Under the pieces are notes generated by a model. That model saw only the letters and a program-made list of their open reading frames with translations, was not told the DNA's origin and made no database searches. A stretch of 64,000 bases of DNA, taken from NCBI GenBank assembly GCA_051362555.1, contig CM120649.1, positions 17,932,567-17,996,566 of the forward strand, in the 5' to 3' direction. This DNA is from Lingula anatina (lineage: Eukaryota; Animalia; Brachiopoda). This document shows, in pieces, positions 1-64,000 of the stretch (the first letter of the stretch is position 1; each line of letters opens with the position of its first letter). The position numbers and the translations under genes were made by a program.

Positions 1-987
1 AAATGTCAGCCACAGCCTATTGTGAGTTTATATATCTTCAAGTTCGACAATGTTTCTGACGTTGATTCATTGCACCTCCCGTCAATATTAATAACCTTAT
101 CTAACTCACTATGCGCCCCAGATTTACGACATACATACAGCAATATTAACCATTTTTATTCCACACTGTTACTGTCTGCGTTGCCATACAACACCACAAG
201 TCTTCATGTATGTATAACACAAGTATTTGATATTTGACAGGACTCGGCAGAAACCAGTCACGAGTCAATTAGCAGGCGCCTTCATTGTTTTTTAAAACAA
301 CTCAACGAGGCAACTTTATTCCATCCAAATGACAACTGCATATTTGCGATTAACGCGACACGTGTCTGGCAGAGTGTGGCTTGATAACGAACGAAGACCA
401 CAAAACTCACTATTTTTACTCTTACGAAACACCGCTGTTAACCACACTTAAGACAGAAACAAGCTATTTACAACATTCGAAAGCACGAATATATGATTCA
501 CATTTATTCACCACACTTACTTACGTCTTTATTGCTATTTGTATCAAATACAGTGCACAATTCTCAGCGCTTTGAGGCAAAACGGACTTGTGAATCACAG
601 TTAGAAATCATAAAATTTTCATGCACATATATGAATGAATCATTGTTACATGTCTGAGTTATCCACGAAATATATATTATTATGTACCGTTATCCTGCAG
701 CGAATCGTGATTCACTTACTAAGAGGACACTACAGTGGGGCTTTGAAAAACAATATACCAATGACCAATGTCGCTTATTTCATGTCAAAGTTTCAAAATA
801 TCAGAGAATAGGAACAGCTGTATTTTCAAAAAACTACAGAATTTGCATGGAAGCTGACATACATCATGTATAATAGCTGTCACTCGGTTATTTTTCTCGA
901 CAAAGTGAGACTTTTTTCATCAAGACAGCAGCTGAAAAAAAAAAAACCTAGAACTTACCTTCGCACTCCTACTCGTTCGGATTTGAG

Positions 988-1201
988 ACCCCATTCCCAG
1001 AGATTAGTTCGATCCAATCTAGATCGACCTAACTCCCTGGGGGTTCACGCTAAATAGCTGTCAGCCGAGCGGGCACGAAAGTTAATTACCCCTTTACAGC
1101 TTGTAGTTGGCGGGACGGGCATTTAAGCCGGATTATCTGACAGTAATCTAGTGAGACTCCCCACGGGGATAGATCGATCTATAATCTATGGGAATACGCC
1201 C
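988..1201. mobile_element. Degenerate palindromic MITE-like element
   Basis: Left end (cattcccagagattag...gatcgacctaactccctgggg) is an imperfect inverted copy of the right end (ccccacggggatagatcgatctataatctatgggaatacg). No clear TSD. Confidence 0.4.
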
Positions 1202-1790
1202 TTAAAGTCAATATTTGTCATTATGTATCGTTGAAGATATTGTGCAGAGTATAAAGTGGTTTTGGTGAATGACTGGTGTAGCATAGTACCCTCTAGACTG
1301 ATATTAGGTTCTAGGTTTATTCTAGGACATAATATATATCGTGTCCCAGGTTTATTGAGCAATTTGCCTCTATAAGAATACCAAGAACATTGTTGATGTC
1401 AAAGAAATGAGATCTTGATTGTGACAGCGTGATTCTGCCCGGGCGGTAATTACATAAACAAGTGACAGGAACGAGTTAAGTACATAATAATGAGAAGAGC
1501 GACATATTGTTAATAATGTTTCATTTGCTGCATCTTTAAGCAGTCGGATTGCACAATAAAAATAACACTATGCAATATCCTCTCTTCCTGCAATCAACTT
1601 GCTATCAATTTGTTTCATACTTGTGATAAATTTCCAAGTGTGAATGAAAATGTGTTGGTTCGAAATAGCTTCGATTTCTGAAAAAAAATCACACTAGTCC
1701 CCTATTAAAATTAGAAATTTGACTAGCTGAATCATAATTCTTAACCGTACCCCAGGCTGAAAGGCTTTCCACGGCAATCACTTATCACAA

Positions 1791-1823
<33 letters not shown>

Positions 1824-2281
1824 GGGGGGATTGGGGGGAGGAGTGAAACGTAAGCTAGAATATGAGGTCATGATAAGCTTACAATCACTGCAGGTCAACA
1901 TAATTGACACATGCGCATTGCTCACATAAAAAATAAATGAAATAAAAATAAAAAATGTGATCTCCCTCGTTGTCGTTCCATATTGCTACAGCCTCTCAAG
2001 AACGTTTCTAAAAAGCAATAATGGTACTTTGTCTAAAGTCATTTAGTTGAAGCATTGCGTTCATTATTTTAATATTAGTTAAAACTGATATAGCTGGTAA
2101 TTGACGAGGTGTTAGGAGTACGTGACCGTCCATGTGGTTATTTCGTGATAATATGATTCTAATAACTAATATTCAAGCGGCATTGGCAATTATCCTGTGT
2201 TTTAGCAACAACAGTCCACATGCAAACACAGGCAAATACAGGAAAGACAGCAACTTATTTCATGGGGCCAACTTTAATTAT

Positions 2282-3128
2282 AACTAGACTGCAACTGGCT
2301 TAAGCCAGTGGCGGAGGATTCCCCTGCAAAAGAGGTGTGGAAAGGCTCTTACAAGGTCATGTGAAGGTCATGGGTTAAATTTGACTCCATATTCTGAAAG
2401 AGCATGTGCGAATTGGGGGGGGGGGGGGGGGGGGAGTCAACAAAACATCACTTTTAGCCCACTTCAATATTTCTCCATTAAATAGCCGAATGAACTTGAA
2501 AATGAGGGTCAAGGTCAAATTTGACATTTGATTTGGGGGTTTTGGGTATATGTTTGGGGTAGTTTACTATAGCATGCTATGACCAAAAACCAGTGTTTCA
2601 TGGAGAAATTGCCAAACTCAAGATTTCTGTAATGTCATAAATATTTAAAAAAATCTATATTAAAAAAAATAATTAAGCAGTCGCTACCAAAGTATGGCTA
2701 ACCTTAGATAAATATATAGGACATCATATGCCACTATGATCGGGGCTCTGGGACTTCCGGAATCTGAGATCTTGGAAACAAACCTTTTTTGAGCCCGTTT
2801 GGCCATGAGCGACCTTGACCTTGACCTACTTGCATAAAAGTAGGTCATTATATGTGGATTCACCTCAGTATCACTGACCATAAGGCCCATAGCCATACGG
2901 CTTATACTTAAGGCCTAATGTCAATTTCAAATTTTACAAATTTTGCCTTTAAAAACCCCTGTGACCTTGAAAAGTAGGTCAAGGTCACTGAAACTGGGTC
3001 TGTGGCATATTCTTGCCATACGCTACCTATGATAATTATTTCAGATTTTTGGCGAAAAAAAACGCGCGGAAAGAATAACTATAATAATACCAAAAACAAT
3101 AGTATTCCCCTATGGGGAATCCTAATAA
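2282..3128. mobile_element. TGACCT-rich non-autonomous repeat, possibly Helentron/HINE-like
   Basis: Starts aactaga, is dense in tgacct/aggtca, and ends with aaaacaata plus a short hairpin (attcccc tat ggggaat), the layout typical of HINE-like elements. Family assignment is inference. Confidence 0.4.
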
Positions 3129-3904
3129 AAGTGTACACTGTACAGTGTAACAAAATGGTATAGGCCTATACGGAGAGATCATTTCGATTTTTTTACAAAA
3201 GGATCGAAAATAAATTCTCACTACTGCATATCATTGCTTTTCAAACGTTATTGGTTAAGTTTTGTTAGCTTCACTTGGCAAACAATTTAAAAACATTGAA
3301 AAACGCGTATACCCTTTTCATGTCGGCGTCAAAGTAAAATAACTAGTTAGCTATGTGTTTGCATTAATGAAAATACACAGTAATTTTTGCCATGACATTT
3401 AAAGTCTGTTTACTGTAAATGGATTTAGTCTTACACAATGTCCAGTCATCTTGACTTGCTGATTAAAAAACTTGGGCGGCTTCCCGTTAATTAGGGAGCC
3501 ATGATATTCTCGATTGTAATCCGGATATATACATAACTGATGTTAACTTCCAAAAGAGAAAGAAGAGTGAAAATGTTGGGTGGCTTGTACCACAGAATCT
3601 CGAAAAAATTAACATATTAAGAATACCATGCGTCCCAAAGCAGATTCTGTCAGATGAGAACATGCATATAAAAAAGAGGGTCTAGCAACTCGAGTTTTTA
3701 AACTTCAGAAGGGCATGTGCTTATAAGGCATCCCATACCCGAGCAGATTACAAACCGATAACGGGATAGGCCTATGGCCAGAAAGATTTCAGTTAAATTT
3801 AATTTGATTCGATGGGATTCTCGCTACTGTGTTCGTCTTCTAAAAATAACAGGGGTGCGCCTAGGCCAGCTGGGGTAACGGCCGGAGGTAACGGGTAAAT
3901 AAAG

Positions 3905-3985
3905 GGGGAATTCCCTATCTAATCCGCCATCTACCTGTTTAGACGTCATGATAACGTAAGACGTCATAGGTCAAAGGGACTTTCC
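3905..3985. promoter_or_regulatory. NF-kB/CRE motif cluster, candidate enhancer of the MAM-EGF-CCP gene
   Basis: GGGGAATTCCC (3905-3915), two GACGTCA half-CRE-like sites (about 3942 and 3960) and canonical GGGACTTTCC (3976-3985) within 81 bp, about 1 kb upstream of the TATA box. Confidence 0.5.
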
Positions 3986-4612
3986 CTTTTCTGCTGTTGC
4001 TCGCGGCGTTTGTTAAAAGACTTGTTATAAGTTGTAAGTTGTAATTGAAATCAAAATTGTATGTAGGGTTTTGAAACACTCAGGCCACCCTCTTAATTAG
4101 GCTTCACATTAATGATCCATTATGAATTTTGACTGGTATAGATGTGCCAGGAATGGTAGTCCGGGGTCCCATACATGATTAGTACAGGTTAGGACAAGGA
4201 CGTATATTGAATATATGTCCTTGATTAGGGTTAGTCGGAGTATAGGGGTTAGCATATGGGACGAATGTCACCTGTACAAAGAAACGGGGAGCGGACTACG
4301 GTTCCTATATATGGTAAATGTCCCGGTAGAGCTATCGTCTATTTTGAATGAAATATATAGCACGCGTCAAGGTCATGAAGAGACGCAGATTGGTGACAGT
4401 CACGCACACGCACACACACACACACACAGTACAATAATCCAAGGTTTTCAATAGCAAAATCAGCCGGGCATCGTCATTAATTTCACTGAGAGACATTTTC
4501 CAACAAAGAACAACAGGCACTGGACCTAACCAGAAAAATATATATATTAGCGCATAGTTCAGGCTTCTTCACACCACCCTGTTTGATATTGACTTTTAAG
4601 GCCCTGAATTAT

Positions 4613-4616
4613 AAAA

Positions 4617-4659
<43 letters not shown>

Positions 4660-4660
4660 A
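4613..4660. repeat. (AAAT)n microsatellite
   Basis: Tandem aaat run; a second one lies at about 8429-8473. Confidence 0.9.
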
Positions 4661-4952
4661 TTTAAGGAGTAAAATCAGGATGCAATGTAAACGGTGATTG
4701 TCAACCAAAGCGTTTTCCAGGAATAACTGCCATGAAAACTTTAATTATGAAGAGGTAACGGATATTGTTCACTTATTAACAACGTCAAGTTGTCCATTTC
4801 CGCAGAATTAATAATCCGGAAGTTTCTCACAGTTACATATCAGGTGACATCATCAGGTTATCGCTATATAACCAGACTTGTTTACCAAGACAAGTGAGCC
4901 GCTGAATCAACCAAGGAAAGTTAACTCTGAAGGATCGGCCGCGCGCGGAGGC

Positions 4953-4987
4953 TATATAATCGGTCTCGAGCGGCAAGCGGGTCAGTT
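4953..4987 (+). promoter_or_regulatory. TATA box plus Inr core promoter
   Basis: TATATAA at 4953-4959 and TCAGTT initiator at 4982-4987, with canonical spacing of about 31 nt. Followed by a probable GC-AG 5'UTR intron (AAGG|GCAAGT 5028 ... tttactctatcag| 5177) ending 1 nt before the ATG. Confidence 0.6.
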
Positions 4988-5178
4988 CATTGCTTGCTCA
5001 CTGAAAAGCAGACGATAACTTTCAAGGGCAAGTGTTTATAACTTTTGCCCGTGTAACGAAAACGCGCACAGTAGAAGTGCCTGGAGACATTAGGTTTAAC
5101 AGATCTCCAGATTGGACTTTTTTAAAACTATCGAAAGCGGAAGAAAGAAAAACAGATTTCATAATTTACTCTATCAGT

Positions 5179-7944
5179 ATGAAACGCACGTTTCTCGTTT
5201 TTGTGACTCTCCTGCTGCTGTTTTGCGGCGAGTCGACACGAGCAGACGACGTAAACTGCGACTTTCAAAAGCCAGACATATGCGGCTACAAGAACGAAAA
5301 TACAAACGGTTTGTTGTGGGAATGGGCAAATGCAAAGAGGAAACTATGCAGCACCTGTACCGAGTTCACGGTCAGGGGTCTAATTGTTCAACCCTACGCA
5401 GATATCGATGCGGACTTTAAGTTTTCCACCGTGGTGAGTCCCAAATTTACAACAACTGGCCCCTCTTGCATCCATTTTGATTACGTCAACAGCGAGTGCA
5501 AAAACCGCCACGAGAGCGACGCAAGCTTACGCGTGCACGTGCGTGACGCTCAAGGTCAAGAGAAGGCTGTGCACCACGTGAGATGCATCCGATCAGCAGA
5601 GAAGAAAGAATGGCACAGAGAATCCATAACGATCCCTTCTGCTGGGGAATATCGCTTGGCTTTCTCAGCCATGAGGCGATACACAAGCTACGCCGATGGG
5701 TATGTTGCTATTACCGACGTTGCCGTTGACACAGGGGCCTGTGGCGACAGCGTGTCTTTGAACAAAGTTCCAGGCGATTGCGGCTTCGAGGACATGGACA
5801 CGTGCGGCTATACATACTCTGATGACAGCGACTTTAAATGGGCTTTGATAACCAAAGAGAATTACTACCCCGATAAAATGACTGAAGCTCCCAGCGGCAA
5901 GTTCCTCGCCGTAACAAGCAGCCACTATTCGAATTTACAAGGATCACCCGTGTCCAAACTGTTATCTCCAACGCTATCGGTCACACAGGATACATGTTTG
6001 ACTATGTCTTATCACAATGACGTTTTGCCCAGTGAAGATACAAAAAACGTATTTAATATCTACCTCAGACATTCCAACGGGACCGATACCCTCTTCTACA
6101 GAGTTCCCAAACAATACGGCGAACGGTGGGTTCGAGGCTATCTTGACTTACCAAGAGGAGACTATAAACTCCTTTTCGAGGCTAACTTTAAAACATATTA
6201 TTCTTCCATGGATTACATTGGTCTAGACTCTGTTGAACTGTTTCATACCCCCTGCTCGGCGATTAAACAGCTTCCTCTTGCTTGCGACTCCGTAAACCAA
6301 AATTCGGGGGTTTCATCTTCTCTTTGCCAGCGAGGCGGCAAATGCCTCAGTGTTGGTTACAAGTCTTATATCTGCGACTGTCCTAGCGCAGGAAATGACC
6401 CGCGTGCTAGTTACGGGCTACGATGTCAGTACGACATGACATGCACAAACAAATCTCCCTGTCTTAACGGTGGGACGTGCGAGAACTTCGGGCGACGCAG
6501 GGTAGAGTGCACGTGCCCGCGCACCTACATTGGCAATCACTGTGAAACAGTAATCGACTGTGGCGACCCTACCGGACTTATACCCAACTCAACCTTGGTG
6601 AGCACCACGGGCACGAGGTACGAAGACGTGGCAAAGTTTCGCTGTGGTGATGACAGTTATCTGGACGGTGATGGCTCAGCCACTTGCCAAAAGAATGGCC
6701 AGTGGTATACGAGGTCCGTTTGCCATTACGTCAACTGTGGTCAGCCAGTGCCGCTAGCCAATTCCACGTTGACATCGGTGACCAATACGACCCTCAACGG
6801 CACGGCGTCCTATAAGTGTAACTCACTGCACCAAGCAAGCAACAAAGCAGATGGGTTGGTGGCCACGTGCAAGTTCCTTGAGCACGACAGCCCCAAATCA
6901 CAATGGGTCGTTAAAGACAGCGCTCAGTGCGTACCAATTCCGAAATGTTCCGAGCCACCAGTTGTCCCGCACGGTCGGTTGGTGAATGTCTCGAGCCGGT
7001 ACGAACATGGGGAAGCACACTACGAATGTGATGCCGGTTATCGGTTCCATGACCAGTCAAGGACTAACCCTGCAGTCATATGTACTTCTTATCGGGATAA
7101 ACTCTATTGGAACTACACGCCGATGTGCGTGAAAATTCCCACGTGCGGGAACCCCCCTGACATGGCAAACGGGAAGCTAGTGAACGTCACAAACAACACA
7201 GAAAACGGCATTGCGGTATACACATGTGACACCGGCTACAGCTTCGAAGGCGGCAAGACCAGAATCACCTGCAAAAACATTTTAATTAATTTTGTGCCAC
7301 AATTAAAATGGGACGACAGTGGTATAGCACGGTGCCGTAAGCTTCCTACCTGTGGTCAGCCTCCTCAGGTGACCAACGGTCACGTGGTAGGTGTGACCAA
7401 CGGCAGTTTAGACGGAACGGTCACCTACCAATGCAACCCTGGGTATGTTGCTCGAGGATCCACAACCGCCGTGTGCAAGCAACTATCACAGTGGACAGCC
7501 GCATGGTTTTACCTCCCACTCTGTGAGCACGTGTGCCCGGTACCACGTGGTCGCGCGGGAAACCAACAGCGAATGAGATTGGAGATCAAGAGATGCACGT
7601 CATCTTCTTTCGAGCGCTTTTCTGTCGAAGAGTCTTGTTACGATCCTCGATCTTTCGTGATCGATAAAAACCAATCGACGCCAAGCGATACAATCGTGTT
7701 CTACGGACAGGAAGTGTGCGTTGCCGTGGAAACGGTAGAGAAAATAGTGAGTGCACAGGGGTTCAGTAAGGACAAAACGGAGGTAAAATGCGAAAGCTTT
7801 TGCTTGAATTACATCTCGGATTACAAACGTGTCCTAGTGCAACAACGTCTTGTATACCAGCAACCCCCTTCTTATTCTTCGTACAGGGTTGAAGTTCAGA
7901 AAACATATTACGTCTACAAGACAGTACCACTGGATGACAAGTGA
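5179..7944 (+). CDS. Secreted mosaic protein: signal peptide, 2 MAM, 2 EGF, 5 CCP/sushi and an unassigned C-terminal domain (921 aa, single coding exon)
   Basis: Uninterrupted ORF. ATG 5179 begins MKRTFLVFVTLLLLFCGESTRA (signal). MAM starts CDFQKPDICGY and CGFEDMDTCGY with L.SP...CL.F.Y motifs. EGF CLNGGTC..CTCP..YIGNHCE. Five C-G/S-x-P sushi repeats with Y.C..GY and W. No transmembrane segment. Confidence 0.9.
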   Translation: MKRTFLVFVTLLLLFCGESTRADDVNCDFQKPDICGYKNENTNGLLWEWANAKRKLCSTCTEFTVRGLIVQPYADIDADFKFSTVVSPKFTTTGPSCIHFDYVNSECKNRHESDASLRVHVRDAQGQEKAVHHVRCIRSAEKKEWHRESITIPSAGEYRLAFSAMRRYTSYADGYVAITDVAVDTGACGDSVSLNKVPGDCGFEDMDTCGYTYSDDSDFKWALITKENYYPDKMTEAPSGKFLAVTSSHYSNLQGSPVSKLLSPTLSVTQDTCLTMSYHNDVLPSEDTKNVFNIYLRHSNGTDTLFYRVPKQYGERWVRGYLDLPRGDYKLLFEANFKTYYSSMDYIGLDSVELFHTPCSAIKQLPLACDSVNQNSGVSSSLCQRGGKCLSVGYKSYICDCPSAGNDPRASYGLRCQYDMTCTNKSPCLNGGTCENFGRRRVECTCPRTYIGNHCETVIDCGDPTGLIPNSTLVSTTGTRYEDVAKFRCGDDSYLDGDGSATCQKNGQWYTRSVCHYVNCGQPVPLANSTLTSVTNTTLNGTASYKCNSLHQASNKADGLVATCKFLEHDSPKSQWVVKDSAQCVPIPKCSEPPVVPHGRLVNVSSRYEHGEAHYECDAGYRFHDQSRTNPAVICTSYRDKLYWNYTPMCVKIPTCGNPPDMANGKLVNVTNNTENGIAVYTCDTGYSFEGGKTRITCKNILINFVPQLKWDDSGIARCRKLPTCGQPPQVTNGHVVGVTNGSLDGTVTYQCNPGYVARGSTTAVCKQLSQWTAAWFYLPLCEHVCPVPRGRAGNQQRMRLEIKRCTSSSFERFSVEESCYDPRSFVIDKNQSTPSDTIVFYGQEVCVAVETVEKIVSAQGFSKDKTEVKCESFCLNYISDYKRVLVQQRLVYQQPPSYSSYRVEVQKTYYVYKTVPLDDK

Positions 7945-8427
7945 TGTTTAAAATTTTTGAACTGACTATTGTTTCGTCATGATTTCTAAGCTGCAGCGGT
8001 CCTGAACATGTTAATGAAAATGTGTTACTTTTATCAAATTATGATATTAACGTTAATGAAATTCTATTACATTCATCAACGTATCACAAGTACAATGAAA
8101 ACGACACCCCGTGGAATTTGGGCCTTTATTTATTTATTATTATCATTTATCACTACTATAATTTTCAAGAACACACTGTACATCAACCATGTACCAACCA
8201 TCCCCCTGCCTAATACTTTAAAACTGATAGCAAAGAGGGGCAACTCAGATTAAGACATTTTAATAGTTATAGATGCATTCGATGCATTTATGAAACAAGA
8301 TGTAATTTTGATCAGGGATGGTGATTTCATTAATCAAAATATGTGCGAATTTGCTTTTTGTTTTATGACTATTTAGACTTCAGCTGCAAATTTTATCAAT
8401 AAAACGGGGAAAATTCTTCGATTCGTG

Positions 8428-8474
<47 letters not shown>

Positions 8475-8997
8475 CAGGTTGTATATTGCGAGTGTTCATT
8501 ACCACAACTTTTCCTTACAACGTAGAATATGGTAGTTAAAAAAAACTAAAAGATACTGTTCACTTCTATGAATTGAAATCCCTCTACATTTTTACTTTTT
8601 ATTCCCTTTTCAGCCACACAACCACACGCTCGCTTCTTTTGCTTCTCTTTATGATTTTCTTTTCTTCTTCTTGCACTTTCTACTTCGTCTCTTTTTTTCG
8701 TTTTGGATCACAAAAACATAACGGTAGCCATATTGCGCTAGATGTGCAACGCAGAAATTGCAGTTTCGTCTTACGCATTTAGCAAAATCTTTTGAAACAT
8801 ATCATTTTCTTAATTCAGTGCTTGCATAAATCCCACTTCTTGATTTCACACCTTTAATTTGAAGTTGCCCGGGCTTCATCAAAGCTAGTTTGGTTGTTGC
8901 GTCATAAAGCAGTTCCACCACCCGTCAGACACAAGACGACCGCGACTCTTCACTCTGTTTGCTACAGCAAATCTTTATATCAGTCTTTGAGTCCGGG

Positions 8998-9430
8998 TCA
9001 GTGTCGGGTTCAGAGGGGGTGAGGGGGGTCCTGACCCCCACTTCAGTTTCTGAGAAAAATCACACTTATATATCCCCTTCTTGGAATTAGAATTTTGACT
9101 AGCTGATTTACAGTATAATAGGCCTACTAAAACATCGGCGGGATCGGTTTCGCACAGCGACAGGTTCGTGCAACTTATCTGGCTTAGCCTATATAACTTT
9201 CCATTCGCAAATGCTATAATTAAATTTATCACATTCGAACAAAGTCAGTATATCTTACTAGTAATTGGATTTGGTGGGTTTTTAGTACTTCCTTATAAAG
9301 TAAAATACTAAAAATTGTCCTCATTTACGTTCATTTACTCAGCCCTCCCCCTACTATTTGCTGAATCTACCCCCCCCCCCCCCAACCCCACACACACACC
9401 CTTCATCAAATCCCTGGATCATTCGACAGC
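8998..9430. mobile_element. Copy of a dispersed CAGTGGCG-type MITE family (relatives at about 1677-1760 and 57905-58213)
   Basis: Shared string ggtcctgaccc...gaaaaa.cacac...ttgaaattagaa...tgactagctga in the copies. Confidence 0.55.
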
Positions 9431-9817
9431 CTGCGTAATCTCAGATAATTTCTACCTCACTCGTAACTTTTGATCTACTGTATGACATTTTTAGTTAAAC
9501 TTTAAGGTGGGAATAGATGAATTATCCGCTCTAAGGTCTAGGGTCGTAAGCCAAAGTATGCAAGGGAGAGATAAAATGGAGCGTGGATATCTCTGTCCTG
9601 GAAAATTTAGTAACACGTATTTTATACCGCTAATACTGTTATTGTTTTTCAAAAAGGTACCCACAATATACTCGAAATTATTTAATCCATAGATAGCTTG
9701 TCTTTTACTGAACGTGTCCAGTGTTATCTTCATCATTAATTTTGTCTTGGGAGACACAACAACAACAAGTCGGTAGTGCTGTCCTCTTTACGAAAGTATG
9801 CGGGGTATCTCCCAAGA

Positions 9818-9865
9818 TGACGTCACGGTAGGGAAATTCCTTGAATACTTTGCGCGGCCATCTTT
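9818..9865 (+). promoter_or_regulatory. Probable angiomotin promoter (CRE, kB-like and YY1 motifs)
   Basis: TGACGTCA 9818-9825, GGGAAATTCC 9831-9840 and GCGGCCATCTT about 9854-9864 in a CpG-rich patch just before the CpG-poor AMOT body. Confidence 0.4.
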
Positions 9866-10890
9866 GTTTGAGAGCTTCTTGACCGCAACTGCTCGGAGTG
9901 TGGGGGCGAATAGCAAGCCAAGGGGAGCGTCAACTGTGCACGTACACACAAGGAAGCAACACGATCTACCTTAGAAGAGGATTATAAGTCCCGCCTGTGG
10001 CACCGAAAGGTGGATATTACTCAGTTCACCTTGGAAATCCGGGATCGGGGGCAGCATATTTTTTACCGTGTAGAAAGACTAGGTGGGACCCCGTTAGCAG
10101 GGGGATTAACTACTTCAAGCTCAGTATAGAGCATGCTTACTTTCATTTTTATAAGTACAGAGACACTCTTTACAATGCTTCTTCGTGTCTCGCTTGTGTT
10201 TAAGGACGCTTTGTGTAGATTAGTAAAGTAATATTGTTTATCACCCGGTATATCTCTTTACCTGCTGTCTCTTAATTTAGTCACCTTCCGGCGTCCGCCT
10301 GCAGTGGTGATGCCCCCACATTAAGTAACAGTGTCCATTAAGTATCTTATGTGTGTAATGCATCACCAAAGACCAGTATTTCATATAGTTCATGATATTC
10401 CGGTCTTTGCTAACATTCAGTGCATATGGCGTGCAATTTAATTGCCTTCCGAAGTTCCATGTCCACCCTTGATTACCAAACTTGTAGAAATCTTACTGGC
10501 ATTTCTCAAAATGTGTCATCAGTCAGCTCATCAGCTAGAATATCAGGGTATAAAATCTTAGTAATCAACTTGCAGATCTTGCTGCCTTCGGTTTAATTTT
10601 GGTTTATCTCTTGACTTGACATGATTAGATGTGATATATTGAGAAGTTTATAAGACATGTACATAACAGTTGCTAGTTTTAACTGTTAAGTAATGTACTT
10701 CTTGTAGTAACATTAAGTTAAGCTGGGGTAGTGTTAACACTTGCCAAATGCTAAAACTGACTTAAGTTGGCTAAACAAAAAATGCTTGATTTCACTTGTT
10801 TTTTCACTTGTAACTACTTGGAGAAACTTGTAACTACTTGGAGAAACAGTGATGAAATAGTAGTGATTTGGCTAAAAGAAAAAAAAAATG

Positions 10891-11056
10891 CCAGTTCTAT
10901 CCCAGTAAAGACCATTTTTTTTTGTTTTCTATCACTTTCTGATCTGTTATGGTTTTAATGTGTGGGTACAAACCAGTTCTATCCCAGTAAAGACCATTTT
11001 TTTGTTTTCTATCACTTTCTGATCTGTTATGGTTTTAATGTGTGGGTACAAACCAG
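10891..11056. repeat. Tandem duplication, two copies of about 82 bp
   Basis: ccagttctatcccagtaaagacc...gtgggtacaaaccag at 10891 and 10973, differing only in T-run length. Confidence 0.9.
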
Positions 11057-11684
11057 AGCAAGCGACAGTGTAAAATGCCAAAACTAGTTTGATATTACTG
11101 AAGTAAATACAGAAAGTAATTATGAATGATTTTCACTTTTTGTCATGACAAACCAGGAAAAGATGGCATCATGTAAAAATTAATACCTTCAGTGATTCTT
11201 GAATTATGGTATTATTGAGAGACCATTAGTTCTGTACTAGTACTAGTGTAGAGCTCATATATAGCATGGATAATATTCTTATTATCAATTGCTGTTAGAA
11301 ATTATCAGGTATATTACCAATTTACTAGCTCTGTAAACAGTTAATATGACACATAATTGAATAATAATGGTGTTATTGTTGTGTGGGTATTTATGAAAAT
11401 CATCCCTTAAAATTTCTTTCCTTTTTTTAGTGACCAATTCAAGACGTTGTGATGTAGAAGACCTAGGATGGCGAACTAGGCCCATCAAATTGTAAGTCAA
11501 CTTTGGTACATTATAAATAACTGCTATTTTGCAAGACAAAGCTGTAAAATATACTGATGAAATTAATAAAATATGAAAATAATTAAGTGAATGAGTAAAA
11601 AATAAATACTTGTACTATTGTGAATAAATAAACTGAGAAAATGGTATAATCAGTGATATGTCTGAAGTAGAACAAACTGTTTTA

Positions 11685-11858
11685 GGCCACATTCAGAACA
11701 GTGGACTAAGAAGTCCGAGGAACAAATATGTTCGACCATATGAAAACTTCCTCACGGAGAATCTATTCAGTGTCTATTAGCTGGTTAGACAGGAAGTTTT
11801 TTTGTGGGTCGCCATATTTGACCCGCAGACTAGTAAGTCCACCGTTCTGAATGCGACC
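11685..11858. mobile_element. PIF/Harbinger-type (Tourist-like) MITE
   Basis: Termini GGCCACATTCAGAAC / GTTCTGAATGCGACC, about 50-bp imperfect inverted arms, TTA on both flanks. Confidence 0.7.
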
Positions 11859-12285
11859 TTACTCAGCATGGCTGATCACATGTAAGTCTGTTTTCATGTT
11901 GTGACATGTTGAAGTACATGTTTGGGCATGTTGGACAGGTAAACAATGGTACAGGTAAACAGGCAACAGGTGCACACAGTAGCTGTGTATAGACTGGTTT
12001 GTTATCTTGTGAAAATTATTCCACAGGTAGATGAGCAACAATGCAGTCAGTTTTAGGTCTCTCGGCCATGAGAATAGTTTCTCCTCAATGTAGGGTAACA
12101 GAAATAAAATACTTAGTTCAGACCAGCACGAAATTATGAAGACCAGTAGATTTTTTTTAGTGCAGGGCCTCTGGATTTTCAATATCTCCGAAGCTTTTCC
12201 CATGTGACATCGGAATGAAGGGAGTCACAGAATGTGATCTGTTTTCAGGTTGCTTCCCACTTTCTGTGTGCGCAGTGTGTAGACA

Positions 12286-15200
12286 ATGCAGGTGCCTTAT
12301 TGGAAAGATCCACCGCCATATCCAGGACACTTGAGAAACTATACACAGCCTGGTAAGTTACACTTGAGAAACTGTACACAGCCTGGTAAGTTACACTTGA
12401 GAAACTGTACACAGCCTGGTAAGTTACACTTGAGAAACTATACACAGCCTGGTAAGTTACACTTGAGAAACTATACACAGCCTGGTAAGTTACACTTGAG
12501 AAACTGTACACAGCCTGGTAAGTTACACTTGAGAAACTATACACAGCCTGGTAAGTTACACTTGAGAAACTATACACAGCCTGGTAAGTTACACTTGAGA
12601 AACTATACACAGCCTGGTAAGTTACACTTGAGAAACTATACACAGCCTGGTAAGTTACACTTGAGAAACTATACACAGCCTGGTAAGTTACACTTGAGAA
12701 ACTATACACAGCCTGGTAAGTTACACTTGAGAAACTATACACAGCCTGGTAAGTTACACTTGAGAAACTATACACAGCCTGGTAAGTTACACTTGAGAAA
12801 CTATACACAGCCTGGTAAGTTACACTTGAGAAACTATACACAGCCTGGTAAGTTACACTTGAGAAACTGTACACAGCCTGGTAAGTTACACTTGAGAAAC
12901 TAAACACAGCCTGGTAAGTTACACTTGAGAAACTATACACAGCCTGGTAAGTTACACTTGAGAAACTATACACAGCCTGGTAAGTTACACTTGAGAAACT
13001 ATACACAGCCTGGTAAGTTAACCCAAGTAGTTCTTTGACAAACAGAGTGGAAATTACCCCAGGAACTGTATTAGACTAAATCATGTGCTGAATTTTTTAA
13101 GAAAACATATTTGATTTTATTTGGTTAAGTATATTATTAAACTAAGTTTTATGTCTAACCTAATTGGTCATTTACAAAGACAATCTTAGTGCAACCATAA
13201 ACCTACTGTCACATTCAGTATTAGCTTGATCCTCTTTAATATCTAAAAAATTTTTATATTAACTGCATACCCCCATTTTTTTCAGGTTACAGGCAAAGTT
13301 ACTCTGGCTCTGAGGCCAGCACAGATATTTCTTTATCCTCAAACGAGAATCTCAGCACCTCGGCTCGTCAGGACCCCCAGGGGGAAGAAAACCAGGGGGG
13401 TTTGGCCCCCGGGCACTATGACCCCGGGGACACCCTGGCTGATGACAGTATCCTAGCGCGGCTAGGTATGCCCCCCTCTGTCGAGGTGAAATCTACACGT
13501 GCTGGAACGTTTTACATCACTGGGAGACCCCAAGGTGCGGCTAACACACCTGAGGACCCGCCCATAGACTGTCAACAAATTCAACCTTTACAAGGTCAAG
13601 GTCACTGGAATGCAATGGCAGCCAATCAGAGGCTGACAAACTTGATCCAATCAAAAGACAACGACAGCGGAGGCAAGGGGAGCCCCGCCCCCACACGTTT
13701 GAGCTCAAGGGAGCAGCTAGGGGGTTACGTCAATGACCCCAAGACTTTAGGGAGCTGCTTACCCCCTCCCCCAAGATACCCCGGCCCTGCTGGGGGACAC
13801 AGGGCGACCACCCCCCAGAATCTGTACCCCCCTGCGCCTGAGAGCAGGCTCTCCCAGGAGATGCTGGACCGAGCAGGCTTGTCCAGGTCGCAGCAGGATA
13901 TTACAATGCAGTACTCTGACATGAAGAGGAGGGTCGCGGAGGGCATAGAGGTCAGAGGTCAAGGTCAAGGTGCTTATCAACAACAAGGGTAAGTGTTTTA
14001 AAAAGTTTTGATATTTATTGAGCATTTAAGAGCAGTGTTTATGTTTTGATTACAGGGTTAATGTTTTGACAGTTATGCTGTGGTTTTTTTGGAAGCCGAA
14101 TGGTAAAAGAAAGGTGCCACGATGATGCAAAACCCTGTCACATACAATATACTGATATTTCACATAATATATGGCATTTGCTTAGGTGGAAAATAGATGT
14201 GTATGCACTTTCCAGCAGTGGAGAAACCTCACAGTTGAAATTCCAGTCCAAATTTGTTATACACAAGTCATACCTATGCCAAACTTAACATTATCACAGC
14301 TTATACATTGACTCTCTCAAAGTCACTTTGTCACACCCAACACACTGTCTCTCTCACCCATCACTGTCTCACCTAACACACTCACTGTGTCTCACCCAAT
14401 GCTCTGGCCATCTCACCTAACACAACACGTTTCTATATGTCTGTAGCTGCAGACAGGAGCCTGACCATGCTGCTATAGCAGAGAGAGCTTCCCAGCTGGT
14501 GGAACTCCTTTCTAATGAGAACAGAAAGCTGAAGGAGGAGCTGGAGGGGTACTACAAGAAAGTCTCCAAGTTACAGAAGGTAGGCAGAGCTGGAATGAGA
14601 GACTAAAAACTTTTAATTTTGTTCCTTGCATCTCTGTATAGTTGATGATAGCAGGTTGAATTTATTATTTTTAAGTCAACATAAAGAGTAAGATGCTTTT
14701 GTCATCACATTAGGATTTTTACCTGGATGTAAATTAAAAATAGTGTGATTTTTATCTTTAGTCCATGAGTTTTATTGGAATTATTTTCACATATTTATGT
14801 AATGTAGTTTGTGAAGCAATATCATTAAAACTTAATGCTGGCGAAATTAACATTATGACATAGTCACATTCAAATTACTGTTTTTCTTTTTATCAAGAGC
14901 TTGTAAAATATGTGGGTATTACCTCCAATATTTCTGTGACTGTCAGTCACCATCATCAGGGAGTAAATGACTAGGGTCATTTCACCAGTTACAACATAAG
15001 GCCAGTGATTAGGGGCAATTGACCTGGATTTTCATTCCAGGTGAAATGACCCTAGTCATTTACTCCCTGATGATGGTGACTGACAGTCACAGAAATATTG
15101 GAGGTAATACCCACAAATTTTACAAGCTCTTGATAAAAAGAAAAACAGTAATTTGAAATTATACATACAGAGCTAATGAAACTGTTCTCTCATAGTCACA

Positions 15201-16483
15201 TTCCTTTAATGGTTATTGAATATTTCAACAATTTGATTTATAAACTGCAGTTTCTTTGGCTTCTAAAAAACTTTCAATTCACCAGAAAACCCCTTTTGTT
15301 TCTGATTTAGTTTGAGCTTGAAATCCAGAAGATCCAGGAGGACCATGAAGGCCTGGTGAAGTCTTCCCACAAGAGAGAACAGCTGGAGAAAGCCATGAGG
15401 GTAAGGATGGAGGGAGAGGTGAAGAAATTACAGGAGGATGTCAAAACACTCAGAGGTAAGAACCAGATACAAAGCAGCGGTGTGTTAGTTGTGACAGTGA
15501 CAGTGTGCTATTGATGAGTGTGTTAGTTGTGACAAAAGATGTGATGATGAGTGAATATGTTTGTTATGACAGTGATGATGGTATTGTGAAAGATTTTTTA
15601 TTTCATACAATTTTTTCTCAATTCAAATTGGAAATTTTTTTTATCTTGACAGTTTTCTGCCTTTGAGCAGTGCCCAGGCTCCCGTCCCTTCCTGGTTAGA
15701 AGGCCACGAAGCCACTGCTTGTAATCTTTTCTTTCAAACCAAAGCCATAACTAAATAAAAGACCAGTTTTATGTAACTAGAAGTGTTAATTTTATAGTGC
15801 ATTAGTATGAGAATGTTATTTGTGATTATAAGAGTGTGTTGATAGTTATAGGAAAAAATATTCAAAACATGAAGACATTATTACAAGCTAGACAAACGAG
15901 ATTGTTGTAGAATACAGTAGATTTCCTAATGGTGTAAACTTAGAAGTTTACTGAACATTTTTATAAAGAAATGTCAAATTGTCCCCACAGGTCACTTACA
16001 GCTGGCCCAAGCACAACTGACGACACACGAGTCTTCACAGAGCGACGCACAGGTCAAACAGGAACTGGAGAGGAAGGAGGCTTCCATTAATAAGTTATTA
16101 GAACAGAGTGAGTCAGCCTCTCCCCCCCCCCCCCCCTCTCTCTCTCTCTCTTTTTCACACACATGCATACAGTCTGCTGTTTGTAGTACATTGGAATATG
16201 TTAGTTGATGGAATATGTTAGTGGATGAGTAATTGATGAATTAATAACAAGATTGATAGATTATGCATTTCCATGAATAAACATTGCAAAAACTCTTTTT
16301 CAGACAAAGAAATGACTGCAGCAAAAGAGCGACTAGACATAGAGCTTGCAGCACAGAGGTCGACACTACAGGAACAGAGGAAACATATAGACATATTAGA
16401 CAATGCCCTCACCAATGCACAGGCCAATGTAGTCAGACTGGAGGAGGAAGTGAGTAGAGTTTATTTTATTTTATTTTATTCAT

Positions 16484-16514
<31 letters not shown>

Positions 16515-19500
16515 TTTTTTTTTTTTGCTGAAACTGAGGTGTTTAACATGGATAAATTTTGTGGATTTTTATAAAGAAGTGTTGAGCTGACAACAGAGTT
16601 CGGTTTGGTTTTGATTAAAACACTGATTACCAATATCTTACAAATAAAACTAAAAGTGTGAATGAGATGCAATGAGCAGTGGATTGTATTAAATTAACAG
16701 GATTATGTGTTATCTTATGGTACACTCTGTATGCATCCTTGACTCTAGAATAAATCTCAAAGTTATCTGTTTGTCATTCAGTTATGTTAGTTCATGTACT
16801 GTGTGGCCATTGGTAAGAAATTTTCACCTTAGTGGTAAAATAAATTTAAATCATCAGAAGAGCAGGGGGTTCACATTGCTTTTCTTCCTTCTATTTTTTC
16901 TAATTTTTATTATTATTATTATTGTTTGCAATTTAGTTAAATGGGGATTTAAAAAATGGCTGCTTTTTTGTCTTAAAAAACAAAGCATTTCAGTTTTTCT
17001 GTTGGCTTTGGTTGCAGTTGAAGAAAAAAGATCTTTACGTGGAAAGAGTCGAGCAGTTGCAGAAGGCCCTAACTTCATTACAAACAGCTAATCAGAAAAG
17101 AGAACAGATGGAAAAGAGTCTGAGAGAAAAACTGGAAAACGAAATCAAGATGCTGAAATCTCAAAAGGTAGATTTTTCTTTATGTCTTTTTTTTAACCTG
17201 TATTTAGTTATAATAAATTTAAATGATTATTTATTCCTATATTTTCCCCTTGTTAGTATTTGATGTCTCCATGGCATTATGTATCTGAAAATGAATCTGA
17301 CATAATTGTTTGAAGATAATGTTTTAGATAATTTGCTGAATAATGCTCCGGCTAAATGTTTCTTTAAACTTAACTAATAATTCTTTTTGACCAAATAATT
17401 CAATTAATTTCTGAATATACACTGAATATTGTTCTATTATTTCAGAGAGAGTCAGGATCTTCAGTTGAATCTTTTCATGAAGACACAATAGCAACACTTA
17501 CTACAGATCTGAGAGCAAAGGAAGAGAAAATTTTAGATTTAGAATCTCAACTCTCAAATGTGAGTGAATTCTATAAACACATGTCAAAACTTAGAAATTT
17601 ACCAATGCATAGCAGTTTCAGTTTCATAGTTTTGTTCAGATTTCTGATTAAAAACACAATGAAAGTAGCAGAGCTATTAATGCAGTTAATGTTCTTTATT
17701 GGAATGGTGATGTTTTCAGAAAATAGTTTTATTACCTGTGCTAGGCGCTAAGACAAAAGTAGTCATTTTTCTCCAGTCAACTAGTTTTGAAAATGTTGTT
17801 AACCTGCAATATTTTCCAAGTACATCCAAGTATATTTTCCGTATAAAGACGCACTTACTAAAAAGACAGCAAAATATTGGAGGTAAACAATATTGACAAT
17901 ACCAACTGTTGATTTAAGAAAAAAATTCCTACCTTAAAAGAATTTTGGTGTGACCACAGCTGTGGAATTCACTCAGTCTCTATTCTGTATTTTAGTGGGA
18001 ACAGAAGTACCTGGAAGAGATAGCCATGAGAGAGATTGCCTTGGATGAGGCCGCTACCCCAAAGTAAGTGGAATTATTCATATCAATCTGCTTTAAGTTC
18101 TACTTCACTTAAGATTTTATTTTTCAAAAACAGCTAGTTTTGTTTGTTTCCTTCTATTTTCCCTCTATTCCCTTACCACATCTTCTCAGGATTATTTATT
18201 TTTGTTTTGTTTTGTTTCTATATTGAAAAAATGCCCTCTCTCTTTTATCTCCCCCAATACTTTCTCCCTTAAATGACTTATCAAATATTCCAGAGTCCCA
18301 GAATGGAAAGTGACAGCCTTAGAAGGAAGGTATACAAACAGACTGTAATAACTGTTATCTGTGGATAGGGCTGTTCTAAATATTTTATCAATTTAACAAA
18401 TTATTTACCTCAACATCAACATATTCTTCTTGGATTATGGGGTGATTGCAGAAAGCTGTCTTAAAAAACTTATCCTCCGTGTATGTTTTGTGTCAAGTGT
18501 AATTGTCATGGCTTGTTCTCACGTGTCATGGCTTGTTCTTACATGTCATGGGTGCCTGTGTCATGGTTGGTTCTCACACAACATGGGTGTCTGTGTCATG
18601 GCTTGCTTTCACTTGTCATGGTTAGGTTTTACACCACCTGTGGTTGTGATTTGTCATGGGAAATCATCATGTGTCATTGGTTATTACTGGTTTTCCTGAA
18701 TCATGCCTGGTTTTCATGTACCACAAGTGGTTGTCATGGTTGGTTGTCATGTATCATGAATGGAAAATCATAATGGGAATTTGTCATGTCTCTGGTTGTA
18801 TTGAGTGGTTGTTTTTTATCATGGGAGACTGTCATTAAACTTGTCATGGGAAACTATTGTGACACTTCATGGAAAACTCATTTGTCATGGGAAACTCATG
18901 GGTTATTAGCAAGCATTCTTAATACTTTCCTGCTAATGACTACAACCACATCTTCCCCTTCATCTATTACATCATCATTCATGGGTCACCTCTAGGTACC
19001 TGGGTCACCAACTTGGTTCAGATAATCTTTACCTCTGTGGGAATGTACTCAATATGTAACTGCCACTAATATTGCTTTCTATGTATGTCGTTTGTTTGTT
19101 TGTTATAGGGATGCTCGTATCGCTGCGCTGGAAACAAACACGTCTGAGAATGAAAAGCTGTTAGCGGAGGCTCAGGTGGAAAGGTTGAAAAGTATGGAAG
19201 AGCTTTACAAGACTAACAGGCGCTGTGCCGAACTGGAGGCTAGGTATGCTGGCTTGGTGTGTGCTGTGCTGGGGGAGTGTGTTAGTTGTGATTAAGAGCA
19301 CAACCAGCACAACCGGTACAGAAGAATGGCTCAGTTTGTCACGAGTGGAATTATTATCTGTCCCAGCAGTGCTTTACTCATGTTTTGTATATTGAGAAAA
19401 TCTATAAACTTCCTAAGAGACATTCAGATTTTTCGTGAAGGGATGTAATAACCTCTTTATGTTAGATGTAATTCAGTTATATTCCAGGGCAAAGCTTGAA

Positions 19501-20601
19501 TAGATATATGAGATAACCTGTTGCATGTCAATTTGTATTTTGTTATACATGTTTCAAATCTACATCAATGTAGTTGTTATTGTTCATAATAACAATTCTA
19601 CTGTAATCTTGCAGATCTTGTTATCTTACCGGTCTTTCTGTTTTCCCAGAGTCAAGACTCTGCAAGCACAAGTGGCCGAGAAAGACGCAATGGTTCGTGT
19701 GTTACAAAAGTCTGCCAGTCGCAGCAGCAGTTACGCCAGTCTATTTTCCTCTCCCCGCCATAGTCCCCGCCCCTCCGTGACCTCCCCCACCAATAGCACT
19801 ACCAGCAGCCGCCAGAATAGCCAATTGGATACCAGTATGCCATATTTGTCCCCCAAACACGCCAAGTCAGGTGAGTAACATGTTGGTATTGACATTTCGC
19901 CATGGTGCAGATACAGGAGTGTTTCTCGATTATTAATTTATTTATTTGTATGGGTATTTTGATTCTTTTTCAGGTCTGGGAATTTTTTCGCGTCTTGGAA
20001 GATTTAATTTTTATAAAAACCTTGAGGTTATCTTGGCAACTCATTTTTGAAATATTTTGAAAGGCATTTTCTTACAACATGAATTGGTTAATATAAAAAA
20101 ATCTCTTTTAAAACAATTTTCAGCAGAAAGAAAGAAAGGAAAAATATAATAAGGTAGTCCAGTGTGGGTAATTGACAAAGATTAATAAAACGTTGACTTT
20201 CTGTTTCAGCCAGCACAGATATTGCCAGTAGCACCAATGAAAAAGAATCCACAGGTTTAACAAGACCATCATCAACACAGGTCAGTACCATGTGGACAGT
20301 ACAGAAATAATTTTTTTTTATTCATTAATTTTTTAATAATCATTATTTTTGTTTAGCATTACTGGAGTGATGGAAAAGTAGTGACATTGATTAGGGTGAA
20401 ATTATGTTTAAAACATTGTTGATAAATATTTATACAAAGGGGCACTCGGTGCTTTCCATAGACTCTATTGCCCATTGAGTGCATTTTGAGATTGAATGAA
20501 GTAATGATAATAAAAACAATATTGTTTGTATCTAGGCATTAGTCCCAGTGTCTCCTGAAGCTCCACAGGACCACGTGTCTCAACACTGTTGGCAGGTCTA
20601 G
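12286..20601 (+). CDS. AMOT: Angiomotin family protein
   Basis: Phase-consistent exons 12286-12352, 13286-13988, 14447-14579, 15311-15455, 15991-16107, 16304-16449, 17018-17167, 17446-17559, 17996-18063, 19109-19243, 19650-19870, 20210-20280, 20536-20601. Motifs: PPPY and [12 protein letters not shown], coiled coil ([29 protein letters not shown]; [14 protein letters not shown]; [22 protein letters not shown]), WEQKYLEE, C-terminal PDZ-type WQV*. The true start may lie in an upstream exon. Confidence 0.9.
12327..13019 (+). repeat. 33-bp minisatellite, 21 copies, each containing a 5' splice site
   Basis: Unit acacttgagaaact(a/g)tacacagcctg|gtaagtt, 693 bp = 21 units; copy 18 carries an in-frame TAA (12901-12903). 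Confidence 0.97.
14919..14966 (-). ncRNA. Minimal hammerhead ribozyme-like motif (inverted copy)
   Basis: Exact reverse complement of 15060-15107. Confidence 0.5.
15060..15107 (+). ncRNA. Minimal type I hammerhead ribozyme-like motif
   Basis: ttactcc-CTGATGA-tg-gtgactg a cagtcac-a-GAAA-tatt-ggaggtaa: stem I (7 bp, 1 bulge), core boxes, palindromic stem II and AATATT in place of stem III, as in Penelope-type minimal hammerheads. Confidence 0.55.
18505..18900. repeat. Degenerate (tgtcatgg)-based tandem repeat in an AMOT intron
   Basis: Many recurrences of tgtcatgg/tcatggga at irregular spacing of about 15-25 bp. Confidence 0.6.
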
Positions 20602-21934
20602 TTGACAGGACGTAGCCAGTAGAATTCAACTGTCTTGACTAGCCAGCAGTTCATCTGTATTGACTAGCCAGAAGAGTTAAACTGTGTAGACTAGTCAACA
20701 GGCTCAGCTGGATGAAACACATTAAATGTGACACTGGTCCTTACTAAACACTACTGCAGGGTTGACTTTTGATGTGGAATACTTGTCTTAATTTGACTTT
20801 TCATTGAAGGATTTTTTTTACAATTGTCTGGTACAAATCCAATTCAGTTTTGTATCAATATCCATCTATCAGTAAGGGTTTCAATCAGTTACTCTGAGAT
20901 TCAGAACAGTTTTTATTCAGCAAAGGAATTTTTTCATATCAAACTTCAACCCCTTGGTGGCAATATGGAGCAGATTTATCTCATTGGTGCTTACTTGGTT
21001 ATTTCCTATGCAATATTTATAATGGGCATGTGCAAGAGGAAACTGGAAAGTGGCTTTTCTTGAATGCAGCGACATCTATGTATTTTTGAAAGCAGAGCTT
21101 GCAAATTTTTATGATTATTCTGTAGTTTTTCATTTTTCATGATCCTTTATGAAAATATGCTGGTTCTTCTAGCTGGGTAACTATTAATGAAGGAAATGAA
21201 TTTGTGTAATTTCTGGTAGTGTAATAACTGGCAAAGCTAGAGATTATCAAAAATAAAGTCCCTTTTCAGTTCATATCTGGCAGGATTAAAGTGGATTAAG
21301 AAAAAGAACTACACTTTTAAGCATAGTTACTCAAAGAAAATCATTTCATTAGAGCACTTGACTGTGACCGGCAGTGGAGAACATGAACATTTATATTTTT
21401 CCTCTTTGATGAACTTGCCATGGCATACAAGTATATTCTTACATAGTCTATAATGAACATTGAACTTGAATGGTAACCAGAACTCTGGAGTGTTCATGTC
21501 TGAGCTGCCTTGTTGCTACTGGAAACTAAGTCCAAGCCTCAGTTTCACAAAAAGACTTAATAGGTTATTTCCCTGGTTTAGTTGAGTACGATTTTCACGA
21601 GAGTGCTCTTGATAGGTAAAATGTAACCATGTAACCTTGGTAATTAAGTTATTAGCCAGGGAATCTGACATAAGTTTTTTATGAAACTGGGGCCCCAAGT
21701 CATCTGCGTAACTCACACAGCATAATCTGAATATTGTGTTTCTGATCCAGTCCTCACTGCTAATGTTTTGAGTTTCTCAAATAGTGAAAGTAGATGTTTG
21801 CCAAGACCTGATACCAATAGGCTGTGGTGAGACACACTTATCTGATTATGTGGTGTCATGTATATTTATACAATTGGTGGGGTGGGGGAGGGGGGGGGTA
21901 GAAGGAAAAGATCAGGAAATAGAGGAAGTCAGTT

Positions 21935-21966
<32 letters not shown>

Positions 21967-24900
21967 TAATTGTATTATGGTTAGTGTAGCTAAACACCAA
22001 TCATGTGCCAAGATTCTCTCACTAGTGAAAGTTTTGCTGTAATTTTCACTGAGCTGATGGAGCTGTGAGTGAAGTGCTGTAGTCTCGGGTGGGTGCGTGA
22101 TGTCCCTTCCTTGGTGCCAGGGAAATTGTTTTTACCAATGTTGTGACCTTGACCTATTTATGCATCAACCTGACCTTGATAAAGTGCGACCTTGAACTTA
22201 TAGAGAAACTGACACGACTGAGATGGGTCTCTAAACTGCTGCGCATGGACAACATTAGGGCTTTGGAGTGTACATTAGGCTCATTCTGGCATTGTTTCAA
22301 ATTAAGCTAAGGTGAGCTTTAGAAATGAAAAACATGGTACAGCATTTCCTCTTGATATTCTGCAGTTTGTTGAAGCAGACATTTTGCCAGCATGAACCCT
22401 TTCATCTCCCAGGTGGAGCGAGAAGTACACTCACTGTTGTAAAAGTTAGTGATACTGGAGTAAAGTCTGCTCTCACATGTGCTAACGTGGTGGGGATATA
22501 GAAAACAGGAGAATGCTCATCAAGGTGCTAGTAGAGTAGTACAATTTTTTCCCACCAGATGTCAGCAGGAGCTGATCAGTTATTTGGGTAAATTAGAACA
22601 CCAGATGGAGAAAAATCATAACGTAAATGACTGTGTGGTGACCTTTTCATGACTTATGAGGGGTTTGGTAATAGAATAAGATCTTGCAGTGCCTTATGTA
22701 TTACAAAATGCCAAACAATAGCTATGCAAGAACTAGAAGGTTCAAATGACTGGAAAAGGTTTCTTCCCCTTCTCAAAGAAGATGTACTCATTTGTTTATA
22801 TGCCTTATGCATATACATATGTATTTAGACTTGAAATTGTTTTACCGCTGGTAAGGTTGTGGAATGACTTGAGAAAGGGGAAGGGAAATTAAGGTGCTCT
22901 TTTGAACAATAGCTTTTTTTAGTGCTTTGAAAAAAAGCCTGGATTTTAAGAAATAATAAAACACTGCAAAAAAGATTAATTTGGTTTGTTTTTCCTTCAG
23001 CAATACAGCTATATTATCAGGCAGACTGCAAATTTGTGGTATTTTCAACTGTCTTTTTAGTCTTGTGTCAATTGCAAAAACTGCTAATTTCAAAACACAG
23101 TCTTGATATGGAAGACGGCTTTATTTGTTCCTGAGATGACAATGACTTGACTGACATGTCAAATTGATAAAACAATAATACATTACAATAACTTTGTTTT
23201 GACTGCTGACAAAAATGATCATTAAACATCTTTCCATAAACAGCTGGCGAATAGGAAGTAACAATTATGTAACTGATATGCAACAGATATGACACCAAGT
23301 ACATACAAATAATGAAACTAATTTGCTACTTTTGCCACAATCTTACTGGTAGCTAAATGCAAGCATCTCAAATCACTGGAACTTTCACAGTAAATATTGC
23401 ATCATCAGCGCATCTTTTACCCACAACAGAAGAGGTGTGCTGACAATACTCAGCCTTGTTTCACAAAGCTCTGGCTGGCAGATTTAGCAAGTGATAGCTA
23501 TGTGACACTGCTCCCCAGTCAGCTTCCAGTAATTTTCTATTTAACTAAGGGCGGACATATGTGACAAATATCATACTGTGAAAGAGGCTATTCACTCTGG
23601 ATAGGATAATAAAATAAAACTTAATTTATTCTTTACTTAGAGACTAAACAACATCAGTCTAATGACATTTTGATCCATCACCTATGGACCTTGGTCCTGT
23701 GAATGGCAAATTTTGACAAATGTTAATAATTGATGTGATATGATTTAAAAAAAAACCAATGTTTGAAGTGGCCTGGTTCATGATATGTCTCAATGGTACA
23801 TAACTGAGGCGAGGAAGACGTAACCGTGCTAACAGTTACCATAGCAACTGTAGGATGCAATAAATTCGATCTCAGAGGAGCCTTAAACTGACAAAAATTA
23901 TAAATATTCATATAATGATGGAAATTGTCAGAAAATATTTGCATTACAATTTGAAATGTATCGACATAATAAATGCATAATTATATATCTTGACATTAAG
24001 TTATGGAATAAAACGAGCATAAATTCAAGTTTTGTACGTAGTGGCAGAAAAATTGAAATGCATGTATGAAAGAATAATCTTTCAACAAAAGATATCTGAA
24101 GAGGATATGGAGTCTCCATTTTGCAAAAATTTGATTTTAAAAAATCTAATTACACATTAAATCCCCATGCAGCCCTGGATATGTAACATTTTTAGTGAGA
24201 CAATGGAGCCCATTTTGCCCCCCCCCCCCCCCCCCCCAACACACACACACACACACCTTCACCCCCCACCCTCTACCTAAATGCAGATTGCACATTTATG
24301 CATCTCAACATAAAAATTACACTGATGAACACAGCAACTAAAACTCACCAATCAGCGAGCAGTATGTTTGTTAGAATTATGCTCTCTACAGCTGCATATG
24401 TTTCTTAGAACTTATAAAATAAATTAACCTCTAAAGTGCCACTTTATTTACATTACTCGTCAACTCCTGGTGAAATCCCCGTGTCTGGTCTTCTGGTCAT
24501 ATTTCACAGCACAGCATTATTTTAAATTATAGCATCTGGCATAATATTCATTAAGAACAGCCAACTAAGAATCAGTTTACCAAAACACGAGAACAGATAT
24601 TCCCCAAACCCTTACATATTACACAGATTTCCTTCCCACAGCAAATCTTATTGTTAAAATTTGAAAGAGAGGCCCTTTTTTATTCAAGCAAACAGTGATG
24701 TCCCCTCAGACGAGACTTGATGGGTCTGCATATCTTCACATGTATAGTAAAACATACTTACAGCACTTTGCTAAAGAAAGGCTAAAGCTTTCTAAGATTT
24801 ACAGAAACTTTAACTTTGCCCTTCAGTCTCAGCAGTTTCCACGATTTACAAAATTTCGTTGGCACAGCTTCAATTAAACTGACATTTGGTGCAGTAAAAT

Positions 24901-25020
24901 CCCTAACCTCACAGACTTGGCCTCTTTTGATCCAAAATGTCCATTTAGTGGTCAAATAGTATTTAGCCACTTATAAGAAGTCATGTTGTTCATTTGGATC
25001 TCTTCAAAATCAGAATTTGG

Positions 25021-25108
25021 CTGCATGAAGGTCAAGGGTCGACCATATGAAGGTCAGAGGTCATGTGCATGAAGGTCAAGGGTCAACTGCATGAAGGTCA
25101 GAGGTCAT
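25021..25108. repeat. 4 x 22-bp tandem repeat overlapping the DZIP1 stop codon; units carry DR1-like AGGTCAnRGGTCA
   Basis: aggtca at 25029, 25051, 25073 and 25095, each followed by one base and a second half-site. Confidence 0.8.
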
Positions 25109-26934
25109 CCAGGCCAAGTTCATCATCGTCATCATCCCAGTCTGTGACACTGACCAGTGAGCTCTTTCCTGTCCCCCCTGGGTTCACTGTGCTAGCAGCT
25201 GGAAATATAGAACATTGTGTTGAGTGAGATCTTGTCGCAATTGTGTTAGGTGAGTTCTTGTCACAATTGTGTTGGGTGAGATCTTGTCACAATTGTGTTG
25301 GGTGAGATCTTGTCATAACTGTGTCAGTGGAGAATAAAAATCACAATTATGTAACATAAATAATTTTTAATAAATATACTATCATAAATACTAAACTTTC
25401 TTTGTGGCAGTACACATAAAGTGATACATTCCTATCTAATAAACTGTTATGTTATGAAAACTAAATCACATTTTCAATAACACTAAAACAAAACAAAACA
25501 TAAATCATCAAAAGAAAATAAAAAAGACACCCTAGATTGTTAAAATAACAATAATAATAATAAAGAGTGCACAGAAAAGGCTGACAGACAAGAGGGTTTG
25601 AACACAATTTTGACATTCACTCAACATAAATAACTTGTGTCAGAGATGGAATAATTCAACTATACTATACAGAATTGTGGTACTCCAAAGGATAAGGTTA
25701 TGAATTAATTCTGCATTGTTATATAAATAAAATATATTGGTTGTGGGTCAATAAACAAAATGTTCTGTTCATGGTTCAAAAACCAAGGTGATGTTATTGT
25801 TTAATAATAATAAAAAACAACTTTTTGGGTTATAAATCATATAAAAGACAGTCCTCAAATTTTATTCAACACAGCACTGCTGGTTGATATTCTATAAACA
25901 AAATCTGTTACTGTCAGACAAACAAAACTCTCTGGGTTATGGTGTAAATCATAATTCTTTCCACTATTATCAACACATCACAGCTAGTGGAGTTTTCTAC
26001 CTGTTCCTGAGTTATCAGTTTCAGAGGCCCCAGATTCTCTCAATGGAACTGATGACGCTGCTGCAATACAGATATGCCTGGCGTATTTCATTGCGATATA
26101 CGTAAACTAAATCAAGTCCCCATACATTACTCTTGGGAATTTTAACTCGGAATTCATATCGAGTCTTTTATCACATCAACCATCATGATGGGGTAATATA
26201 TTTATGTCCCTAAACTGTCAACTACAACCCCCCCCCTAACCCCCACACACACACATTATTTCACTGGCTCCCTCTATATCACACACTGGCTCCCCCTATA
26301 TCACACACTGGCTCCCTCTATATCTCACACTGGCTCCCTTAACATCTCACACTGGCTCCCTCTATATCTCACATTGGCTCCCTCTATACCTCACACTGGC
26401 TCCCTCTACATCTCACACTGGCTCCCTCTATATCTCACACTGGCTCCCCCTATATCTCACCTTTTGAAGAAGAGCCGCCCCAAACACTGGTTCCATATGT
26501 GTTGGTTGAGAAGTCAGTATCTCCATGAGTGCTCAGTTTGCCAGGTTTTCTGGTAGAAAAATACAGTAAAATAATAATTACAGTGAAAATCTTTTTTTTT
26601 TCTTAATTTTTGAATTACAAAAGAAAAAAAATCCCTGTGTGCGCACTCAAAACCATACAGGTATATAACAAATTTTACTCAACATACTGAACGGAAATTT
26701 ATGCTTTAAAATTGTACTTCACATTCAGCTGGATGACGGCATTTCTGTTCCTTTCATTGGAATACAGTCATGTACTTTTGGTTTATGAAGCCCTGTGCAT
26801 ACACTTACTTTTGTTTGGCTTTAGTTTCCTGCGGCGACTCTCCCAGTGAGGAAGAGATAGAAAATGTATCCCCACTCTCCTCTCCATCCTCCATCTGGAG
26901 AAAAATATCACCATATAATAATAATAATAATAAC

Positions 26935-26973
<39 letters not shown>

Positions 26974-29900
26974 TTACATGGATCAAAAATTTATATGGTG
27001 CATTCCATTAAAATCTCAATGTACCTTGCAGATTAAAGTCATAATAACTCTTCATTTTGGCCAAAAATTGGATTTTCCTGGAGTAAACGGCAATTTTCCC
27101 GTACTTACCAATGGTCAGCGACCCCATTCCTGCATTCAAAGTTAATCCAGGGTTTTTTTCCTAAACGTACGGTTTTTTGTTAAAATCTCTTAAGAGATTT
27201 TAACTGACGGAGCTCTCTCTGACATCGCATAGTCACTGTTGACCTACTTAAAACCGCGGGAAAAGCAGACAACAACAACACTATATAAGATTCATGAGAT
27301 ATATTCGTCTTTTTGTTAAAAATACATAATATCCACAATGTGTGCCGTTCTGGGCTTTTTGTTATCCGACGCACTGTACAAAAACTCGCAACTTACGTCT
27401 GCGTCCGCATTAATGCGTTTGGCGCCATATGTTATTTTGGTCTCGAATGAACGCGAGAATCCGCGTGACACCATTACGTCATTAGCAACGAATGCCTTGA
27501 TGAAAGCTTCGAAAGCCCTATTGACAAGCACAGATTTTAGTTTTACTACAATAACGGCCGTTTTAGTGGTAAAATACAATAGAATATATTTCCATGCGTT
27601 GTTTACAATGTATTTCATGCGGAATTTTGAATCTCAAAGGAAGAGTTATTATTGCTTTAAGAGATACAGAAAATTTACAAATTGCTTATCAAGAGTCTAA
27701 AGTCCATCAGACTTGAAGTAAATGCAGTAGGGCATGAAAATTACTAATGTCTTTGCAGCAGTCAATTATTACAAAACAAGTAAAGATACTCCACATTATA
27801 ACAAATACATAGGTGGTGATATATCTAATGTTATCATGAAATAACTTAATTCACCAGTGTCTATACTACCAAAAGGTTGTTTACTTTGCTTTATGCCATA
27901 AACAATTTGAACAGCATTAAGCTTCTTTTTTAAAATTAATTAGGAACAGTGTGTCTTAATACATGCTGACATACAGATATGCATTCTTCATGTTAGTTAA
28001 TTCATAATATTACTATCAGTGTCCAGTCAAGGCATCTGTCAGTGACATTAATATGTTTTGGATTGATAAGATGAAAATATTTTCTCCACTCTACATCCAA
28101 AACACACTCACATTCAAGGACATGCTTTGAAAATTTGGAATATATTTTCAGACTAGAAGCCGATTTTTTCCCAGTCAAAATAAAAATTAAGCCTGTGAAA
28201 AGCAGAAAATGGTAAACACATTACGAACCATTTTTCATTTTTTCTTTTCTTTTGGCATATCAAATCATCTCCTGCATCTGCAGATGAATATTCATTTACA
28301 AACAGCTTCAATAGCTAAACCTGCATCTGTATTAGTCTGTATTAAGGCAGTGTCAACCTGACCCAACACACCTGTGGTATATCTGGCGTTACAGGACTGC
28401 TGACATCTCGCGCTGTGGGCACCTCTAGCTCATTACCACCACCGCCACCACCACCAGTGACACCACCACCACTTACATTAAGATCCACAGCACCGGCCGG
28501 CTTCTTTGCTTTACGCCCCTATAATAATTATAAGCCTGAGTCATGCAGGGGATCGTGCAGAGTGGTTAGAATAGGAGGATAAATTTATTATATTAAAAAA
28601 AAAAAAAAAAAAAAAAACGTGCAGATGTTTTTTAAATTATTGCATTGGTTATAAAATTGAATTTTTTCAGTTGATGTAACCGTGTTTTCACCGCCACCAA
28701 TGCTGAATGAGTAAATTAATGAAAGATGGAGGGAACAAACAAACAAAAAGCACAATCAGTTGAATTATTTAGGTTGAAAAATGAATACAGGCAAAAGAAA
28801 AAAAAAGAAAGTAAAAAGCCAGCACTTACAGACAGCTGTGACTCTATGGACCTGGCTAGGTTGGCCACTATACTGCCCTTGGGCTGTGGGGCTTGGCCTG
28901 TCTTGGCTGGGGAGCTGCCTGTCTTGGCCGGTGTCCCCCTCACATGGCTGGGGCTGATCTCATCCAGGTCACTGAATGAAGCACCAAATATTACTCAACA
29001 ACAAGAGCTTCTGTCAAATGTGTCAAATTATTCAACATGGATTATTGTCAAAAAACAAGGGTCTTCAAATGCTTTTTCTACTCAAAATTGGTTAAAGTTT
29101 TTTTAATAATGGCTGTTTATTTTCTTCTTTGCTCAAGTCCAAACTATACCTGATTTCATCAGAGTCCCAGTCATCATCCTCATCTATCACTTCAGGCTCC
29201 CTGGCAGGGACAGGGGGCGGGACTTGCTGACCTTTGACCTGACCTTGACCTCCTATTGGCCTCTGACTAGGCTTAATGTCCTCATCTTCTTCCTCCTCCT
29301 CTGACTCTTCATCCTCTGAGATTTCGTCAGAGTCCCACTTGCTGCTAGCGGCCTGTTGGGACCTGTTGATTACAAAGCTCATGTCAACAATGCATCAGAG
29401 TTGTCTGCTAATTTTATTCAAAAGCAACTGCCACAATTTTACATCAGGCTGCTGCTGCCATATTTACTACAACTGCCTGTCATCACACATATAGTATCTA
29501 TTCATCTTAAACCAGACTTTTAAAACAGATGCCTAATCAAGGAGCCACAGATGGGAGAGTGATCCTATTTTTATAACATCTGTTGGCATATTTCAAAGCC
29601 ATAAAATTATATTATAGCTATAGTTGAAGGGTAAGTTTGTCCTCCATCAGTTTCAATAACTACAAAATCAGACAAAAACGAGCTGTTGTAGACTTAAAAT
29701 TTACTACTGTACTCACCCAGTGGAAGACAGAGTATTGGAGGCATTCAGGGAGGGTTTGGTGGGGCTGGGGGTCCTGGGGGCTGGTTTGGGGGGCTGCTTC
29801 CCGCTCACATTGGTCTGATGCCTCGGCTTTTGTTGTTTCTGCGGTGTGGACTGAGCGCCTCCGCGGCTTTTCTTTGGTATTGGTGTGGCATAGACTGGCT

Positions 29901-32900
29901 CTGCTGGACGCTTGACGGAGCTGGCATCGTCGCCTGATAATGAAGAGAAATAATATATATGAATGATTAAACTTTGTTTCATTAATGAATGATTAAAAAA
30001 CTACAAGTTAATTTCAAACTCATAGCTGACACAGATGGTGAAATGTTGTCAGATGGCTACAATTTGTTAATTTAAAATGAAAATTTACTTTAAAAAGCTC
30101 ACTCAATCATCTTGACATTAAAAGCAAAATTCTGCAAAGAGTGAATGTTCTTTACCTTTTCTTCTTATTTCACAATAAACCTACACGTTTAAGTTACCTC
30201 AAAGTAACAGTGAAAAGTAAAATATTCTCTTAATCCTTAGTTTTTGTACCCTCTCTACAACCTCTTATTTCTATCAGAGATGAAAGTAGACCTTTAAAAA
30301 ATATTGAAAATTCCAGCTCTGAAGGTTATATGAGGGTCCTGGCTGCATAAATATAACACACAAATGTCCTCCTTTTACCCTATCCACTTAATGGTCACTA
30401 AAGCATATTTGTCAATTTATTTTCTCCTCTATCTTCAACCTTCTCAGGTGAAAGGAGCATGTTTAATCAGGTATATTTGTCCGTCTATTTTGTCAGATTC
30501 TCACCTCCAGATCTGGCTCCTTTCCTTCCCCCTCTCAGCCTCTCTTTGGCCATGTCATCAACTTTGTTGATATATTGCTGCCTTATGTCATAGAAAGTGG
30601 GGTATTTCTGAAGCATAAAGATAGCTTATAATTAAATACAAGTGTAATGCAATCTATGTTTTACAGTATTCATAGTACAACACTGAAAAAAGTAAACTTT
30701 ACCTTAGAGTGATTAGTATGTGGGATATAAAAAAAACTTTAGACCAACATAAGTTTTAGCTTTAAATTAACAAATTTTGAATGGCTGTTTCAAAATTATT
30801 CAATGTATTTTCTTTTAGATATTGTAAAACATATACAAATCAGTATCTCTGCTAATTCTCTTTGAAATGTCAATTATTGGAATTAATTTTGAAATTATAA
30901 TTTTTTCTATGATTGTGCCACTTTAATTAAAAGGTCCTTAATAGTAATATTATTATAAACTTAAGTAAGACACAAAATGTGAACATGTTAAACACAATTG
31001 TAATACAACAGTGAAAATCAGCAAGTGTTTAAATCCAACAAATAATTGTAAAGTCAAATAGGAAAAAAAAAATCAGATAACTTCCAACATTTCCCCTCTT
31101 TATATACCTTTCTTTTGCTGACAATTCTACTGCGATCTATAAACTACAAATATTAAATGTACTTACACATTAAAACAAGAAGATTCTGAAACTGAAGCTC
31201 ATTAACAGAAGGCACATTCATGGTGAGAAATGCAAAAACCAATTTTCTTATCCAATTTAATCCACTTCCTTTCAATCAAAACATCTCCTGTATAGTGGTC
31301 AGGTAGTTTAGTGCTGTATTGGTGACTATCTGACCTACGACATCAATTAAAACTGTACAAGAACTGGTTCATGTTCTTCAATGTCAAAACACCTATGACA
31401 GGCAAATGGGAAAAACAACCACCAAGAAGAACATTTACCTTTGCTTTTTGCTGCCTTTCATTTTTTAACATCCCCATCTTGCTGTTATACTGAGCATTAC
31501 TAATACCTTGGGCATTCTACAACAGAAAATAACACCATTTTATCATACTGGTTTAAAACAAACGTAAGGAAAATTAACTGATCACTAATTTTAAAGGTTA
31601 TGTATTATCCTTTTTTTTTTAAATAAATAAAAATTTAAGCTCAAGTGTAGGCTCTTCCTACAATGAACCAAACAAGGAGCATTTAGGTTTTTCCTGTTCT
31701 CTTGAGTAATGACAGTAAGAAAGTGTTAAAGATGATTGTGTCATAGAAAAATACTTAGTGCCTTCAGAATGTGCTATTGGTCTGAGTAATATCAGAAACA
31801 CTGAAACAGTAAATACAATCATCTTGTTCATCTTTGTTGAACATGATGTAACTAGACAGACCACGCTGATATAAACGAAAAAAAAAAAATAGTGGTCAAC
31901 TGTTAGTCAAGAATAGGTTCTGTAACAAAAAATAAATAAATAAATGATTAAATAAAAAAATAAATAAAAAAAAAATTATTTACTGGTGATATGCCTCTCT
32001 TTTCCAGCTCCTCATCCAGCAGGTGTCTCAACTCTTCTTTCATCGGCCCCAAGATGGCGGGATTCTTCACCAGCTCTCTCTTCAGCCGCTTCAGACTGGT
32101 GCCGGTCATAGTGAGGTCACCACTGGTGCTGCTACCAAACAGATACAATGTTATCAAATGTTTCTTTTTTTTTTGTTGGTTTATTATGGGAGAATACTAT
32201 GATATGAAATACTAGGTGTCATTACTGAAGCAGTTTATACACACAAAGCTGGGGGGGGGGGGAGATAAAAAATGCAGCCTCCCTCCTTAATCTGCCTTGA
32301 CAGCTTGATAACTCTGAATACTGTCAATGTTCACATGACTAATATTCTTCTCATGAAGAACTCCCTAAAATGATAATGTATCACCTCAATTTTACCTACA
32401 CCAATATGACAGTAACGATCCCACATAGAAACATGACTGTCAGGAGTTAGCACTTACCCCAGTGTGTCCTTACCGCCGGCTCCCAAGTCTGACACTTTCA
32501 GATCTGGTAAAGAGAGGGAACTGTGTTGTTAAAATGAAGGATTAGTTATATAAATCGAGGGGAGGATTATCTGCAGTGTCCACATGAAACATGTCCAACT
32601 TCTCTTTAAAACCAACACATTCATTGTATGCTTTATGATATACTATATTATTAAACCTAGCCATTTAACTGTCATGTTTTATTATTTAAAGATAATCATT
32701 GTCTCAGAAGCCAGAAGTCAAATCAAGTACACCCCGAGTTTCAGATACAAGAGAGGTCAACACCTTCATTTTCAAATGTCCACATATGAGATAGAATTTG
32801 CAATCAGGGAAATAAATACTGGATCTTGTTTTTTATTTCGGCATTTCATGGTACCTGACTCTATCCAGGTCACATTACCTGAGCTCTCTTCGGTCTCCGT

Positions 32901-35900
32901 CTCCTCCTCCTCTTCCTCCTCCTCCGTGGCAGGTGTCTCCATTATCTGTGGCACAGGTGCTCTCTTACTGGGGCTCTTAGAGGGGCTCCCTGTGCGCTCT
33001 CCAGCAGGGGGCTTTCTGGGGGCCACAGTGGGCTATACAAGAATAACCAAATAATATATGGATTAAGTGTGGTAACAAGTATAAGGGCTCTCAAATGCAG
33101 ACTGATTTATGACATCAAGATCAGGATTGTTATTGCTGTATCTACAGGGAGATAGAGACAATCAATTCCAGACTGTCTCGTGATCTCCATTTCGTAATAA
33201 TTTTTACAGCAACAAGAAGACAGAAATTAAGCCCTGTACTTACAGATCTACTAGTATCTCCTACGAAAATCTCCTACTACAAGAAGACGACATTGGAACA
33301 CAGACTTACAGGTCTACTGGCCAGCTGCTCTATTTCCTGCTGCTGTCTCTGGATTTCCTTCTCTCTTTGTTTGAGAAGTCTGTCCTTCTCCTTCTGGGCC
33401 TGCTTCATCTCTCTGGATTGCTGAAAGGATTGAGAGATTAAATCAGACACATAGCTACACAGAAGAAATTTTCCTGGTTATATTCATGTTGGCAAAGTTT
33501 TTTTCTTCAAAAAATTAGTGATTCATTAAGTTATTGCTCTTTTACCTTATTATAACCCCCCCCCCAAAAAAAAAAAAAATCAACAAGAATTACATAAAAT
33601 ACACAGTATAACACAGTACAAACATTCCACCACGCACATATAATAACATAATGGTCTCATACACTTACATTCCTGAGCTCTGTGATCTCTTTCTGATAGC
33701 TATTCATATCCTGGCCCTTGGACTCGCGCTCTCGACTCAGGTCCGTCTCTACGTCACGTAGCTGTCCTCGCAGCTAAAATGTTAAGTAATGCGATGTCAC
33801 AATATTACATAATGTATATGTCAGTATCTTTTATGTCCTCCTACACAGCCGGCTACAGGGCTGAGGCAAATACACTGATGGTGACTGACAAGTTTCAAAC
33901 TGTTTTCCTTTCGGTGATGAGAACAGAATCCAATTTTCATATTAAAACTGACTATTACAGTACTATAAATGATAATGAAGAGCAGTATTCAAGAGGAAAT
34001 TGCAGTGGAAAGAAAAGAAGATTATTTATTAACTGATAACATCATCACATATCAAATACTTAAAATAAGTAAGAAATGATAGAAAAAAAATAATGAGCCA
34101 ATCTCATTTCATTTTTACCATATACCACTGAAAACTACCACCAAAGACTGTTGGTTACATGAACCAAAGAAGAAAAAAAAATCCCAATACCAGATTGCTC
34201 CTTTACCATGGGATGCTTTTTCCTGACACATCACCAAAGTAACTAATTTTTATAAATATGCATATATGATTGATGTGGTACAATATGGCCACTGGTGATC
34301 TAACAGTAATAAATGGGTCATTACCTAGTAAGATCCGTTTTAGAATATGTGCTCTGGGTGGGGACTGGGGCATTTAAGCGGAACAATGTGAGTCTGGCCA
34401 TAAAAGGGTTGGTTTCAGAATGTCCCAAGGTATAAGTTTTTATGGTGTCCTTTTGGCCCAAAACCCAGTTGAGGGGGAGGGGAGATAAACCTTAAACAGA
34501 TCCATTTTCAAAGGTTATTCTTTTCAGGTGACCATCTACCTTTTTTTAGTTTGATCTGAATGGTTTGGTGGGTGCTGGTTGAAGGTTAAATAAACACGAC
34601 TACATCCATATCAGAACCATTCAAAGTACACCATTCTAATTTTTACCAGCTATTACATGTTCACATCTGCTCTCAATAATACATACTTTACTATTTGTTA
34701 AAACAATGTCTGTGTCTTCTCAACATTTATTTTACAAATAAATTATTAAAGGGCTGAAGTTTTCAACATGCTGCATTCTCTAGCATACACCATGCTACAT
34801 CCACTTCCACTGGTTCAAGAATTCAAACTAAAAACATACTTTTTAACCATTCTAACATAACATCCAGTCTTAAACTTTTTTTAAACATTAAAAAATTGTA
34901 AAGTACAGATCTATTCAAACATGCTTTGTGACTTAAAATGTAAATAAAATACATTTATAAGAAAAAAAACAACATTTTGTCTTGTGGAGGGAGGGTTGAC
35001 TGAAAGAAAATAATTAAGGAATTGGAATCTTTTTTTTTTTTTCACCAAACACCAAGTTAAGCCCTAGTTTACCATCTTCCATAAAAATAAATAAATAAAT
35101 AAATAAATGACCAGTAGACCCCATCCTATTTTCTCCACCAGATGGAGGCAGTTACCTGATGTACTTTACGCTGCTTATCTCGAGCATTTTCCAGTCTCTT
35201 TAGTAGCTTGGAGGATAAAAGTCAAGTTTATTTCACACAAAAATAGTATTAAAGAGCAAAGTGGAAATCTGACTAAAACAGCCTCTTTCTTTTCTGCTGC
35301 AGTAGCAGAAATGATGTGCAAGAGATATCTATATGATATAGATAATATCTAAAAATGTTGAAGACTTAGAAGGTAACTTGAAGGGGTAAATAAGCTTAAT
35401 TTTAATTAGTGACTTTTATGTGATTATAAAATATATTGCTGCCTGAAGAAAGTTTGAAAATAGAAGGATTATGCAATCATGCTTCAGCCTTCAAGTTACC
35501 CATCTCTTCTCTGTGAAGATGAAAGAATGTATTTAATAATAAAGCAGTAATAATTACTGCCAACAATAGAGACAGAATGGTGCAAAAGTTACAGCTTGAA
35601 ACTGGTGAGTTAAAAGTGTGCGTCTTCTAAGGCAAAAGATATTCAAACAAGTCTAGAAGCTCTAATATTAGAATTGACACAGAGACACTTCTGAAAGCTT
35701 ACGCTGATCTAACAAAGCTACTATAAAAAATGTTGGTGGCAGTGCAATGTCAGAATAAGAGTTTGAAGATATGATTTTTCGATACAATTTTTGACATTTT
35801 GAAAGTGGACAGTGGTACCTTTTCAACTTTCTTCTCCTTCACTCCTTCCTTCCTTACCTGTTTTATCTTCTCTTTGTATTGTCTTTCATATTCTGCCCTC

Positions 35901-38900
35901 TCCGTTGCTGCCTTCTCTTCTCTCTGCCTGTCCCTATTTTTGAACTGTTCAAGCTGAAAATAAAATGACTTAAAAATAAAAATATTCAAAGCAACTGAAA
36001 GCAAATATGATAAATTTGGCAACAGTGTTGTATGGCACATGAAAGGTTTGAGTCACAGTTTAAGTTTTTAGTGATTCTATTTGTTAGATATTACTCAACC
36101 CAGATAAGAAAATGTGCAGTTTTTTTATTATTACACCTATAATGCGTGACAATGTGACATCTGAAACTACAAAAATATTAATGTTGGATATGGTATCACC
36201 TTCTCACTATCCATGTTATCCTTACATTCACTTTTATTTCACAGAACTTTTACCTCCTCCTCTCGTTTTGCCTCATTCTCTCGTAACTCCTTCCTCAGAT
36301 TTTCAATCTCTTCCTCATCGTACATTGTCCCAAGATTGGAAGGTTTGCTACGCTGGGAAGCTAAAATTCAGATAATTTACTAATACAGAAGTGTTGTAGA
36401 AGCAGTCAACTAAAATACACCCTCTCTGTTGTTTAAAACAATTATCATGCTGTCCCACTGCATCCCAATAATGTAACTTTACTGACGTCTTTTGGCCTCC
36501 AAAAATCTGTTTCATCAATTTACATACCATGACAAGAAATTGGTGCACAGCTATGAACAGCGTATAAACAATATCTCAAACAACACATCTGCTTCACTGC
36601 AATGCCTAAAACACCATATGCATCTACTCTACGTCCACGTACCATCAAGCCTAGACTTCTCCAGCTCTTTATGCGTGGCTTTCAGTTCAGCCATAAACTC
36701 TGCCTGCATGTTGTCCATCCTGTTCTTGTAGTCAGTTTCCAGCTCCTCTCTCAGAGATTGCAACTCCTGCTGGTGCTGCCTCTCTCTATGTTCCCATTCT
36801 TCTTTCTCCTGGATGCAAAAAACAGTGTATTATCATTACAAAGCGTGTATTATCTTTACATAATAGCAAGGCTTTTCTCCACAGAGCCGTCCAGCCATCA
36901 TTAGGCTGGCCACTGGCCTCAAAAGATGACTTCTATTTCCAAAGACAGCTGGTTATGGCTTACAAAATTTTGGGTTGGTTGGTTGGCCTTGCTTAGGTTG
37001 GACTCCTTGTAAATTGGTATCCACAACATTTTTTTTTACTCCACAATTAGCTTACTGGACTTTCTGAAATGTGAATATCTTTAGTTCAGCAACAATAGAA
37101 ACTTTCTCCTTTGTTAAGTGTGTTGTCATTGATGATTTTAATAATTATATTGATACCTAAAATAATATAATGGTTAGCAAATGATGACAACAGTGATGTA
37201 TATATAAACTTAAAACTTTGATCAAATCTACGGACTAAATCAAATACAGTCTGTTCCGCAAGACACTCAAGGCAAGATAAAGAAGCACTGGGCTACTAAG
37301 AATATTTTCCTTCTGTATAACACAGACCCACTTTCAGACTGCAAATAATGCCAATAAAGTAGGATAACATTAGGTGTACTGGTAAACATACTATGACCCA
37401 TACCTTTACTGAGAATCCTTTCAGAGCATTTCTCTCCTCCTGAAGCTGAGATTCAGTCAGTCTCAGCCTCTCTCTGATCTCACTCAGTTCTCTCTCCAGC
37501 ACCCCATTGGTGAGATTCTGCTGCTGAGCCAATTGTGCTGATTGCGTTTGTTGAGACAGATATTGCTGTGGTTGAGATTGTGCTGGTTGTGACAGGCCAA
37601 ACTGGCTGACCTGCTCAGTGTGTTTCCTGTACAGGTGAGACTGCAGGAAGGTGGGGTTGATGAAGGCCTTCACACAGTATGGGCACTAAAAAAACATTAA
37701 TTATTATGTTTAAAAAATCTTTTAAGTCTACCAGTTGTTTTGGAACACCAGCATATTCCATTCTACTGGACCACATCAAAAACAGTGACCAGTAACTGAT
37801 CAAATTTCCAGAATTTTCCAGATATGGTTAATATATAGTTACTGTTTTCATATTATACTTAAAACTACTTATACCTACAGCTGTGTGATGCAAATGAAAT
37901 TGAAGAACACCTTTACAGGTAAATCTCAAATTAATGTTCCTATGGGCATCATACAGCCATTTTCAGTCACTCAGTACCTTATTATAGCTGCCCGCTCCTG
38001 ACTGCAGCATCTGTTGCTGGGCAGCCAGCAGTTTCTTCCTCTTGTGACTTTCTTTCTTCACCTCAACCAGCTCCTTCTTCTGCTTCTCCACCTCTTTTTT
38101 GGTCTCACCGTGTTCCTGTATCAAGTTGAAAACATAAACTTAGAACCTATTTCATATTGAGGAAAATACATATTAACTCAACAACTGGCTCACTTTGAGA
38201 GGTTAACAACTTAACAGCCTTGCTTTTACATAAAAGATTTACCTAAAAAGAGCTCCCGCACTCGAGACAAGAAGTCTATTCATTTATAAACTTCAGGAAG
38301 TGCATGAACATGTATAGAAATTGTGAAAGAGAGTACAGCCTCTACATATTGCATTGAAGATTTCTGTACTAGTAAGGTTCATTATATCAAATTATTTAAT
38401 TCAAAAATGTTTGGCATTTTTTCATGTGTACTTCATAAGGGAAAATAAATAAATAAACAAATAAATAAATAAACACAACAAGACCCTTCTCTCACCTCTA
38501 CGGCTTTGCGCAGTTTTTCTTCAAGAGTTGCCACACAATCAGAAAGATAATCTTGTGAATGCTACGAAAATATAAAATAAACATTCCGTGAAGACACTAA
38601 ATAAGAATATTAACCACTGCATTATCTCAAGATAAACATGTATTCTGACAGGACAACATCACTGCAAATTTACAAAAGAGAAGTTATTCTTAAACACATA
38701 AGTGAGAATTTCTTTCCTTGAATCTTCCTCTTCACCTACCAATAAGTACTCTATTGTTAGCTGGGCAAGTTTGAAAAGCTTGATGAAATTGGCATCTATC
38801 AAACGGATATCCTGGAATTGGAAAATGACAAAATATAACTGCTAAAATATACATCAAAGATTTATTATATACATAACAATACATAAGTGTGGGTAAAAAG

Positions 38901-39843
38901 AATGCATTATACCATTTCCATTACGTTAAAATCTTAAATCAACACAGTTTATTCAGCTATCTCACATTTTAAACACATTTTTCTGGACTGAATCTGTACA
39001 GTGTAATCTTAGGCACTGTTATCTTTCATCTTTTTTCAATTTTTTTATCTTGAAACCTTACCACCTCGGACTCTATGTTACAAAATGTGATGTTCATGAT
39101 GTTTTCCTGAAGGGCAGTGAAGTCCAGTTCTCTTGAAATTCTGTCCACATCCAGGGCAGCTGAAAGTGAAAGTGAAGGTACACTGACTGTCAAGTAGACC
39201 ATTTAGTTAAGCGACAAACTAACAAGCCAATAAACAGAAAAGAACCTGTGGCAAAAAAGGACTTGTTTTGCAGACTGTTATAAGCAGATTAAATCCATGA
39301 CCTCCAGACCTACCTGGCTGAGCTGTAGGTACAGACACATGAAATTGCAGCCTACAAATTACTAAAGTTAGACATTGAACTTAAGTTAACCAAGGACCAT
39401 CCTGTTACTTTTGTTCTAAACTGTTAAAAACCTACATTGTGTTTTCCTCCTTACTTATTCCAGGAAATAAAACATTTGCATTTTCTTTATAAATACACAA
39501 CAGTAGACTAATAGTGTGAATATTACAATCAAAATATTATAAAAAATATTTTTCCATCCCTAAAGATCAAATCCAAAACCAATGAATGAGGCCTGCACAT
39601 TTGTAACCATAGTTAAAATTTATTTTTAAAAAGTTCCATCCTCACAAATTCCTTAAACTCTTAAAAACGTGGCTCACCAACTCTCCTCCAATCCACCCTC
39701 TCAAACCTCTTCCTGAATGTCAAGTTTCTTCCATTGCCGCTGTTCACATACCCCCCTCCCTGCACTGGCCCATTGCTATATGGCCCATTCATGTGGGGGC
39801 TGTAAGGGATCCTCTGATCTTGTGCTGTTAAAGATGCCATCAT
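25098..39843 (-). CDS. DZIP1: Cilium assembly protein DZIP1/DZIP1L (iguana) homologue, about 24-25 coding exons
   Basis: Exons 39843-39678, 39159-39062 and 38811-38740 encode the Dzip N-terminal domain ([43 protein letters not shown]...FIKLFKLAQLTIEYLL). Exon 37685-37404 has a C2H2 finger CPYCVKAFINPTFLQSHLYRKH. Coiled-coil and acidic exons follow; 26549-26461 encodes TYGTSVWG; last exon 25198-25098 ends SLVSVTDWDDDDDELGLDDL*. Some internal exon borders were not fully resolved. Confidence 0.9.
26263..26460. repeat. 22-bp minisatellite (about 9 copies) starting at a DZIP1 splice donor
   Basis: Unit cactggctccctctatatctca; on the minus strand it reads gtgagatatagagggagccagt and starts at the AAG|GTGAGA donor at 26460. 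Confidence 0.9.
27037..27656. mobile_element. TTAA-flanked non-autonomous DNA transposon (Kolobok-like MITE)
   Basis: TTAA on both sides; TIR agtcataataactcttc versus agcaataataactcttc (15/17); left arm homologous to the 41527 copy. Confidence 0.75.
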
Positions 39844-40431
39844 CTGGAATATAAGGCTGTAATACTAGTACTTCAAAGACAAGACCTTTGTGTATTAAAA
39901 AGAAACATAAAATTGCATTTTAAATATTTGTCCTCTTGGTGTCCCAAATTAGCTTCCTTTTTTCATTCAAATGCATTCCATAGGCTTCTTTTCTTAATTG
40001 AAACAGAATTTAATGTTATCAATTGTGCTTTTGTGTTCAAATGAACCCAAATTTCATTTAGATAAATATATTGCACCTCCAAACAATCTCGATTGCAAAT
40101 CATAAATTGGATTTCATGAGTCATATTTCTTAAAATCTTAAAATCTCAAGTTGATACCGTGATACGCAATCGCTGCAGTGGCACCTGCACGCCCCTATTT
40201 TCATGCAATTAAATCTTGATTCAGACTCAGTGATGTCTTAATCAGAAGTGTAAGGCAAACGATATGATAATTGAGAGAGAGAAAGAGAGAGAAAAAAAAG
40301 AGAGATCATTCAGGAAATTAAAGCAAACAAACTTACCAAATATTGGCATTGACTTTCATTCAAAAAGCACTTAATCCCATGAAATACTTGTTGATCATTA
40401 TCAGCTTGTCAAAATATTCGCCACCATGTTT

Positions 40432-40446
40432 GTTTCTGTTGGAGAC
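40432..40446 (-). promoter_or_regulatory. Candidate RFX X-box next to a forkhead-like site in the DZIP1 5' region
   Basis: GTCTCC-aac-AGAAAC on the minus strand, overlapping TGTTTGT; upstream of a putative 5'UTR exon with a donor near 40335. Confidence 0.35.
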
Positions 40447-40636
40447 CTCGCTTTCACATTCAAGACAGCCTTGCAATTTTATGGATTAACCAAACAAAAA
40501 AGCAGCGTATTTGGATCTTAGTCCAGACCAATAACCATAAATCAAAAAGGGCATAAAGCTTGCGTGTTGGGAATATGATATTAGGTGGTGTTTAGAACAT
40601 CATTTAACCAAGACACACTACGTGTACAAAATTGAC

Positions 40637-40674
40637 CCGGAAGTAATTGCTTCAGCCAATCAAATTACCCCACG
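40637..40674 (+). promoter_or_regulatory. ETS motif plus ER-stress response element (ERSE)
   Basis: CCGGAAGT 40637-40644; CCAAT-caaattacc-CCACG at 40656-40674 is an exact CCAAT-N9-CCACG, about 60 nt upstream of the DNAJC3 ATG. Confidence 0.8.
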
Positions 40675-40732
40675 CTGACCAACATCTTGGTACATTAGCA
40701 GAAGCCGTGTGTGTAGCAGCGGCACCAGCAAA

Positions 40733-41274
40733 ATGCGAGAGGTTACATCGATATCGCACCTTTTTAGGTCATTTTCTATATTTTATCTAGCTCTGGATTT
40801 TCATATATATGGTGAGTAAAATTTTGATTATTTTGTTTCGACCGTGTACCTTAGAACTTGTCACTACCGTGTTCAGTACCAGTCACTTGTCATGTATTTG
40901 GCTGTGGTGCTACCCGACCTAAGTGGAGAATATCTTTCTAGTGACTTCTAACGAAATTATGTTGAAGGAGCAGAGGTAGATTTTTTCGCTAATGCCAGTA
41001 GTATTTAAAAATGAACCAATAATGTCATGTCACTGTAACAAAACCCACACTTACACAGCCAAAGCTAATAGTCTAACAGTAAATTATCAGGAAAACTACT
41101 GGTAGCAATTACTAGTAAATTAATTATTATAACTATAAAATATCCACTTATCAGAAATTTTCTGCAAAGTTACTGTGAAAAAATAGTGTAATACAAAATG
41201 TACAGAAAATAGCGGGCATTAAGTAGTAGAGAATGTCATATGGCAGGGTGTTGTCAGTGGAACTACTGCTATTC

Positions 41275-41325
<51 letters not shown>

Positions 41326-43061
41326 CCAAGATTTGGAGTATTGCAGTTACTGTCAGTTGTCACTTTCTTTCAGAAGGTGAAATTATAAGATTGAATGTCT
41401 GTTGGAATGACAAAGTCACTTGAGATTGTTGGGAGTCAAGATATCATGGAAGCTTCATTTCAGTCAAAATATCAACAGAGTTTAATTTTGGTCAATATTT
41501 CACCAGTTCATGGTAAATTGATTTAAAGGGATAATAACTCTTTGTTTTGGCCAAAAAATGAATTTTCCTGGAGTAAACAACAATTTTCCCATACTTACCA
41601 ATGGTTAATGAATCCATTTTTACATTCAAAGTTAGTCCCTGGTTTTTTTCTAAAAAGTTTGGTTTTTTGTTAAAATCTCTTAAGAGATCTCTTAAGAGAT
41701 TTTAACAGAGTTATCAAAGTTAGTCCCTGGTTTTTTTCTAAAAAGTTTGGTTTTTTGTTAAAATCTCTTAAGAGATCTCTTAAGAGATTTTAACAGAGTA
41801 CAGCCATCAATGGAGGTCACGTGGTCTGAAGACAATCTCAGATATCAGAATAATAGCTATAACTGCCGTTTTTCTTGTACAACAGAATATATTATATTTC
41901 TATGAGTTGGTCACAATGTTTTTATTGTGAAATATAGATCTCATACGAAGAGTTATTATCCCTTTAAATTAACAAATCAATTATTTGAAGTATTTTTTTT
42001 TTTTTCAACTGAAGCATGTTTGTTAAATTTGCCATATCCATCGTCTTTCCGCCAGGTATATTTGGTAATAATGATGTAGAGCGCCACCTGGAGATGGGGA
42101 AGAAGTTTCTAGCTGCGGGACAGCTTGTAGACGCTTTGACACATTTTAACGCAGCTATAGGTAAGTCATCTTGTCACACCCTGTTTATTTTCCAGACACA
42201 TTTTAAATCACCTTGCTTGTTAACGATCTACATCTCATTTCTTGTTCACAAACATTTTTTTTTTTCAAATTCAATATCAATATCATCAGGCCACTGAACT
42301 ATTTCTTCCTACTTATTTTTTACAGCCCAAAATCATGTCAGATAATCAGTCTTATAAATGTGATGTCACTTTCTATTATTTCAGATGGGGATCCCAGTAA
42401 TTACTTGGTGTATTTTAGAAGAGCCACAGTTTATTTGGCTTTAGGAAAATCAAAGTCCGCTCTTCCAGATCTAAACAAAGTTTTAGAGTTGGATCCAAAG
42501 TTCCAAGCAGTTAGTATTAAATAATTAACTGTTTAAGTTTAAATTTTATTAACATGATCTAAATAAGTTTATGAACTTTCAAGGGTCATTTACAATGATT
42601 TGGACAGTTTTAATTTGATTTCATTATTCCTAGCATCAGTTTTCAGTTTTTTTTTTTTGTTTTTTTTAAATGTTTTTCCACAGTATTACTTACAGAACAT
42701 TGTAGAACAGCCTCACTAGCTATGTGTTGTTTTGGTCATTACAGAACGTTGTTTGAGGACATATAATGATCTAAATAAGTTCATATTTAGTGCAACGAGA
42801 CAGACAGTGATATTACAACTATAGAATTTTCAAGAAATTAAAAAAGGTGGATTGCTTTTGTAGGCCAGGCTGCAGAGGGGGAATGTTTTACTGAAACAAG
42901 GGAAGCTCTCTGAAGCGGAGGAAGATTACCTGGCTGTGGTGAGTGTCTTCTTTTAGATGAAGAAATTGTTCACTAAAGATGAAAAAATATAGCTAAGTGC
43001 TTTATGATATTTCAGGTGGGCCAGAATACCAGTTATGAGGATAGAATACTGAATAATGCAG

Positions 43062-43120
<59 letters not shown>

Positions 43121-43517
43121 GCACTGATCAGTTTTGATGAAATTATGGGAAAATTGTGGAAAAGATAAATTCTCTTTGTCTAGAAAATTGAGCTAATGAT
43201 GATGACATGGAGTAAGCAAAAATAATTCACAATAATATTTCATTAAGTTTTGATTCTATTAAAAAAATTATGGTCAAAGAAATAAACTAACTTTTAAAAA
43301 TTAGAGTTGGAAGATGTTGTTCATTTTAAATATAAAGTTATGATGAATGTGATGTTCTTCTTTCAGCTTGAAGTAGACCCCAGCAATGCCGAGGCACAAA
43401 AACAGCTCCAGTTGTTGGAGCCTCAGAGAGAAAACATCAGACTAGCCAAGGAATACTATGAACAACACGACTTCCAGGCAGCTATTGACGCTGTGTCACT
43501 GGCAATAGATGTAAGAG

Positions 43518-43574
<57 letters not shown>

Positions 43575-46254
43575 ATGGGCTGGAGCTTTGCATCAGTGTG
43601 AAATTTTCAGTTATATTGCATAGTAAATGTGTGAGAGAGAGAGAGGGAGAGAGAAAGTGCAAATGTGAATGAAATTTCCTTCAGCGCAAATTTCTCATTC
43701 TCAAAAAAATAATCAGTCTGAAAATAATTCAGTGTGTTTGTGTGCATGATATTCTTGGCATTGAAAATGGAATTTAGAAAAAAGATACTAAATATATATA
43801 TAAAATGTCTTTCACACCCAGGTGAGTCCCTGGGATGCAGACCTCCGTGAGTTGAGAGCCGAGAGCTACATTGCCCAGGGGAACTACTTCAAAGCATCAG
43901 GGGACCTCAGGACCACCACTAAACTGGTGTCAGACAACACGGAGGGTTATTACAAGCTGAGTAACCTGCATTACGACATGGGGGAAGCTGAGGAGGCGTT
44001 GCTGTAAGTTTGTCTGGGATTTGGTAGAAAATGGTCTTTTGTAACAAACAGAGGTTTTAATGATACTCGCTGACGAGTTGCGAAGTTAGGCTGACATCTT
44101 TGATGTGTACAGACTTGAAGGCAGACAAGTTGAAATGTGGTGTTTTATCAACTCAGTATGATTTTTATACTGTCTATGACAAAATATTCAACACATTTAA
44201 ACTATTTTTCAATAAATGGAGAAATATAGGTACAATAGTGTGTTGTATTTTAGGTTAAAAGAATAAGTCAGATCAAATTCAGTCACTGAATCAATTCAAT
44301 TTTCAGGCAAATCAGAGAGTGCCTAAAGCTGGACCCTGACCACAAGAAATGTTTCCCATTTTACAAAAAAGTGAAAAAACTTACAAAACAGTTGCGAGAC
44401 GTCCAGGATTATCAGAGCAATGGGGCGTATGAGGACTGTGTTAGCAAATCAAAGGCTATTCTAAAGACAGAAGACAGAGTGTTTTCCTATATACACAGGG
44501 CTAAGGGACATGCCTGTCACTGTAATATGAAGGTAAGGATTGTGCTAGTGATGTGTGTTAGAGAAGGCAATGCTTAGTGGCATTGTGTTAGTGGAGTGTG
44601 TTAGAGGAGACACAATGCTGGGTTGCGTTGAGAGGAGTCTTCCCCCTTGTGGCAGCTCTGTGAGAGCACATGTTGAATAAGTAAAAGTACCAATATTATT
44701 ATCATTTGTCACTGTCATAATACTGGAAAAAAATAGCAAAATAAAAATGTGGAGCAACATGCCTAGGTCTGTCTACGATTTGATAATTGTGGACTTCTTT
44801 ACTTTATCATTTTGTATATTTATTATTATTTTTTTAAATTTATGTATCATTTTTTTGTATATTTTAATATCAGGATATGGACAAAAAAATACATACAAAG
44901 CTAATCTTGATGTCAGTTTGTTAAACTTTGTTCCTGATGTTTTTCAGGCAAAACATATAGAAGAAGCTTTTAAGTGGTGTAAAGAGATACTAGAAATAGA
45001 TGAAAATAATATTGAAGCCAGGTGTGATTTAGCAGAAAATTATATAAATAATGAACAGTATGAAGAAGGTGAGTCCATAGAAATTATCATCATTGCTTAT
45101 TGCCACAGATGTATTGTTAAGAGCTTTGCTATTCATATATTTTCAAAATTAATTGCACATTTTGTTTTTTGGAAAAAAGTGGTTGAAGTGGTGTACTAAC
45201 ATAAAAGTTTAAAATTTTCAGCTGTTCAAGAATACCAAAAAGCCACAAATATAGACAAAAACAACCAGAGAGCACAGGAAGGACAGCAGAGAGCACAGAA
45301 ACTGCTGAAAAATTCACAAAAGAGAGATTATTACAAAATTTTAGGTGTAAAAAGGTAGGTTGGAAGGTGGCATGATTGAGAATTGGACTCTATTTAAAAT
45401 TACAGTTTAATTTTGATTAATTTTGTTCAGGACTTAATTTAAATGTTAATAGGCAAATTTTATAATGTTCATTATGTAAAGTTTATTGGGGTTATTTCAT
45501 AACAAAATTAATAATCACATTTTTTATTTTAATTTTTTTTTCAGAAATGCAAATAAAAGAGCTATAAACAAAGCATATAGGAAACTAGCTTTACAGTGGC
45601 ACCCTGATAAATTTGATGGGGAAGAGAAGAAAAAGGCTGAAAAAAAGTTTATGGACATTGCAGCCGCCAAAGAAGTTTTATCAGACCCAGGTTTGTATAA
45701 TGTGGCCCCAAACACAATGGTTACCCCACTTCTGCTACACAAGTGAATTAAGCATTGCTTATTTCTAATCATTATACAAATTTTAATTAAAATAAGGATA
45801 CTTAGGATTGTTTTCACGTTTTAGTCTAGTTCTATGTCTTTTATTCGATATTTTATTAGGAAATCCCAATGTATCATCCATATTTTCACTGCAGACATCT
45901 TTTCGCTATTGATTTTTTAAATATAAAAGTAGCCTGCATTTGAAATGAGCACGGCATGTGGTGTCTCATGTAATGTCTGTACCACATGTTATAACTCTTC
46001 GTTTGCGTAATCTAAACATTGATAACAGCAAATAGAGGTAGTTATTAACAAAATCACCACCATGTTCAAGACTTATATTCTTGGAGTTGAGATTTTTCAT
46101 TTGTTTTTCCTCAGAAATGAGACAGAGATACGACAACGGAGAAGACCCTCTGGATCCAGAACAGCAACAGCAAGGTGGCCGCGGCAACCCGTTCTTCCAT
46201 GGGTTCAATCCATTCGGTAGTGACGGTTTCAACTTCAAATTCCACTTCAACTAG
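40733..46254 (+). CDS. DNAJC3: DnaJ homolog subfamily C member 3 (p58IPK/ERdj6): signal peptide, TPR repeats and J domain
   Basis: Phase-consistent exons 40733-40811, 42056-42160, 42385-42509, 42864-42938, 43367-43510, 43822-44003, 44307-44532, 44948-45068, 45222-45354, 45545-45690, 46115-46254. Motifs [87 protein letters not shown]. Confidence 0.97.
41527..41963. mobile_element. Second Kolobok-like MITE copy, in DNAJC3 intron 1
   Basis: Perfect 16-bp TIR agggataataactctt, TTAA on both flanks, internal tandem duplication with 88-bp period (41626 and 41714). Confidence 0.8.
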
Positions 46255-48757
46255 GCAGCGAAGTTAAAGAGAGCGTGGAAAAAGACGCGTTAATGCAATA
46301 ATGCCACTTCTGTGTATAATCTCTGACTTGTTTCAACCAACATTATTTTTTGCATATTGTTTTACTCCTCAAATGAATACACTGGGGCGATCACCTGGTT
46401 CGGCCATAGGTAGAAGCTAGCATGGCTCCTTTGGTGAAACGTTAAGAATTTTGTTCTGAATTTAGCTGAAATATTTGTCCGGGGCCTTGGGTCCGATGCG
46501 TGTAAGTTTCTTTAAACTTAACCGCTTTATTACAGTATAGATTAGCCATCCAGTCGAGTTTTACAGGAAGAAAGTATTTTTACCTACAACTGGACTTACT
46601 ATACAATTTATTGAAGCTGAAGACGTTGTATATTCAATGATTCCGCCTGTGTTCTCAGGAGATCAATTTAAGGCTCGGCAAGGTTGCCGACCATAATGAA
46701 TAACAAGTCCGGTAATAGATTTTAAATGCCATTCATGCAACCTCCATGTGTTCACACCTATGGTACAAGCGGGTGTCAGTGGGAATTTGAAAAGTTAAAG
46801 AGCTGGCCTGCTTTGACGAATTGAAACTCCTTCTTAAAGACTACTGCAAGGTCAAGTCCTCGGTGGGTTCCCGTTGACCATAAATGACGATTACGCGTTT
46901 TTGGTGGGTCTTATGAAAAATGAAAACAGCAATCCGCAGTGGGAGAAACTTTATTTCATTTCATACACATTTCTATCTGCCTTGTTATTTCTTTTTAAAA
47001 TCCTTTTTGCCTGAAATGTGTGTTTTTGTCCCCTTTTTGGCTTCAAAACGTGGGCAGAACCCAGGGATGATAAGTACGTTTCTAAACACCTCGCTAAGAA
47101 AAAATCACTAGAAAGGTATTGCATTTCCATTAGAATCTTATGAACTGGGCATTTTATATTTTATGTAAAACCCAAAGAAACGCTTGTTTTAATAACCCTA
47201 TCTGGATAGTTCGGAAACGGGAATGTTCATTTTTCTTTCAAGTAGTAAGTGATGAATAGAATACCCCAGTAGTGAAATGAAGTCACACGTGGGGAGTGTG
47301 GTTGTATGTTTGAAGCTATACTGTTACAATACGAGGTTGTATGTACAAACTATAGCTGTTTCATTTTGTCTGGAGATCTCAATGATGTAGAATACAATGA
47401 ATTTGAAGAGTCCTTTTTCTCGCTGGATAATACGCAATTTATTAACATAAGGTTTAAAACTTTGTCTGAACATTTGTATTTATGAAATATATTTTACGAT
47501 CAAAGTACTTGCTGTAACCATATTTCCATTCCATTGCATTACACGTGCTCAATAGGACGTTATACTGTGGACGTCGATCTGTACCTTGTGTGAACCGGAT
47601 TGGATTTAAGTACAAAGTATTTTTAAGCGTGTTCACCCTTTGCGACGGCCCAGGTTGGGTACATCGTGGGGTATTATCTCGAAGAGTATACCAAATAAAG
47701 TGTACATTGTTGATTTTCTTCATTGTAAGTGTCCGTTTTCTTGCCTCGATTTTCTTATATCGGTTTACGTATTGACCCATTAGAGCCTGCGTCATCAAAA
47801 CAAACGGCAGCCATTCTGGAGGGAGACCGGAATCGTCTGCTGCGCATGAACAAGCCATGCCTGTAGTTCAGTTTTCGTTTTCTGTATTTTCTTTGATATT
47901 TAACCGAGCAAAATGATGAATTACTGCAGGTTATTTGATCGAGAGAAGATAACTAACTTTACAAGCGTTCACAGGCTGCCTGCAGTGGTAACAATCCATG
48001 GTGAAGGAACTAAAACCATAAACGGAGGAGAGACGGCGAGGTGGCTTTGAATCAAGAATCTTCGGAAAAGTAAAGGATAAAACTAATTTATTTTATAGCA
48101 AAGAATGGAGAGCCAGCTGTGCAGATTTTACCATAAAAGGAAAAACAGTAGAAAACCAAAGACCTAGGTGTGTACATTTGGGGCGCACGTACACTACATA
48201 TATATTTAAAGTAGTGCCCAAAAAGTTTGGGTGGAGAGTGTGTTAATTTGTTAAAACGTGTGGAAATACCCAGGCAGGGTTTCGACTTTTATAATGAAGA
48301 CTCACCTATTGCCTTGGGTGTAATTTGTTATCAGTTACGGTGCTCTCTAGATTTTATCGGCTGTCACCTACCTCTTTAATACCTGGTTAGCTTTATTGCC
48401 AATTAGTGTCAAGGCTATATTTGTACTGTACACAGCTGAGCTGGGCCAATTAAATCAATTACCTCTATGAGGTGCATTTGGAAGTTAGTGGCTTAATTTT
48501 CGATTTGGTGTAGTGATAAGAGTAATTTTATTTTGCAAGTAAATTCTACTTTAGGTGTAATTGACATATAACCTCATGAAATGAATTTGCACTTTCCTCT
48601 GTAAAAATGTTAAATTCTGCTCCTTTCAACGGTAATGTTGTAAGTTACAATACGAATAAAAAAAAAAAAAAAAATTGTCATCTTTCTATTAATTTACATA
48701 AAGGAAATTGACTGGCATTTCCCACCAAGCCACACTGATTGGGCGCAAGTAAATTAT

Positions 48758-48809
<52 letters not shown>

Positions 48810-49637
48810 AGAAATGAAGATCAATTCATGAACTGAATTATTGTTATTTTACATTGGACATCATAAATACATAAGTGTGAAAAATGCCTTGCTTCTGTGA
48901 ATGACTGAATAATAATAAAATCCTAACATGTTGCTTATATGAATGGTTGCATTCATGGTGAATAATAAAACTCTCTCAAACAACAGTCTTGTTACATGTA
49001 CTTTCTAATGAACCAATATGAAGTACAAGAATGCTGAAATAATTTCTGACAGCTTCACGATGTAGAGATATGTCATAACTGACAGCAATATTTCATGTCA
49101 TACTTTATGACAATCCTGCATACATTCTTCCTTGAGTCCACAAGGGTTTATCCTGATGATCAGCTCAAATTTCTCCTTATAGCTATCCTTTATGAAAAAA
49201 GTTGCTTCTATGTAAGGTTAAACATGATTACACATTAAACTCTCTCAAACTATAACTGTTATTACCCAATGAACAAGAAAAATGTAGTACAAGATAACTG
49301 AACTATCTTGTGACAACACGATGTTGGATACGTAAGTAGCATTTGGTAGGATTTCATGTTTTTAGACTGTCTTGAGTTCATATTGGTCGATCCTGCTGAA
49401 CAGCTGAAGCTTCAGCTTGTATATATCCTTTTCCCTTTGGTGTACTTGATCGCGATATGAAGTTTATTTTATTTTATTTGGTTCACCTATATTACCGCTA
49501 CTATTCCCCGTCGTTCATTCCCTCCAGCATGGCCGCGGGACTAGTGTTACGGAGCAAATATGACGTCACTGTAATGGGTTAATACACAAATGACCAGAAC
49601 GTTGCGCCTGGTCAATAGATGGCGGCACAGGTTTTAA

Positions 49638-51028
49638 AGGTATACTGTGATGAAAAAAAACGGGTTAAAACTATCCATTAGGTGCCCAAAAGTCATTTTT
49701 GAGTAATGAAAAAAAAGTTCTTACGTTTATTTAGTTTTTAAAGCCGATTTTATGCAGGTGTGAATTTAGTTTATGATACTCCCGCGTGGTGGCGCTTTGA
49801 GGCGAGTGACGTCACTTGCGTCGAGGCTCAGAAAGCCATATTCGATTCAGCTATCCGCTTGCTAGCAGTGCAAACTAAAAGCGATACACGCAATTGATTA
49901 CTACATGATCATTTATAAATTCAAACTTTTGAAGATAGATACACAAAAGAAGATTAATTCCCTACGTGCTTATCATTTATTAACCAACAAAATACACCAA
50001 ATTTATGTTAACAGTAAAGGTTTGGAAGCAGGGCAGCGAACATAGTTTTTCACACATGCCCATCTGTCGCGTCGGCTGAACGTTCTTATCCCGACTGATA
50101 AGAGAAAGTTACCTTATAATGCAGGTGTGACAGCTAACATTATTTTTCACACCCGTGCAGTTTACCAGTGTCATTCCGGGAGAGCCAGGTCAGTGGACAA
50201 AAGGCCAAAGATATCGGACTGATAGCATCGGACACTACATTTCACACCTCTGCAACTTACCTCGCTACTTCCGCCTTCCACGTGATCAGTGCAGCAGTAT
50301 GTCGAGTAAAAATTTGAGTCCACTATCATGTTAATATTAAAGTTTTCACTAACATAACCAAAAAATTCGACAGCGTATTTCTGCTACGAACTTTTTTTGG
50401 GCTCTAGAAGCTGCTCTCTTCTTCCTTTCGACGGCCGCATCATGCACACATCCTACAGGTAAGACTCTCGTCGGCAGCGCTCTGGCATTTACTGTCGCAT
50501 TTTGGTACTCCGAAAAATCGAATATACTGGGTATAGCATCATCTTTTAGTTTTCTCCGTGCTTTTCCACCGCACAATTCAGCTCGCAGGTCACGTACGAA
50601 GCATTCCGGCTCGAAGTGGTCGCTACAGATCCTCGCGTGTTTTGACACTGTGTTGGGATTTTTTAACTTCAGAGAATTGAGCCAAATTTTACGTTTTACG
50701 GCATCCGCAGGCAGGATATAATAGCAGATGTCTTTCTTATCGTAACCTACATTACGGCACCCGGGAACAACACAACTTTGCGGCATTTTGTTTTTCTGAC
50801 ACCTGGATGTTTAGTTACCTACTGCATAGTATATACTATTACTAGTACAGCTGTGGGAAGCTACTACCCAGGTTACGTCACTAGAAACTGACCAATCAGA
50901 ATTTTCTCATCTAAATCTCATCTTTTCTCTCTAAAACTTAAAAAGAACAATTTTTTGACGTCGATTTATAGTTTTTATACTGTAAAAAAAGCAGTGAACG
51001 CTATGAGTTCCTAGAGCACAGTAGGCCT
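49638..51028 (-). mobile_element. Kolobok-like DNA transposon derivative carrying a THAP ORF
   Basis: TTAA|AGGTATACTGTG ... CACAGTAGGCCT|TTAA (TIR 10/12, RR/YY termini), 1391 bp; no DDE domain seen. Confidence 0.7.
50349..50786 (-). CDS. THAP zinc-finger domain protein (transposon-derived), 145 aa
   Basis: MPQSCVVPGC...P...RKIW...RICSDHF...LKDDAIPSIF is a complete C2CH THAP signature with an AVPTIF-like box. Confidence 0.8.
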   Translation of the reverse strand: MPQSCVVPGCRNVGYDKKDICYYILPADAVKRKIWLNSLKLKNPNTVSKHARICSDHFEPECFVRDLRAELCGGKARRKLKDDAIPSIFDFSEYQNATVNARALPTRVLPVGCVHDAAVERKKRAASRAQKKFVAEIRCRIFWLC

Positions 51029-52346
51029 TTAAGGTTTGCAGGGAACCTGCACAGCAACACTGGTGCCCTTACAATGTATACTACTGAATCTAGATAAGGT
51101 AATTAAACAATGTACCTTTTGATCGTAGTAACAAATAACAGTATATTGATTTTTTTAAAAGTAGGCCATTGTTTTGTGACGTCCCACTGAAAATGTCTAA
51201 AATCGTTACTTTTACGAAAATTGCCGAGTGTGTGCCGTTACATAAGTTGGCTTGGCAGCGGAAATATCTATGCCATCAATACGATTATGGTCTCTTAAAG
51301 CATCTTTCACGCATAAAAATTAGTTTTTACCCACCAGCAACAAGGGCACTTTCGTTTATTTCCATATTGTTTTTCTCTGCAACGTCACCCAGTTTTATTT
51401 GCCATAGTTTTATCCGACCCATTTTATCTGACCCATTGTTACCCGACACCGAAAGTTTTAAAAGCACAAAACGTGCTCAATGTGTGTTTTTGCAGAATCG
51501 TTGCGGGAATGTTCGGCATGGACGGAAGCCCGGATGTAGCAAAGTCATAAAATGTTGCTTTGCAATTTGTCTTTGTGTCATTCGGAATGCACACATAAGG
51601 CCTACTGTGCGAAGAAGAACTTGTCATTTATGTACATAAGAGATATAAGCTTCTATTGAAACTTATTACGAGTCGCGTGCCCAAGCCCGCGACTCTGATC
51701 GAATAAATTTTCATTTTTATTAATGTTAAAATTTACTGGTCTGAACACCAGGTTGCAGTTCTTATGATGTCAAGTTCTATCTATCCAGTATTTTTTTACC
51801 GATTACATTTTCATCTCATTATGTTCTGACCTTCATTAACATCAAAATGAAAACAAAATTGGAATATATTAGAATATCTTCTTATTGAGGCAAATATTTC
51901 TGGGTATTTTTTCAAGATGATACACATCAGACTGACTCATTATGTAAAGAACACTATATGTGCCGTCAAAATTTATTCCTTGACATTTTACAGAAGAATA
52001 AAAGGGAACTAATTATATAAGAATAAAATATAGACAGGTCTTTTCGACTTATAACTTTTCATATGCTCAAATTTCTAATAGTCGTTAAGACAGGATTGAC
52101 AACGGACCGCTAAAGAATAATTTTTTAAAATGAAATTCTGACCATTTTTCCTACTTAATGACTGTCTATACTTAGAATTCTATCAAAATTTGTGAAGTTT
52201 TAGAAAAATATATATTTTTTTAACAAACAAACAGACCGATTATAACCTATCCATAGAAAAAAAACAAATTATCGGGATATTGTAATTCTATTGATAACAT
52301 TATCTTCTGATCATCTCAGACTACGTGACGTGACGTCACGTGTGCA

Positions 52347-55052
52347 TTAGCACCACCGCTGATTCCTTACGTCGCAGCAACACCCGACAGGTGCGCGGAT
52401 CCATATCCAATATGGCCACCCTCTATACCATATGGGAACGCGTATCCAGCCCCACTCCGTTTTACAATACGAGCACAAATATCTAATCACCCCGGCATCA
52501 TTAAAGCTGACTCTGCATCTGCTTGGCCTGAAAAAAACCATAGGATGAAATTCCATGTAATGCAAAAATCAAAATTATTACAGGTAGTATTTGCATTCTA
52601 GTAACCTGTTTTGAATTAGTTACGTTAGACTGTTGTTCTTAATTGATGACTCACTTCTTTCGTGAACCGACCTTCAGTTGGTTTATATCTACCGTTTTCA
52701 GTCACTAATTGATGGATTAACTCATTGCCCGATAATGTGGTCGATAGCCTTATTATAGATAGGCCCTATCAAATAGATATCCACAATGGTTCAAAATACA
52801 TTTCCTTTGCGTCACACTATATACAGGTATAACTTATAAGTAACACTAATAAAAAACATCTCTTAAATCGATTTCATATGCTTTAATGAAGTGAGCATAT
52901 TTTTCCAGCCCCCATTTGCATAAGAAAATGCCAAATTTAAAAAATTTTATGGACATCAACTGTATTCCCATGACTACGAATAAATATAGAATACAGAAAC
53001 TATAAATACAGAAATATACATACTTGGGGAGAAGACTACAGTACCTAGATACAATGACTTATTATTGGAAATTGACGCAAGTCCCAACGTCTCTTTGACC
53101 TTGAGTATAAAGGTTGTATATTTTGGTATCCAAATTGAATTTTGAGTTTTGAATTTTGAGTTACATTTAGACACCTTGAAATTCATAGATGAATGGAAAC
53201 TAAAAAAAAAAAATCACATCCACTTCCAGCAACCCTCTGTTTATAGTAGGTCTACACTGATTGTGGAAGTTTTTCAACCAGCGATCTCGGAAACTCGCGG
53301 TGAATATAAAATGTTAACTTTCTTTATCTTTTTTCAAACGAAATAGAAAGAATAGATTTCTCTTCTTTCTCAACTAAGACAGGAAAAAAGATATGAACAT
53401 GAATGTATTCAATAAGTAAAATATTGCAATGTGAACTTACAGACAGTACCACCAGTGATACCAGTGCCACCCCCACCAGGGGGAGTTCAAGACAGGCCAC
53501 CAACCCCCTCCCCAATACACCCACCACGGCCGGATCCAGTGGAACCAAACGAGGCATGGGCTGAAAAAGAGAAATGAAATTAATTGTTTATAAATTTAAA
53601 AAGGCCTCAGTGTATTTATTATCCCTTCTCTCCCCCACCATTATTTCTTTATAGTTCTTGAAACCAAAAACGTTACGATTGCACTAATCGTTGCGGTTGC
53701 AAAATGCAGCTCTATTCGCATTTTGTAACAGCAAAGAGATGCTTTTCTTCAAAATAATTAAAAACATCGCACATGTTTAAACGACTACATCACTCAAAAA
53801 GTTATCTCTACATGTATCTCTAGAAAGTATCAATTTTCGTTTCAAGAAAAGGGCAGAAGAGGAGACAAGTTTCATCAACACTGGATAGCGCTTATTCTTT
53901 ATAGGCCTATATACCTGGCCAATGAAAACCACATTCAACCAATGTCTAGCAATATAAGCGATAAACAGATCCACCCAGCGTCTTTGAAAAAATTTAGGTC
54001 TATTCACAGGATAACTTATCAAAGAATATCAATTTTATCCAAAGGATAGCGCCATCTAGTGTTGATGACACTGGGTCCTATATTTAATGGACCGCAGCAC
54101 ACGTAAAGTGTACCCTGTATAGGGCAGCCCTCGTTTCTTGCGCTCGGCAAGCGACAACTCGGGGACGCCGTCGACCGGATGTGAATCACTACCTTTGGGT
54201 ACCATGGAGTCATCGAAGGTCAACTTCGCGTCGCTGTAAAAATAATTCAACAAATATCATAACAGCAAAAACAGAAAGAAATATGAAGCAGATCATATAA
54301 GAATTGGTAATTATTAGATTTGGAACCGTAACATCAGGGAAGAGAAGGACGCCTTCTAAGTAGCAACCACCAACTGCAGTTAAACAGGGTGATAACAAAA
54401 CAGGATATTTTCGAATAAATAAACATAACCAAAACAAATTATCATATTAATTGTTTATGAAATCGGCACACTGAATCCGACAATGCGACTATTTGTGCTT
54501 TAGTGTTTTTTCTATTCACCTGGGTGTTTTAAATGCCTGTCCTACGAGTTTTTAAATACTGCATGTTTCCATGCCAAACCTTTAGGACCCCCCCCCCCCC
54601 AACCCCACGCCTTGAATGCAATAACCACCTAATGATTTGTTCTTAGCTCATGCAAACAGATTTCAAATTTTAAAATGATAGAAATTGAAGATTAGGCTGT
54701 AGACATAAAAAAAATTAAGATACCGGGAGCTATACATTAAACATGAATAAAGTTCAGAATTAATTTTAAAATACATAAATTAAAAATAAAACAGACAAGC
54801 AAAATAATCAAACATAAGGCCTGCACTCGATGTTCTTTAGACAAAAAAGATAGGAAAGTGGCACACTCACGGGTAAGCCTTGCCATCCGGTGATATGAAT
54901 GGATTGGTTGAAAATCCGGTCTCAATCTTGGATCCGTCGTCCAGCTGGTCATACAACACCTGGCCATCTGGATTGTCGGGGAGACTTCCTCCGCTGGGAA
55001 TGACCTGGACAGCCAGGCCGAATAGCATCAGCCACGCCAAGTACTTCTCCAT
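52347..55052 (-). CDS. Trp-rich Spaetzle-like cystine-knot precursor A (200 aa)
   Basis: Exons 55052-54871, 54233-54114, 53560-53441, 52527-52347 (all phase-2 GT-AG, 603 nt). Signal MEKYLAWLMLFGLAVQVIPS, prodomain, RKKR, then mature GLPYTGPCLVWFHWIRPWWVYWGGGWWPVLNSPWWGWHWYHWWYCLPSRCRVSFNDAGVIRYLCSYCKTEWGWIRVPIWYRGWPYWIWIRAPVGCCCDVRNQRWC. The exon-2 donor (gtacac) is weak but matches the paralogue's position and phase. Confidence 0.85.
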
Positions 55053-55903
55053 GGCGATTTTCTGATGAACTGAATAATAGCCTAATAATAATAATAACAA
55101 ATGTAATAATAATATTAGTAATGATAGGCCTAATGATTATAAATAAACCCAAACTATTTTTCATTTTTCATTTTCGGAGTTTGTATTTGTTATTACTTAT
55201 ATTTATAACTACTAATACATATTGTAAGAAGGTGATGGAATGGTTGGCGCTCAAGTAGGCCCTACCAGTTTTAATCCTGTTTTCAGTCTACCGTTTTCCG
55301 TTTAACTAATATCTCAAAGAAAAGATTTGTGTGTCAACTGTATATTAACTGCTAAGGCCTAGACTTAAATTTGCCACGGGCGCCCTGTGTTGGAATCGTG
55401 TTTTTTTTTTTTTTTTTTTTTTTTTTTGAGCCAATGGGTTTGACGGTTGAAAAGTAATCAACTAGCGTTTTTGAGCCCCTACATGGCTATAATAGGAATT
55501 CACATAACTTTGAATTTATACTAATGAATAAGACTGAGTTTTTAACATTTTGACTTTTGCTATGCCTCCTCAAATGGCCACAAAAACCATCTCCATCACA
55601 ATTTTGACAGGTCCGATAATCTAGGCCTGCGTTGCTGTACAATCACCACATGTGCACTGATCAATGCCCGTTTGGAGACTATGCAATGCCATCTACGGTA
55701 TTGCTGTGGTCTAATTTGCCAAAAGATTTAGCTTGACAAAATCCTAGAGAGACCGTGAGAGACCGTGAGTTGGGGAAGTCAGACAGTACTGTATTTTCTA
55801 AAATGATTACATCTGAACAAGTTAAAAAGTCCCTACTGCCCTAAAAAGCGAACACAAGTTTTGTTTAAAACGTGTTGAAAACGCAAAATAAATCACGTCT
55901 TAC

Positions 55904-55977
55904 CTTTGCCGAAAACGTTGCCTTCAAAATTCACTGCGGCTGTTTATCCCCACGTCTGAAAACGACGTATTTATATA
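55904..55977 (-). promoter_or_regulatory. TATA box and short 5'UTR exon of precursor A
   Basis: TATATAAA (55977-55970), donor AAG|GTAAGA at 55904/55903, acceptor cag|aaaatcgccATG 9 nt before the start codon. Confidence 0.55.
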
Positions 55978-56879
55978 TAATGTAACCTATTTGAAATTAT
56001 AATGGAGGTACTCTGCCACATCCCTTATTTACAAACTTGGCAACTTCTCAACACGCACTGAATAATTTTAAATTTTTCAATTAAAAAAAATGGTAATGAA
56101 TATTAATGATGATTATTATAGGTCTGACGACAGTTAAATCAATACTGTGGTTGTTATTATTGAATAGCTTGTCAGCAAATTAAATGTTTGTTCATTTGTA
56201 AGTGCAATATTTCATGCCATCAGGTCGCTTTGAGATATGCCAGATCTCTTCATTAATACACCCCTTTCTGTCTTTTAAATGTGCATGGTGTTCGTCTTGT
56301 TAGGACGTGCAATCTCACACTGATTTATTATCATGTTTACCTCCTGTAGTATTCTCAAAGGTCGTGTTCGTGTATGAATGGTACGGGATAATTGGTATGC
56401 AGCAGAAAGGCATTACCACGTGACTGCACCCATCTGCTTTCCAATATCAGTACCAAGCTGCTCGGTTTATGGAGTAAAGATAGGTGTTCGTCACTTAAGG
56501 TTGTTCCATTTCAACGAGCTGGGCATAGTTGTGGTCATTTTAGCATTTGTTGTGGTCATTTTAGCAAGTGCGCCCTTGTAGTAAAGGTCAATTGGCATTT
56601 CACCTTAACAAATGTACGCACGTACCGCATGTACCACTTTTCAACAGCAATCTTTGAAATTACCTTAACAGAGTGAAATTAAAATTCGCCCCCTGTCTCT
56701 TTGGTTCCATATTGGTTAGGTTGAATTCCATGTGAATATATTCCGGGGATATATGTATGAATGTGTTCAAGCTTAGTTCACAGAAAATCATTTTAACGAA
56801 TGGCTTCCAACGTATGAAATTTCAAATATAAACAGTATAAATATTATATTAAAATAAGTCATACGCACCAACCTGGACA

Positions 56880-56911
<32 letters not shown>

Positions 56912-56914
56912 TTA

Positions 56915-58500
56915 CTGTCATTGTAAAAGAGGCACCTGTAAACCCTGTTTCAACTAACTTTTCTACATGTGTACTATGTAAATGTTATCTATATTATATC
57001 TTATACCAATGGTGAAAAATCATTTCTCTATATATTATTTCCGTTGTTTAAACTCTGTATAATTGTGTATTGTCTACCCATTCTATAGAACATCTGTTTT
57101 TCATTACTATTATAGATTTGTTATTATTTCAAAATAAATTTTAGAGGGGATTACCATTTTTAAATTTCCTCCTTTACGTGTAAAAATGGCTTCCATATTG
57201 GTACAAAACTGTTCAGTTTATGAATTAATGATAGGTGTTTTAAATTTAAAATTACTGTGTCATGATGAAATGGGCGTAGTTGTTTTCGACAAGGAAGTAC
57301 TTAGCAAAACTTATTTTACTGTCACTTATGTTCGTTTTATGCTTTAATTTTAATAGTTTATTTATGCAGTATATTATATCAGTTTTCATAATGAGATTGA
57401 ATTCCCAGGCACCACTTGGCTAAAAAATATTCAAATAAACTTTGTTGTCACTGTCAGTAACTGGTAATCCTTATCAAACTTTTGCCTTACGCGGAGAAAC
57501 CAATATGCAATGGCACACGAACATCATGGTCATCAAAATCATGCGCCTTGTTTCTTAGCGTTGGCGATTAACCCCCTCCACGGCTCTCTGGCTTTGGCAG
57601 TTCCCAGCATGTTTGTTAACCTAGCATGCCCCATCAACGGGTGTTACGTAAATTTAGGTGAAGTAATGTTACGAAGTAAACCTCTCTAACTATCTCATCT
57701 TTTAGATCACAAATCCTGAGTTATAAAAAATGTGAAAAAGGCAATATATATAAACTTGAGACAGTGGTAATTAGTCCTTTTAAGCAACCCTGTGTTTCAG
57801 AGTTAAAAAGAAACTAGCCTATATGCTGTCAGCATCCCTTTATCGTTTCTAATAAACTCTGAACCTACGGGCACCAAGATACAAGATAAACAAAAAGCGT
57901 ATATCAGTGGCGTATTAAGACTATTTAGAGGGGGGGGGGGGTCAGGGAGGTCCTGACCCGCCCCTCGATTTCCGAAAAAACCACACCAATGGTCCCCTCT
58001 TGAAATTAGAATACTGACTAGCTGAACTAGCTCTTAACCGTACCGTAGGGCACCGTTCGCCCTCTAAATTATCAAAAAATTATCGGAGCCCTTCAGCGGG
58101 CGCCAAAACGACACGCAAGGGGGCTGGGGGGGGGGGGGGTGGCTTCGCATCTGAGGCCTGTCATTCCTAAAAAAAAAACAGACCCCCTTCAAATAATCCT
58201 GGATCCGCCCCTGCATTTTATTAAATAACTTCACTAAATTATTTCACCCAAAAATAATTCACGTATATCTTAAGGTCTGTATGCATCTCATAATATTAAC
58301 AAATTTACGCATCTTACCCACCCATCCATGTTCTATGCAATTTTTAAAATGATGTAAACAGAGTGCAGTTAAAATTCATGACGTTTCTCTTTGGTTGAAT
58401 TGCTTGTGAAATTATTTCAACTGGGGCGTCTAGACGTGTGATCTGCAGGTTAGTTTATTCAGTAAAAAAAAAAGGCGAGGTGCCTCCTTTACAATGACAG
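56915..58500. mobile_element. TA-flanked non-autonomous DNA transposon between the paralogues
   Basis: TA|ctgtcattgtaaaagaggcacct ... aggtgcctcctttacaatgacag|TA (TIR 22/23). Confidence 0.65.
57905..58213. mobile_element. Nested CAGTGGCG...CGCCCCTG MITE (hAT-like termini)
   Basis: Termini cagtggcg / cgcccctg; interior similar to 8998-9430 and 1677-1760; TSD not recognisable. Confidence 0.55.
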
Positions 58501-58957
58501 TAAATTACAAACACTGGCATCCGTCATCCTTCATACTGACATTCTTCCTGGGATGTTTTTATTTATAAAACACTTAGTATGCTAGAGACGGCACACGTTG
58601 GCACAGGAATAAATATGCCCACCGCACCCCTCGGTAGTAGTAATATATGGACGCAAGGGTCATAAAAATGTGGGGGGGGGGGGGGTAACCAGAGTGAAGC
58701 AGATGTAATTAACAGCCGAAATTATCAAAAACAATACAATGCAAATTGATTGAAAAATGATCACAGTATATATAATGCTATAAATCAACACATTCTCGTC
58801 TAATACGCGGTGATTCGCCTCAGGATTGACTCCTCCCCCCCCCCCCCCCCCCCCATGAACTTTTCCGGGGTCAAGGGCAATTTTCTCCTACTCACGAATC
58901 ACTACTTCCTCCCGCATCCCCGCACTTGGATTCGATATCTTAGCCCACTTTCAATTT

Positions 58958-59130
58958 GGGGCCGTAGCAATAGTCCGAAGGTTCAATAGTCCGAAGGTTC
59001 ATTGGTCCGAATATTCACTATAGAACCTTCGGACCAATGAACCCTTGATTAAAAAATCGATGAAAATGTTACCACTTTTCGAACCAATGAACCTTCGGAC
59101 CAATGAACCTTCGGACTATCGAGACGCCCC
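58958..59130. mobile_element. Foldback MITE with internal 15-bp repeats (Mutator-like)
   Basis: Arms built of atagtccgaaggttc / gaaccttcggactat units, GGGG...CCCC ends, ttcaattt repeated on both flanks. Confidence 0.7.
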
Positions 59131-59194
59131 CTTCAATTTTATAATACCTATACATTTTTAGCTTTGAATGATTGACCAGTGGTTGATAACTATT

Positions 59195-59251
<57 letters not shown>

Positions 59252-59688
59252 TAAAAGAACCTGTAAACAACAACAACAACAACAACAGTTTCAGCGTGCA
59301 ACTAATCGTTTATTGCAATATGAACTTGCAGTTATTGAGGAGTTTTAATGCTGACAACATACGTGTAGGACAATAAAGCCTAAAGCTTTGTTCTCACTTT
59401 TAGTATCCAGTCATATAGCAAAATCATAACGGTATAACATTTAATCAAAATTAACGCTACATAAATTTCGCTGAAGCAATATCGAGAAGAGTAAGAGGTT
59501 GCAATAATAAATTTATAAGAGTATACCTCTGATTTGTCTTGGAAAATGCTAGTTTATCCTTAAATGTGGAACAAGATACTATGCTACCATAAATGTCCAT
59601 ATGGCACAGCATTGCGTTTAAGCGGGGAATCTTGAATAAATATGCCGTCGGGGCTGGAATTGACTCGATGCGCCATCTATCCATTATT

Positions 59689-61851
59689 TTACCAACACTG
59701 CCAGAAATATCGCTGAAAGTTGCAACAGCAGCCGACAGGTGCGCGGATCCACACCCACCTGACGTGCCACGTGTACCAGAGCGGGACTCGCAGCCAGCCC
59801 CATTCCGTGGTGCAGCGCGAGCAAAAACGGACATATCTACCGTTAACCCAAGTGTAGTTTGACTTACAAATATTTCTGAAAGTAAAAAAGTAATTATAAG
59901 AAAATAAACCATTAGGCCTAGCTTTGAGTCAAACAAACATTCCGTTTATTTTTTCTAGGTACTGTTATTTCACTATTAAAATGACAATTAATAATCCTTA
60001 CAACGAGGGCCATTATCCAATTCAAAGCTTTTTAATTTACACAACCATCGCATTTCGGCACCCGCTTCAACTTACGACGTAGGCAGGCAGTAGATCCAAT
60101 AATGCCAATGCCATCCCCACCAGGGGGAGTTCAAGACAGGCCACCATCCAGAATTCCAGTAGATCCACCACGGTTGGACCCAGTTGTGCCAAGTTCTGCA
60201 TTGACTGAAAAAACCCAATCGGTCAAACAATTAATATATTGTTTCTCACATACATATCATTTTATCATTTTACTACTAACTAATCTTGTTTTAAGATATA
60301 TGAAAGTCAACATCCTGATTTTTACAGAAATTGGTACGGTGCCATGGCAGTAAGTATTGGGGGGGGGGGGGGGGGAGGGGGGGCTTGTATGTTCATATCG
60401 TTGCATTGTACAAGTATATTATTACTGCTATTTGGTTCAGAATTCTAGTTTTAGACTCCTGGGCTATTGGGAGTTGACGCGATAATGATGAACCCTTCTA
60501 GGTGTCTACCCAAATTATGGTACCATTCAAGGGATAAAATGCGAAAAACGTGAAACACATTTTAGGAACCCTAAGGTAAGATATGAACTTATTCAATTAA
60601 CTTTTTTTTCAATAAAAATGCCAATCATTTTCCTTTTTAATATATTTGAAAACAGTTTAAAGGTAACTTTTTAAATTACAAGTTAGCCTTAACAGAAATG
60701 AAAAGTTTTACAGCACATGGATAAAAGGTAGCTAAATAATACTTAAAACCGTTTATTATTTGAATGACCAACATATGTCAATGCAGTGATTAATTCGACT
60801 AACCCATAGAGCTGGCGTTTGGTCCTATTTCCGGTTTCTGAGAGGCTCACTGGGAGGATCTCAGGGTTGTCGGGGTGAGTGTTGCTGTTAATAGGTTCTC
60901 TGGCAAGAGACTGCTGTTGTTGTGCGCTGTTCAACTGCCTGTTAATGTTACCAGAAATACAGAAAAGTTGATTAGTTAATTAAGATGCAAATTTGAAAGA
61001 ACAAAATTAGAAAAAGAAAATGAATGACACAAGATGCATTTAAAGTGAAGTTAAATAAAGGAATTGCTGATTTTGGCTAGAAAATAGAATAAATAATACC
61101 ATATTCACTATTTAAATGTAATACCAACTAAACAGCAATCTAAGTGATTAACGAAATAGAATGAATGGTGCATGTAGAGACATCGGTTGCTAGGTTGATA
61201 ATAATCTATAGAACTTAATAAATTGATGTATCAATACTGCGAAAAATAAATTCATAAATTGTTCAAATGAAATTTAAACAAAACAAAATAAACAATCTTG
61301 ATTTTCATATCATCAAAGATATTCTTGTTGTTGACAATAATCTAATGGAAAATCAAAAAGCATACATGTATTATTGTTCAATAAGACAAGAAGACTAATT
61401 CAAACAGCTTCCTTCTTTGTTTATTCCCTACAATCGTTGGACACTTTTAAAATATATATCTTCTGTATCTAATCAACTTATCTAATATTCCTATTATTCG
61501 TATGTCCATTAGTTTTTCTATTTTTTTTTTAAGAAAACGGAACCCACGGGAATAATTTTACACTGAATGACAGGTTCCCATAAACAGTCAAAAGAGGTGG
61601 TGAGTTTACTGTACTCACTTTGAACTTGGGTATCTTTTACCATCTGGAGACACATCTTTCCTGGTAGAAAACCCCGTCTTCACGGATCCGCCGCCAGGAA
61701 GAGTCACACTCAACACCTGGCCGTCAGGTGATTCAAGGGGAGGGGTCTCGGTAGTAAGTAGGCCTATCCAATCCGGGACCGGGATGAGTGACAGCGCACT
61801 TGCCAGTTGGCCCACCCCACCAAGCAACATCAGAATCTCCAGAAACCTCAT
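59689..61851 (-). CDS. Trp-rich Spaetzle-like cystine-knot precursor B (227 aa)
   Basis: Exons 61851-61619, 60938-60804, 60204-60076, 59875-59689 (all phase-2 GT-AG, 684 nt). Signal MRFLEILMLLGGVGQLASA, prodomain, RTKR, then mature QLYGQCRTWHNWVQPWWIYWNSGWWPVLNSPWWGWHWHYWIYCLPTSNICKSNYTWVNGRYVRFCSRCTTEWGWLRVPLWYTWHVRWVWIRAPVGCCCNFQRYFWQCW. Confidence 0.87.
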
Positions 61852-62294
61852 CGTAATTTTCTATCAAAATATAATAATAATGCTAAGAAGAAGAAGAAGA
61901 ATAGATGCATGGAACTTCAAAAGACCAAATTGCTACACACTGCGAGTAATTCTAGTGCTTGAATAGTCTTGCTGACACCAAAGCTCATGCCTAACTATGT
62001 ACCATCACATAACGTGATGTGCGACTTTAATAATAAATAAATAAATGAATGAATAATTGTGGTACACACGTTTAGTGCTGGATTGCTGACTGTGAACTAA
62101 CCCTATTTACATCTTTCCCGGTTTTTCTTTCTTTCTTTCTTTCTTTTCTTTTTCTTTGTTAATTCTCTCTCTCTCTCTTTTTTTTTTTTTTTTGTAAAGC
62201 GTACAGTGAAAAAAGTTCAACATACGAGATTGCTATTGTCAATTTTGAACAGTCTGGAAAAGTTAATAAATGGAATATGTATAATGTAACTAAC

Positions 62295-62387
62295 CTTGGT
62301 CCTCGTTTGAATATCTTCTGTTTTCTGTTCTCCTCAACAGAACTTTGCCTGTTACTCGTCCACACCCAAATGTGAGTTGTATTTATA
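62295..62387 (-). promoter_or_regulatory. TATA box and 5'UTR exon of precursor B
   Basis: TATAAATA (62387-62380), donor AAG|GTTAGT at 62295/62294, acceptor tag|aaaattacgATG 9 nt before the start, the same geometry as paralogue A. Confidence 0.55.
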
Positions 62388-64000
62388 CGACTTTTAGAGG
62401 AAATGAAAGAAGGAAAGCTATTGGACATTAGAACGAGATGGTTTCACGTTTTTTTTTTTTTCGCATGACAATTTACACATATTTACGAGTATGTTGCAAC
62501 CAAAATAAAATAATAGTTCTGCCCTTAACCTGTTAGGGACACAACACTCAACAGGGGTTGTTTGTCTTTGTTTTGGCCTGAGGGAAACATTTCGGGTAAT
62601 ATTTTTCCAGGTTATTATCCAAATTCCAACGTCATTATTATCTAAATTTAAGGACAGAAATAGAAATCCGAACAATGTATTTATTGACTTAGATAACATC
62701 ATCTTTGTGATGGCGTGAGGTGAAGATAATTATACATGATTTACGTGTTTGCTCCAGTGAGTTTTTATTTTTATTTGGGTGTGGGTATTCTTTTACTAAG
62801 AGAAATTATTGTGTACTTCTATAAACACTGTAATTTCGGACATGCTTCGGGTTTTACAGACTGAGAAATTGCTTGTTTTTGTTCATATTTTAAGTCGCTG
62901 GGTCTTTGTGAATTTTGTTTAGAAAAATAAATACTTCCTTTTCCCCATCGATCATAATATGTAAAGTGACATGTTTACATGCTTCTTCTTTTCATAGCTT
63001 TGGATTTTTTCAAATATAATCATTGCTTTCCTTTCAATAATTGCGTAAGGGAAAATTCTGAGTCTTAAGGTAACACAGCTGCCTTGAAAAGGAAATGAAA
63101 GGAAATAAATAAAGTTCGTTTTTGCATGTGCGCGACGATGCGTGTTTACGCATGTTCATCTGTATGTGTTTGCATTTGTTGAGCACGGGTGTATGCGTTT
63201 TTTTTAAATTTAGAAATAATACATATTTGAATGCCATCTTCAAAATAAGGCTCCTGTGCGCATTTTAAATTGGACATTTCTTGGTCTAATTGTCGTTTCA
63301 TTCGTTTTACGCAAATAACACGGCTTCATTTGCCCACGTGGGCACACACTCACTTTTACATACAAACCTAAACTAGTCCATGTCAATGGCAAGCAAGGAT
63401 AATCCAGGGACAGTTTACCTTAAATGACGAAAAGGTGCAGTTAAGTAAAAAACAAGTATATATAGGGTCTTATTTTTTATTATCATAATAATAATAATGC
63501 ATTTCGTAAAACCACGCTACACATGCGTCTCAGCGCCGTTTACATATGTTACATGTTAAACTAAAACTAAACTGAAGAATTCATAACTAATATAAAGGTA
63601 ATGAAAACTAAAACGTGCAAGTTAACCTAGACATGCTTTAAATAAAAAAGGTTTTTAAAATCTTTTAACAAATTGAGTAATATTTGAACCTTCAATATTT
63701 TTTACTCCGACTTGTAGCTACTTGTTGCAAGGAGAGGTCGGGATCCACGTGGAAGAGAGACGGGGGGGGGGGGGGGGGGGGGGGGGTTCTCCGGGGAACT
63801 TTCTTGTTATATTTCTGATCTATAAATCTAGCGTGTACCTGTGCTTCCTTTCACCTCTATTGGAAAAAGTGGGAGAGGTGGGCGCCATTTTAATATGGAA
63901 AAAGACCCCCTCTACGCCCCCCCCCCTCACCCTCATGACATGCTTCACCTATCAAGAATTTTGATTTCATCTGTGAAAAGTCAGGATACAAAATAACTTG

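What the first reader, a model, noticed from the sequence alone, without database searches (positions are those of the whole stretch)
52347..61851. Tandem pair of furin-processed, about 19% tryptophan, Spaetzle-like cystine-knot proteins: candidate new family
Seen: two minus-strand genes with identical architecture (5'UTR exon, acceptor 9 nt before ATG, four coding exons, three phase-2 introns). Each encodes signal peptide, prodomain, RKKR or RTKR, and a mature peptide of 105 aa (20 Trp, 9 Cys) or 108 aa (21 Trp, 9 Cys). Identical blocks: WWPVLNSPWWGWHW, TEWGW, WIRAPVGCCC. Known: the Spaetzle knot domain (C106, NGF-like fold) follows C-x7-P...W-x-[IV][IV]N...C-x(4-7)-C...C...P-x-x-C-x-C and is released from a prodomain. 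These peptides fit that spacing and size, but Trp is normally about 1% of residues. Inference: a cytokine/neurotrophin-type scaffold whose strands are saturated with Trp/Tyr/His, possibly repurposed as a self-assembling structural, adhesive, high-refractive-index or UV-absorbing, or membrane-active secretion rather than a Toll ligand. The odd Cys count suggests a covalent dimer. The Trp-rich exon 3 reading frame is absent from the ORF track, so these genes are easily missed.
Basis: partly seen in the sequence, partly recalled or inferred. Interest (0 to 1): 0.92.

Follow-up and report, generated by a model that had tools for sequence, protein, structure and literature searches.

The report
Tryptophan-saturated growth-factor knots in Lingula
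Two neighbouring genes of the brachiopod Lingula encode precursors whose predicted mature parts are one-fifth tryptophan yet are predicted to keep the fold of nerve growth factor and fly Spaetzle, and they likely serve as a self-sticking extracellular material rather than as signals.

Summary
Two four-exon minus-strand genes encode a signal peptide, a pro-region, an R-x-K-R site and a 105/108-aa peptide with 20/21 Trp and 9 Cys. Gene B equals RefSeq XP_013415424.1 of Lingula anatina ('uncharacterized') and is spliced and transcribed in 2 of 4 RNA runs. Gene A was not returned by the two full-length protein searches and got no reads of its own. Five more Lingula relatives exist, three equally Trp-rich, and none was found outside Lingula; the most sensitive search never ran. 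The Spaetzle/neurotrophin-type cystine knot is well supported but not proven. ESM Atlas gives Spaetzle first (0.89; TM 0.69). All 10 structural matches of a paralogue's model are cystine-knot cytokines, coagulogen first, at weak Z 5.3. Pfam Spaetzle is not hit. Function is untested. An acidic, Trp-free pro-region in front of a cationic knot that is about 30% Trp by mass best fits a cleavage-released, self-associating extracellular material (0.4), ahead of a receptor ligand (0.3) or an antimicrobial effector (0.2). It is a new variant of a known fold; no description was found in 10 literature searches.

The parts
62380..62387 (-). TATAAATA box upstream of gene B; a putative non-coding first exon ends at a donor at 62295
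   Evidence: sequence; read depth only 0.1 in one run, junction not listed
61619..61851 (-). Gene B coding exon 1: predicted signal peptide and conserved pro-segment (PDG...TGFST...SPDG..YP)
   Evidence: read depth about 160 in X7
60804..60938 (-). Gene B coding exon 2: variable linker, RTKR (60826-60815), start of the mature peptide
   Evidence: intron 1 joint in 974 reads of X7 and 29 of X9, with allele-specific letters at the joint
60076..60204 (-). Gene B coding exon 3: Cys I to Cys II, 12 Trp
   Evidence: read depth about 106 in X7
59689..59875 (-). Gene B coding exon 4: Cys III, CxxC (Cys IV), TEWGW hairpin, WIRAPVGCCC, terminal Cys, stop
   Evidence: intron 3 joint (200 nt) in 514 reads of X7 and 80 of X9
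59470..59688 (-). Gene B 3'UTR as far as reads reach
   Evidence: reads begin at 59471 in X7
55968..55975 (-). TATAAATA box upstream of gene A; a putative non-coding first exon ends at a donor at 55904
   Evidence: sequence only
54871..55052 (-). Gene A coding exon 1: predicted signal peptide and conserved pro-segment
   Evidence: 84% identical to exon 1 of paralogue P0002
54114..54233 (-). Gene A coding exon 2: acidic linker, RKKR (54142-54131), start of the mature peptide
53441..53560 (-). Gene A coding exon 3: Cys I to Cys II, 13 Trp
   Evidence: 75% nucleotide identity to exon 3 of B over 129 nt
52347..52527 (-). Gene A coding exon 4: rest of the knot, WIRAPVGCCC, terminal Cys, stop
   Evidence: weak Pfam NGF match, E 0.32

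Best explanation
These are two members of a Lingula gene family that encode predicted secreted precursors of a predicted Spaetzle/neurotrophin-type cystine knot, in which an acidic, Trp-free pro-region likely keeps a cationic knot of 19% Trp soluble until a furin-like cut releases it, after which it would dimerise and stick to itself and to surfaces as an extracellular structural or adhesive material. Shown: gene structure, composition, the family, purifying selection, and transcription of gene B in some libraries only. Predicted: secretion, fold, knot pairing (B: C6-C68, C43-C96, C50-C98; A: C8-C67, C45-C95, C50-C97). Inferred: cleavage at R-x-K-R; an interchain bond through the middle Cys of CCC, with the CxxC-first and terminal Cys paired within the chain; assembly by aromatic stacking and cation-pi contacts of the Trp-loaded first finger, by the logic of horseshoe-crab coagulogen; a chitinous or anionic substrate such as shell organic layer, cuticle, chaetae or mucus.
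For: Fold: Atlas features rank Spaetzle 0.89 (189 of 256 shared) and NGF/Spaetzle 0.87; Atlas structure TM 0.69 to Spaetzle and 0.64 to BDNF/NGF clusters. Paralogue P0003 scores 0.93 with Spaetzle-like clusters. 10 of 10 chains with Z>=2 among 48,161 are cystine-knot cytokines; coagulogen 1aoc is first (Z 5.3, rmsd 4.2, 122 aligned, pro-region included). Cys IV to Cys V spacing is 27 in 7 of 7 members and aligns without a gap to NGF 1btg. Composition: Trp is 29-30% of mass, A280(0.1%) about 9.5, pI about 9. Pro-regions are net -2 to -12 with 0-1 Trp; mature parts are net +6 to +9, in 7 of 7 members. 12-13 of the 20-21 Trp lie between Cys I and II and fall on both strand parities there, whereas the last hairpin has them on one parity: more aromatic surface than a dimer core can bury (inference). 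Five Trp-rich copies. At least 154 reads per million in X7 and 12 in X9, none in X1 and X4. Mature A vs B: pS 0.71, pN 0.28. Precedent: coagulogen is cut into insoluble coagulin polymers (PMC2956697, passages). Lingula makes chitin in shell, chaetae and gut (PMC4595640, passages).
Against: No test of function, tissue, cleavage or oligomer was possible. The family was not found in the readable supplements of either Lingula shell-proteome paper; this is weak, since they may use other identifiers. My own model of mature B is poor (pLDDT 45.7) and gave no match. The P0003 model is middling (pLDDT 56.5); its Z of 5.3 is below the level the tool calls distinctive, and coagulogen leads NGF by only 0.6 in the second look. 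154 reads per million is moderate, not the extreme level of many bulk structural proteins (general knowledge). There are no internal repeats. 3 of 7 members lack R-x-K/R-R. Exposed positions such as the Arg of WIR are invariant, which fits a receptor contact equally well.
Confidence: 0.4

Rival explanations
1. Ordinary signalling ligands: furin-released Spaetzle/neurotrophin-like dimers that act on a Toll-like or Trk-like receptor, with the Trp-rich first finger as an enlarged receptor-binding loop.
For: The nearest clusters are Spaetzle and neurotrophins. Drosophila DNT1/2 and mammalian neurotrophins are furin-cleaved (PMC5412559, passages). Spaetzle's own Trp-loop contacts Toll (PMC9427763, passages). 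TLRs radiated repeatedly in Spiralia (PMC8609888, passages). The WIR motif aligns with neurotrophin W/F-I-R and is invariant in 7 of 7. Expression differs between paralogues: X4 reads fit P0007, not B (read by hand).
Against: Spaetzle's Trp-loop is described with one named Trp, here 12-13. A peptide of 30% Trp by mass and net +7 is unlikely to diffuse freely (inference). No Pfam Spaetzle or NGF hit. No receptor was tested.
Confidence: 0.3
2. Secreted defence effectors: cationic Trp/Arg-rich knots kept inactive by an acidic pro-piece, which bind or clump microbes or disturb membranes in mucus or coelomic fluid.
For: Acidic pro-region plus cationic, aromatic mature part; pI about 9; several copies. 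Trp-rich antimicrobial peptides are a known class (PMC6017362, search listing only). Coagulogen is itself a defence clot protein.
Against: Strong purifying selection and long identical blocks between old paralogues, rather than the fast divergence usual for immune effectors (general knowledge). The expressed allele's changes avoid Cys and shared Trp. At 12-13 kDa they are far larger than typical Trp-rich peptides.
Confidence: 0.2
3. An optical role: UV screen or high-index material in shell, larval or egg coverings.
For: Calculated A280(0.1%) of 9.5-9.9, about ten times a typical protein.
Against: This follows from composition alone; nothing on tissue or stage is known, and the adult lives in a burrow (general knowledge).
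Confidence: 0.05
4. Not a cystine knot: an unrelated disulfide-rich beta protein whose Cys pattern misleads the predictors.
For: No significant sequence hit anywhere; the mature-B model is unresolved.
Against: The Atlas, Foldseek, VIA-align and the PDB profile search all put the same superfamily first.
Confidence: 0.05

Closest known systems
Spaetzle family (Pfam PF16077), including Drosophila DNT1/DNT2 and the unnamed Spaetzle-like clusters of molluscs, arthropods and echinoderms in the ESM Atlas
   Same: Signal peptide, pro-region and C-terminal knot of about 100 aa; odd cysteine count compatible with a covalent dimer; first in both Atlas searches; furin-type site as in DNT1/2.
   Different: 19% Trp; no PF16077 hit; extra CxxC, CCC and terminal Cys; Spaetzle itself has no furin site and is cut by Easter/SPE; no receptor known.
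Neurotrophins (NGF, NT-3, BDNF, NT-4; Pfam PF00243)
   Same: The last hairpin aligns (NT-3 E 0.092; NGF 1btg without a gap); TM 0.64; furin site.
   Different: Shorter Cys II-III spacing (4-6 residues); three extra Cys; short pro-region; scores far below significance; neurotrophin dimers are non-covalent (recalled).
Horseshoe-crab coagulogen (PDB 1aoc)
   Same: Best structural match of the P0003 model, pro-region included (Z 5.3; Z 4.8); precedent for a knot of this clan turned into an insoluble polymer by proteolysis.
   Different: 13% identity; low Z; no sign of orthology; coagulogen is not known to be Trp-rich (recalled); no clotting cascade is shown in Lingula.
Trp/Arg-rich antimicrobial peptides
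   Same: Cationic, Trp-rich mature part behind an acidic pro-piece.
   Different: Those are short peptides without a growth-factor knot (general knowledge; PMC6017362 seen only as a listing).

Membership tests
Cystine-knot cytokine superfamily (NGF/Spaetzle/coagulogen type) | Six Cys spaced for I-IV, II-V, III-VI, with V-x-VI on the last strand | tested here: met
   Pattern present in 7 of 7 members, Cys IV-V spacing 27 in all, aligned to NGF/NT-3. This is spacing only; the bonds were not observed.
Cystine-knot cytokine superfamily (NGF/Spaetzle/coagulogen type) | Two-finger antiparallel beta fold | tested here: met
   Atlas model of B: TM 0.69 Spaetzle, 0.64 NGF/BDNF over 97-98 residues. P0003 model: 10 of 10 hits with Z>=2 are of this superfamily. 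Both are predicted models; my model of mature B was uninformative.
Cystine-knot cytokine superfamily (NGF/Spaetzle/coagulogen type) | Secreted precursor with a pro-region | tested here: met
   N-terminal hydrophobic stretch (2.2-2.9 over 11 residues) and no later membrane-length stretch in 7 of 7. A simple hydropathy test, not SignalP.
Spaetzle (PF16077) | Match to the Pfam profile | tested here: not met
   0 of 6 full-length members, 0 of 4 mature parts and 0 of 6 single exons hit PF16077 at E<=10. HMMER's filters drop most matches above about 0.1, and the Trp bias may lower scores.
Spaetzle (PF16077) | Covalent dimer through a central interchain disulfide (PMC9427763) | not tested
   An odd Cys count (9) is compatible. 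The complex predictor was not available.
Spaetzle (PF16077) | Binds and activates a Toll receptor | not testable with these tools
   Needs a binding or reporter assay.
Spaetzle (PF16077) | Proteolytic release of the knot (serine protease for Spz, furin for DNT1/2; PMC5412559) | tested here: inconclusive
   R-x-K-R directly before the knot in A, B, P0002 and P0007; absent in P0003, P0004 and P0008. Cleavage was not observed.
Neurotrophin (PF00243) | Match to the Pfam profile at its cut-off (27 bits) | tested here: not met
   Best score 11.6 bits, E 0.32, gene A exon 4.
Neurotrophin (PF00243) | Trk/p75 binding | not testable with these tools
   No assay possible.
Coagulogen | Sequence homology to coagulogen | tested here: not met
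   No coagulogen hit at E<=10 in 5 PDB sequence or profile searches; 12-13% identity on structural alignment.
Coagulogen | Polymerises after proteolysis | not testable with these tools
   Needs recombinant protein.

The most novel reading that the evidence does not exclude
Lingula has turned a Spaetzle/neurotrophin-type cytokine into a building material: a protease-triggered, disulfide-locked scaffold carrying about 30% tryptophan by mass that self-assembles into an aromatic, strongly UV-absorbing adhesive or cuticular phase. This would be an independent repeat, with wholly different chemistry, of what horseshoe crabs did with coagulogen, and the 13-Trp sister genes would preserve an intermediate stage.
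Probability: 0.35. Interest if true: 0.8.

Novelty: new variant of a known kind. Interest (0 to 1): 0.55.

Why it matters
Trp is the rarest and costliest residue. A folded growth-factor domain that holds 20 of them, under purifying selection and in five copies, is outside anything the literature searches returned. If the role is structural, it shows a cytokine scaffold re-used as a material and gives a natural design for a cleavage-triggered aromatic adhesive, in an animal whose shell, chaetae and pedicle chemistry are poorly known. If it is a ligand, it is a concrete candidate for the unknown endogenous ligands of spiralian Toll-like receptors. The family spans 13 to 21 Trp, with and without a furin site, so the change of function can be tested by comparing paralogues.

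Tried and rejected
No whole genome is held for this window, so copy number rests on annotated proteins. No RNA holder was indexed; the runs came by species label. Pfam gave nothing for full-length or mature members; single exons gave only NGF E 0.32, Pox_D5 E 0.17 and PD40 E 0.0028 over 14 residues, all below cut-off and the last two rejected as noise. PDB sequence searches with P0001, P0003, P0007 and the full-length profile gave only noise; 4 picornavirus VP1 rows and 1 reductase were rejected likewise. The AlphaFold model of mature B (pLDDT 45.7) gave no Foldseek hit at E<=0.001 and no VIA match. No Spaetzle chain was listed in any fold search, which is inconclusive. The Atlas structure search with whole P0003 gave one molluscan cluster at TM 0.50 and nine unrelated rows under 0.3. 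Metagenome contigs: 184 pattern matches, 0 confirmed. The HMMER search of 1.84 billion representatives never ran (queue full, 10 tries), so the range outside Lingula is open. A second read-laying at lower likeness gave no result, so gene A's expression and B's intron 2 stay open. Earlier scan findings: nothing relevant. The idea that P0002 is gene A was rejected: 80% identity and no matching locus in the window. A third copy in the window was rejected: a family HMM found only exons of A and B above noise. An artefact of low complexity or off-frame translation was rejected. Literature searches for a description of the family and for the comparisons found none.
Full report
OBSERVATION. The two genes are present as described. 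Splicing four exons each gives gene B (61851-59689, 227 aa) and gene A (55052-52347, 200 aa), with six GT-AG phase-2 introns, an R-x-K-R site and mature parts of 108 aa (21 Trp, 9 Cys) and 105 aa (20 Trp, 9 Cys); 58 of 102 aligned mature residues are identical. The Trp density is far beyond chance: 13 and 12 Trp in 40 codons, against at most 5 in 20 of 20 local shuffles of the window. Each gene has a TATAAATA box and an upstream donor and an AG 9 nt before the ATG; the 5'UTR exons are not confirmed by reads.

IDENTITY AND FAMILY. A search with exon 4 returned one protein, identical to my model of B: XP_013415424.1, 'uncharacterized protein LOC106177248', Lingula anatina. Searches with the whole protein and with a four-member profile returned 3 of 242 and 5 of 2365 candidates, all from Lingula: LOC106177234 (P0002, 80% identical to A), LOC106177158 and LOC106177174 (P0007, P0008; each on a 777,559-base contig), and LOC106161923 (P0003), whose cluster also holds LOC106171343 (P0004/5). 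Gene A itself was not returned, so it probably has no correct public model. A, B, P0002, P0007 and P0008 have 20-21 Trp in the knot region; P0003 and P0004 have 13 and form a separate branch (100/100; midpoint root, not tested). Ten Trp columns are invariant in all 7 and 17 are shared by 5 or more. All members share a conserved pro-segment followed by a variable linker. R-x-K-R is present in 4 of 7. P0003/4 instead carry one more Cys in the pro-region and one more in the knot, which may tie the two together (inference). These searches need shared 5-residue words and the sensitive HMMER search did not run, so 'Lingula only' is a lower bound.

EXPRESSION AND SELECTION. Raw reads of 4 of the 9 listed runs were laid. 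In X7 and X9 all four coding exons of B and its 3'UTR are covered. The 200-nt intron 3 is crossed by 514 and 80 reads; it is placed one base off my model, which a silent change at the first base of exon 4 would explain (read by hand). Intron 1 is crossed by 974 and 29 reads that carry 21 letters where the window has 27, an in-frame allele difference (read by hand). No joint was listed for intron 2; 8 joints were not shown. X1 and X4 have essentially no reads on B. The level is at least 154 and 12 reads per million; these are lower bounds, because reads are mostly 95-99% alike and less similar ones were dropped. Tissues are not given. Gene A has no reads of its own; 16 reads of X4 on its exon 3 carry three differences and run on into a sequence that translates as P0007 (read by hand), so the paralogues are expressed in different libraries. 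Of 40 differences shown (38 more not shown), 21 fall in the coding sequence of B. In the mature part 6 of 11 changed codons alter a residue; none is a Cys or a shared Trp, though one is a Pro shared by the five Trp-rich members. Between A and B, silent sites are near saturation (pS 0.71) against pN 0.28 in the mature part and 0.42 in the pro-part: an old duplication, kept by selection.

FOLD. No library gives a significant sequence match: Pfam is blank for 6 of 6 full-length and 4 of 4 mature sequences. A profile of four mature parts ranks neurotrophins as the top 10, and 13 of 18, PDB rows, but only at E 0.09-2.6; the alignment from Cys IV to the final CxC is gap-free against NGF 1btg. The ESM Atlas ranks Spaetzle (0.89, 189 of 256 features) and NGF/Spaetzle (0.87) first for mature B, and its own model (pTM 0.59) overlays Spaetzle at TM 0.69 and BDNF/NGF at 0.64; the tool calls a score under 0.9 a lead only. 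Whole P0003 scores 0.93 with three Spaetzle-bearing clusters (Pfam share 25%, 91%, 22%). My model of mature B failed (pLDDT 45.7; no matches). The model of whole P0003 (pLDDT 56.5, pTM 0.58, core strands 76-86) gave neurotrophins at the top of Foldseek (best E 0.085). In the unbiased search, all 10 of 48,161 chains with Z>=2 are cystine-knot cytokines: coagulogen Z 5.3 (rmsd 4.2, 122 aligned, model 24-198), NGF 3.6, then PDGF, sclerostin, IL-17, VEGF, Norrin and the Torso ligand. Each line is weak; their agreement is the evidence. I put the knot at about 0.9. The pro-segment 41-70 is the most confident part of that model (79-89), which suggests it packs on the knot rather than being a loose spacer (inference; coordinates could not be inspected).

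ANATOMY AND MECHANISM. Three Cys are left over. The middle one of CCC takes the place of the Val between NGF's last two knot cysteines; that this residue faces the dimer axis is recalled, so an interchain bond there is an inference. Spaetzle is a covalent dimer with a central disulfide (PMC9427763, passages). On the last hairpin the Trp lie on one parity, and two of them match aromatic residues of neurotrophins, so they are probably an ancestral dimer core. The gain lies between Cys I and II: 12-13 Trp against 6 in the sister group, on both parities, in the region where Spaetzle has its flexible Trp-loop. All 7 members pair an acidic, nearly Trp-free pro-region with a mature part of net +6 to +9, which is about 30% Trp by mass with a calculated A280(0.1%) of 9.5-9.9 in the five Trp-rich members. 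The simplest reading is a solubility and charge shield that is cut away to expose a sticky aromatic-cationic dimer. Coagulogen shows that this clan can become a protease-triggered insoluble polymer (PMC2956697, passages), and Lingula has chitin in shell, chaetae and gut (PMC4595640, passages). I give this material role 0.4, a Toll/Trk-type ligand 0.3 (furin-cut DNT1/2 are the model; PMC5412559, passages; spiralian TLR radiations, PMC8609888, passages), a defence effector 0.2, an optical role 0.05 and a non-knot fold 0.05. Nothing here measures function. Against my reading: the family was not found in the shell-proteome supplements that could be read, the transcript level is moderate, and invariant exposed residues suit a receptor contact.

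PRIOR DESCRIPTION. Ten full-text searches listed no paper on this family. The LOC and accession numbers and motifs are absent from the one supplementary file held for PMC13425148 (passages and supplement searches); Trp, Spaetzle and knot terms are absent from the one held for PMC4595640. Those tables may use other gene identifiers, the supplement store gave no answer, and bioRxiv supplements are closed, so a listing in a proteome or expression table cannot be excluded. bioRxiv 10.64898/2026.03.09.710468 and PMC12189941 (passages) say nothing on it. Subscription journals are not covered.

VERDICT. A real, conserved and (for B) expressed pair from an undescribed Lingula subfamily of Spaetzle/neurotrophin-like proteins with an extreme Trp load. 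It is built like a Spaetzle-type precursor but fails the Pfam tests for Spaetzle and NGF, so it is filed in the superfamily only.

Noticed in passing
window 5179-7941 (+): One uninterrupted 921-codon ORF: signal-like start, two MAM domains, EGF-like and at least four Sushi repeats. Having no intron is odd for such a modular gene in an intron-rich genome; possibly a retrocopy.
   Followed up: partly
window 50352-50810 (-): THAP-domain ORF (E 1e-16), 1.5 kb downstream of gene A; probably a P-element-like or domesticated transposon gene.
   Followed up: partly
window 58958-59131: Small element with 54-nt inverted arms built of 16-nt units, covered by many partly matching reads in all four RNA runs: a dispersed, transcribed MITE-like repeat between the two genes.
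   Followed up: no
window 56605-56706 and 58296-58396: A 103-nt non-coding stretch duplicated at 73% identity in the spacer between genes B and A.
   Followed up: no
protein P0006 (380 aa): Reads as two P0003-type genes joined into one model, which suggests that the 13-Trp sister genes also lie in tandem.
   Followed up: no
window 60084-60140 and 53440-53500 (exon 3 of B and A): The WWPVLNSPWWGWHW block differs at only 3 of 45 nucleotides between A and B, while silent sites elsewhere are near saturation; the numbers are small, but gene conversion is possible.
   Followed up: partly
window about 13200-19900 (+), 28300-43700 (-), 46042-46251 (+): Exons of unrelated multi-exon neighbours: a coiled-coil gene, a C2H2-finger coiled-coil gene and the C-terminus of a gene resembling DNAJC3 (names recalled; Pfam gave only a weak zf-C2H2 and DUF1978). 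Nothing suggests a secretory gene cluster.
   Followed up: no
RNA runs X7, X9 on gene B: The transcribed allele differs from the window by several percent, well above the 1.6% heterozygosity reported for the reference (PMC4595640), as expected from a distant population or a cryptic species under the same label.
   Followed up: no
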